This document shows, piece by piece, positions 1 to 64,000 of a DNA stretch of 64,000 bases. A program made the translations under genes and the position numbers. The first letter of the stretch is position 1, and each line of letters starts with the position of its first letter. The notes beneath the pieces were generated by a model. That model made no database searches. It saw only the letters and a program-made list of their open reading frames with translations, and was not told the DNA's origin. This DNA is from Balanoglossus misakiensis (lineage: Eukaryota; Animalia; Hemichordata): the NCBI GenBank assembly GCA_040954595.2, contig CM082579.2:15972550-16036549 (forward strand), written 5' to 3'.

Positions 1-439
1 TTTAGAGCGGAAACACGCGTACATTGACCACGATGATCAAGTCAGATCTCCTACGGCCTGGCTCGACTAAAACCCCGGCACACCATGACAGACACTAGCG
101 TTCGTTAGCAACGGTGATCAAGTCGGATTTCCTTCGGCCTGGCTCTGCAAAAGACCCGACACTCTAGTACAAAGACGTTGGCTAAGTCGGGCAAACCGAA
201 GAGGGAAAGTCACAGCGGTTCAACACTTGACATTTGTTCGGGTAGGACTGCATTATTGCCTGTCAATTTATACAGAAAGCCCGAAATTAACCAGGGCGTT
301 TCAAACACCGACGTTAGTTGGGGGCACGGCCTGCAGTACTGCCGGGTAAGCTGACATCGGCGTACCACATATAATGTAGGGGGGGGGGGAACAGAATGGT
401 TCTATACTACATTTATTAGATATCAACTAATTTTGGACA

Positions 440-1330
440 ATCATCTAAAATCTAAATCATTTTTTCATATTTGGATATCTGATGATGTATGAAATTTCCA
501 TTATATGTAAAAATGGTGCTGATTATAAAAAATGCATTCTGATTCAATACAAAATTGCGTTTTATTCGTTTTTGCACCAAAAAGGTCATTTTTAGGCAAA
601 ACATTCTTTATTTTTTTAATTCGGTGACCTGATCATATATAAACAATTGCTTGTATGTTAAAAGTTTTTATGACTTTTAAAAGCAGTGACACTGGCGGCA
701 TTCAACACGAAAATAACAATTGTAGCCACAATTTGGTCAAAATGGTAAATTTTTGAAAATTACAAAAAATACCTGTTTTCTACATTTTCGGAAATCTGAT
801 GGAGTATAGAATGCTTTTCGCATGTATATATCGATACAAATTCCACAAAAGACCGTCTAATTTGGCTCACTGCAGACAAAATTGCGTTTTACCAAATTTT
901 CCTTGAAAATGTCATTTTTAGAAAAAAAATTAAAAAACCTTTGTTCTTCGAATTTGGTGCCCTGATCATATATGACATGTTGATTGTATGTTAAGACTTT
1001 CGACCACTCCAAAAATGCAGAGATATTGACGGAATTCAAGAAAAAATAGCCATTTTGGCCATATTTTGACAAAAATGGTAAATTTTTAAAAAATCATAAA
1101 AAATTAACTCTTTTCTTATTTTTTCGGAAATATTATGGAGCATGAAGTGTCGTTCTCTTGTAAAAAGTGCTGCAAATTCCAGAAAAGGCGGTAAAATTTA
1201 AATCACCCAAGACAAAATTACCATTTTCGACTTGTTTTCGAAAAATTGTCTTTTTTACAAAATAAATAAGAATAAATTCTTTTCTTAGTTTCAAACGGGT
1301 AGAGATACTTTCCACATGGGTTTTCTAACA
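440..1330. repeat. AT-rich part of the monomer: ~2.7 degenerate ~335-bp subunits (representative copy)
   Basis: Motif pairs offset by ~330-337 bp: GGTGA/CCCTGATCATATAT at 623 and 956; AAAATGGTAAATTTT at ~739 and ~1073; CAAATTCCAC/GAAAA at ~837 and ~1173; ACAAAATT at ~549, ~876 and ~1212. Confidence 0.8.
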
Positions 1331-1342
1331 TTGAATTCCCGT

Positions 1343-2240
1343 TCATCAACTCAGATTTCCTACAGCATAAGTCGGCTAAAACCCTGACACTCTAGAGCAG
1401 AAACAGTTGCACACTGGTAACGTTGAACAAGTCGATTTTTCTACGGCCTGGCTCCGCTAAATGTCCGTCACAATATGACAGACACTAGCGTACGTTAGCA
1501 ACGGTGATCAAGTCAGATTTTCTACGGCATGGCTTGGATAAAGCCCCGGCACTCTAGAGCAGAAACACGCGTACAGAGACCACGTTTATTAAGTCTGATC
1601 TCCTACGGCTTGGCTCGACTAAAACCCCGGCACACTATGACAGACACTAGCGTTCGTTAGCAACGTTGATCAAGTCAGATTTCCTACGGCATGGCTTGGC
1701 TAAAGCCCTGGCACTCTAGAGCAGAAACACGCGTACATTGACCACGTTGATCAAGTCAGATTTCCTTCGGCCTGGCACGGCTGATGCCCCGGCACTATAT
1801 ATAGGACACAGACTGGCGTAAGTTAACAACGGTAATCACGTCGGGTTTCCTACGGCCTGGCTCAGCTGAAGCCCCGGCACTCTAGAGCAGAAACAGGCGT
1901 ACATTGACCACGTTGATCAAGTCAGATTTCCTACGGCGTGACTCGGCTGGTGCACCGGCTCTATATGACACAGACTGGCATAAGTTATCAACAGTGATTA
2001 AGTCGGATTTCCTACGGCCTGGTTTAGCTGAAGCCCCGGCACTTTAGAGCGGAAACACGCGTACATTGACCACGATGATCAAGTCAGATCTCCTACGGCC
2101 TGGCTCGACTAAAACCCCGGCACACCATGACAGACACTAGCGTTCGTTAGCAACGGTGATCAAGTCGGATTTCCTTCGGCCTGGCTCTGCAAAAGACCCG
2201 ACACTCTAGTACAAAGACGTTGGCAAGTCGGGCAAACCGA
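1343..2240. repeat. GC-rich array of ~11 x 81-bp subunits in roughly alternating A/B types (representative copy)
   Basis: A GATCAAGTCAGATTTCCTACGGC-like core recurs at ~1506, 1587, 1668, 1749, 1834, 1915, 1996, 2077 and 2158. The tails alternate between CTCTAGAGCAGAAACACGCGTAC and ATGACAGACACTAGCGTTCGTTAGC or its ACACAGACTGGCGTAAGTT variant. Confidence 0.92.
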
Positions 2241-5200
2241 AGAGGGAAAGTCACAGCGGTTCAACACTTGACATTTGTTCGGGTAGGACTGCATTATTGC
2301 CTGTCAATTTATAGAGAAAGCCCGAAATTAACCAGGGCGTTTCAAACACCGACGTTAGTTGGGGGCACGGCCTGCAGTACTGCCGGGTAAGCTGACATCG
2401 GCGTACCGCATATAATGTAGGGGGGGGGGAACAGAATGGTTCAATACTACATTTATTAGATATCAACTAATTTTGGACAATCATCTAAAATCTAAATCAT
2501 TTTTTCATATTTGGATATCTGATGATGTATGAAATTTCCATTATATGTAAAAATGGTGCTGATTATAAAAAATGCATTCTGATTCAATACAAAATTGCGT
2601 TTTATTCGTTTTTGCACCAAAAAGGTCATTTTTAGGCAAAACATTCTTTATTTTTTTAATTCGGTGACCTGATCATATATAAACAATTGCTTGTATGTTA
2701 AAAGTTTTTATGACTTTTAAAAGCAGTGACACTGGCGGCATTCAACACGAAAATAACAATTTTAGCCACAATTTGGTCAAAATGGTAAATTTTTGAAAAT
2801 TACAAAAATACCTGTTTTCTACATTTTCGGAAATCTGATGGAGTATAGAATGCTCTTCGTATATATATATCGATACAAATTCCACAAAAAACGGCCAATT
2901 TGGCTCACTGCAGACAAAATTGCGTTTTACCAAATTTTCCTTGAAAATGTCATTTTTAGAAAAAAAAATAAAAAAACCTTTGTTCTTCGAATTTGGTGCC
3001 CTGATCATATATGACATGTTGATTATATGTTAAAACTTTAGACCACTCCAAAAATGCAGAGATATTGACGGAATTCAAGAAAAAATAGCCATTTTGGCCA
3101 TATTTTGACAAAAATGGTAAATTTTTAAAATATCATAAAAAATTAACTCTTTTCTTCATTTTCGGAAATATAATGGAGCATGAAGTGTCGTTCTCTTGTA
3201 AAAAGTGCTGCAAATTCCAGAAAAGGCGGTATAATTTGAATCACCCAAGACAAAATTACCATTTTCGACTTTTTTTCGAAAAATTGTCTTTTTTACAAAA
3301 TAAATAAGAATAAATTCTTTTCTTAGTTTCAAACGGGTAGAGATACTTTCCACACGGGTTTTCTAACATTGAATTCCCATTCATCAACTCAGATTTCCTA
3401 CAGCATAAGTCGGCTAAAACCCTGACACTCTAGAGCAGAAACAGTTGCACACTGGTAACGTTGAACATGTCGATTTTTCTATGGCCTGGCTCGGCTAAAT
3501 CTCCGTCACAATATGACAGACACTAGCGTACGTTAGCAACGGTGATCAAGTCAGATTTTCTACGGCATAGCTTGGCTAAAGCCCTGGCACTCAAGAGCAG
3601 AAACACGCGTACAGAGACCACGTTGATCTACTCACATTTCCTTCGGCCTGGCACGGCTGATGCCCCGGCACTCTAGAGCAGAAACAGGCGTACATTGACC
3701 ACGTTGATCAAGTCAGATTTCCTACGGCGTGACTCGGCTGGTGCACCGGCTCTATATGACACAGACTGGCGTAAGTTATCAACGGTGATTACGTCGGATT
3801 TCCTACGGCCTGGTTTAGCTGAAGCACCGGCACTTTAGAGCGGAAACACGCGTACATTGACCACGATGATCAAGTCAGATCTCCTACGGCCTGGCTCAAC
3901 TAAAACCCCGGCACACCATGACAGACACTAGCGTTCGTTAGCAACGGTGATCAAGTCGGATTTCCTTCGGCCTGGCTCTGCAAAAGACCCGACACTCTAG
4001 TACAAAGACGTTGGCTAAGTCGGGCAAACCGAAGAGGGAAAGTCACAGCGGGTCAACACTCGACATTTGTTCGGGTAGGACTGCATTATTGCCTGTCAAT
4101 TTATAGAGAAAGCTCGAATTTAACCAGGGCGTTTCAAACACCGACGTTAGTTGGGGGCACGGCCTGCAGTACTGCCGGGTAAGCTGACATCGGCGTACCG
4201 CATGTAATGTAGGGGGGGGGGGGGAAACAGAACGGTTCAATACTACATTTATCAGATATCAGCTAATTTTGGACAATCATCTTAAATATATCTAATTCAT
4301 TTTTTCATATTTGGATATCTGATGATGTATGAAATTTCCATTATATGTAAAAATGGTGCTGATTATAAAAAATGCACTCTGAATGAGCTGATTTAATACA
4401 AAATTGCGTTTTATTCGTTTTTGCACCAAAAAGGTCATTTTTAGGGAAAACATTCTTTATTTTTTTAATTCGGTGACCTGATCATATATAAACAATTGCT
4501 TGTATGTTAAAAGTTTTTATGACTTTAAAAAGCAGTGACACTGGCGGCATTCAACACGAAAATAACAATTTTAGCCACAATTTGGTCAAAATGGTAAATT
4601 TTTGAAAATTACAAAAAATACCTGTTTTCTACATTTTCGGAAATCTGATGGAGTATAGAATGCTCTTCGTATATATATATCGATACAAATTCCACAAAAA
4701 AAAACGGCCAATTTGGCTCACTGCAGACAAAATTGCGTATTACCAAATTTTCCTTGAAAATGTCATTTTTAGAAAAAAATAAAAAACCTTTGTTCTTCGA
4801 ATTTGGTGCCCTGATCATATATGACATGTTGATTGTATGTTAAAACTTTCGACCTCTCCAAAAATGCAGAGATATTGACGGAATTCAAGAAAAAATAGCC
4901 ATTTTGGCCATATTTTGACAAAAATGGTAAATTTTTAAAATATCATAAAAAATTAACTCTTTTCTTCATTTTCGGAAATATAATGGAGCATGAAGTGTCG
5001 TTCTCTTGTAAAAAGTGCTGCAAATTCCAGAAAAGGCGGTATAATTTGAATCACCCAAGACAAAATTACCATTTTCGACTTTTTTTCGAAAAATTGTCTT
5101 TTTTACAAAATAAATAAGAATAAATTCTTTTCTTAGTTTCAAACGGGTAGAGATACTTTCCACACGGGTTTTCTAACATTGAATTCCCATTCATCAACTC

Positions 5201-8200
5201 AGATTTCCTACAGCATAAGTCGGCTAAAACCCTGACACTCTAGAGCAGAAACAGTTGCACACTGGTAACGTTGAACATGTCGATTTTTCTATGGCCTGGC
5301 TCGGCTAAATCTCCGTCACAATATGACAGACACTAGCGTACGTTAGCAACGGTGATCAAGTCAGATTTTCTACGGCATAGCTTGGCTAAAGCCCTGGCAC
5401 TCAAGAGCAGAAACACGCGTACAGAGACCACGTTGATCTACTCACATTTCCTTCGGCCTGGCACGGCTGATGCCCCGGCACTCTAGAGCAGAAACAGGCG
5501 TACATTGACCACGTTGATCAAGTCAGATTTCCTACGGCGTGACTCGGCTGGTGCACCGGCTCTATATGACACAGACTGGCGTAAGTTATCAACGGTGATT
5601 ACGTCGGATTTCCTACGGCCTGGTTTAGCTGAAGCACCGGCACTTTAGAGCGGAAACACGCGCACATTGACCACGATGATCAAGTCAGATCTCCTACGGC
5701 CTGGCTCTACTAAAACCCCGGCACACCATGACAGACACTAGCGTTCGTTAGCAACGGTGATCAAGTCGGATTTCCTTCGGCCTGGCTCTGCAAAAGACCC
5801 GACACTCTAGTACAAAGACGTTGGCTAAGTCGGGCAAACCGAAGAGGGAAAGTCACAGCGGGTCAACACTCGACATTTGTTCGGGTAGGACTGCATTATT
5901 GCCTGTCAATTTATAGAGAAAGCTCGAATTTAACCAGGGCGTTTCAAACACCGACGTTAGTTGGGGGCACGGCCTGCAGTACTGCCGGGTAAGCTGACAT
6001 CGGCGTACCGCATGTAATGTAGGGGGGGGGGGGGGGAAACAGAACGGTTCAATACTACATTTATCAGATATCAGCTAATTTTGGACAATCATCTTAAATA
6101 TATCTAATTCATTTTTTCATATTTGGATATCTGATGATGTATGAAATTTCCATTATATGTAAAAATGGTGCTGATTATAAAAAATGCACTCTGAATGAGC
6201 TGATTTAATACAAAATTGCGTTTTATTCGTTTTTGCACCAAAAAGGTCATTTTTAGGGAAAACATTCTTTATTTTTTTAATTCGGTGACCTGATCATATA
6301 TAAACAATTGCTTGTATGTTAAAAGTTTTTATGACTTTAAAAAGCAGTGACACTGGCGGCATTCAACACGAAAATAACAATTTTAGCCACAATTTGGTCA
6401 AAATGGTAAATTTTTGAAAATTACAAAAAATACCTGTTTTCTACATTTTCGGAAATCTGATGGAGTATAGAATGCTCTTCGTATATATATATCGATACAA
6501 ATTCCACAAAAAAAACGGCCAATTTGGCTCACTGCAGACAAAATTGCGTATTACCAAATTTTCCTTGAAAATGTCATTTTTAGAAAAAAATAAAAAACCT
6601 TTGTTCTTCGAATTTGGTGCCCTGATCATATATGACATGTTGATTGTATGTTAAAACTTTCGACCTCTCCAAAAATGCAGAGATATTGACGGAATTCAAG
6701 AAAAAATAGCCATTTTGGCCATATTTTGACAAAAATGGTAATTTTTTAAAAAATCATAAAAAATTAACTCTTTTCTTCATTTTCGGAAATATTATGGAGC
6801 ATGAAGTGTCGTTCTCTTGTAAAAAGTGCTGCAAATTCCAGAAAAGGTGGTATAATTTGAATCACCCAAGACAAAATTACCATTTTCGACTTTTTTTCGA
6901 AAAATTGTCTTTTTTACAAAATAAATAAGAATAAATTCTTTTCTTAGTTTCAAACGGGTAGAGATACTTTCCACACGGGTTTTCTAACATTGAATTCCCA
7001 TTCATCAACTCAGATTTCCTACAGCATAAGTCGGCTAAAACCCTGACACTCTAGAGCAGAAACAGTTGCACACTGGTAACGTTGAACATGTCGATTTTTC
7101 TATGGCCTGGCTCGGCTAAATCTCCGTCACAATATGACAGACACTAGCGTACGTTAGCAACGGTGATCAAGTCAGATTTTCTACGGCATAGCTTGGCTAA
7201 AGCCCTGGCACTCAAGAGCAGAAACACGCGTACAGAGACCACGTTGATCTACTCACATTTCCTTCGGCCTGGCACGGCTGATGCCCCGGCACTCTAGAGC
7301 AGAAACAGGCGTACATTGACCACGTTGATCAAGTCAGATTTCCTACGGCGTGACTCGGCTGGTGCACCGGCTCTATATGACACAGACTGGCGTAAGTTAT
7401 CAACGGTGATTACGTCGGATTTCCTACGGCCTGGTTTAGCTGAAGCACCGGCACTTTAGAGCGGAAACACGCGCACATTGACCACGATGATCAAGTCAGA
7501 TCTCCTACGGCCTGGCTCTACTAAAACCCCGGCACACCATGACAGACACTAGCGTTCGTTAGCAACGGTGATCAAGTCGGATTTCCTTCGGCCTGGCTCT
7601 GCAAAAGACCCGACACTCTAGTACAAAGACGTTGGCTAAGTCGGGCAAACCGAAGAGGGAAAGTCACAGCGGGTCAACACTCGACATTTGTTCGGGTAGG
7701 ACTGCATTATTGCCTGTCAATTTATAGAGAAAGCTCGAATTTAACCAGGGCGTTTCAAACACCGACGTTAGTTGGGGGCACGGCCTGCAGTACTGCCGGG
7801 TAAGCTGACATCGGCGTACCGCATGTAATGTAGGGGGGGGGGGGGGGGGGGAAACAGAACGGTTCAATACTACATTTATCAGATATCAGCTAATTTTGGA
7901 CAATCATCTTAAATATATCTAATTCATTTTTTCATATTTGGATATCTGATGATGTATGAAATTTCCATTATATGTAAAAATGGTGCTGATTATAAAAAAT
8001 GCACTCTGAATGAGCTGATTTAATACAAAATTGCGTTTTATTCGTTTTTGCACCAAAAAGGTCATTTTTAGGGAAAACATTCTTTATTTTTTTAATTCGG
8101 TGACCTGATCATATATAAACAATTGCTTGTATGTTAAAAGTTTTTATGACTTTAAAAAGCAGTGACACTGGCGGCATTCAACACGAAAATAACAATTTTA

Positions 8201-11200
8201 GCCACAATTTGGTCAAAATGGTAAATTTTTGAAAATTACAAAAAATACCTGTTTTCTACATTTTCGGAAATCTGATGGAGTATAGAATGCTCTTCGTATA
8301 TATATATCGATACAAATTCCACAAAAAAAACGGCCAATTTGGCTCACTGCAGACAAAATTGCGTATTACCAAATTTTCCTTGAAAATGTCATTTTTAGAA
8401 AAAAATAAAAAACCTTTGTTCTTCGAATTTGGTGCCCTGATCATATATGACATGTTGATTGTATGTTAAAACTTTCGACCTCTCCAAAAATGCAGAGATA
8501 TTGACGGAATTCAAGAAAAAATAGCCATTTTGGCCATATTTTGACAAAAATGGTAATTTTTTAAAAAATCATAAAAAATTAACTCTTTTCTTCATTTTCG
8601 GAAATATTATGGAGCATGAAGTGTCGTTCTCTTGTAAAAAGTGCTGCAAATTCCAGAAAAGGTGGTATAATTTGAATCACCCAAGACAAAATTACCATTT
8701 TCGACTTTTTTTCGAAAAATTGTCTTTTTTACAAAATAAATAAGAATAAATTCTTTTCTTAGTTTCAAACGGGTAGAGATACTTTCCACACGGGTTTTCT
8801 AACATTGAATTCCCGTTCATCAACTCAGATTTCCTACAGCATAAGTCGGCTAAAACCCTGACACTCTAGAGCAGAAACAGTTGCACACTGGTAACGTTGA
8901 ACAAGTCGATTTTTCTACGGCCTGGCTCGGCTAAATCTCCGTCACAATATGACAGACACTAGCGTATGTTAGCAACGGTGATCAAGTCAGATTTCCTACG
9001 GCCTGGTTTAGCTGAAGCCCCGGCACTTTAGAGCGGAAACACGCGTACATTGACCACGATGATCAAGTCAGATCTCCTACGGCCTGTCTCGACTAAAACC
9101 CCGGCACACCATGACAGACACTAGCGTTCGTTAGCAACGTTGATCAAGTCAGATTTCCTACGGCATGGCTTGGCTAAAGCCCTGGCACTCTAGAGCAGAA
9201 ACACGCCTACAGAGACCACGTTGATCTACTCACATTTCCTTCGGCCTGGCACGGCTGATGCCCCGTTACTATATATAGGACACAGACTGGCGTAAGTTAA
9301 CAACGGTAATCACGTTGGGTTTCCTACGGCCTGGCTCAGCTGAAGCCCCGGCACTCTAGAGCAGAAACAGGCGTACATTGACCACGTTGATCAAGTCAGA
9401 TTTCCTACGGCGTGACTCGGCTGGTGCACCGGCTCTATATGACACAGACTGGCGTAAGTTATCAACGGTGATTACGTCGGATTTCCTACGGCCTGGTTTA
9501 GCTGAAGCCCCGGCACTTTAGAGCGGAAACACGCGTACATTGACCACGATGATCAAGTCAGATCTCCTACGGCCTGGCTCGACTAAAACCCCGGCACACC
9601 ATGACAGACACTAGCGTTCGTTAGCAACGGTGATCAAGTCGGATTTCCGTCGGCCTAGCTCTGCAAAAGACCCGACACTCTAGTACAAAGACGTTGGCTA
9701 AGTCGGGCAAACCGAAGAGGGAAAGTCACAGCTGGTCAATACTCGACATTTGTTCGGGTAGGACTGCATTATTGCCTGTCAATTTATTGAGAAAGCCCGA
9801 ATTAAACCCGGGCGTTTCAAACACCGACGTTAGTTGGGGGCACGGCCTGCAGTACTGCCGGGTAAGCTGACATCGGCGTACCGCATATAATGTAGGGGGG
9901 GGGGAACAGAACGGTTCAATACTACATTTATTAGATATCAGCTAATTTTCGACAATCATCTAAAATCTAAATCATTTTTTCATATTTGGATATCTGATGA
10001 TGTATGAAATTTCCATTATATGTAAAAATGGTGCTGATTATAAAAAATGCACTCTGAATGAGCTGATTTTTAGTCAAAACATTCTTTATTTTTTAATTCG
10101 GTGACCTGATCATATATAAACTATTGCTTGTATGTTAAAAGTTTTTATGACTTTTAAAAGCAGTGACACTGGCGGCATTCATCACGAAAATAACAATTTT
10201 AGCCACAATTTGGTCAAAATGGTAATTTTTGGAAAGTTACAAAAAATACCTGTTTTCTACATTTTCGGAAATCTGATGGAGTATAGAATGCTCTTCGTAT
10301 GTATATATCGATACAAATTCCACAAAAGACCGTCTAATTTGGCTCACTGCAGACAAAATTGCGTTTTACCAAATTTTCCTTGAAAATGTCATTTTTAGAA
10401 AAAAAAATAAAAAAACCTTTGTTTTTCAAATTTGGTGCCCTGATCATATATGACATGTTGATTGTATGTTAAAACTCTCGACCACTCCAAAAATGGTAAA
10501 TTTTTGAAAAATCATAAAAAATTAACTCTTTTCTTCATTTTCGGAAATATTATGGAGCATGAAGTGTCGTTCTCTTGTAAAAAGTGCTGCAAATTCCAGA
10601 AAAGGCGGTATAATTTGAATCACCCAAGACAAAATTGCAATTTTTGGACTTTTTTTCGAAAAATTGTCTTTTTTACAAAATAAATAAGAATAAATTCTTT
10701 TCTTAGTTTCAAACGGGTAGAGATACTTTCCACACTGGTTTTCTAACATTGAATTCCCGTTCATCAACTCAGATTTCCTACAGCATAAGTCGGCTAAAAC
10801 CCTGACACTCTAGAGCAGAAACAGTTGCACACTGGTAACGTTGAACAAGTCGATTTTTCTACGGCCTGGCTCGGCTAAATCTCCGTCACAATATGACAGA
10901 CACTAGCGTACGTTAGCAACGGTGATCAAGTCAGATTTTCTACGGCATGGCTTGGATAAAGCCCCGGCACTCTAGAGCAGAAACACGCGTACAGAGACCA
11001 CGTTGATCAAGTCTGATCTCCTACGGCTTGGCTCGACTAAAACCCCGGCACACTATGACAGACACTAGCGTTCGTTAGCAACGTTGATCAAGTCAGATTT
11101 CCTACGGCATGGCTTGGCTAAAGCCCTGGCACTCTAGAGCAGAAACACGCGTACAGAGACCACGTTGATCTACTCACATTTCCTTCGGCCTGGCACGGCT

Positions 11201-13447
11201 GATGCCCCGGCACTATATATAGGACACAGACTGGCGTAAGTTAACAACGGTAATCACGTCGGGTTTCCTACGGCCTGGCTCAGCTGAAGCCCCGGCACTC
11301 TAGAGCAGAAACAGGCGTACATTGACCACGTTGATCAAGTCAGATTTCCTACGGCGTGACTCGGCTGGTGCACCGGCTCTATATGACACAGACAGGCGTA
11401 AGTTATCAACGGTGATTACGTCGGATTTCCTTCGGCCTGGTTTAGCTGAAGCCCCGGCACTTTAGAGCGGAAACACGCGTACATTGACCACGATGATCAA
11501 GTCAGATCTCCTACGGCCTGGCCCGACTAAAACCCCGGCACACCATGACAGACACTAGCGTTCGTTAGCAACGGTGATCAAGTCGGATTTCCTTCGGCCT
11601 GGCTCTGCAAAAGACCCGACACTCTAGTACAAAGACGTTGGCTAAGTCGGGCAAACCGAACAGGGAAAGTCACAGCGGGTCAACACTCGACATTTGTTCC
11701 GGGAGGACTGCATTATTGCCTGTCAATTTATAGAGAAAGCCCGAATTTAACCAGGGCGTTTCAAACACCGACGTTAGTTGGGGGCACGGCCTGCAGTACT
11801 GCCGGGTAAGCTGACATCAGCGTACCGCATATAATGTAGGGGGGGGGGGGAACAGAACGGTTAAATACTACATTTATCAGATAACAGCTAATTTTGGACA
11901 ATCATCTAAAATGTAAATCATCTTTTCATATTTGGATATCTGATGATGATGTATGACATTTCCATTATATGTAAAAATGGTGCTGATTATAAAAATGCAC
12001 TCTGAATGAGCTGATTTAATGCAAAATTGCGTTTTATTCGTTTTTGCACCAAAAAAGTCATTTTTAGGCAAAACATTCTTTATTTTTTTAATTCGGTGAC
12101 CTGATCATATATAAACAATTGCTTGTATGTTAAAAGTTTTTATGACTTTTAAAAGCAGTGACACTGGCGGCATTCAACACGAAAATAACAATTTTAGCCA
12201 CAATTTGGTCAAAATGGTAAATTTTTGAAAATTACAAAAAATACCTGTTTTCTACATTTTCGGAAATCTGATGGAGTATAGAATGCTCTTCGTATGTATA
12301 TATCGATACAAATTCCACAAAAGACCGTCTAATTTGGCTCACTGCAGACAAAATTGCGTTTTACAAAATTTTCCTTGAAAATGTCATTTTTAGAAAAAAA
12401 AAATAAAAAAACCTTTTATCTTCGAATTTGGTGCCCTGATCATATATGACATGTTGATTGTATGTTAAAACTTTCGACCACTCCAAAAATGCAGAGATAT
12501 TGACGGAATTCAAGAAATAATAGCCATTTTGGCCATATTTTGACAAAAATGGTAAATTTTTAAAAAAATCATAAAAAATTAACTCTTTTCTTCATTTTCG
12601 GAAATATTATGGAGCATGAAGTGTCGTTCTCTTGTAAAAAGTGCTGCAAATTCCAGAAAAGGCGGTATAATTTGAATCACCCAAGACAAAATTACCATTT
12701 TCGAATTTTTTTCGAAAAATTGTCTTTTTTACAAAATAAATAAGAATTAATTCTTTTCTTAGTTTCAAACGGGTAGAGATACTTTCCACACGGGTTTTCT
12801 AACATTGAATTCCCGTTCATCAACTCAGATTTCCTACAGCATAAGTCGGCTAAAACCCTGAGACTTTAGAGCAGAAACAGTTGCACACTGGTAACGTTGA
12901 ACAAGTCGATTTTTCTACGGCCTGGCTCGGCTAAATCTCCGTCACAATATGACAGACACTATCGTACGTTAGCAACGGTGATCAAGTCAGATTTTCTACG
13001 GCATGGCTTGGATAAAGCCCCGGCACTCTAGAGCAGAAACACGCGTACAGAGACCACGTTGATCTACTCACATTTCCTTCGGCCTGACACGGCTGATGCC
13101 CCGGCACTATATATAGGACACAGACTGGCGTAAGTTAACAACGGTAATCACGTCGGGTTTCCTACGGCCTGGCTCAGCTGAAGCCCCGGCGCTCTAGAGC
13201 AGAAACAGGCGTACATTGACCACGTTGATCAAGTCAGATTTCCTACGGCGTGACTCGGCTGGTGCACCGGCTCTATATGACACAGACTGGCGTAAGTTAT
13301 CAACGGTGATTACGTCGGATTTCCTACGGCCTGGTTTAGCTGAAGCCCCGGCACTTTAGAGCGGAAACACGCGTACATTGACCACGATGATCAAGTCAGA
13401 TCTCCTACGGCCTGGCTCGACTAAAACCCCGGCACACCATGACAGAC

Positions 13448-13700
13448 TATGGAAAGCCGTTGGGGACCCCCGACAACTTCTCTCAATACATGGGTAAAGT
13501 CCATAGACAAATGATAGGAACGCATATGCTGAAAATATGACGCACATTGGGTGCCGACGCCATAATCTAAAATGCCGGTAACAACCAAATTTTTGCCGAC
13601 ACCTTTACTCAATCTACCGGCGCCGACAAAATCACAACCGGTGATTTGATGAGTTCTCGCATCGGCGTTTCTACAGAGTTGTCGCATCGTCGTTTCAGCT
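13448..13700 (+). repeat. Left terminal inverted repeat (~250 bp)
   Basis: Near-exact reverse complement of 31912-32161. The mirrored spurious ORFs 13421..13687(-) and 31923..32162(+) translate almost identically. Confidence 0.95.
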
Positions 13701-14036
13701 AGAGTTTTCTCGCATCGGCGTTTCTGGAGAGTTTTCTCGCACCGGCATTCTACACATGCGCATTGGCGTTTCAGCTAAAGAGTTTTCTCGCATCGGCGTT
13801 TCTGGAGAGTTTTGTCGCACCGGCATTCTACACATGCGCATTGGCGTTTCAGCTAAAGAGTTTTCTCGCATCGGCGTTTCTGGAGAGTTTTGTCGCGCCG
13901 GCATTCTACACATGCGCATTGGCGTTTCAGCTAAAGAGTTTTCTCGCATCGGCGTTTCTGGAGAGTTTTGTCGCGCCGGCATTCTACACATGCGCATTGG
14001 CGTTTCAGCTAAAGAGTTTTCCCGCATCGGCGTTTT
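13691..14036. repeat. Subterminal 78-bp minisatellite (~4.5 copies) built on CGCATYGGCGTTTC motifs
   Basis: A 26-codon period is visible in the overlapping ORFs (ETPMRENSLAETPMRMCRMPARQNSP). An inverted counterpart lies at ~31720-31960. Confidence 0.92.
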
Positions 14037-14060
14037 CTCTGATTTTCTGAGCATGCGCAG

Positions 14061-16113
14061 TCACCACTGCAAACAGAACTTGTGGAGCGAAGTTGTAGTG
14101 AAGGTAAGAAAAGTTATGTTCGTTTGTCAAGTCTTTTCCGCTAGTTTCCTGCGAATTCACTGTCTCGTCTGTGTTATCTTTTTTTAAATAACTGTTTCCT
14201 AAACTCTTTTCGTGAAAAATTCTCTGGTTAGTTTACGTATTTCAGCCGATCATCCACAGAGAAGTTCTCAACTTGAAATGATTGCTGTTGATATGCTAAT
14301 ATGGCGCTCGCACGAAGTTAACTGAATGTCCATTTTGGGTGAGGGTCAGAGTTCGCTGGCTGGCTGTGTGGAAATCTTACTGGTACTCCTTGGAAAAGTG
14401 GCTGCAATTTGTAAACGGACAAAAAATTTTGTTCAGGAATTTAGTTTGGGAACAGAAAATAGTCAGTTCAGGGAGGTATAGGTCATTTTTTACTGTTCAA
14501 ATGTTAACCCAAGTTGGGTTCCTGTTGGGAGTCCATAGCTGTTTGTTTTATGAGCCTACAGATAGTGAAACTGATAGTGACACAGCTGAAAAAACATGGG
14601 TTGATCACATTATTGGTTGGTTTCTATGGACACCTGCATTTCAATTAGATGTGATGTTCTTGTTTTCATGTATAATGTTTGCCCCAATTTCGACTATGAT
14701 ATTTCACACTTGAATAAGGTATGATAAAATAAACAAATTTTGACAGTTAAGTTTACTACAGAAATTAAATTAAAAGAAACTTCATCAAGTCATAGAAGTC
14801 GCCAGATTTCATAACCGTTCATAGATTCCTGTCTGGGACAAATATAACCCAATTTGTTTCCATGTTTTTTGTTTTTCTAGTATTGATGCGATAAGCCTGT
14901 TGTATATGTAATACTTGTCTGTGCAATTTTTGAGAACAATTCACCACTGCAAACAGAACTTGTGGAGCGAAGTTGTAGTGAAGGTAAGAACAGTTATGTT
15001 CGTTTGTCAAGTCTTTTCCGCTAGTTTCCTGCGAATCCACTGTCTCGTCTGTGTTATCTTTTTTAATTTACTGTTTCCTAAACTCTTTTCGTGAACAAAT
15101 TCTCTGGTTAGTTTACGTATTTCAGCCGATCATCCACAGAGAAAGTTCTCAACTTGAAATGATTGCTATTGATATGCTAATATGGCGCTCGCACGAAGTT
15201 AACTGAATGTCCATTTTGGGTGAGGGTCAGAGTTCGCTGGCTGGCTGTGTGGAAATCTAACTGGTACTCCTTGGAAAAGTGGCTGCAATTTGTAAACGGA
15301 CAAGAAATTTTGTTCAGGAATTTAGTTTGGGAACAGAAAATAGTCAGTTCAGGGAGGTATAGGTCATTTTTTACTGTTCAAATGTTAACCCAAGTTGGGT
15401 TCCTGTTGGGAGTCCATAGCTGTTTGTTTTATGAGCCTACAGATAGTGAAACTGATAGTGACACAGCTGAAAAAACATGGGTTGATTACATTATTGGTTG
15501 GTTTCTATGGACACCTGCATTTCAATTAGATGTGGTGTTCTTGTTTTCATGTATAATGTTTGCACCTAAAGTGGTAAATTTAGGAACAAGTCTGCAGACC
15601 TTTTTCAGCAACAGTCAAAACGCAACTGTGTCATAATAATGCACTGGAATATGTTGAAAAGCTGAAAAAAAGAGAGTTCAACATAATTTAGAAAAGAACA
15701 AAAAGAAATGTAACGGATGATATACACTGTCATGGAATCTCCATGAATTTGATTGAACTCTTTATTTGAACTTTGACTTTTTTTTCTAATGACATTCATG
15801 TAAATTTACATGATTTATTCCGATTTACCAACCAATTTATAAACTGTAATTTTTTTCACTATAATGCCCCAAGTTCGACTATGATATTTCACATTTGAAT
15901 AAGGTATGATAAAATAAACAACTTTTGACAGTTAAGTTTACTACAGAAATTAAAAGAAACTTCATCAAGAAGTCGCCAGATTTCATAACCGTTCATAGAT
16001 TTCTGTCTGGGACAAATATAACCCAATTTGTTTCCATGTTTATTTGTTTTTCTAGTTTTGATGCAATAAGCCTGTTGTATATGTAATACTTGTCTGTGCA
16101 TTTTTTGAGAACA
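14061..16113 (+). repeat. Direct tandem duplication (880-bp copy 14061-14940; longer copy 14941-16113)
   Basis: TCACCACTGCAAACAGAAC starts both copies and TTTTGAGAACAAT ends both. The second copy has ~300 bp extra (~15565-15865). Each copy contains an AAG|GTAAGA splice donor. Confidence 0.93.
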
Positions 16114-16286
16114 ATTAGAATTTCCTACCAAAATGGTAATAAACTGATAAAATGAACAATCTAACAATTCAGATATTTTCCAATATAATTAGGATACAGT
16201 TAGGCCCTGAGCTATTCAGTTTGTGTCGATATACAACTAAACTGATACAATACTGGTGTTATACCTTTGTTACACTTGCAGACATC

Positions 16287-17573
16287 ATGTTACTGGCCCA
16301 AAAATTGCAAACTTGATATAGAAACCAAGACACTGTAGCAAATGATGTCATCCTTCGCTTCAGAGATGGTCAGACGAGAAGGGCCCATTCATTGGTGTTG
16401 TGTCTTTTTTCGGATGTGTTTGCCGCCCGTTTGCATTCGGAATGATCCAACGACAAAACCATTGATTGTTCTGACTTTGATCCCTTACTCATGCAAAATG
16501 TCATTGATGATTTTTATTTTGAAAAGTTAAATATTACAAGTGAAAATGTTGAAGATTATGTGGAGATATGTAACTTTTACATGATAAATTCTTTAAAAGA
16601 GAAATGTGAATCATTTTTAATTTCCAACATTGTAACTTCCCGCAGTATTAGAGACCTTGTATTTTGTCAGAAATACCAGTTAGATAGTACTTTTGAACAC
16701 TGTCTGTCAATAATTGATCAGAATGGTGTTAAACTGTTTAATTCTGAGCAAGTTTTGGAAGATTTTCTTCAACTTCCTGAAAGCATAGTTGTAAAAATAA
16801 TTCAGCGTCAGACGCTTTCGGTAAAGGAAGACACACTTTTGAATGCATTGTTTTTATGGGTGGAAAGGAAACTTCAGGGTGTCAATGGCAATGATATGGA
16901 TGCCCCCTTTTGTTTTGAGCCATTTCTTCCCCACATCCGTTTCTTGTCGTTAAGTGAAGAAAGTATTCATCGACTAATTTCTGAACAAATTTTGTGTTAT
17001 GAAGATGTCTTCCAGATATTAAAAGCAGTTCGACATCCTGGATGCAATTTTCCTGTTCCTGGTTATGTGGATGTAATCACAAGAAATGTGGTTCCAAATA
17101 ATGCCATTGTGGCGCGGCGTTTCATCAATGAAAAAAATCCAAACACATGGAAAGGAAACCAATTTGAGGGTGACAGGATTTCCTTTTCAGTGGATGTTCC
17201 TGTCTCACTGCTAGGTGTTTATGTGTTTGGAAATACAGATGAAAGTGTCCATGCTCATGTCACAATATTAAATCATCAACAAGCTGTTGTGTACAATACA
17301 GAAGCCTCAAACACTTCCCCCCAGATTACCTTTCCTGTTGTCTTCAGTAAGCTGATTAAAATCCAACCCAATGTAGATTATTCAGTTGTCTGTCAAATCA
17401 GAGGAAATAAAGAAACATCATTCGGGTCATGTGGGATCTCTCGCCGAAGAATCACAACATTAAAAAGTACTGATTTCTGGGTGACATTTAAAAATTTCAG
17501 TATGCAAGGTCTGAGCAATGGCACAGATGTCAGTCAGGGGCAAATCTCATCACTAATATTATTTGATATATAA
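16287..17573 (+). pseudogene. BTB-BACK-PHR protein (BTBD1/2/3/6-like Cullin-3 adaptor), intronless coding region with two in-frame TGA stops
   Basis: In frame upstream of ORF 16491: MLLAQKLQT*YRNQDTVANDVILRFRDGQTRRAHSLVLCLFSDVFAARLHSE*SND..., a BTB start with TGA at 16314 and 16443. BACK motifs: FLQLP...VKEDTLLNALFLWV...LPHIRF. PHR-like end: DRISFSVD..LLGVYVFG...NGTDVSQGQISSLIL. A splice acceptor TTGCAG ends at 16281. Confidence 0.88.
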
Positions 17574-17686
17574 ATAAAGGTGTTGTTTGGCAGGACATGG
17601 TGTATTGGTTTCTGGCACCCATCTTGACTGAAAGAATTTTGATGAAATCAATTTGTAATTCTTGAGGGATGATATGTGTTTTACCA

Positions 17687-18250
17687 GGTCCCATTTGGTA
17701 TATGCATATATACCATTGGAACCTTATGGGATTGGTTGCGTCTGTAATAGTATTTATCAGAAATTTCATTTGAGGGTGTGCATCAGATGTAGTTTCCTTG
17801 ATTTTGTTTTTCAAATCAAGGGGAAGAAATCAATTGTATATTTTTGGGATGATTTAGGACATTCTTGGTCAAAAAATATTTCTCAAAAGCCTCTACCCTG
17901 ATTGCTTTGAAATTTGCAGACCCTTTAATGAAAGTGTAGATTTCGTATTCTTGTGGCTGTTTTTTCCATTTTTGGTACAAAAATCAATTTCTCTGAAACG
18001 GGTTGTCCATCCAATTGCTTTGCAATTTACTAAATGTAGTTTCCTTTGGGGATTGTTATTATGATATATCAAAATTATAGTGAAAATGAAAATCTTGTAT
18101 TTTTGTATTATGTTTTCTAGGTTTCCATGTATTAGTTGATATCAGAAAGTTTTCAATTGATTTCTGTAAAATTTGAGTTGTGAGTCAACGGGATGTGCTC
18201 CTTTATAATTATAATGGGATCAAATCAAAGTAAAATTTGAATTGTTGTAT
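17687..18250. mobile_element. Degenerate non-autonomous Helentron-like (HINE) remnant; right end approximate
   Basis: Starts AGGTCCCATTTGGTATA..TATACCATTGGAACCTTATGGGATTGGTTG, homologous to the hairpin start of the element at 21214. Confidence 0.5.
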
Positions 18251-19390
18251 TTTATGACATTTTGTCTTATACATTTACCACAATTTTTTTTATCTCAAGC
18301 AGAAAAATATCCTGAACATTGTTCTTTGCAAGTTAGATGAAATCCCCTAATGAGTTTTTTTACACAGAAAATGTCTACATGTTTATATAACTTAGCCCAT
18401 CTGTCAAGAGACAGTTCTATTTGCTGTTCTATTTGGTGTGTGCACAGTACACATGCCATTGGCAGCTCACGAGTCAGTCAATGGCCAGTCAGTGTTTGCC
18501 TGTTGATCTGTGTGTGTGTATTCTGGTGAAAACCTTTCCTTCCGTAATCCTTAAACGGGACCACACTGTCCTTGACGGTATTTTTCTCTTTGATTCTGAA
18601 ATTGTCATGATAATTCCAGGCCCTTACACTATAGGCACTTTGCAAATGTTAGCAGCTGAGTTATCGAACCCTATCAAAATACCTAAACTGTTTCTTTTGC
18701 TACTTACAACATATGTCTGTGACAAATACTGCTTCATCATTTTATTATATAAATGCTCAATTGCAACACTGATTTGAGAGAAATGTATCTTGGCTTATTT
18801 TATAGTTCTGTAAATAATTTCCAAGTACATGTAGTACTGTTGACAAAATTTGATTAACTACTGCTTTATACTGTCATGGGCACCAACTCCGTCAATTATA
18901 TGTGATTGAACTGCCAGTATGAACTCTCATAAACCGCCACATTTCCACTCCACTATGACCAATTGATCTGAGTGAAACGGCGTCGCAATGAAATTTGGAC
19001 TGTCATAAGCCATATATCACATGTAAGCAATATGGATGATTTCAATGCTTCTTTATGCTTTGTATTGTGTAAAGCTCTGTTGTGTCAGCTAGTTTCTGGT
19101 TTGAGTCTAGTCATGGATTTCATTGTCAATACATGATGCGATTGCTGTTATCATAGAAAATAGAGTTCAAGTCAACAACAGCCTTTAAACATATGCATAC
19201 TGTGTCTTCTAGCAGAATACTTGGTGTATAAAAGCACTTTTGACAACTTGTATGGCATTTATATTCTACTGGGTGTATCAACTAATAGTTTGTTCTATTG
19301 GCGGCAGCATGTAGAAATGTTCAGTGTTGCCAGTAGGAGATGAGGTACAACAGATAGTTATTTTATGTTATGCTTTTAATATCATTTCAG

Positions 19391-22300
19391 ATGTATAAGA
19401 GAAAAGAAGACCTGACCAAAGGTAAATGTGAAATGTACTGTAAATGTAGGAAGATACTTTTTCCCTTGGAAATTTTGCACTCGTCAATTTGGATAATTCA
19501 CAAAAATTGTTTTCTAGAATTCGTATTTTTCAGCACAGTTGCTTTCTCACTTGATGCCTATGGAATATCCAACTCATTGAAAAAAGTGCAAGTGTTCAAA
19601 CAATTTAAGTAACACTTAATGTTTTTTATCCCTTGAAAGAGAGTCAAGAAGCATTGGGGCGACTAGCCGAACAGTTTCAGATGAAAGAGGCTGAAGTAAA
19701 ATCAAAGAGACTGAAGCGATCTGTTCCAAAGCCACCAGAACAACAGGTAGGAATTGCAATCCAAATGATACATACATGAAGAAAGATAAGAACTGCCTTT
19801 CTTGAAGTATTTTGGGAAGTTTTTAGTCCCCCCCCCCACCACTAACCTTTTTGTATTTTGTCTACACTTTTGTTTTCTTTCCATTCTACACCCAATAGCA
19901 TGATGAATTGCCCAGTACATGTATTTAATTTCTCATCATCTAATTTACAGACAAGGTAAACATTCTAGACACTGGTAATTTCATCATGCTTTAGGGAATA
20001 GAATAGAAGTGTAGAGTATACATACACAGGAAAGTATAGACCAAGGTTATGTACAGTTCAGCCTTTAAGCATTATACGTAATTGCTAGGAGTTATAACAC
20101 ATGTTTTCTTCATATCCATGCAATGTACAAGTCTTTTCCTTGTTAGTTATTTCCTGATTTTATGAAAATTTAAGTTTATATTCATGCCATTTTACATACA
20201 TTTATTAAAATTTTGATGTTTACCCTATTTTGTAACATTTTCATTCAGGTGTTTAATGTTACACCACTGATAAAAGACAGTAAAGGAGTTCTAAAGAAAA
20301 TGGGGGCAGTACTACCATCAGCTGTCGGCAGAAAAAGTCAGGTGGCCATTACCGTGGACAGTGGCTCAAATGCCATGCACTGGGCCCAGAGTGTATCGGC
20401 ACACTTCATCGACGTGGATTTTGTACCTTATGAGATGAATGACATAGGAGTGTTCATAAGGATGAAGGACCCAATGAATTTCCAATTAAAAGATCTGAAG
20501 GCAAAATACAAAAGTATGAAGGCGAAGACAGACAAGTTGCCAGTCTTCATGTTTGCAGTTGGGCAGAGTGAGTAAATCATGTCTATTTACATTGTCACAA
20601 GTTGTGTCAAGTATTTAACTGGATAAATTGAAAGGTTGTTTTTTTTCTTTGTGCCCGTTTCGTGTTGGATTATCCAGGTTAAAAAGTCATGGTAGTTTTT
20701 TATTATTCACTTGCTTCTTTTTAAACAAAAACAGACAAAAATAGAAGTGGCAGAACTTGTTTTGTTGGAAGAAAAGCGCCATTTCTGTCATTGTCACATG
20801 ACTGGGCAGACCCCATTATCCAGTGGGTATCATTGGCATGGTGGACTTTATGGTTGGTATATTCATGCTATCATGCAATTATGCAAAGCCTGGCATGAAC
20901 ATAACAAATTCAACAAATGCCATTTTAGACATGTATTTGCAAAATTGCAGGATAGTGGTACCTGTCTGGTCATGTGACAATGGCCCAAGTATGGGCACTT
21001 TTATTCCAACAATGCTACCTCCAAGTTCCACCACTTTGATTGTGTAAGTGCACAGGTGCATTATACTTGATTAACTTGATTATCTGACTCAAAGGTTGCA
21101 CTAAAAAAGTTTCAGCCTTGTCTATCAGTGACCCCTTAAGGCAAAGTCTCTCTCTGCTTCTTGCTGCTTTTTTACATTAATTATGTTTGATACAAGATAT
21201 TGTTTGTGTTATTAGGTCCCATTGGTATAGGCCTATATACCATGGGACCTTATGGGATGGGTTGTGTCTGTATGGATGTATGTATGTATGTCTGTATGTC
21301 CGTCCACATCAAAAACTTGAAAAACCGCTGCGCGTATCACCTTGATATTTGGTGTGCAGATGCAGGCAGGGCTGTAGATGGGAGTTTGTCCAAACGAAGT
21401 TGCCAGGCCCAAAAATATGCAAATTAGCCAGTAAAATGTGAAATTTATCAAAACTCTGAAAGTCAACAACTACTGCTCAGATTGCTTTAAAAATTGGTAT
21501 GCATGTACCTTATGTCAACCTCACATCGACCTGTAAGTGTTAAGTTAATATCATGGATGTTTTATTTTTTATGAATTTTTTAGTCTTTTTATTAAATTTA
21601 TACCTTTACTTATACCTCTATGGTTAAGCTATGTCCACGTCTTATTGTGGAGTTCTGGTCTGTGCAATAGTCCTGTACAGTGACTGTCTATTGGTCAGTG
21701 AGCACAATGGGGCCAAAATAAAAGGCAAATTTTTGGGCTCACCTGTAACACCTGCTTAACACATTAATTATGTGCATACCTAATTCCAGGCTAACCAATA
21801 AGGCTATAGGTTTGGTTTTTATTGAACATGGACCAGTATAAGGTCAAAATTTCTTGCCCAAATTTTGCATGACCTCAGGTGACCTTTGACCTACTTTATC
21901 ATATCTTGGCATCCAGAGCAGGTAGAGACTTCGCGTTTGGAGGGTTGGGACTAAAATTGAAAAGCCAAAATTGGGGGTCACCTGTGACACTTGCATATCT
22001 CATTAATTATGTGCATACCTAATTCCAGGCTAACCAATAGGGCTATAGGTTTGGTTTTTGTTGAACATGGACCAGTATAGGGTCAAAATTTTATGCCCAA
22101 ATTTTGCATGACCTCAGGTGACCTTTGACCTACTTTTCCATATCTTGGCATCCAGAGCAGATGTGCTTATTGCTATGTTGCTATGTTTTTACATGTAGAC
22201 ATACAGCGAATCAACATTCGACCACACACAACTTCCATTTCACTTGTATGATGATATGAGAATAAAAACTCGCCCCAAATGAAAAAATGGTAGAGGAATA

Positions 22301-24960
22301 TTATTCATTTTGGCGATGTTTTTTCACTCATGTCTTCAAGCCGAATGGAAGGTGTGTGTGGTTGAACGTTGATTCACTATATATCCACACATATAATAAC
22401 ATAAACGGTGTCTTGTATCAAACATAATTAATGGAAAAGGGGCAGCAAGAGAGAGACATTGTCCCTTTAATGACCTATTTTCCAGAGTAAATCTGTCCTT
22501 TTGTTATGTGTAGTCCCAGGTTAGAACTATGGTTTGTAGTTTCATTGCCAAAGGTTTAAGGATCCTCCTACGAGAACATCTGGTCTTTGTATAGTCAACA
22601 TTGAGAAATGATTTTAGTATGGACTAAAACTCAGTAGTAAATAATTAACAGTTTCTTTATGCATATGTGAGCTATGCTGATGTGCTTATCAATTTTCAGG
22701 GCATTTCTGTATTGTGTATTTTTTTTTTGTATTCCACAGCAAAACATTCTTTGAAAGCATCCTTTGTTAAAAAGAAGCTGCAACTGCAAGACAAAGAGTT
22801 CGAGCAGCAAGAGGAACCTGAACAAGAAATGGTCAAGGTATAATGGCATGAATATTTTAACATGTGAAATTTAGTCTGCCAGTGATGTCATGGTTTGTAA
22901 TACAGTGTGGCATACAGTATCTACTGGCGATGAATTGAAATCTTGACATTTCAACAAAATTTATGGGGAACAAAAAATATAGTTTAAGCACAAAACAGCA
23001 ACATTTTACAAAATCATAATTACAGCCAGATAGATATTTCATTTTTTTATTTTCTGTTATAGGGTACTGACAATGAAAAGTTAGTGTCCTGTGATCCTGT
23101 GTCCTGTGATCCTGTGTCCTGTGATGGTGTCAATGAAGATGTAGAAGTGATTGCGGTTGAAAATTCTGTTGACATAACAGTGGTGGAGGAGGTGGCAGCT
23201 TCATGTGAGGAATCCATGAAAGAATGTACTGCTGAACAGGCACTGAATTCAGAACAGGTTAGACATGATTAAGGTGGCACTGCATGAAACCGTCGAGACT
23301 TTTTCAGAGGCCTATTTCTCATCAAAGAAAAAGTTAAAACCCCCATAAACCATATATATTCTGGAAGCTGAGATTTTGAACTTTTGTTTGAGTTGCAAAT
23401 ATTATTGATCCCCGGAAATGGTGGCGATTTTGGGTGAAAAAAACATTTTTTTGATATTATGTCATGAAATTTAAAATAGGTAAAACAGTTGACCATGCAT
23501 CATGCATCTTAATATGTCATTCAAAACTAGAGTACACGTGCAAAAAAACGCTAATTTTGTTTTGCGTTATCTGCTTCCATTGAGGAGTAACAGCGTTTAA
23601 AAGTTAGATTTTCAGAAAATTTGATCAAATTCACGGTGAGTTGTATTGAATCAGAGTTTATTCCCGCCAGGGACACTTTATCGACAAACAAAACTAGCGT
23701 TTTGTTGGATGGGTCATACACAATTCCCTGTCAAAATTTGAGCAAATTCGGCCAACGCAGGGCGAAGCTATTTTAGTCCGAAATTGTCAAGAGCAGCGAA
23801 AATGCAAACTGAGAAAAACGGCTATTTGCATTGTTGACACCTATTTGTTAAGCTGTGAACTCATTCAGAAAAGTGCTATTTTGGGGTGATTATGCACCAT
23901 TTCCGCCAAGACGTATTAGTCAGGTTGTGGGTCAGTATTAGGCCTACCGATTTATGTAAAAAAGTAAAATTTGGCAAAAATCACAACTTTTCATGCAATG
24001 CCACCTTAATTAACTACTATAAATGATGGAGCAGGTTCTCCGAATAAATATTCGAATGATCAGGCACTTCTAGTCAATACCAATTGTATTTATTGGCAAA
24101 ATGTCTATTCTGCTACAGTAATACCTGTCGAAACTGAACACCAAAGTGACTGAAGAAATTATTCCATTTGCAAAGGTGTCTGGTTTATAGGGGTTCTTTT
24201 AACATGTGGTTCCATGTCAAAGGGACAGGAACATGTGTTCAATATAGATAGGTTTCAAGATTAGACAGGTTTTACTGCTGCATGAGGAAATATGGGGACA
24301 GTCAGAGCAGATATGATGGAAAATAACTCTGACTGGTATTTGCAAAGGTGTTGAAAGATTATGGAATGACTCTTAAACAAATGGGGCTTTCACATGTGAT
24401 GTTTAGGCCGCCCCTGGGGGATATTGATTAGTCTAAGGTATTAAATGGTATCAATATTAACGTTACAGGAAAGAGAGAAACAAGCTCAAAGGAAATTGCA
24501 GAGGAAAGATGTAAGTTTAGTCGAATTTTGATTCTGAGTCATACATTTGACTGGATTGGTTATACTCCTACACCAAAGTGACAGTTTGGGCAATGATGTT
24601 AATACTGGATTGAAACGTGTTGATTGTCTTTGTAGTTTTTGATAAATTCTTCATTTTTACATTTATAGGATAGTTTTTGATAAATTGTTAATTTTTAGGT
24701 CCAATGTCTAAAAATTTAAAGCTCAGAGGTGCATTCTACTAAATGTTTGTTTTGTACTTTCTCATCCACATACCTATTTCACGTTAGGCAAGGCAATCTC
24801 TTCCCTAGGAACCAGTTAGTCAGTGAATTGTCTGCTCAGGTTATGACACTCAATGTGTTTATTTCTTTACAGGCAGCACAGGCCAGAGCCGAAAATATAA
24901 GATTGCCCTTGATTAACGAAAGGAAAAGACAAATCTGCATCATGGTCCTTGATCCACAAT
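19391..24960 (+). CDS. Unknown multi-exon gene of the TIR element (charged/coiled-coil), 3' end truncated at the LINE
   Basis: Seven AG/GT-bounded exons join in phase with no stop: 19391-19421, 19640-19746, 20249-20567, 22740-22837, 23063-23257, 24469-24510 and 24873-~24960. Translation: MYKRKEDLTK/ESQEALGRL.../VFNVTPL.../TKHSLK.../GTDNEK.../EREKQAQRKLQRKD/AAQARAENIRLPLINERKRQICIMVLDPQ. Further upstream exons are possible. Confidence 0.72.
21140..22466. mobile_element. Old TTAA-flanked foldback MITE (Kolobok-like), left arm interrupted by a HINE
   Basis: TTAA at 21136-21139 and 22467-22470. CATTAATTATGTTTGATACAAGA (~21175) is inverted at ~22410-22433, and 22193-22390 is an imperfect palindrome. 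Confidence 0.7.
21214..22165. mobile_element. Non-autonomous Helentron-associated element (HINE/DINE-like); right end approximate
   Basis: Begins after TT with the hairpin GGTCCCATTGGTATA..TATACCATGGGACC, followed by a (TGTA/TGTC)n microsatellite. Two ~240-bp repeats (21718-22160) share GACCTCAGGTGACCTTTGACCTACTTT with the Helentron subterminal regions. Confidence 0.7.
23273..24005. mobile_element. Non-autonomous TTAA-specific DNA transposon (Kolobok-like), 733 bp, intronic
   Basis: TTAA|GGTGGCACTGCATGAAA ... TTTCATGCAATGCCACC|TTAA. The GG..CC ends favour Kolobok over piggyBac. Confidence 0.85.
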
Positions 24961-25887
24961 GGAGTCCCACAGGGATCAGTTTTGGGCCCAACCCTTTTCC
25001 TTATTTATATCAATGACCTTCCAAATTCTTCTACATTTTTTTATTTCCGTTTATTTGCTGACGACTCCAATCTCTTCCATTCCTTCTCAGGTGCAGATAG
25101 TATTAACTTGACTCATATATCCTCTTATTTAAATGATGTTCAGCAATGGTGCAATGCCAACAAACTAACAATTAATAGGGCCAAGACTCACTTTATTATT
25201 TTTAGGGGTCGGCAGAAAAAACTTAATGTTCTTGGGTCATTGCAAATCCAGAATGAAGAAATCAAAGAGGTTGATGTGATACCATTTGTTGGGGTTTTAT
25301 TGGATAAGCATCTGTCATGGTCACATCAAATTAACAAAATAAATAATCTCATTAGGAAGCACTGTGGAATTTTATACAAGATTAGAAATATTTTACCACT
25401 CCATATCAGAATTTTGTATTACAACGCCTTCATACTCCCCCATGTTACATATGGTCTTGAGGTTTGGGGCAATACTTACCCCACAAAGTTACGTTGTATC
25501 CAAGTTGCCCAAAAAACAATTGTACGTATAATGCTTTTCAAATCACACATGGACCATTCATCTCCTCTCTTTAATCAACTGAATATTTTGGATATTACCA
25601 AGCTTCACAGTTATTTGCTAGGTTCCTTCATTTATTATTTATATCACCAGAAATCTCCACATTCACTTTCAGATTATTTTAACACAACAAGTCATGAGCA
25701 TAATACCAGAATTTGGTTACATCACTATCTACGCCCGTTCCATGCAAAAACAAACTCAGGCCAGTTCTCGATATCACATACTGGAGCAAAAATCTGGAAC
25801 GATATTCCTCCACAAATTAAGTCTTCAAATACTTTATGCCAATTTCGTAGGACATTTAAACAACACCTCTTAAACCAGTACAAATGA
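24949..25887 (+). CDS. LINE reverse transcriptase, C-terminal fragment
   Basis: GVPQGSVLGPTLFLIYINDL, LFADDSNL (catalytic motif), WCNANKLTIN, and the terminal FRRTFKQHLL. Confidence 0.95.
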   Translation: MIHNGVPQGSVLGPTLFLIYINDLPNSSTFFYFRLFADDSNLFHSFSGADSINLTHISSYLNDVQQWCNANKLTINRAKTHFIIFRGRQKKLNVLGSLQIQNEEIKEVDVIPFVGVLLDKHLSWSHQINKINNLIRKHCGILYKIRNILPLHIRILYYNAFILPHVTYGLEVWGNTYPTKLRCIQVAQKTIVRIMLFKSHMDHSSPLFNQLNILDITKLHSYLLGSFIYYLYHQKSPHSLSDYFNTTSHEHNTRIWLHHYLRPFHAKTNSGQFSISHTGAKIWNDIPPQIKSSNTLCQFRRTFKQHLLNQYK

Positions 25888-26209
25888 ATTTGTAATTTTC
25901 TTGATGTAGTATGATGCTGTTTTGTTTGTTTGTTTGTGATTGTTGTTCCTTTCTTTTTTCCATTACCATTTGCAATGGATAACTTTACACTGTTGTAGTG
26001 AGATCGTACTTGAATCACGCTTCAAGCGTTCCCTCAACATTATCTTTTTTTTTCTGTAACCAAGCAAGCTATATTGTAGGAGTACAGGCTAGACTAGCTG
26101 TGGCTATTTCCTGACTCCATATTTACCCACCATTTGTATTTTTACCTATCATATGTACCCTTTAATTAATGGGTAAATAAAACATTATTATTATTATTAT
26201 TATTATTAT
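24955..26209 (+). mobile_element. 5'-truncated CR1-group (Crack/Daphne/L2-like) LINE
   Basis: RT C-terminal ORF, 3' UTR, AATAAA at 26176 and an (ATT)n tail at 26184-26209. No TSD was found. Confidence 0.92.
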
Positions 26210-26218
26210 ATAACTGAC

Positions 26219-27421
26219 CTGGTTAGCAGTTGAAGGACCATACCAAAAGCTGTTGTCAGCAAAAGCATCATCACCATCTGTCCTCAACATGGCTTGAGCA
26301 GTCATTATCACTCCTGTTTCTGTGCCATGATCTGCTCGCAAGATCCTGGGGCAACCTGCAAACAAATTAGGATTGACATTGGCAGCTCTTACAGTTAAAA
26401 TGTTAACCCCCCCCCCAAAAAAAAAAAAAAAAAAAATTGTACACACTAGATTTAATTTTTAAGAAAGATTTTCATTCCAAATGCTTTACTGCCTACACGT
26501 AGTTTCAATGTTTTTCAACACAGCCTGGATATGTGAAGATCATTACAATGTTGCCACAGGAAATATTGGGTACAAGACTAATATGAGCATGCAATGGATA
26601 ATTGTCATTGATTAGTGGTTGGCTAAATTTATCGCCTTTACCCAGTTCAGAAATGTCAATAAAACAAATTTTGTCAAAATGATATGTTTAACAACCTTGA
26701 GTGAATGTGTCTATTACCTTTCAGCTTCTCAACTGTGTCTATGAAATAGGAAGCAACTTTGCTTGGATCATTGTTTGATGCACCAACTTTCAACCACAAC
26801 ACCCTTCGCGAAAATCTATAGAAAACAAAGTTATTATTAATTTTCAAATTAAAAAAGGAATAAGTAAATTTCATTGCATAAACATATTTCCACAGAATTG
26901 TTACTAAATGTGCTTCATTAATCTTAGCTTTCATCAATATTGTGATTCTCAAAAAACCAATGGTGTTACAATGGGTCTCCAGCATTCCTCAGAAAGGTTT
27001 GTATAGATGATAAGTTGATAGCACTTACCCATCGATGCAACCATGAATGGCAAATCCATATGGAGATAGTTTATCATACCCATCTAAAAAAAAAATCAAA
27101 ACACAATGTCATACATGCCTAAATGTAGGGATAAACTGTTAATGCCATCTTGAAAATTTGCAGTGCATTATGGGTCAATTGAGTTCCGGTTGGGGGGAGT
27201 AGCGTCTACAACCTATCCATTTCCAGCGGTTTAGTCAGATTTTCTTCATGTAACTACTACTACTAACGTTACTTGAAGAAAATCTGACAAAACTGCTGGA
27301 AAATTGGATAGGTTGTAGACGCTACTCCCCCCCCCCCCAACTGGGACTCAATTGACCGATAATGCACTGCAAATTTTCAAGATGGCGTTAACACAGTTTA
27401 TCCCTATATTTAGGCATGTAT

Positions 27422-27456
<35 letters not shown>

Positions 27457-29181
27457 CGATTTGGGAGTTCGTTGCAAGTACTGCTGGCAGAGTGCTCGAT
27501 GGTGTAAATCCAGAGCTTGATAGTAGAGTGTGCAAGGGAACTAAGGCTGTTTTGACATAGGCGGTGTATTACTGTTCAGTTTCGTGTAAGCGGGGCCTAC
27601 ACTCGTCAGATACTGATGCCTGAATGATGGTGAAGGGTGTGGACAACAGGGAATTGGGTAGGGTGGATATGCAAATGGGCCTACATTTGAATGGGAGTGT
27701 GTATTGATTGGGGCTGTGTGGAGGGGTGCTGATTGGCCAGATTCTTCAGGAGGAATTTGCTGGAGTGGTGGCATGTGCTGACGAGTTCGTTACGTTTGTT
27801 GAGTGTGGCTAGTTTTGGTTTGCATATGATGAAATATTTTTCCCAAAGACATAGGTTGCATCTGTTGCTGGTGGGGGTATAGGGGCTAGCTTGTTTTATT
27901 GTTTTCCATGTGATTTTGTGTTCTATGTGCTCGTCCTTTAGTTTCCAAGTTCTGTACTGTTCTTTTTGGCGGCGTTCCTGAATGAGTCCTTGTGGTTGTT
28001 GAAGCGGGTCTTGAAGGTGTTGGCAGTTAGTCCGACGTAGGTTTGGTCTGGCTTGCTATCCTGCGTAGTAACGGTGGCTTGGTATACAATTGATTCGGTC
28101 AGGCAGTGTCCTGACATTGGGCAGTTTGCAGGTGACCGGCAGTTGCATTGTTTTTTAGTGCTGTTGTCGTTGTTGCTGGAAAGTACCGATTTGTTGTGAT
28201 TCTGGATGGTTTGTGCTGTGTTGCTCATGGTGCTGTAGCTTATTTTTACTGTGTTCCGGTTGAATATACGCCGCCAACAGAACAACCACAAGCCCACAAG
28301 AGAAACCGCAGCAGGAACATAATATGGTACACCCCACCGTACAGTAAAAACGTCGCCACACATATAGGGAGAGAGTTCCTCAAAATAATTAACGAAGAAT
28401 TCCCACCAAGCCACACCCTCCACAAGATATTCAACCGGAACACAGTAAAAATAAGCTACAGCACCATGAGCAACACAGCACAAACCATCCAGAATCACAA
28501 CAAATCGGTACTTTCCAGCAACAACGACAACAGCACTAAAAAACAATGCAACTGCCGGTCACCTGCAAACTGCCCAATGTCAGGACACTGCCTGACCGAA
28601 TCAATTGTATACCAAGCCACCGTTACTACGCAGGATAGCAAGCCAGACCAAACCTACGTCGGACTAACTGCCAACACCTTCAAGACCCGCTTCAACAACC
28701 ACAAGGACTCATTCAGGAACGCCGCCAAAAAGAACAGTACAGAACTCAGTAAATACATTTGGAAACTAAAGGACGAGCACATAGAACACAAAATCACATG
28801 GAAAACAATAAAACAAGCTAGCCCCTATACCCCCACCAGCAACAGATGCAACCTATGTCTTTGGGAAAAATATTTCATCATATGCAAACCAAAACTAGCC
28901 ACACTCAACAAACGTAACGAACTCGTCAGCACATGCCGCCACTCCAGCAAATTCCTCCTGAAGAATCTGGCCAATCAGCACCCCTCCACACAGCCCCAAT
29001 CAATACACACTCCCATTCAAATGTAGGCCCATTTGCATATCCACCCTACCCAATTCCCTGTTGTCCACACCCTTCACCATCATTCAGGCATCAGTATCTG
29101 ACGAGTGTAGGCCCCGCTTACACGAAACTGAACAGTAATACACCGCCTATGTCAAAACAGCCTTAGTTCCCTTGCACACTC

Positions 29182-29275
<94 letters not shown>

Positions 29276-31427
29276 TAGTGGACAACAAAGGGACCGAAGA
29301 ACTGTTTTGTTTGCAAAGGTAATTAGTTCATAGAGTTTATTTTAACTTGTGGTTCTGTGTCAAAGGGACTGAAAAATTTGTTTGGTAAGGACAGGTGTCC
29401 ATGTTCAGAAGGTCCGGTTTAGACAGGTTCAGACTGTACAATCAGTTAATTTGCTTACCAATGTGCCATACATAATTTGGTCCTTTACATCTGTACTCAC
29501 GCCGTATTAACCGGCGATGCAGGCGTCGTTGAACGTTTATTGGATCCAGGATCCTAAGAAGTTTTCGTACAGTCTCCCTACAAAAAAAGAAATCTATTTA
29601 TTACATATTTTAATAAAATAAGAATAATCTGCAATTTAATTGAAATGAGATTTGTAATAAATCTGGGCCAAAGTTTTTATTCAATGAGTGAAATAGATTT
29701 GACATCTGCACTTCAACTTTAGATTAGCAGGGAGAATTAGGAAACAAGTCCATCACCTGTTATTTTCTTGCCAAGGGAGCTTATTCAAATAGCATTTCCC
29801 TTACATCAATCAGCCATTTCAAATAAAAGACCCTTGTTGATGATATCAATGAACACTTATGTTTGCATTATTGTTTTTATCATTCCAGTATTACAAAAAA
29901 ATTTTTTTTACCTTTTAACCATCAATTGGTGCTTAGTTCTCAGGATAGCTAGCATTTCATTGGCTCCAACAATGCAGCCAGACCCTGTATTCAGTTCTGT
30001 CTGTAAATGAATAAAGGAAAGGATGGTTGGATAGATTGATAGATGTGTGAACAAATGAATGAACACATTCAATATTAGAATAGCTGACATTCACAGTTGA
30101 AAAAATTAGTTAATAAAATGTGACATAAATCGAATACTTTTGAAATTGCTTCTAATCCATGCAAGTGGTAGAACACAAACAACTGACATAAATGAATTAA
30201 TTTCCTAGCAACAATGTCCCTCGCATATCTGCCCAAATGACAAAAGGGTGACCAGGAAAATGGAGTTCTTCTGCAAGATGTTCAGAATTTGATTTTAATT
30301 TGTTATACTGAATGTGGGCAATTAAGTCAGACTTGGGAAGTGGTGTCACTAATTAAATGTAGGTTAGGGTAAAGAGCTTAACATACAAGCACAGCAGAAA
30401 CAATGTCATCAAAAGATGACTGTGCTCTTCTCCCTTTTCGATAGAGTCCAAGGTGATGGAGGAATTTGCGCTTGAAGTATGAAAACCTACAGAGTCAAAA
30501 TAAAGTGAGAGTGAGTTGTACACTAAAGGGATAACATAAAAGGAAGAGACTGGTCATTACACAATTTCCAAGTAACAGATAATAAAATAATGTAAGTTTA
30601 CCACTCAAAAGTAAAGTTATTATGTTTTTAATGCTGTTTACCTCAAACGGAATCCATGTTGTTTTACCATTACATAATAAATTAATTTGTGTGTATAACC
30701 ATACGAGAAATACTTCTTAATGAGTTCCCTTTGCTCTGTAAGAAAATAATATTCACAAGTGACTTGTGTAAAATTGGCAATCTAACATAAAAGGAAATTA
30801 TCTATCTGTTTGCATTAAATGCAGTATTTTGGTTTCAGGTTTTAGGTGTACATGTACCCCTATTCTACAGCTTTGAAGAGCCAACCCCATCAAGGAACCA
30901 TTCTGTTTTTTATCTAAGCATTAAATAGTGGTTTCATATATCCATGTAAATGCTGTTGTTTCATAAGAATTGGCCAGTTATTGTGCTATTTCCCAATTCA
31001 TTCTAATGCTAGTTTGCATAGCTAAGTGCCAGTAAACAGTTAATTTGCCAGACTTCACCAACATAATAATAATTCATTGTAGCAATCTAACACTGAGTGG
31101 GAAATAAATGGGAATTCAATTTCAACAAAATTAATCTGATTATTGCTGAATTTTAAAAGCTGAGAATTTCATCATGTTTAAATGCTGAACAAGAAACTGA
31201 AATAAACTGAGAACATAATAGTTGCTAGCCTGGTCTCCATACCCAGTGTGTTTTATAGATAGACTCGCACACTAGGTATGGATACCAGGCTATAGTTGAA
31301 ATCTTAAGACACAGTAAAGCTTCAAATCTGATCAATGCCTTTCCTTCTTTCAATGTTTAGAAAGAACATGTAAAGTAACGTCATAAAATTCATAATGAAA
31401 CTTACCTAGAGTAGCCATAATTCTCAT
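26219..31427 (-). CDS. Spliced IS3EU-type DDE transposase, 8 exons, 238 aa recovered, C-terminus (third catalytic residue) missing
   Basis: GT-AG exons in consistent phase: 31427-31406, 30735-30642, 30486-30387, 30000-29912, 29577-29459, 27083-27029, 26815-26718 and 26355-26219. They give ...[10 protein letters not shown]...[57 protein letters not shown]...NNDP...[13 protein letters not shown]...GPSTANQ (integrase core D...D). Confidence 0.92.
27106..27426. repeat. ~320-bp foldback element (near-complete palindrome), intronic
   Basis: ATGTCATACATGCCTAAAT..GGGATAAACTG pairs with CAGTTTATCCCTATATTTAGGCATGTATGACAT. Arms are ~150 bp around a short TACTAC loop at ~27256-27267. Confidence 0.9.
27566..27613 (-). 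ncRNA. Type I hammerhead ribozyme (inverted copy)
   Basis: Exact reverse complement of 29094-29141. Confidence 0.85.
28268..29026 (+). CDS. Penelope ORF C-terminal part: RT thumb/linker plus GIY-YIG endonuclease
   Basis: [30 protein letters not shown]...[21 protein letters not shown]. The first 40 aa of the track ORF (from 28148) are antisense read-through of the inverted arm. Confidence 0.9.
   Translation, partial: TPPTEQPQAHKRNRSRNIIWYTPPYSKNVATHIGREFLKIINEEFPPSHTLHKIFNRNTVKISYSTMSNTAQTIQNHNKSVLSSNNDNSTKKQCNCRSPANCPMSGHCLTESIVYQATVTTQDSKPDQTYVGLTANTFKTRFNNHKDSFRNAAKKNSTELSKYIWKLKDEHIEHKITWKTIKQASPYTPTSNRCNLCLWEKYFIICKPKLATLNKRNELVSTCRHSSKFLLKNLANQHPSTQPQSIHTPIQM
29094..29141 (+). ncRNA. 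Type I hammerhead ribozyme in the Penelope 3' repeat
   Basis: GTAT-CTGACGA-GTGTAGG(CCCCG)CTTACAC-GAAA-CTG(AA)CAG-TA-ATAC. It has an intact CUGANGA/GAAA core, stems I-III and a GUA cleavage triplet ending at 29137. Confidence 0.88.
29186..29273. repeat. (TA)n microsatellite; its other part lies at 27425-27452
   Basis: Pure TA run of ~88 bp. Confidence 0.97.
31226..31292. repeat. 67-bp foldback mini-element in transposase intron 1
   Basis: TAGCCTGGTCTCCATACCCAGTGTG ... CACACTAGGTATGGATACCAGGCTA, flanked by TAGTTGC and TAGTTGA (possible TSD). Confidence 0.65.
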
Positions 31428-31911
31428 CAGCAACAGTTGCCTTGGAGTAGCATGTTGATCTTATGCGCATGCTCTGTACGAACATCGGTTGACCACATGA
31501 TAACAAACGTAAAAATTATAATTTGCTAATAACAATAATTTATTTAAAATATCTAAGCCTATAACGTTGAAAGACTTTTAGCTCAGTGTTCTAACAAATG
31601 CATGGGAGACCTAGCAGCAGTTCAGCATCTCGAGATTTTGCCTTGTGATTTACTCTTTGACTACAAAACCTTAACTAAAGAGGAGACCGAGAAGAAAAGG
31701 CCGCTGTCCAAAATCGCCGACAACTCTTTAGCTGAAACGCCAATGCGCATGTGTAGAATGCCGGTGCGACAAAACTCTCCAGAAACGCCGATGCGAGAAA
31801 ACTCTAGCTGAAACGCCGATGCGCATGTGTAGAAATGCCGGTGCGACAAAACTCTCCAGAAACGCGGATGCGACAAAACTCTCCAGAAACGCCGATGCGA
31901 CAACTCTCTAG

Positions 31912-32161
31912 CTGAAACGCCGATGCGACAACTCTCCAGAAACGCCGATGCGAGAACTCATCAAATCACCGGTTGTGATTTTGTCGGCGCCGGTAGATTG
32001 AGTAAAGGTGTCGGCAAAAATTTGGTTGTTACCGGCATTTTAGATTACGGCGTCGGCACCCAATGTGCGTCATATTTTCAGCATATGCGTTCCTATCATT
32101 TGTCTATGGACTTTACCCATGTATTGAGAGAGGTTGTCGGGGGACCCAACGGCTTTCCATA
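31912..32161 (-). repeat. Right terminal inverted repeat
   Basis: Reverse complement of 13448-13700, preceded by inverted subterminal motif repeats from ~31720. Confidence 0.95.
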
Positions 32162-35100
32162 ACAGACACTAGCGTTCGTTAGCAACGGTAATCAAGTCGG
32201 ATTTCCTTCGGCCTGGCTCTGCAAAAGACCCGACACTCTAGTACAAAGACGTTGGCTAAGTCGGGCAAACCGAACAGGGAAAGTCACAGCGGGTCAACAC
32301 TCGACATTTGTTCCGGTAGGACTGCATTATTGCCTGTCAATTTATAGAGAAAGCCCGAATTTAACCAGGGCGTTTCAAACACCGACGTTAGTTGGGGCAC
32401 GGCCTGCAGTACTGCCGGGTAAGCTGACATCAGCGTACCGCATATAATGTAGGGGGGGGGGGAACAGAACGGTTAAATACTACATTTATCAGATATCAGC
32501 TAATTTTGGACAATCATCTAAAATGTAAATCATCTTTTCATATTTGGATATCTGATGATGTATGACATTTCCATTATATGTAAAAATGGTGCTGATTATA
32601 AAAATGCACTCTGAATGAGCTGATTTAACGCAAAATTGCGTTTTATTCGTTTTTGCACCAAAAAGGTCATTTTTAGGCAAAACATTCTTTATTTTTTTAA
32701 TTCGGTGACCTGATCATATATAAACAATTGCTTGTATGTTAAAAGTTTTTATGACTTTTAAAAGCAGTGACACTGGTGGCATTCAACACGAAAATAACAA
32801 TTTTAGCCACAATTTGGTCAAAATGGTAAATTTTTGAAAATTACAAAAAATACCTGTTTTCTACATTTTCGGAAATCTGATGGAGTATAGAATGCTCTTC
32901 GTATGTATATATCGATACAAATTCCACAAAAGACCGTCTAATTTGGCTCACTGCAGACAAAATTGCGTTTTACAAAATTTTCCTTGAAAATGTCATTTTT
33001 AGAAAAAAAAAATAAAAAAAACTTTTATCTTCGAATTTGGTGCCCTGATCATATATGACATGTTGATTGTATGTTAAAACTTTCGACCACTCCAAAAATG
33101 CAGAGATATTAACGGAATTCAAGAAAAAATAGCCATTTTGGCCATATTTTGACAAAAATGGTAAATTTTTAAAAAATCATAAAAAATTAACTCTTTTCTT
33201 CATTTTCGGAAATATTATGGAGCATGAAGTGTCGTTCTCTTGTAAAAAGTGCTGCAAATTCCAGAAAAGGCGGTATAATTTGAATCACCCAAGACAAAAT
33301 TACCATTTTCGACTTTTTTTCGAAAAATTGTCTTTTTTACAAAATAAATAAGAATAAATTCTTTTCTTAGTTTCAAACGGGTAGAGATACTTTCCACACG
33401 GGTTTTCTAACATTGAATTCCCGTTCATCAACTCAGATTTCCTACAGCATAAGTCGGCTAAAACCCTAAGACTTTAGAGCAGAAACAGTTGCACACTGGT
33501 AACGTTGAACAAGTCGATTTTTCTACGGCCTGGCTCGGCTAAATCTCCGTCACAATATGACAGACACTAGCGTACGTTAGCAACGGTGATCAAGTCAGAT
33601 TTTCTACGGCATGGCTTGGATAAAGCCCCGGCACTCTAGAGCAGAAACACGCGTACAGAGACCACGTTGATCTACTCACATTTCCTTCGGCCTGGCATGG
33701 CTGATGCCCCGGCACTATATATAGGACACAGACTGGCGTAAGTTAACAACGGTAATCACGTCGGGTTTCCTACGGCCTGGCTCAGCTGAAGCCCCGGCAC
33801 TCTAGAGCAGAAACAGGCGTACATTGACCACGTTGATCAAGTCAGATTTCCTACGGCGTGACTCGGCTGGTGCACCGGCTCTATATGACACAGACTGGCG
33901 TGAGTTATCAACGGTGATTACGCCGGATTTCCTACGGCATGGTTTACCTGAAGCCCCGGCACTTTAGAGCGGAAACACGCGTACATTGACCACGATGATC
34001 AAGTCAGATCTCCTACGGCCTGGCTCGACTAAAACCCCGGCACACCATGACAGACACTAGCGTTCGTTAGCAACGGTGATCAAGTCGGATTTCCTTCGGC
34101 CTGGCTCTGCAAAAGACCCGACACATTAGTACAAAGACGTTGGCTAAGTCGGGCAAACCGAAGAGGGAAAGTCACAGCGGGTCAACACTCGACATTTGTT
34201 CGGGTAGGACTGCATTATTGCCTGTCAATTTATAGAGAAAGCCCGAATTTAACCAGGGCGTTTCAAACACCGACGTTATTTGGGGGCACGGCCTGCAGTA
34301 CTGCCGGGTAAGCTGACATCGGCGTACCGCATATAATGTAGGGGGGGGGGGGGACAGAACGGTTCAATACTACATTTATTAGATATCAGCTAATTTTGGA
34401 CAATCATCTAAAATCTAAATCATTTTTTTCATATTTGGATATCTGATGATGTATGAAATTTCCATTATATGTAAAAATGGTGCTGATTATAAAAAATGCA
34501 CTCTGAATGAGCTGATTTAATACAAAATTGCGTTTTATTCGTTTTTGCACCAAAAAGGTCATTTTTAGGCAAAACATTCTTTATTTTTTTAATTCGGTGA
34601 CCTGATCATATATAAGCAATTGCTTGCATGTTAAAAGTTTTTATGACTTTTAAAAGCAGTGACACTGGCGGCATTCAACACGAAAATAACAATTTTAACC
34701 ACAATTTGGTCAAAATGGTAAATTTTTGAAAATTACAAAAAATACCTGTTTTCTACATTTTCGGAAATCTGATGGAGTATAGAATGCTCTTCGTATATAT
34801 ATATCGATACAAATTCCACAAAAGACCGTCTAATTTGGCTCACTGCAGACAAAATTGCGTTTTACCAAATTTTCCTTGAAAATGTCATTTTTAGAAAAAT
34901 AAAATAAAAAAACCTTCGTTCTTCGAATTTGGTGCCCTGATCATATATGACATGTTGATTGTATGTTAAAACTTTCGACCACTCCAAAAATGCAGAGATA
35001 TTGACGGAATTCAAGAAAATATAGCCATTTTGGCCATATTTTGACAAAATGGTACATTTTTAAAAAATCATAAAAAATAAAACTCTTTTCTTCATTTTCG

Positions 35101-37678
35101 GAAATATTATGGAGCATGAAGTGTCGTTCTCTTGTAAAAAGTGCTGCAAATTCCAGAAAATGTGGTATAATTTGAATCACCCAAGACAAAATTACCATTT
35201 TCGACTTGTTTTCGAAAAATTGTCTTTTTTACAAAATAAATAAGAATAAATTCTTTTCTTAGTTTCAAACGGGTAGAGATACTTTCCACACGGGTTTTCT
35301 AACATTGAATTCCTGTTCATCAACTCAGATTTCCTACAGCATAAGTCGGCTAAAACCCTGACACTCTAGAGCAGAAACAGTTGCACACTGATAACGTTGA
35401 ACAAGTCGATTTTTCTACGGCCTGGCTCGGCTAAATCTCGTCACAATATGACAGACACTAGCGTACGTTAGCAACGGTGATCAAGTCAGATTTTCAACGG
35501 CATGGGTTGGATAAAGCCCCGGCACTCTAGAGCAGAAACACGCGTACAGAGACCACGTTGATCAAGTCTGATCTCCTACGGCTTGGCTCGACTAAAACCC
35601 CGGCACACTATGACAGACATTAGCGTTCGTTAGCAACGTTGATCAAGTCAGATTTCCTACGGCATGGCTTGGCTAAAGCCCTGGCACTCTAGAGCAGAAA
35701 CACGCGTACAGAGACCACGTTGATCTACTCACATTTCCTTCGGCCTGGCACGGCTGATGCCCCGGCACTATATATAGGACACAAACTGGCGTAAGTTAAC
35801 AACGGTAATCACGTCGGGTTTCCCACGGCCTGGCTCAGCTGAAGCCCCGGCACTCTAGAGCAGAAACAGGCGTACATTGACCACGTTGATCAAGTAAGAT
35901 TTCCTACGGCGTGACTCGGCTGGTGCACCGGCTCTATATGACACAGACTGGCGTAAGTTATCAACGGTAATCACGTCGGGTTTCCTACGGCCTGGATCAG
36001 CTGAAGCCCCGGCACTCTAGAGCAGAAACAGGCGTACATTGACCACGTTGATCAAGTCAGATTTCCTACGGCCTGGTTCGACTAAAACCCCGGCACACCA
36101 TGACAGACACTAGCGTTCGTTAGCAACGGTGATCAAGTCGGATTTCCTTCGGCCTGGCTCGGCAAAAGACCCGACCCTCTAGTACAAAGACGTTGGCTAA
36201 GTCGGGCAAACCGAAGAGGGAAAGTCACAGCGGGTCAACACTCGACATTTGTTCGGGTTGGACTGCATTATTGCCTGTTAATTTATAGAGAAAGCCCGAA
36301 TTTAACCAGGGCGCTTCAAACACCGACGTTAGTTGGGGGCACGGCCTGCAGTCCTGCCGGGTAAGGTGACATCGGCGTACCGCATATAATGTAGGGGGGG
36401 GGGGGAGAAACAGAACGGTTCAATACTACATTTATCAGATATCAGCTAATTTTGGACAATCATCTAAAATCTAAATCATCTTTTCATATTTGGATATCTG
36501 ATGATGTATGAAATTTCCATTATATGTAAAAATGGTGCTGATTATAAAAATGCACTCTGAATGAGCTGATTTAATACAAAATTGCGTTTTATTCGTTTTT
36601 GCACCAAAAAGGTCATTTTTAGGCAAAACATTCTTTATTTTTTTAATTCGGTGACCTGATCATATATAAACAATTGCTTGTATGTTAAAAGTTTTTATGA
36701 CTTTTAAAAGCAGTGACACTGGCGGCATTCAACACGAAAATAACAATTTTAGCCACAATTTGGTCAAAATGGTAAATTTTTGAAAATTACAAAAAATACC
36801 TGTTTTCTACATTTTTGGAAATCTGATGGAGTATAGAATGCTCTTCGTATGTATATATCGATACAAATTCCACAAAAGACCGTCTAATTTGGCTCACTGC
36901 AGACAAAATTGCGTTTTACCAAATTTTCCTTGAAAATGTCATTTTTAGAAAAATAAAATAAAAAAACCTTTGTTCTTCAAATGTGGTGCCCTGATCATAT
37001 ATGACATGTTGATTGTATGTTAAAATTTTCGACCACTCCAAAAATGCAGAGATATTGACGGAATTCAAGCAAAAATAGCCATTTTGGCCATATTTTGACA
37101 AAAATGGTAAATTTTTAAAAAATCATAAAACATTAACTATTTTCTTCATTTTCGGAAATATTATGGAGCATGAAGTGTCGTTCTCTTGTAAAAAGTGCTG
37201 CAAATTCCAGAAAAGGTGGTATAATTTGAATCACCCAAGACAAAATTACCATTTTCGACTTTTTTTCGAAAAATTGTCTTTTTAACAAAATAAATAAGAA
37301 TAAATTCTTTTCTTAGTTTCAAACGGGAAGAGATACTTTCCACACGGGTTTTCTAACATTGAATTCCCGTTCATCAACTCAGATTTCCTACAGCATAAGT
37401 CAGCTAAAACCCTGACACTCTAGAGCAGAAACAGTTGCTGGTAACGTTGAACAAGTCGATTTTTCTACGGCCTGGCTCGGCTAAATCTCCGTCACAATAT
37501 GACAGACACTAGCGTACGTTAGCAACGGTGATCAAGTCAGATTTTCTACGGCATGGCTTGGATAAAGCCCCGGCACTCTAGAGCAGAAACACGCGTACAG
37601 AGACCACGTTGATGAAGTCTGATCTCCTACGGCTTGGCTCGACTAAAACCCCGGCACACTATGACAGACACTAGCGTT
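32162..37678. repeat. Composite ~2-kb tandem repeat, ~2.8 monomers
   Basis: Same monomer as 1-13447, resuming exactly after the ACAGAC duplication. Confidence 0.97.
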
Positions 37679-38773
37679 ATTATTAGGGGCACAAGCCTAT
37701 CGGGCTTGTGCCCCTATTGGTATTGTTGGAATTTTTCTTATTATTATTCTTCTTCTTCCGAGAAATATGTCATTGTAGATCTGGAAAACCGCAGCACCTA
37801 GGGGGCCGAAACTTGGTAGGGTGGTAGGGACCAATGAGTAGATGTGCAGTGGCTCGTGAATATTTAATTAGTCACGTGACCTGGCGGCCATATTGGATTT
37901 CCTGAAAATCGTTAAACGAGTCCTTCTCAAAAACCACTGGGCTGATCGAGTTCAAATTTGGTGTGCAGGTAGCCTACCTTATGTCCATCATTTTACCCTA
38001 TTAAAATCATGACGTCATACATAAAGTTTTTTTGCTACAATTGTTTTTCTGAAAAACCGCTTAAAACTTTAAAAATCTTCTTCTCCAGAACCAGTGATTG
38101 CCGAGTCACGGGATTCGGGGTATGTGGTCACCTAACCTATGCCTATCAAGTTTGCGAAGCGCATTGTGATTGGTCGATCATTATGGCGGCCATGTTGGAT
38201 TTTCGAAAAACCATTGAAAAATGAAAATTCCGTTTTGTAGCCAAAATGTTGACAGCACGGAAATTCTTTTTTTCGATATGAGTCATTATATGACCGGAAG
38301 TTGTCACAATTTTCTGGGCAATTTTCACATGACCTTTGACCCAGTTTTAAAACAACTAATTATATATGCATATACCTCCTCTTGTCAAAGCACCGCAGTC
38401 ATGAATTTTGTGGACATGGGTACCAATGCTGCCAGGACATGACACAAATATTTTGGTAATTTTGGCAATGACCCTTGACCTATTTCTTAAACATCATTTT
38501 TCTGCATATCTAATTCCAGGTTAACCAATAGGGCTAGACGTCTGGTTTTAGTTGGACATGGCCCACTCTGGGTAAAAATTTTATGCCCAAATTTTGGGTG
38601 ACCTTGGATGACCTTTGATCTACTTTCCCATATCTCAGCATCCACGGCAGTTAGAGTCCTGGCTTTTGGGGGCCGATGGAGCACATATGGAGTCTTACAC
38701 AAGACATCATTAATTATGCACATACCTAATTCTAGGCGAACCAATAGAGCTAGGGGTCTGGTTTTTGTTGGAC

Positions 38774-39436
38774 CACAGGGATTTATTCAGGGAACGTTTA
38801 AGTAAGAATTATATGATATAAACTGAATAAATTTGTTGTCGGTCAACTCTTCTGTCTTTGTCTTACCGATACGGGTCTAACCGGAACACTGAGGCTTCTC
38901 TGCTCATACACTACACATTATAAACAATGGATGATAAAATGCGCCCTCTTTTGGTGAACTCTGCCTACCGCCTGACCGCTCGCTTTCTAAAACTTTTTTG
39001 TTTACCCATGGAGATAAACTCGCTGTAAGCCTTATATTTAATATGGCGATCTCAACATGTAAACACACAAAAATAAATCAAACGCGAGTGGTTCGGACGT
39101 TAGGACAAGTTAAACGCATCATATTTGGAGTCGGTTAGGAGGCAGAAGTAGACAGGGAAAGGATTTTGCTTCGATAAAATCGAATTTTGGCCGAAAAAGC
39201 TGCGGTCCGGATCCAGACCGCAGAAGCACCAGTTTTTTCTATGGCGCCTTGCAGGGCTGTGGGTGGAGGCCGTGTAACGCCGGGAACACACAGACCTGTA
39301 CGCAGAGCTAAGAAGCCTCAGTGTTCCGGTTAGAACCGTATCGGTAAGACAAAGACAGAAGAGTTGACCGACAACAAAGTTATTCAGTTTATATCATATA
39401 ATTCTTACTTAAACGTTCCCTGAATAAATCCCTGTG
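38774..39436. mobile_element. MITE with ~125-bp TIRs and 7-bp TSD (P-element-like CA..TG ends)
   Basis: GTTGGAC|CACAGGGATTTATTCAGGG ... CCCTGAATAAATCCCTGTG|GTTGGAC. The superfamily is inferred from ends and TSD only. Confidence 0.85.
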
Positions 39437-42400
39437 GTTGGACCTAGACTAGTATGGGGTCCGATTTTTTTGGGCCAAATTTGGTGTGACCTCAGGTGAC
39501 CTTTGACCTACTTTCCCATATCTTGGATCCCCAGCAGATACAGCCTTGGCAATTGGGGGAATCGAACAGCTAATGGAGTCTGACACTTTGACTTATTATT
39601 TATGTGCATATCTCATTCCAGTCATCTTATCAATATTGCACTGTGTACGTAAAAAACAGCCATTTTGTTTTTCTTTTGGTATTTGTTGTATTTATTTGAA
39701 TCCAATACACACAAAGCTATATTACAAGCACAATAATCAGTATAAAATATTCCTCCACTGTCTGCACTGTAGACACTCTATATATGTGCATGCATAGATA
39801 TTCTTAATATAGAGATTCTCATATCTCTCTATTTTGTTCATATTGTGTCAGAAAATAGTCCAATGGCACATTGCGACATTATTTTACCGCAACCAAAACG
39901 TGTTGGGCAGGGTAGAATATGTGGGTGGAGAAAGGGCACATCACTGACACAGATTGAATTATGCTTATTTTGGTCAAAGACCAAATAATATAATTTAACT
40001 AAACCACTATACTGAATCGCATATTGTCTACATTAAGTCCCATTGATTTTGTCTTGCAAACATTCCGTGCACGAAGCATGCCAAAGAATTGGTCACAGGC
40101 GAAGTCCGAGTTGAGAGGTGCATAGCACTTGCTAGATGCGCGAATGTGTAAGACTTGAATGCTCGATGTGATGAATACAACAGGTTCGTTGGTCTACACG
40201 GAGTGCAATGTTTCAGAAGTGGTATCCCATGTATCAGGAACTTGCTGAAGAGTGAACAGTTCGTGCTGAACTGGTCGGATAGATTGGAGTGACACAGAAA
40301 ACAAGTAGAGTTCTGTCACTCCCAGTGAGTTGTGAAAGCCTACTGAAAAATCCTGCATAAAGGTAGCCAGAACTGATTGGCCTGCTTGACCTCTGTATTT
40401 ACATTTCTAATGTTTGCAGACTACTAGCTCATCAACTTCACCTAAGTAATAAATACCAGGTGTGAACATATCAACAACCCAGTCATTCAAACTCACATGA
40501 AATCTTATGTAATCATTACACTGATGTCAGTGCACTATAGTGGACTTTCTGCAAAATGTTCAACTTAAAAAATCATCTCCTGATACTATAAAAAGTAAAT
40601 CATGGTTTGGTGATGACAGGTGACATATTCTGAAAAAACAATCTTAATCTGGTAATATGAGTGTGGTTATCATTAAGATAACCCATTGTTCACTCTGTGT
40701 ACATTAACAAAAAGGAATCCTAAGATCTGAATAGTTACTATAATGGGATAGTGTGACATGAAAGTTAAAGCCATAACTGTTGAACACACCAAATACATTT
40801 GGCCTTCTGAGTATATGTATGGGTCAGTGCAGATCACGTGAAGATATAAATCAACTGTTGACAATAATAGCATATGGAATAAAACAAAAACTGATGACAA
40901 TAATTCAAGAATAAATATAGTTAAATATTAAACTTTTGTATGAATACAGTTACATCAGTTCTTGCAATCCATGCTGTGAATATTTTTCAAATAATTAACA
41001 TATTTATAGTGTAGTACTTATAGGAAAAAAATCAGGAAAGTCAAATTCCTTCATGTACTGTGGTGAATATCAGATTCTCTACACTAACAAATATAATAAC
41101 ATGACATAAAAATTAAATAACTAATAAATTATTGTGACTGACACGTCTATGATGCAAACCTGATAGTGTCAGTGTTTATGGGTTACTTTGGATCTGTAAA
41201 TAACCATGCTCATTCTAAATGTTTGGGATTAAAGCAATAGTGAGATTTCAGTGTACACTCTTTGCTTTATACACAGTGGTTCAATTATTGCTACTGGAGT
41301 TACAGCATGTTGTTCTACATAAATAGCAATGATGATCCACAGAATACAAGTCTGAATACTAGATATTACGGATAATTTTGGGATTGCCATTCCAGGATGT
41401 TTTTCTTAGTGCATGTATCCCCAAAAATTGAATCTTTGATGGGCTATTTGTATTGTTTTGTGAAAGCAACCATCCTGCACTGAAAGACCATACTATAATT
41501 CAAACAAGTTATTAAAATCGCTTCACAAATGTCTGTATAATGAATTTAACTTCAGTGTATTAAGCCATTCATGACAGCCTCAGAGACACAAAAGTAGACA
41601 GTGGTAATATCTAGTCATTCTGTAGATAACATAGTGAAAATAGATAAAAATATATTTCAAACATTTACAAAATGGAATTGAACATTGATAAACCTAGGCT
41701 ACCCTGGTGCTAATGTTTTTCCAATTATAAATCAATGTTTTACACATTTCCCCCAATGGTACTTTACATACAGTGTAATAAAACATCAATTAGAAATATT
41801 AAGTTGTGTAATCATACTTAAATTAACCTTCTTCCTAGAGAATTTTCAATGCACCATTTACCAACTTCCATTTCATTGTCAACAGAATGAAAATGCTTTG
41901 GTACATGATTGAAATCTTTCATTCAAGCTTTACTATTTTTTTTTTTGCAATTTTGGCAAATTTCTCATTATTAACTTGACACGTACAATGGTTTCTTTAA
42001 ATAAACCTTACTGATGGGTATTTACATAAAACATAGTGTGAACCTCTGATTCAGGCTGCATAATAAATATGACTAACTTGAATCATTAACAGATGCTACA
42101 TCCATCTATTCTGCAGTCCCGCATTGTATGAGTACACACTCATTCTAGTATGCACATGGATATTGGAATCTGCACATATTCCAAATGTTGTTGTCTGTAT
42201 ACATATAGGATCAGATGATGGGTGAAATATGCCAGCACAGTGTTCTCCAAAGAACAATTAAAGCATGGTGGCTACCACTGTTATTCTTAAATTTTGAGAA
42301 AGCAATATCACTAACATAATGATTACATTGTTATGGATATTATCCACCTACCTTTCCCAAAATCCTGTGGAGAACACTGTGTAAGCAGTAATGCAAACAA

Positions 42401-43120
42401 GGCTATTGGGATTGTTATTACTCACACTTTTGATATCATATATTGTCTGTTAATTACAGTAACAAAGTGTCAGGTTGGAATTATGACATACATTCATGTA
42501 GGACTAAAACTGTGAGTTTTGATGAAATCAGGTGAAATACATATCTCAATTGACAGTACTGGAATAAATAAAATCATCAAGAAATGACAGTCGGGTGCAT
42601 TTAATGGATAACATCACAACAACATGGTAACACCCATAACATTTTGGGTATAGTCAAATAAAAGTCATGTCACGCATCAGAAATCATAAACGGCCACCAC
42701 TGACTTCTTTTTTTGTAGCACGTTATAAATTGGTGTGCTTTAATATACATAAATAAGCAGGTATGTGTGCACAATGACCTACAACATGATAATATCATGT
42801 CACTATAATGATGATCCATGTAAATGATTGCATGTGAACATGTCATTTCAATAAAATCACTGCAGCCATGTCAAACAAATGGCTCTGAAATGATAGACAA
42901 TCAAATACTAGTCTCCCATCACACAAAAACAGTAACAGCTTGATATCAAATGTGACAATTAGCACCAGGGTAACCTAAGAGTAACATGTTAATTTGTTTT
43001 TCAACCCCCCACCCCAACAATTCCCAAATGGGGACCCGTAAGTCTCAAACCCCATTATCCCTCCCACCAGTTGTATGTAACACGGGTTTTAATTACTATA
43101 TGCATAATGCCTTAATGATG

Positions 43121-43480
43121 TTAATGCTGATGGCTTAATGTAAACTGACAGAAGTACTTTGGCAGTATTTCAACTCCAATATTTTCTGTTCCTTTCACAT
43201 ACACATGGTCAATCAATGTACAAGCTTCTGTAGTTAGATTGCTCAAATGTTGCTTGAAACCAAGGTCTTGCATTACATTGACAAGAGATGATTTAAATAT
43301 TTTCATTGATGTCACCCATGATCACTGAAGCACCTGCATACATTTACATTTCCTTTCATCAACAGAAGTAAGTTTTTCCTGAACACCTCTGCTTTATATG
43401 ATGGTGGTCTTAAATTACTGCTACCACCGTATTAATGATTTGCACAGAGGCTGGTGATTGAATTTCAATCCATTCACTGG
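43121..43480 (-). pseudogene. Degenerate duplicate of the RepHel C-terminal endonuclease segment
   Basis: DLGFKQHLSNLTTEACTLIDHVYVKG mirrors DHGFKQHVSKPTTEAGTLIDHVYVKG of the main ORF, with a frameshift upstream. Confidence 0.85.
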
Positions 43481-43554
43481 TACCTCACTTGTATTAAATT
43501 TGCTTCTCAGATCACCATGTTTGGTCAAACATTGTAGATATTACAATGAGTCTC

Positions 43555-46500
43555 TCAATAGATCTTAATGCTGATGGCTTCATGAAAACTGAAGTACTTT
43601 GGCACAATGTCAACTTCCACCTTTCCTGCTCCTTTCACATACACATGGTCAATCAATGTACCAGCTTCTGTGGTTGGTTTGCTCACGTGTTGTTTGAAAC
43701 CATGGTCTTCCATGAGTTTCACAAGAGACGATGAGGTTAAAATATTTTCATTGAAATCACCCATGATCACTGTAGCACCTGAATACTTTGACATTTCCTT
43801 CACCAACAGAAGAAGGTTTTTCCTGAATGCGACTGCTTTATAGGATGATGGTCTGTAAATTACTGCTACCACCGTGTTGATGTCTTTGACATAAAATGTA
43901 AGATATTCCAAGTTACTAACAGGCAAATCCAAAATTTCAACAGATTGACTTCCTTTGACGTAGAGGCCAACACCACCATGATGTTGCAACTGCAACTGTG
44001 AAGTATTCATATCAAAGTTGTTATACGATTTTGACCGAGGCTTGTGACTGAATTCAAATCCATTCACTATCACATCACATTTTGTCTGGTTTTCAGTTAG
44101 CCATGTTTCCGTCAAACAAATAAAGTCTGACTCCAAGTATTCCTTGCCACTACGAATATCTTCCATGTGGTTCAGAAGACCTTCAACATTATGAAGTATA
44201 AAAGAGCATCTATAGTTTGGCTGTAATTGCTCAAAGCACCCATCAACAAACTTTGGCATCATTTCCAAGGCTGCTTGAACCTTTTCATTGCAATATATAG
44301 AAGATGTCTTAAATTCATCAATTATTAGCCCATCTAATGATGTCACTCGACTCAATGCAACATATGCCTGTCCTGGTGCAAACATCTTCTTTAAACTGAC
44401 AACAGCTTTTTCAACTGTTAATCCCTGTACCTTATGCACTGTACATGCCCATGCTAGTTTCAGAGGAAATTGTCTCCTAATACCACCATTACTTGCAACA
44501 GACATTTCCTGAGGTTCTATACGGGTGGTGTTTTCAGGAAGGTCAGATATATTTACACGGTTCTTGTTTCGCAATCCTTGGCCAACTTTCACATTGTCAA
44601 ATACAACATAAACAGCAGTTGGAAAGCTTTCATTTGGTTTCACATCAATGTGACATACTGATCCAAATACACCATTCACCAATCCATCAGAGACATCAAT
44701 ATTTTGTGTCAGTTGCACTCGTGCACCCTTAGCTAGAGTGAGAGTCTTTGGTAAAGTGGTCCTATAGACCTTGGCATGATGGCCTTCCTTTCTTTGGAGT
44801 TTCCCAGTCTTAGTATTCTTACTAAAATCTTGTGCTTCAATACATACAGGATCAGAGCACAAGGAATGTAGCATTGTGATATTGCAATTGTTGACTTCTG
44901 CATTTGTAGCAAAGATGTGAATTGCCTCAGATGCTTCACCAGTCACACGGTTATTGAACATTTCTAGATCATTTGCACTCAGTGTGTGCCCTTTCTTGTG
45001 AATTCTTACTCTATTTAGTGCTTCTGCAAATGCACAGTCCTTTTGTCTCATTATTTCAGTGAGTTCCACAATTTTGAAATTATTCCACATATTGATGGCA
45101 TCATTTTCCACACACAGTGGACTTGCTTTCACAGGTGGCAGCTGATAAAAGTCACCCACAGCAATAACACACACATTTCCAAATGGTGAACCACTTGGTG
45201 TTTGTTTGATTTGACGTAATCGTCCATGTACGTAGTGAAATAATTTTCTGTCTACCATAGAAATCTCATCTATTATTAAAATCTGAAGATTTCCCAATTT
45301 GGAACGAAGAGTGTTGAGTTTTTCTTCACGTAGTGGCTCATATGGTAGTTTTGAGTCTACTGCTATTGAAAATGCATGATGGAGAGTTTCACCTCCTACA
45401 TTAAATGCTGCAACTCCAGTTGAGGCTGTTACCTGTACTGATTTTTCATCTGGGTTAGCCATTACACGAGATAGAATTCGTTTGGCTTCATGATATATGG
45501 TTTTGATTAAATGGCTTTTCCCTGTGCCAGCACCACCACTGACAAACAAATAAAGAGGTTCTGGGTTCTTGCCATTGCTTTTATCCAGACACCACTGTCT
45601 GACATTATAAAAGACTTCTGCCTGTTTCCTGTTCAGTGACCTACACATTGCTTGAACATCAGCCCTCCTTACTTCAGAGGTAGAAATTTCTATGTGGCAA
45701 TCACCTTTTGGTTTGTGCACCAAATCTGGCATATCCTCCTCATTTACATCATCATCAGGCAATTGTTGACGTTCATCAATGCATTCTAATCTGTCTATTT
45801 CACTTTCTGGACAGATTTGGGCCCATGCGTCCTCCAGAGGACCACTTCCTTCAAGGAGCTCTTCAGCTAAATCAACGGCATCAGCCTCTTTCTCAAACAT
45901 TGCTTTATTTGCATCTACTATGACTTTCACTGTTTGTATAGAAGCAGATCCACACTTCACTGCACCCGCAGAATAGAAATTTTCATATGTTTCAAACCCA
46001 TTTGGTTTCAATTGGGAATCAACCCAGTGTGGCAAGAAGAGTTCTAACATAGTGCGGTAATACTTTTCTGGAAATTTGGTCACAGAAAATCTTGCATATC
46101 TAATGACAGCTGGATCAGTTCGAGATCGTTTTTGCATGTAACCTGCACCATTTTCCAACTTGACTATTGCATTTGCACGTTTCTCAGTGGTGGTATTTGT
46201 CACTTCTGATTTTGACACTATTCGATATTCTGAACAAAATGTCGCAAGACACATGTCGTCAAACTCGTCATCATTTGGTCTGTTCTTGTATCTGTCTACA
46301 ATGCTATTGTACCAGATATCATCCTCATTCAAATCATCTCCTGTCATTTTGCTACGTATTACACTCAATGGCAAACTCATTTTCATAGGGGTTTCTCCAG
46401 TTGGAATGAACTGGACTTTTCGAGATGATTGCTTCAGTTTCAATCCACACAGTCTATATACAGCCTCTTGAGCACTTACTTCTCTGTTGTGCAGATAAAC

Positions 46501-49500
46501 ACTGCCTAATTGTTTCAGTGCAGATTTAGCATCCACATTTCCCTCTTTGTTTGCTTCTCTCTGTGCATTTTCCAGCAGTAAACCCATTTCTCTCTCTGCC
46601 TTAGAGATATATGACACAATGTACACAACACAGGCATAAGCATCCACAACAAATTGAATGTCCATGTTTGCATCCCAGCAACTGAGAAGGTTAGAATTGT
46701 ATTGGTTTACCCAAACATCATTTGGTTCACGCTTTAATACTACACTTGTCTTTCTTGCTAAAATTGCATGTGCTTTCTCAAACATCTCCTGAGAAATGCT
46801 GACTTCATTAAACAGTGCATCAACCGAATCAATCTGTTTCTCTTTGTCATGCAGGCATGTCCACACTTTTTCCAAAATATTCCTAGCAGCCATCTGGCTC
46901 ATCACATTCTCAATTAACTGAGTCGTGTCACTTTGACATTTCTCTTCAAGTGTTGCGTTATCGTCATCAAGGTTTGAGTTCTCACCTTCACCTGTCATTT
47001 CTATATCTATATCAGGACGGCATATGAACGTTTTCTTTGATGGTGGTCGTGGAAAGTTGAATCTGCATCTAGTGCCCTTTTTCTTGCAAGATTTGGAGTG
47101 CCTTGAGCTGTGTTTCTGAACTTTATTCACAATCTCTTGCAATTCCTCATCCTCCTCAACAGAAGGCATTTGACATGTTACATATCTGTCAACAAAATCA
47201 ACTACATCTTCATCAGTATCTCTATCAACCTTTGGTGCATTTTCAACCCAAAATAGGCAGTGTGTATGTGGTGAGCCTCGTTGTTGAAACTCGACTCGAT
47301 AAAAATAATCTTTGATATTTCCAATAGGATTGGCTGGTGACATGATGACTTCTCTCAGAAAACAATGAAATCTGTGATCAAACATTCTGGCTGCTGTTAC
47401 AGGATTTCGTCTCAAGATAGCACATTTCTCAGACCATTCAAGATCCTCAGCATTACGTACATCTCCTTCTCCACGAAGTATAGTCTCAATAACTTCTTTC
47501 CACCGTAAATCGGCAGCAGAAAATGAGCAAAACCATGTTGGTATACCCAACTGTCTGATCATTGCAAACAGGTCTTTTTGTGTTGCTTGCCAATAAGGAG
47601 GAGTTCCTCTTATAGGTTTTAAAAACTTATAGCCTTCATCAGACTTCAAAATCTGTTTCAAAGATTCACTGTCACTTAAAACATCAGATGTCACTTTTTT
47701 GCCACAAGCATTAGCAGTTCCTTTCCTCAAAGCAATTGACACATTGGATACAACCTGGTTAATTTCAGACAGATATTGCGCATAAAAGATATAGTCTGTG
47801 CTTTTTGAAAATCTGTTACTTGCATTCATTACACGACCTTGCAGGTATCGTCCTATTGTTATCCTAACCTCTCGGTCATCGTGAAATGTGGGTGACCCAG
47901 TTGGGAATAGCACAGGAAAGCACTTAGCTTCATTCAACTTTTCCATCAACAGACAAACAGGTTTATTACCCTCTGCTGGAGCAACACAAGATATATCCTC
48001 AAAGTGATAATCAAGAATATCCTGACCTATGTCAATTGGTTGGAGGCATGTGTCCATCAATATTCCATTAGTATCTTTGTTGGACACATTGTTATCTTCT
48101 GTGTCTGATGACACATCATTACTTTCAGTATCTGAAACATTTCCTTTGGTCTTTTCATTGTTTACATCATTGCTTTTGGTGTTACACTTTTCTGATTCGC
48201 TTTCAGCATCTGAAATAACTTCTTCAGTCTTTTCAAGAGTATTTTTCCAATTCATATTGAATGTTATATCACTGTAATACTGATTATTTGTCTGTAGGTA
48301 TTCCAAAGCATTCTGAATGTGTCGTTTGTTTACAAACTGATACTCATAGTAACCTTTATAACTCAGCTTTCGCTTCAATTTGACCCTTATCATCTGATCA
48401 TCAAACTCATTTCGAGGCAAAATATTTGTAGCCTTCTTTATATCAGAAGGGACACACACTACAGGTCCATGGACTCCATTCTGACCACCCTTAGGTAATG
48501 CCAACATTTTCATGAATGGAATATTTAATGCAATTAAATGTTGCTCAAGTGAGTTGAGGCATTTCAATTCAGGAGGGACTGATGTGACATGAAGGTTGTT
48601 TGCAACAGCTTGAACTGGCATCTCTCCACGTAAAAGTTTTCTATGGCATGTGAAACAAATCCACAATTTACTGGCTGCATTATTCTTGAGAGGGCAGTCA
48701 GCCATACATGTTGGGGCACATTTGTGAACATATTCTTCTGATATACATTTCACAGCAATATCAGATGTAATTCTGTTACTGTAATATTTATCCTTGTTGC
48801 AAACAATTACTTGTTTCCTGAAAAGTCGACGATGACAAACTGAACATACACAATTTGGACCTTCTGAGGCAGTATTTCTAAAATTAGCAATAACATGCTG
48901 AACATTTTGCTTGTCAATGTCATTCTGTATCATCTGACACCTGCTTCTCTTCAATACATTATCTTTGTAATGAGGGTTATTCTCATATCGTTGAATACTC
49001 TGTGTCTTCTTTGATTCACGAAAGTTTACATCTTGGTGATATTTTTGGGATAGTTGTGCTTTATGTGCTTCCCGAAAATCAGGATTTTGGTTGTAATTCA
49101 CTCTTATGCGTGCCTTCTGTGCCTCCCGAAAATCAGGATTTTGTTCATAATTTACTCTTATGCGTGCCTTCTGTGCCTCCCGAAAATCAGGATTTTCTTT
49201 ATAATTTACTCTTATGCGTGCCTTCTTTGCTTCCCGCAAATCAGGATTTTGTTCATATTTAACCCTGGACTGTGTCTTTTTGGCCTCCCGATAGTCGGGA
49301 TTTTGTTCATATAAATCTTTCATTTTCTGTCTCTTACTTTCTCGGATCTGATGATAATGCTGTCTACTTTTCAGCTTCTTCATCTCTCTATATTGAGTAT
49401 TACTATGATACAATTCAGATTCAGATGTTGCCCTGCACCTCTTTGCAGTGGTCTCATTACGTTCAGATTTTTCTTTTCTAATTTTCTTACGTAATCGTTC

Positions 49501-50718
49501 ACTCATTGCTGGTCTCTTACCTCTTCCTTTTGTAACACTTTTAGTTTCATCACTCACGTGGAAATTTCCTTTCTTGTCCAATGGACTCTTTAGTGGAACA
49601 CAACTGCCACTATCTGCCTCATTGTGGAATTCATTAGTCATACCTTCACTTGAGACAAGTTCAACACATTCAATGTGTGTAGAGTCAGATGTTACCATCT
49701 CAGGTGCTTTTACACTATTGACAATTTCAAAATGGTCTCTGTTGCGATGGTTCAGGTATATACCTACACCTTTATCAACATTACTTTTATTAATTGCATT
49801 ACAATAATGTCTTAGCCATGTTCCAGAACTATACACATAGATGTCAGTTTGTAAGAGATCGGCAGCGGCCAAGATCTCATTTTCGGAACCCCAGATTGTT
49901 AGACAATTCATTCTAGACTTTGCAATATAATCAGCAACTGATGTATATCCTTGGTCTTGGTCCAGCCAACCAAAATATGCACTGTCATTTGCAATCATGT
50001 GGTTTACAATGGCCTTTCGCATTACAGCATGGTTACGTTCACTGCCACTAATGGCATACGACAAAGCTCTAAACAAACAATTACCATCACCGATAATAGA
50101 CTTCATATTGCATGGTTCACCAATTTCAACACTACGAATTTCATCGAGCATTTCAACTTTATTTCCATATTTTATGTGAAGCTTACAGCATAACTCTTGG
50201 CATATGGTGGTGGTTACAGGAGAGAAAACAAATTCATTCGGGGTAACATTCTGAATAATACATTCATTGTCATTTCTCTTGTGTGCAATATCAACTGCTT
50301 TCTCAATCTGTAAATTTCCATTAACACAAGTGACAATGTCACCATTTGCAGGTACCCTAGAATCATTGGTTCCCCGAAGGGAAGTTTCAAAGTTTTCACC
50401 CTTCGAACACCGAAGGTTTGAACCCCGAAGGGAAGTTTCACAGTTTTGATCCTTCGAACACCGAAGGCTGGCACCCCGAAGGGTATTGTCGCTGAGATTA
50501 TAGAGGGCAGCATCCTCTTTGATTACGTCGCTGTTTTTTGAGAGGGCAGCATCCTCTGTCATATCGAAGCTGTTTTTTGAGAGGGCAGCATCCTCTGTCA
50601 TATCGAAGCTGTTTTTTGAGAGGGCAGCATCCTCTGTCATATCGAAGCTGTTTTTTGAGAGGGCAGCATCCTCTTTCATCTGACTCCTCTTCTTCCTCCA
50701 GTTCCTAGAGCGTGGCAT
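43555..50718 (-). CDS. Helentron RepHel protein, 2387 aa: OTU protease, Cys-rich region, HUH Rep, PIF1 helicase, EEP/APE endonuclease
   Basis: OTU: GDGNCLFRALS..WGSENEI..HFE. Rep: RVEFQQRGSPHTHCLFW, YIVSYISK. PIF1: GGAGTGKS, IIDEISMV, GDFYQLPPV, QFPLKLAWACTVHKVQG. EN: HNVEGL, CLTETWL, MGDFNE, LIDHVY. The ORF is uninterrupted. Confidence 0.97.
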   Translation of the reverse strand: MPRSRNWRKKRSQMKEDAALSKNSFDMTEDAALSKNSFDMTEDAALSKNSFDMTEDAALSKNSDVIKEDAALYNLSDNTLRGASLRCSKDQNCETSLRGSNLRCSKGENFETSLRGTNDSRVPANGDIVTCVNGNLQIEKAVDIAHKRNDNECIIQNVTPNEFVFSPVTTTICQELCCKLHIKYGNKVEMLDEIRSVEIGEPCNMKSIIGDGNCLFRALSYAISGSERNHAVMRKAIVNHMIANDSAYFGWLDQDQGYTSVADYIAKSRMNCLTIWGSENEILAAADLLQTDIYVYSSGTWLRHYCNAINKSNVDKGVGIYLNHRNRDHFEIVNSVKAPEMVTSDSTHIECVELVSSEGMTNEFHNEADSGSCVPLKSPLDKKGNFHVSDETKSVTKGRGKRPAMSERLRKKIRKEKSERNETTAKRCRATSESELYHSNTQYREMKKLKSRQHYHQIRESKRQKMKDLYEQNPDYREAKKTQSRVKYEQNPDLREAKKARIRVNYKENPDFREAQKARIRVNYEQNPDFREAQKARIRVNYNQNPDFREAHKAQLSQKYHQDVNFRESKKTQSIQRYENNPHYKDNVLKRSRCQMIQNDIDKQNVQHVIANFRNTASEGPNCVCSVCHRRLFRKQVIVCNKDKYYSNRITSDIAVKCISEEYVHKCAPTCMADCPLKNNAASKLWICFTCHRKLLRGEMPVQAVANNLHVTSVPPELKCLNSLEQHLIALNIPFMKMLALPKGGQNGVHGPVVCVPSDIKKATNILPRNEFDDQMIRVKLKRKLSYKGYYEYQFVNKRHIQNALEYLQTNNQYYSDITFNMNWKNTLEKTEEVISDAESESEKCNTKSNDVNNEKTKGNVSDTESNDVSSDTEDNNVSNKDTNGILMDTCLQPIDIGQDILDYHFEDISCVAPAEGNKPVCLLMEKLNEAKCFPVLFPTGSPTFHDDREVRITIGRYLQGRVMNASNRFSKSTDYIFYAQYLSEINQVVSNVSIALRKGTANACGKKVTSDVLSDSESLKQILKSDEGYKFLKPIRGTPPYWQATQKDLFAMIRQLGIPTWFCSFSAADLRWKEVIETILRGEGDVRNAEDLEWSEKCAILRRNPVTAARMFDHRFHCFLREVIMSPANPIGNIKDYFYRVEFQQRGSPHTHCLFWVENAPKVDRDTDEDVVDFVDRYVTCQMPSVEEDEELQEIVNKVQKHSSRHSKSCKKKGTRCRFNFPRPPSKKTFICRPDIDIEMTGEGENSNLDDDNATLEEKCQSDTTQLIENVMSQMAARNILEKVWTCLHDKEKQIDSVDALFNEVSISQEMFEKAHAILARKTSVVLKREPNDVWVNQYNSNLLSCWDANMDIQFVVDAYACVVYIVSYISKAEREMGLLLENAQREANKEGNVDAKSALKQLGSVYLHNREVSAQEAVYRLCGLKLKQSSRKVQFIPTGETPMKMSLPLSVIRSKMTGDDLNEDDIWYNSIVDRYKNRPNDDEFDDMCLATFCSEYRIVSKSEVTNTTTEKRANAIVKLENGAGYMQKRSRTDPAVIRYARFSVTKFPEKYYRTMLELFLPHWVDSQLKPNGFETYENFYSAGAVKCGSASIQTVKVIVDANKAMFEKEADAVDLAEELLEGSGPLEDAWAQICPESEIDRLECIDERQQLPDDDVNEEDMPDLVHKPKGDCHIEISTSEVRRADVQAMCRSLNRKQAEVFYNVRQWCLDKSNGKNPEPLYLFVSGGAGTGKSHLIKTIYHEAKRILSRVMANPDEKSVQVTASTGVAAFNVGGETLHHAFSIAVDSKLPYEPLREEKLNTLRSKLGNLQILIIDEISMVDRKLFHYVHGRLRQIKQTPSGSPFGNVCVIAVGDFYQLPPVKASPLCVENDAINMWNNFKIVELTEIMRQKDCAFAEALNRVRIHKKGHTLSANDLEMFNNRVTGEASEAIHIFATNAEVNNCNITMLHSLCSDPVCIEAQDFSKNTKTGKLQRKEGHHAKVYRTTLPKTLTLAKGARVQLTQNIDVSDGLVNGVFGSVCHIDVKPNESFPTAVYVVFDNVKVGQGLRNKNRVNISDLPENTTRIEPQEMSVASNGGIRRQFPLKLAWACTVHKVQGLTVEKAVVSLKKMFAPGQAYVALSRVTSLDGLIIDEFKTSSIYCNEKVQAALEMMPKFVDGCFEQLQPNYRCSFILHNVEGLLNHMEDIRSGKEYLESDFICLTETWLTENQTKCDVIVNGFEFSHKPRSKSYNNFDMNTSQLQLQHHGGVGLYVKGSQSVEILDLPVSNLEYLTFYVKDINTVVAVIYRPSSYKAVAFRKNLLLLVKEMSKYSGATVIMGDFNENILTSSSLVKLMEDHGFKQHVSKPTTEAGTLIDHVYVKGAGKVEVDIVPKYFSFHEAISIKIY

Positions 50719-51976
50719 CTGAAATCAATAAATACATAACTGTTAACATTTTAATGTCCGGGACTATTGTACAGACCAGAATGCCAGAATAAAATGTGGT
50801 GATAGCTTCACTGTAGAGGTATAGGCCTATGGGTAGGTCAAGGTCACGGATAAACCTGTTGACATGGTCCACAACCTTGAAATTTGGCATGTGGGATCCT
50901 GACCATATACCGGTACATGTAGTGTACAAGGACTGTCAACAGATTTTTTATTCCACATTTTAATATAAATAAGGTCCATATGAAAATTCCAATCAAAGCT
51001 GACAATTACAGTGAGTAATTAAAAATTCAAGAGTGTTATGCATGAAATTACATAGGCCCACATAATTGTGCCAAGTTTGAGATTCATAGATTCAGCCGAT
51101 CACACTTTCTTCTCATTTACCTTTTTGAAATATTTGTTTGCAATCTGGGTAAGACAAGTAGACATTTCTGTAGAAACTATTCCAACATATGTTGACTTCA
51201 TGCACATAGAATAAAGTCAAAGTAGTAAGACAGCATGTGCCATTCTCAAACAAAACTATAGACATTTTTTTCACACAGGACGTGATTAAAGAAATTTAGC
51301 TCAGCAAAAATTTCCCACTCAAATTATGGCATTTGTTGTATTTACACATAGTGACTGTACATTTCAAGGCAATTGGACACTTGGATACTAAGAGGGTTTA
51401 ATTATATACCCAAATTTCACAATTTCCAAAAACTATACTAAGGCCAAACATGCATATAAAATTTAAACACATTTGCACTAGTTATTTAACAGAACACTTG
51501 TGTTGACACATGACAGACAACCTATGAACAATTGTCTTTTCTGATAAGCTCTGTGTCAGAGCAGAGTTATGACAAGTAACCTGCAATGAATCACATGCAG
51601 AACTGTACTGCAGTGCATTATGCTGAAGGTCTCTTCACATGGCAGACACACTTACCTTGGGATATCTTTGGTTATACAAAACTGCAAGAAAGCAAATAAT
51701 ATAAATTATCATTACTGGTTATAGGTGTACATGTTTGCCACTGAATCCAACAGAATACATGCATATTATTTCTGCATAAAATCCAGTTCATCTATTTCCA
51801 TCAGGCATTTCCTCTTTATCTTCACTAAACATAACAGACTACAGTATATGCGCCAATACAATCAAAGCAAACACATACAACCACATACAAAAAGATAAAA
51901 GACAGTGCCAGATATAACATCATAAAGGAGTCATTGAAATTACCACCCTTATAACATGAGAATCTTTACAGTATAA

Positions 51977-52704
51977 GGGACCGTTCAGTTTTTACGGCCA
52001 GGGGGGGGGGGCAAGTTTGTGTCATCGATTTTCAAAATCAGGCCGACCCCCCCTTCACCAAGGACCAAAAAATGATGACCCCCCTTTGACAGACCCAAAA
52101 ATATGATGACCCCCCCCCCATGCCGAAAACATGAACCTATGTACACTGTATGCAATAAATGGAATGAGGCTCCTCTCGCCTCAATTAGACATTAAATTAA
52201 ATGAACAAACTAAAATGACAATCCAATACAATAGTTGGTAGAATTGGTAAAAAAAGAAAAGTGGCGGGGGTGTCCCCCTCCCACATAAGAAAATTTGGTA
52301 AAATACAGTGCTCAAAGTTGCATTTTAATGAACTCAAAAGCAAATTAACTTAATGTTAGGGAGGACAAATTTTAATTTTGCCACTCCACTCAAAAGAAGC
52401 ATCGGGGTAGGGTGGGAAGAAGTCTGCCCTGTACACTAGACAAACCAGCGAATAAATGCAATGTGGGGGAGAATGGAGGGGGTTAGTGTCCCCCTCCCAC
52501 ATTAGAAAATTTTGTAAAATAAAGGGCGTGAAACTGCAATTTTGTGTACTCAAAAGCAAAAGTTCGGTGGCAAAAGTATGTGACCCCCCTAAACATTTAA
52601 AAAAACAGATGACCCCCCCCCTCTTGGACTTAAGTCACCCCCTGGATTTTGATCCCCCCCCCCCGCCACCCCCCCCCCCCCGGCCGTAAAAACTGAATGG
52701 TCCC
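51977..52704. mobile_element. PIF/Harbinger-like MITE, 728 bp
   Basis: TAA|GGGACCGTTCAGTTTTTACGGCC ... GGCCGTAAAAACTGAATGGTCCC|TAA (3-bp TWA TSD). Confidence 0.85.
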
Positions 52705-53583
52705 TAAGTGATCCCATTCCCCATCGTCACACTTTACATTCAAACACCTTTACAAAGACTGAATACTGCATATCAAAATACATGTAAGTACATTGTTTTC
52801 TGCATACACAATAGAACCATGCATAGTGACACAAAAATCATTCAATGTACATATACAACACAGCCAATCCAGAACGGCTGACAGTGCACACCCAGACATA
52901 AACAAAGGGTACATGTAGTACTAATACCTAGCCACACACACCCACGTTGATAAACTTGCACACAGACAGGAGTTCCAGACATACATGAATCAACAAAGAC
53001 ATGCAGACAAAGATTCAGAAAAAGATGCAAACACATGATACATAGACATACCTACACACACGCATCCACACTCTGATGAACTAGCACACAGACGGACAGG
53101 CATCAAAGAGGTGCAAAGGTCCAAACACACGCAATCACATGGTGCAATTATATACACTGTGCACAGGCTGTATATACCAACATTCACATATGTGCCACAC
53201 ACTCAACTAAACTGGCACACGAACAGACATGAAACCAAGCAAAAATTAATCCTCACGTAACAGTTGCTTCTTTTGATATAGCAAAAATTTCATGTCATGC
53301 CAATGACCTGTTTTACAGTATGTCATGAACACTTCACCCTGGTGACTTTGTTGTGGTTCATTCTACTTGTGCAGCATTGTAGTCTAAATGCAACATAAGA
53401 ATACCCAGCAATACTATTTGCAATCTATGCATATACCTCTAATAGACTATAGAAATGAATTATTCAATTCACAGCTAAAACTACAATTCGTTGCTTCTTG
53501 AACATATTCCCAAGGTTTAATATAACTGCAATTTCTTCCTCAATGACACTAATATGAAATGTACAAAACTGAGAATGTGTTTA

Positions 53584-53678
53584 TTAGCTGCAATGATTGT
53601 AGCGGGTGCTGCTAGGTTGACTGGTGTGTTCGCAGCATCAGTCAACCTAGCAGCACCCGCTACAATCATTGCAGCTAA
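53584..53678. repeat. 95-bp hairpin with perfect 40-bp arms
   Basis: TTAGCTGCAATGATTGTAGCGGGTGCTGCTAGGTTGACTG / CAGTCAACCTAGCAGCACCCGCTACAATCATTGCAGCTAA. Confidence 0.92.
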
Positions 53679-54128
53679 GGATTTCCCTTCGATTACATAG
53701 CGAACCATTTGCACAGATACTTACAGTTTTGCTGGGTTCTGTAATGTATTATTTCATCCAAAAAGCTGCACGTTTCAAGAAAGAACCAAAACAAACTCAC
53801 CTGCAGACCGCATGTGGTGGTCGCGATTCTATTTTTACCCTAAGTCCCTAACCCTACTTTTTAGGCAGCTGTGTCAGCGATCGAAAAGAATCGTCAATAA
53901 TTTCACACAATCGAATTAAACTTCGATGATGGCCATCAAGTACTCATAACCCAACATCTTCCCGCACAGTGTCATATATCTTTCGTGCCTTGAAACATCG
54001 GGATCGCTTATCTAAAACTAATTTTCGAAAGACGGGCTTTACAAAATAATACTCACCAGTAGTTCAGTATAGAGTGTGGCTGTAATTGGTATAGCGCCCC
54101 CAAACATTGGTATTCTGCCTTTCTTTTG

Positions 54129-54144
54129 TACGTCACTTCCGCCC
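54129..54144 (-). promoter_or_regulatory. Candidate Helentron promoter element (overlapping ETS and CRE-half motif)
   Basis: Minus strand reads GGGCGGAAGTGACGTA, ~70 bp upstream of a G|GTGAGT donor at 54057/54056. The RepHel ATG directly follows an acceptor TTTCAG. Confidence 0.4.
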
Positions 54145-55428
54145 AAGACGTTCAAATAAACGAGTTCGTTGTTACACTTGCGATGACTGTTATGTTTCAA
54201 TCAACATATAATTAATTTCCCCATCGTTATCATTGCTCATTTATTATATTTTGGTGCAAACATCTAATGATAAGATCAACGTGAATGAAAATCTCTTCTC
54301 TCCATTCTTCCGTTGGTGGCGCTGAGCGGTATAGGAGCCTATATATACAGTGGGTGGGCAAATTGGCAGTTCATGGACTTTGCACTATGTATGTGGCACT
54401 GAAACTTATTTTGGATGAACCTGACCTTATTGAATTCCAATTATTATGATCATCCCTTATTTTATGATTAAGCTACCAAAAAGGTCTGCTTTTATGATGT
54501 TCATTTCATTTATTTGAATCAGGTAAGGTTATAGAAAAATATACATGACACAGATACATGTATGCACCGTCCAAAAGGTTTTCAATACAGAAATGAGTTT
54601 AAAATATTTCTCCAGTGTATGCACTGTAGTGAATTTATATATGTACAGGCATAAACATTCAGCCTTCTGAAACAATTGTTATTGGGCACGGAAATTGTTG
54701 TTAGTACCTGTAAAGATAGACCACAGCTGGAAGCAGTATAAATTTCTGCAAAATGACTGAAATAGTCTCGTATTCACCTGGGTAGAACAGTGAACAACTA
54801 TTCTTGAAAGAAAGTTGTCACAAATACATATTTAACGCATTTGTCACTTAATGTCATCATCATCAACAAAAGAGCTAATAATAAAAACACCAAAATAGTT
54901 GTACGAGTGAACGAGCCAAAGTTCATACCACTAATGGATGTCAAGCATATTTAAACGTTTATGAACACATGCAGGCACAATTTAATTTGGTATTTGAATA
55001 GCCTGAATAGGTATAGAAGCAAACTTTGCACTCCAATTTTCACATTGTTTCAGCGCTTTTTTAATTATATGCACATGTCTAATATACTACACCAACAAAT
55101 GCAGGTATATGTTTGATTATTGTGGACATGGGTACCAGAACAGATAAAGCCCTGGCATTTGGGGAATTTGAGCACATAATGGAGTCTTACACAATACCTC
55201 ATTAATTATGCACATATTTCATTCCAAGCTAACCACAAGCTAGAGGTTGGGTTTTTGGTGGACATGGACCTGTACAGTGTCAAACTGTTTTCCCCAAATT
55301 TGGGGTGACCTCAGGTGACCTTTGACCTACTTTCCCCATATCTTGGCATCCACAGCAGATACAGCCTTGGCATTTGCTGGTTACCATGGGAACCGCTTGT
55401 GCCCCGCCAACGCTGTTTGCAGCTTTAA

Positions 55429-55614
55429 TTATTATTATTATTATTAAGAATTGTTTAAAATGCGCTACACATACGTCTCAGCGCATTGTGCACAGCTAAA
55501 ACAGTAGATTAAAAAATACAAGGCTGGTAAAAATAGTTAAAAGGACACAATCGAACACGTTACACATAAAACCGAGTAAAAAGGTATGTTTTCAAATTAC
55601 GCTTAAAAATATTG
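55429..55614 (-). mobile_element. 3' stub of an L2/CR1-group LINE
   Basis: Minus strand encodes NIFKRNLKTYLFTRFYV*, then a TGCGCT..AGCGCA stem-loop and a (TAA)n tail. The rest of the tail is at 37679-37684. AGCGTT is duplicated at 37673-37678 and 55615-55620. Confidence 0.8.
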
Positions 55615-58600
55615 AGCGTTCGTTAGCAACGTTGATCAAGTCAGATTTCCTACGGCATGGCTTTGCTAAAGCCCTGACACTCTAGAGCAGAAACACGCGT
55701 ACAGAGACCACGTTGATCGACTAACATTTCCTTCGGCCTGGCACGGCTGATGCCCCGGCACTATATATAGGACACAGACTGGCGTAAGTTAACAACGGTA
55801 ATCACGTCGGGTTTCCTACGGCCTGGCTCAGCTGAAGCCCCGGCACTCTAGAGCAGAAACAGGCGTACATTGACCACGTTGATCAAGTCAGATTTCCTAC
55901 GGCGTGACTCGGCTGGTGAACCGGCTCTATATGACACAGACTGGCGTAAGTTATCAACGGTGATTACGTCGGATTTCCTACGGCCTGGTTTAGCTGAAGC
56001 CCCGGCACTTTAGAGCGGAAACACGCGTACATTGACCACGATGATCAAGGCAGATCTCCTACGGCCTGGCTCGACTAAAACCCCGGCACACCATGACAGA
56101 CACTAGCGTTCGTTAGCAACGGTGATCAAGTCGGATTTCCTTCGGCCTGGCTCTGCAAAAGACCCGACACTCTAGTACAAAGACGTTGGCTAAGTCGGGC
56201 AAACCGAAGAGGGAAAGTCACAGCGGGTCAACACTCGACATTTGTTCGGGTAGGACTGCATTATTGCCTGTCAATTTATAGAGAAAGCCCGAATTTAACC
56301 AGGGCGTTACAAACACCGACGTTAGTTGGGGGCACGGCCTGCAGTACTGCCGGGTAAGCTGACATCAGCGTACCGCATATAATATAGGGGGGGGGGGGGA
56401 AACAGAACGGTTCAATACTACATTTATTAGATATCAGCTAATTTTGGACAATCATCTAAAATCTAAATCATTTTTTCATATTTGGATATCTGATGATGTA
56501 TGAAATTTCCATTATATGTAAAAATGGTGCTGATTATAAAAAATGCACTCTGAATGAACTGATTTAATACAAAATTACGTTTTATTCGTTTTTGCACCTA
56601 AAAGGTCATTTTTAGGCAAAACATTCTTTAATTTTTTTAATTCGGTGACCTGATCATATATAAAGAAAGGCTTGTATGTTAAAAGTTTTTATGACTTTTA
56701 AAAGCAGTGACACTGGCGGCATTCAACACGAAAATAACAATTTTAGCCACAATTTGGTCAAAATGGAAAATTTTTCAAAATTACAAAAAATACCCTTTTC
56801 TACATTTTCGGAAATCTGATGGAGTATAGAATGCTCTTCGTATGTATATATCGATACAAATTCCACAAAAGACCGTCTAATTTGGCTCACTGCAGACAAA
56901 ATTGCGTTTTACCAAATTTTCCTTCAAAATGTCATTTTTAGAAAAAAAAATAAAAAAACCTTTGTTCTTCGAATTTGGTGCCCCGATCATATATGACATG
57001 TTGATTGTATGTTAAAAGTTTCGACCACTCCAAAAATGCAGAGATATTGACGGAATTCAAGAAAAAATAGCCATTTTGGCCATATTTTGACAAAAATGGT
57101 AAAATTTTAAAAAATCATAAAAAATTAACTCTTTTCTTCATTTTCGGAAATATTATGGAGCATGAAGTGTCGTTCTCTTGTAAAAAGTGCTGCAAATTCC
57201 AGAAAAGGTGGTATAATTTGAATCACCCAAGACAAAATTACCATTTTCGCCTTTGTTTCGAAACATTGTCTTTTTTACAAAATAAATAAGAATAAATTCT
57301 TTTCTTAGTTTCAAACGAGTAGAGATACTTTCCACACGGGTTTTCTAACATTGAATTCCCGTTCATCAACTCTGATTTCCTACAGCATAAATCGGCTAAA
57401 ACCCTGACACTCTAGAGCAGAAACAGTTGCACACTGGTAACGTTGAACAAGTCGATTTTTTACGGCCTGGCTCGGCTAAATCTCCGTCACAATATGACAG
57501 ACACTAGCGTACGTTAGCAACGGTGATCAAGTCAGATTTTCTACGGCATGGCTTGGATAAAGCCCCGGCAGTCAAGAGCAGAAACACGCGTACAGAGACC
57601 ACGTTGATCAAGTCTGATCTCCTACGGCTTGGCTCGACTAAAACCCCGGCACACTATGACAGACACTAGCGTTCGCTAGCAACGTTGATCAAGTCAGATT
57701 TCCTACGGCATGGCTTTGCTAAAGCCCTGACACTCTAGAGCAGAAACACGCGTACAGAGACCACGTTGATCTACTCACATTTCCTTCGGCCTGGCACGGC
57801 TGATGCCCCGGCACTATATATAGGACACAGACTGGCGTAAGTTAACAACTGTAATCACGTCGGGTTTCCTACGGCCTGGCTCAGCTGAAGCCCCGGCACT
57901 CTAGAGCAGAAACAGGCGTACATTGACCACGTTGATCAAGTCAGATTTCCTACGGCGTGACTCGGCTGGTGCACCGGCTCTATATGACACAGACTGGCGT
58001 AAGTTATCAACGGTGATTACGTCGGATTTCCTACGGCCTGGTTTAGCTGAAGCCCCGGCACTTTAGAGCGGAAACACGCGTACATTGACCACGATGATCA
58101 AGTCAGATCTCCTACGGCCTGGCTCGACTAAAACCCCGGCACACCATGACAGACACTAGCGTTCGTTAGCAACGGTGATCAAGTCGGATTTCCTTCGGCC
58201 TGGCTCTGCAAAAGACCCGACACTCTAGTACAAAGACGTCGGCTAAGTCGGGCAAACCGAAGAGGGAAAGTCACAGCGTGTCAACACTCGACATTTGGTC
58301 GGGTAGGACTGCATTATTGCCTGTCAATTTATAGAGAAAGCCCGAATTTAACCAGGGCGTTTCAAACACCGACGTTAGGTGGGGGCACGGCCTGCAGTAC
58401 TGCCGGGTAAGCTGACATCGGCGTACCGCATATAATGTAGGGGAGGGGGGGGGGGAACAGAACGGTTCAATACTACATTTATTAGATATCAGCTAATTTT
58501 GGACAATCATCTAAAATCTAAATCATTTTTTCATATTTGGATATCTGGTGATGTATGAAATTTCCATTATATGTAAAAATGGTGCTGATTATTAAAAAAT

Positions 58601-61600
58601 GCACTCTGAATGAGGTTATTTAATACAAAATTGCGTTTTATTCGTTTTTGCACCAAAAAGGTCATTTTTAGGCCAAACATTCTTTATTTTTTTTAATTCG
58701 GTGACCTGATCATATATAAACAATTGCTTGTATGTTAAAAGTTTTTATGACTTTTAAAAGCAGTGACACTGGCGGCATTCAACACGAAAATAACAATTTT
58801 AGCCATAATTTGGTCAAAATGGTAAATTTTTGAAAATTACAAAAAATACCTGTTTTCTACATTTTCGGAAATCTGATGGAGTATAGAATGCTCTTCGTAT
58901 GTATATATCGATACAAATTCCACAAAAGACAATCTAATTTGGCTCACTGCAGACAAAATTGCGTTTTACCAAATGTTCCTTGAAAATGTCATTTTTAGAA
59001 AAAAAACTAAAAAAAACTTTGTTCTTCGAATTTGGTGCCCTGATCATATATGACATGTTGATTGTATGTTAAAACTTTCGACCACTCCAAAAATGCAGAG
59101 ATATTGACGGAATTCAAGAAAAAATAGCCATTTTGGCCATATTTTGACAAAAATGGTAATTTTTTAAAAAATCATAAAAAATTAACTCTTTTCTTCATTT
59201 TCGGAAATATTATGGAGCATAAAGTGTCGTTCTCTTGTAAAAAGTGCTGCAAATTCCAGAAAAGGCGGTATAATTTGAATGACCCAAGACAAAATTACCA
59301 TTTTCGACTTTTTTTCGAAAAATTGTCTTGTTTTACAAAATAAATAAGAATAAATTCTTTTCTTAGTTTCAAACGGGTAGAGATATTTTACACACGGGTT
59401 TTCTAACATTGAATTCCCGTTCATCAACTCAGATTTCCTACAGCACAAGTCGGCTAAAACCCTGACACTCTAGAGCAGAAACAGTTGCACACTGGTAACG
59501 TTGAAAAAGTCGATTTTTCTACGGCCTGGCTCGGCTAAATCTCCGTCACAATATGACAGACACTAGCGTAAGTTAGCAACGGTGATCAAGTCAGATTTTC
59601 TACGGCATAGCTCGGATAAAGCCCCGGCACTCTAGAGCAGAAACACGCGTACAGAGACCACGTTGATCAAGTCTGATCTCCTACGGCTTGGCTCGACTAA
59701 AACCCCGGCACACTATGACAGACACTAGCGTTAGTAAGCAACGTTGATCAAGTCAGATTTCCTACGGCATGGCTTGGCTAAAGCCCTGGCACTCTAGAGC
59801 AGAAACACGCGTACAGAGACCACGTTGATCTACTCACATTTCCTTCGGCCTGGCACGGCTGATGCCCCGGCACTATATATAGGACACAGACTGGCGTAAG
59901 TTAACAACGGTAATCACGTCGGGTTTCCTACGGCGTGGCTCAGATGAAGCCCCGGCACTCTAGAGCAGAAACAGGCGTACAGTGACCACGTTGATCAAGT
60001 CAGATTTCCTACGGCGTGACTCGGCTGGTGCACCGGCTCTATATGACACAGACTGGCGTAAGTTATCAACGGTGATTACGTCGGATTTCCTACGGCCTGG
60101 TTTAGCTGAAGCCCCGGCACTTTAGAGCGGAAACACGCGTACATTGACCACGATGATCAAGTCAGATCTCCTACGGCCTGGCTCGACTAAACCCCGGCAC
60201 ACCATGACAGACACTAGCGTTCGTTAGCAACGGTGATCAAGTCGGATTTCCTTCGGCCTGGCTCTGCAAAAGACCCGACATATTAGTACAAAGACGTTGG
60301 CTAAGTCGGGCAAACCGAAGAGGGAAAGTCACAGCGGGTCAACACTCGACATTTGTTCGGGTAGGACTGCATTATTGCCTGTCAATTTATAGAGAAAGCC
60401 CGAATTTAACCAGGGCGTTTCAAACACCGACGTTAGTTGGGGGCACGGCCTGCAGTACTGCCGGGTAAGCTGACATCGGCGTACCGCATATAATGTAGGG
60501 GGGGGGGGGGGGGGACAGAACGGTTCATTACTACATTTATTAAATATCAGCTAATTTTGGACAATCATCTAAAATCTAAATCATTTTTTCATATTTGGAT
60601 ATCTGGTGATGTATGAAATTTCCATTATATGTAAAAATGGTGCTGATTATTAAAAAATGCACTCTGAATGAGGTTATTTAATACAAAATTGCGTTTTATT
60701 CGTTTTTGCACCAAAAAGGTCATTTTTAGGCCAAACATTCTTTATTTTTTTTAATTCGGTGACCTGATCATATATAAACAATTGCTTGTATGTTAAAAGT
60801 TTTTATGACTTTTAAAAGCAGTGACACTGGCGGCATTCAACACGAAAATAACAATTTTAGCCATAATTTGGTCAAAATGGTAAATTTTTGAAAATTACAA
60901 AAAATACCTGTTTTCTACATTTTTGGAAATCTGATGGAGTATAGAATGCTCTTCGTATGTATATATCGATACAAATTCCACAAAAGACCGTCTAATTTGA
61001 CTCACTACAGACAAAATTGCGTTTGACCAAATTTTCCTTGAAAATTTCATTTTTAAAAAAAAAAATAAAAAAACCTTTATTCTTCGAATTTGGTGCCCTG
61101 ATCATATATGACATGTTGATTGTATGTTAAAACTTTCGACCACTCCAAAAATGCAGAGATATTGACGGAATTCAAGAAAAAATAGCCATTTTGGCCATAT
61201 TTTGACAAAAATGGTAATTTTTTAAAAAATCATAAAAAATTAACTCTTTTCTTCATTTTCGGAAATATTATGGAGCATGAAGTGTCGTTCTCTTGTAAAA
61301 AGTGCTGCAAATTCCAGAAAAGGCGGTATAATTTGAATGACCCAAGACAAAATTACCATTTTCGACTTTTTTTCGAAAAATTGTCTTGTTTTACAAAATA
61401 AATAAGAATAAATTCTTTTCTTAGTTTCAAACGGGTAGAGATATTTTACACACGGGTTTTCTAACATTGAATTCCCGTTCATCAACTCAGATTTCCTACA
61501 GCACAAGTCGGCTAAAACCCTGACACTCTAGAGCAGAAACAGTTGCACACTGGTAACGTTGAAAAGGTCGATTTTTCTACGGCCTGGCTCGGCTAAATCT

Positions 61601-64000
61601 CCGTCACAATATGACAGACACTAGCGTAAGTTAGCAACGGTGATCAAGTCAGATTTTCTACGGCATAGCTCGGATAAAGCCCCGGCACTCTAGAGCAGAA
61701 ACACGCGTACAGAGACCACGTTGATCAAGTCTGATCTCCTACGGCTTGGCTCGACTAAAACCCCGGCACACTATGACAGACACTAACGTTCGTTAGCAAC
61801 GTTGATCAAGTCAGATTTCCTACGGCATGGCTTGGCTAAAGCCCTGGCACTCTAGAGCAGAAACACGCGTACAGAGACCACGTTGATCTACTCACATTTC
61901 CTTCGGCCTGGCACGGCTGATGCCCCGGCACTATATATAGGACACAGACTGGCGTAAGTTAACAACGGTAATCACGTCGGGTTTCCTACGGCGTGGCTCA
62001 GATGAAGCCCCGGCACTCTAGAGCAGAAACAGGCGTACAGTGACCACGTTGATCAAGTCAGATTTCCTACGGCGTGACTCGGCTGGTGCACCGGCTCTAT
62101 ATGACACAGACTGGCGTAAGTTATCAACGGTGATTACGTCGGATTTCCTACGGCCTGGTTTAGCTGAAGCCCCGGCACTTTAGAGCGGAAACACGCGTAC
62201 ATTGACCACGATGATCAAGTCAGATCTCCTACGGCCTGGCTCGACTAAAACCCCGGCACACCATGACAGACACTAGCGTTCGTTAGCAACGGTGATCAAG
62301 TCGGATTTCCTTCGGCCTGGCTCTGCAAAAGACCCGACACATTAGTACAAAGACGTTGGCTAAGTCGGGCAAACCGAAGAGGGAAAGTCACAGCGGGTCA
62401 ACACTCGACATTTGGTCGGGTAGGACTGCATTATTGCCTGTCAATTTATAGAGAAAGCCCGAATTTAACCAGGGCGTTTCAAACACCGACGTTAGTTGGG
62501 GGCACGGCCTGCAGTACTGCCGGGTAAGCTGACATCGGCGTACCGCATATAATGTAGGGGGGGGGGGACAGAACGGTTCATTACTACATTTATTAAATAT
62601 CAGCTAATTTTGGACAATCATCTAAAATCTAAATCATTTTTTCATATTTGGATATCTGATGATGTATGAAATTTCCATTATATGTAAAAATGGTGCTGAT
62701 TATAAAAAATGCACTCTGAATGAGCTGATTTAATACAAGATTGCGTTTTATTCGTTTTTGCACCAAAAAGGTCATTTTTAGGCAAAACATTCTTTATTTT
62801 TTTAATTCGGTGACCTGATCATATATAAACAATTGCTTGTATGTTGAAAATTTTTATGACTTTTAAAAGCAGTGACACTGGCGGCATTCAACACGAAAAT
62901 AACAATTTTAGCCACAATTTGGTCAAAATGGTAAATTTTTGAAAATTACAAAAAATACATGTTTTCTACATTTTCGGAAATCTGATGGAGTATAGAATGC
63001 TCTTCGTATGTATATATCGATACAAATTCCACAAAAGACCGTCTAATTTGGCTCACTGCAGACAAAATTGCGTTTTACCAAATTTTCCTTGAAAATGTCA
63101 TTTTTAGAAAAAAAATAAGAATAAATTCTTTTCTTAGTTTCAAACGGGTAGAGATACTTTCCACACGGGTTTTCTAACATTGAATTCCCGTTCATCAACT
63201 CAGATTTCCTACAGCATAAGTCGGCTAAAACCCTGAGACTTTAGAGCAGAAACAGTTGCACACTGGTAACGTTGAACAAGTCGATTTTTCTACGGCCTGG
63301 CTCGGCTAAATCTCCGTCACAATATGACAGACACTATCGTACGTTAGCAACGGTGATCAAGTCAGATTTTCTACGGCATGGCTTGGATAAAGCCCCGGCA
63401 CTCTAGAGCAGAAACACGCGTACAGAGACCACGTTGATCTACTCACATTTCCTTCGGCCTGGCACGGCTGATGCCCCGGCACTATATATAGGACACAGAC
63501 TGGCGTAAGTTAACAACGGTAATCACGTCGGGTTTCCTACGGCCTGGCTCAGCTGAAGCCCCGGCACTCTAGAGCAGAAACAGGCGTACATTGACCACGT
63601 TGATCAAGTCAGATTTCCTACGGCGTGACTCGGCTGGTGCACCGGCTCTATATGACACAGACTGGCGTAAGTTATCAACGGTGATTACGTCGGATTTCCT
63701 ACGGCCTGTTTTAGCTGAAGCCCCGGCACTTTAGAGCGGAAACACGCGTACATTGACCACGATGATCAAGTCAGATCTCCTACGGCCTGGCTCGACTAAA
63801 ACCCCGGCACACCATGACAGACACTAGCGTTCGTTAGCAACGGTGATCAAGTCGGATTTCCTTCGGCCTGGCTCTGCAAAAGACCCGACACTCTAGTACA
63901 AAGACGTTGGCTAAGTCGGGCAAACCGAAGAGGGAAAGTCACAGCGGGTCAACACTCGACATTTGGTCGGGTAGGACTGCATTATTGCCTGTCAATTTAT
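55615..64000. repeat. Composite ~2-kb tandem repeat, ~4.3 monomers, open at window end
   Basis: Same monomer, resuming in register after AGCGTT. Confidence 0.97.

Follow-up and report, generated by a model that had tools for sequence, protein, structure and literature searches.

A defective 18.7-kb IS3EU/GingerRoot copy from an acorn worm and the BTB-BACK-PHR gene carried by its family

The IS3EU superfamily of transposons has been described with two proteins. In the window studied here (the whole stretch of 64,000 nucleotides analysed, from contig CM082579.2 of Balanoglossus misakiensis), a sequence-only reading recognized one 18.7-kb unit of this type holding three genes, the third coding for a BTB-BACK-PHR protein, and proposed it as the best candidate for an undescribed system in the window. 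The locus raises the question of whether this third gene belongs to a transposon family or to a single copy, whether it serves the element, and how the element compares with a superfamily that has been little studied (PMC11934779).

The outermost letters of the element, TAT..ATA, lie at positions 13448 and 32161. The left terminal inverted repeat (TIR; 13448..13700, + strand) begins with TATGG and the right one (31910..32161, - strand) ends with CCATA. Their first 253 alignment columns contain 6 mismatches and 1 gap (about 97%), and the match is 90% over 446 nt when the subterminal repeats are included. In the single insertion examined, the 6-bp target-site duplication (TSD) ACAGAC flanks the element on both sides (13442..13447 and 32162..32167), and 14 further macrosatellite units of the window agree at 95.6-98.7% with the reconstructed empty site. 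A high-depth contig (record 10 of X2) begins exactly at 13448. These results are in agreement with the ends proposed from the sequence, namely TIRs of about 250 bp, a 6-bp TSD and satellite flanks. Both ends carry CpG-rich subterminal repeats, of 27/78 bp on the left (13654..14035, + strand, CpG o/e 1.36) and of 27/77 bp on the right (31719..31956, - strand, CpG o/e 1.24); the former are likely an inward promoter and the latter the transposase promoter. An Rfam search of the window gave 0 matches.

The transposase gene (26219..31418, - strand) was modelled with 8 exons (31418-31406, 30735-30642, 30486-30387, 30000-29912, 29577-29459, 27083-27029, 26815-26718 and 26355-26219) coding for 235 aa without a stop. 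The spliced, open frame announced by the sequence-only reading thus exists, but it is truncated just before the RIE motif: both catalytic D residues are kept whereas the exons with the E are missing, leaving the DDE triad incomplete, and the last 164 residues of the homolog P0002 have no match anywhere in the window. The model matches P0002 of Ptychodera at 80% over 164 aa and P0001 at 49% over 231 columns, both classed as PF24764. Counted by eye, about half of the core is identical to IS3EU-1_CGi, and the motifs, also compared by eye, fit the IS3EU rows in the supplement of PMC10045372 but neither the Ginger2 nor the IS3 ones. Together with the TATGG...CCATA ends and the 6-bp TSD, these data support the IS3EU identity. 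No HHCC motif was found in the 235-aa model, single exons of the transposase and of the convergent gene gave no Pfam hit, and the viral contigs searched held no relative of the transposase or of the BTB protein. The transposase tree was restricted to the relatives fetched in this analysis.

The convergent gene, ORF2 (19391..24946, + strand), has 7 exons (19391-19421, 19640-19746, 20249-20567, 22740-22837, 23063-23257, 24469-24510 and 24873-24946) coding for 288 aa without a stop, so that both genes are intron-rich as proposed. Its frame is open and breaks off at 24946, the point at which the homologs enter their UBX-like region. ORF2 matches Ptychodera P0003 at 35.5% over 338 columns (E 5e-57). 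The ORF2 homolog XP_070548833.1 and the transposase homolog XP_070548835.1 each lie on one 203,092-bp contig, the acorn-worm ORF2 homolog adjoining a transposase. Both acorn-worm homolog models stop right after the UBX-like region, and no HECT domain was found in the window, in P0003 or in P0007. The C-terminus of the ORF2 homologs weakly matches the UBX-like part of HECT proteins in hhalign (E 0.009; score 21.1 versus a best of 16.4 in 30 shuffles). The Pfam UBX hit on the homologs (E 0.013) is below the cut-off, as are the Atlas rows, and the low-confidence structure model of the region gave no significant fold match. Both predicted structure models are poor (pLDDT about 40), and fold and sequence searches with them returned only an N-terminal coiled coil or non-significant rows. 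Between the N-terminal domain of ORF2 and the HECT-bearing protein no match emerged (E 0.23). An alpha-kinase, as in fungi, received no support from Pfam or Atlas, and P0004 and P0005 were dropped as homologs since composition appears to explain these hits to unrelated repeat proteins.

The 18.7-kb copy is a defective ("dead") member of a multi-copy IS3EU family. At the junction 24945..24946, a shared GT joins ORF2 exon 7 to the middle of a LINE fragment, while the majority contigs read 484 other letters past 24946 and 545 before 24945 (X1 records 5 and 6), and X2 record 14 reads 252 other letters. Through a deletion private to the window copy, the transposase lost its 3' end with the catalytic E and the convergent gene its own 3' end; the lost segment could hold a HECT domain. 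The LINE fragment itself (24945..26209, + strand), a non-LTR retrotransposon 3' end with an (ATT)n tail and Pfam RVT_1 in transposase intron 8, is one we take to be of L2/CR1 type. Its insertion was rejected as the cause of both 3' losses, since the high-depth path of the family includes the fragment and the copy is broken at 24945/6. About 6.3 of the 18.7 kb (about a third) consist of nested repeats and an internal duplication. In the duplication (14061..16116, + strand), 14061-14685 corresponds to 14941-15566 and 14680-14941 to 15865-16116, and X1 contig depth is about doubled over parts of it. High-copy short repeats with very high summed depth occupy ORF2 intron 3 (approximately 21197..22470). 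A 737-bp MITE-like insertion with inverted ends (23269..24005) is absent from the majority contigs, which join 23268 to 24006 in both X1 and X2. The transposase introns further contain a 321-bp MITE-like inverted repeat (27106..27426) and a retroelement fragment that is inverted, duplicated in part and ends in TA repeats on both sides (27454..29273), presumably of Penelope/GIY-YIG type, on which a Pfam search gave no hit. The three genes announced for this unit are all present, but none is whole in the window copy.

The third gene is intronless and spans 428 codons (16287..17573, + strand), with an AATAAA at 17573. It was described from the sequence as a BTB-BACK-PHR gene, and its BTB, BACK and PHR domains are indeed found in this order, all above the Pfam cut-offs; its frame, on the other hand, is interrupted by TGA at codon 10 (16314-16316) and codon 53 (16443-16445). 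In the majority contigs codon 53 is TGG while codon 10 remains TGA, so the first stop belongs to the common version too. Apart from these stops the coding region is complete: a splice acceptor precedes the ATG, AATAAA follows the terminal stop, and the majority path leaves 418 codons open. The protein keeps its natural C-terminus with the C-terminal PHR motif, though it is remote from its solved relatives; its nearest Atlas clusters are BTBD6-like (0.95-0.96). Retention of three domains and a natural C-terminus despite such divergence suggests long selection. Among 1742 candidates, no relative was found at E 0.001, and neither a close parent in the host nor any other near relative emerged; the capture from the host proposed by the sequence-only reading is therefore putative, and the gene may have belonged to the element for a long time. 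A non-coding first exon ending in a strong donor (score 11.3) is predicted at 14060..14103 (+ strand, start approximate), and this donor is duplicated at 14983; the score matrix was derived from the 14 donors of the element itself. No in-frame splice bypass of the codon-10 stop scored well (acceptor 16322 at -2.9), and 1 of the 13 upstream donors carries an ATG, which would add only a few codons to the protein.

To what extent the gene is shared by the family was judged from contigs of one sample (X1 and X2), which may be the source of the window and in which depth is not equal to copy number. In the long X1 contigs, the depth is 683 for the BTB gene, 731-740 for ORF2, 729-764 for the LINE fragment and 663 for the transposase; alleles of the window copy have a depth of about 38. 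The contig of depth 683 is 2,957 nt long, spans the BTB gene and 1.5 kb beyond, and differs from the window copy at 4 positions. X2 depths are uneven, and no contig bridges the BTB gene and the transposase. Run X3 gave no match to the element, and runs X4 and X5 (organism B) gave, among the records listed, only short pieces over high-copy repeats. Since the BTB gene shares its high-depth path with ORF2 and the transposase, we assign it to the family and not to a one-off insertion. The truly private features of the window copy, the 737-bp MITE and the codon-53 stop, stand apart as skipped or minor in the contigs, so that an insertion of the gene into this single copy is very improbable.

Presence on the majority path does not imply use, as the LINE fragment is found there too. 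The gene might still be used, by read-through of codon 10 or by a start at ATG 16491, the first in-frame ATG past the stop, which would yield a half-BTB decoy for PHR partners. The remainder of the frame is indeed open on the majority path, but five out-of-frame ATGs separate the stop from 16491 in the window copy, and the Pfam BTB match spans the part lost with this start. We also take the context of the stop not to be of the leaky TGA-CTA type, which counts against read-through, and continued use appears unlikely. Less unlikely, though still doubtful, is that the gene is a passive hitch-hiker: a master copy would have picked up, once, an intronless and fast-evolving BTBD6-like paralog of the host, which was never useful and was amplified as a pseudogene like the LINE fragment. 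The codon-10 stop on the majority path is compatible with this, as are the BTBD6-like clusters common in invertebrates according to Atlas, and no BTB match was found in 46 related loci, few of which reach far enough. PMC6839031 reports that GingerRoot often carries host fragments. The captures described there were fragments only, whereas the BTB coding region is whole, flanked by its acceptor and AATAAA, and open over most of its length on the majority path.

The reading that we prefer, with a rough probability of 0.55, is that of a defective IS3EU/GingerRoot copy whose family layout is a transposase, a convergent gene and a BTB-BACK-PHR gene, the two extras likely forming a decaying ubiquitin-system accessory module. 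Among the 46 related loci, a HECT gene convergent to the transposase was found in 12, in about 7 independent groups and both main clades, and in L001 inverted repeats enclose the transposase and the HECT gene; L046 matched weakly and lies in gene-dense DNA, and we did not regard it as an element. The second-gene slot of the fetched relatives thus usually holds a ubiquitin-system gene. The BTB protein likely once let the element borrow the host protein-destruction machinery, and in the version that last multiplied, with the codon-10 stop present, the gene was likely a passenger.

From IS3EU biology, the unit would have entered the satellite with a 6-bp stagger after a DDE transposase, provided by a sister copy or by the window copy before its deletion, had brought the two TIRs together. 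The anatomy suggests that the right end would drive the transposase and the left end one transcript, spliced either to the BTB gene and polyadenylated at 17573 or onward to ORF2. From what is known of the family, BTB-BACK would dock on host Cullin-3, with the substrate chosen through PHR or BTB pairing; a silencing factor of the host or spent transposase is the most likely target. For its extraction, ORF2 may then recruit p97 by its UBX-like end, the BTB and UBX-like pair standing in for the HECT ligase of the second gene of related elements. We tentatively extend this to an old IS3EU sublineage, common to acorn worms and oysters, that might have swapped the HECT ligase for a two-gene degradation-hijack kit, a Cullin-3 adaptor tagging the silencing factor or spent transposase and a UBX-like protein calling p97 to pull it off chromatin. 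Such a kit, if real, would parallel in a transposon the hijacking of cullins by viruses, and the substrate of the adaptor would name the host factor restraining these elements. Should the BTB gene be no more than a passenger, it adds one more gene capture to a superfamily known for it. Such elements could also be a route by which lineage-specific BTB-BACK-PHR families multiply in invertebrate genomes.

Compared with the HECT-bearing animal IS3EU elements (L001, L002, L005, L021, L039 and L041), the window element shares the transposase family, the convergent second gene and a weakly matching UBX-like region. Those elements are compact (about 3.8 kb between the inverted repeats in L001). Their second genes end in HECT, whereas the UBX-like region closes the two acorn-worm homologs of ORF2. 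None of these six loci showed a BTB gene. The third gene resembles the Cullin-3 adaptors BTBD1/2/3/6 (BTBD2 PHR structure 3no8) in domain order and C-terminal PHR motif; unlike them, it is highly diverged, intronless, carried by a transposon and interrupted at codon 10, and its Cullin-3 binding is putative. BTBD6 itself is presented as a Cul3 adaptor of BTB-BACK-PHR architecture in 10.1101/575910. With IS3EU/GingerRoot as described in PMC10045372 and PMC6839031, the element shares TA..TA ends, the 6-bp TSD, TIRs and an IS3-like DDE core, and with IS3EU-1_CGi, IS3EU-1_DR and IS3EU-2_SK the motifs WHIDGYDKL..YG..I.G.IDG.SR and STxNQ. It is larger (18.7 kb versus 3.9-12.9 kb for GingerRoot), has longer TIRs (253 bp versus 100-150 bp) and differs in its many introns and in a whole BTB-BACK-PHR coding region instead of gene fragments. 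In fungal IS3EU families the termini read TAYGG..CCRTA. The fungal TET+ families (PMC12730594) likewise hold three genes, with the transposase and second gene opposed and a host-type third gene thought helpful. There, the two additional genes code for an alpha-kinase and a TET/JBP dioxygenase, the third gene lying in the middle, whereas in the window element the third gene is BTB-BACK-PHR and lies upstream of the UBX-like second gene. A BTB cargo in IS3EU was not found in our literature searches. Three-gene fungal IS3EU and GingerRoot gene capture are nonetheless already published (PMC12730594 and PMC6839031), and a HECT second gene occurs in animal relatives, so the proposal of an undescribed system is not supported: the window element is a variant of the known IS3EU superfamily.

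The ends of the element were located at 13448 (TATGG) and 32161 (CCATA), with ACAGAC flanking on either side. Its TIRs differ by 6 mismatches and 1 gap over 253 columns and are continued inward by 27/78-bp subterminal repeats; with these repeats included, the inverted match covers 446 nt at 90%. The surrounding macrosatellite (window 1-13447, 32168-37678 and 55615-64000), for which no Rfam match was found within the window, is made of units of ~1.8-2.1 kb, each containing 7-11 copies of an 81-bp subrepeat. After removal of the element and of one TSD copy, the rebuilt empty site matched 14 other flanking units at 95.6-98.7% across the junction. The agreement of the empty site and of the ends is far above chance and the element limits are fixed, as the sequence-only reading had placed them on the basis of TIRs, a 6-bp TSD and the flanking satellite. 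Coding exons represent 15% of the element, and nested repeats together with a duplication account for ~6.3 of the 18.7 kb. At 27454-29273, a retroelement fragment forms an inverted duplication of 761 bp that is almost perfect (98%).

A second insertion of 17.9 kb (37679-55614) was observed in another macrosatellite unit; with the 81-bp subrepeats in register, it lies 3 bp from the target motif of the IS3EU element. It is flanked by the 6-bp direct repeat AGCGTT and no TIR was seen. It holds an apparently intact Helitron gene at 43555-50724 on the minus strand, an unbroken 2389-aa frame with OTU, Helitron Rep, PIF1 helicase and endonuclease domains, presumably of the Helitron2/Helentron subtype. 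Helitrons are not expected to produce TSDs.

The spliced IS3EU transposase claimed from the sequence is borne out by its exon model, its homologs and its motifs. With a 40-residue exon as query, two relatives, P0001 and P0002, were recovered among 5 candidates, both being PF24764 integrase-core proteins by Pfam. The model built with them lies on the minus strand and comprises 8 exons coding for 235 aa, with GT-AG introns and no stop. Aligned with P0002 it is 80% identical over 164 aa; with P0001 the value is 49% over 231 columns. It terminates at STANQ, just short of the RIE motif (third catalytic residue), and no credible match to the C-terminal halves of the homologs was detected anywhere in the window. 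By comparison with the accessible part of the PMC10045372 supplement, the core motifs are those of the IS3EU rows, unlike the Ginger2 and IS3 rows, and about half of the residues, counted by eye, are identical to those of IS3EU-1_CGi. The accessible text of that article describes IS3EU by TA..TA ends and usually 6-bp TSDs, and unites it with GingerRoot. In a tree of 36 rows, which includes 33 of the 46 metagenome loci with related transposases (13 were left out for short coverage) and no named Repbase rows, the window transposase pairs with P0002 at 99/95, within a 22-row clade at 100/100.

The largest exon of ORF2, the convergent gene, retrieved P0003 at 56% (the other two of its three matches were discarded as unrelated), and P0003 used as query retrieved P0007 from Saccoglossus. 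As claimed, the gene is spliced, with a model of 7 exons and 288 aa without stop (35.5% to P0003), but this copy breaks off at the start of the weakly UBX-like region of its homologs, a signal which is under the Pfam cut-off (E 0.013) and below the naming bar in the Atlas rows. P0003 (XP_070548833.1) and P0002 (XP_070548835.1) both belong to Ptychodera flava, each encoded on a contig of identical length, where their genes would be neighbours, so that the ORF2-transposase pair should be common to more than one species. These homologs make an acorn worm or a relative the likely host.

In 12 of the 46 metagenome loci (~7 groups after merging of near-duplicates), a HECT-like frame antisense to the transposase was detected with our own profile, built from 4 of the loci. 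Of 14 proteins submitted to Pfam, 6 were recognized as HECT. All 6 are antisense frames, of which there were 7 in the set; the remaining one gave a weak UBX match. HECT is present in both main clades of the transposase tree, and in locus L001 both genes are enclosed by inverted repeats within ~3.8 kb. Locus L041 contains, at 5726-8146 on the minus strand, an 807-aa frame with a HECT domain and weak SAM and ubiquitin-like signals, facing an IS3EU-type transposase. The C-terminus of P0003/P0007 could be aligned with the region preceding HECT in loci L041 and L005 (E 0.009, score 21.1; best of 30 shuffles 16.4), and both acorn-worm models stop right behind the UBX-like region. This weak evidence suggests that ORF2 is likely a HECT-less version of the usual second gene, although the DNA deleted from this copy could encode a HECT domain. 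The N-terminal domain of the ORF2 homologs gave no alignment with the HECT-bearing proteins (E 0.23). Neither the BTB protein nor ORF2 had a match in any of the 46 loci at E 0.01; most of these loci are too short to span the BTB position.

The third gene (16287-17573) is intronless, and its BTB, BACK and PHR domains, all above the Pfam cut-off, confirm the claimed architecture, but its reading frame is broken by TGA at codons 10 and 53. The protein is BTBD6-like in the Atlas and distant from BTBD2 (E 9e-8). A word-based search among 1742 candidates revealed no relative, and hence no host parent and no counterpart in Ptychodera.

Five sequencing runs match the stretch wholly or partly, none being recorded as RNA. 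Two of them, X1 and X2, come from one sample, possibly the source of the window, and show same-genome sister copies, not independent support. A check for the BTB gene in other copies came out in favour of the sequence-only reading: contigs of sister copies carry it at a depth like that of the transposase and ORF2. Long-contig depths in X1 are 683 for the BTB gene (16087-19043), 731-740 for ORF2, 729-764 for the LINE fragment and 663 for the transposase; no X1 or X2 contig bridges the BTB gene and the transposase. TIR depth is about two to four times that of the interior and one X2 contig begins at precisely 13448, the pattern expected at a junction with many different flanks. By subtraction, the alleles of this copy have a depth of ~38 in X1 and 71 in X2. 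From X1, the family would have very roughly 18 copies, depth being no true copy number and X2 being uneven.

Three of the defects are private to this copy. At codon 53 the majority contigs read TGG, and the 737-bp MITE in the ORF2 region is skipped in them by a joint. At 24945/6 they continue with 484 and 545 different letters, and the deletion at this point in the window led to the loss of the 3' ends of both transposase and ORF2. Relative to this copy, a full element of the family is without the MITE, as a minimum, and at 24945/6 it is longer by no less than half a kilobase and probably by more. The LINE fragment (24945-26209), whose end is separated by 10 bp from a splice donor of the transposase, is on the high-depth path of the family and was thus amplified as DNA-transposon cargo. 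The codon-10 stop is not confined to this copy: contigs of X1 and X2 cover the site without any change at a 10% share, although rare intact variants are possibly hidden, as contigs omit them. No good in-frame bypass of this stop was found when splice sites were scored with a matrix derived from those of the element itself. Retention of the stop suggests that the BTB protein was probably dispensable for the version most recently amplified here.

The CpG o/e of the element ends is 1.36 and 1.24 versus 0.39-0.55 inside, and a GCGCATG-type motif, which we take to resemble an NRF1 site, occurs 8 times, always in these ends, with none in 17,289 interior and 13,447 outside bases. A splice acceptor directly precedes the ORF2 ATG and another the BTB gene, and strong donors are found at 14103 and 14983. 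One left-end promoter could give a transcript choosing between the BTB gene and ORF2. Family membership and the 6-bp TSD point to an insertion that would occur by cut-and-paste by the DDE transposase. UBX domains bind p97. BTBD6, of the same architecture as the third gene product, acts as a Cul3 adaptor and can bring in a substrate via BTB pairing (10.1101/575910, accessible part). In the simplest functional reading, of which we infer every step, this branch would have come to use, in place of its HECT ligase, a borrowed Cullin-3 ligase and a p97 recruiter, a kit that might be aimed at a silencing factor or at the transposase.

The element is a genuine IS3EU with a genuine family-level third gene, observed in a dead copy. 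The proposal of an undescribed system is not supported, since fungal IS3EU families are already published in which a TET/JBP and an alpha-kinase gene accompany the transposase (PMC12730594, accessible part). In the literature searched, neither a BTB nor a HECT gene was described for IS3EU; subscription papers, Repbase entries or bioRxiv supplements may contain such a description; the structure and function of IS3EU are termed largely unexplored in the accessible text of PMC11934779. According to the accessible parts of the sources, DNA transposons of 16-20 kb are on record (PMC6431247). GingerRoot elements, of which 22 of 77 copies contain fragments of host genes, measure 3.9-12.9 kb (PMC6839031), compared with 18.7 kb for the element described here.
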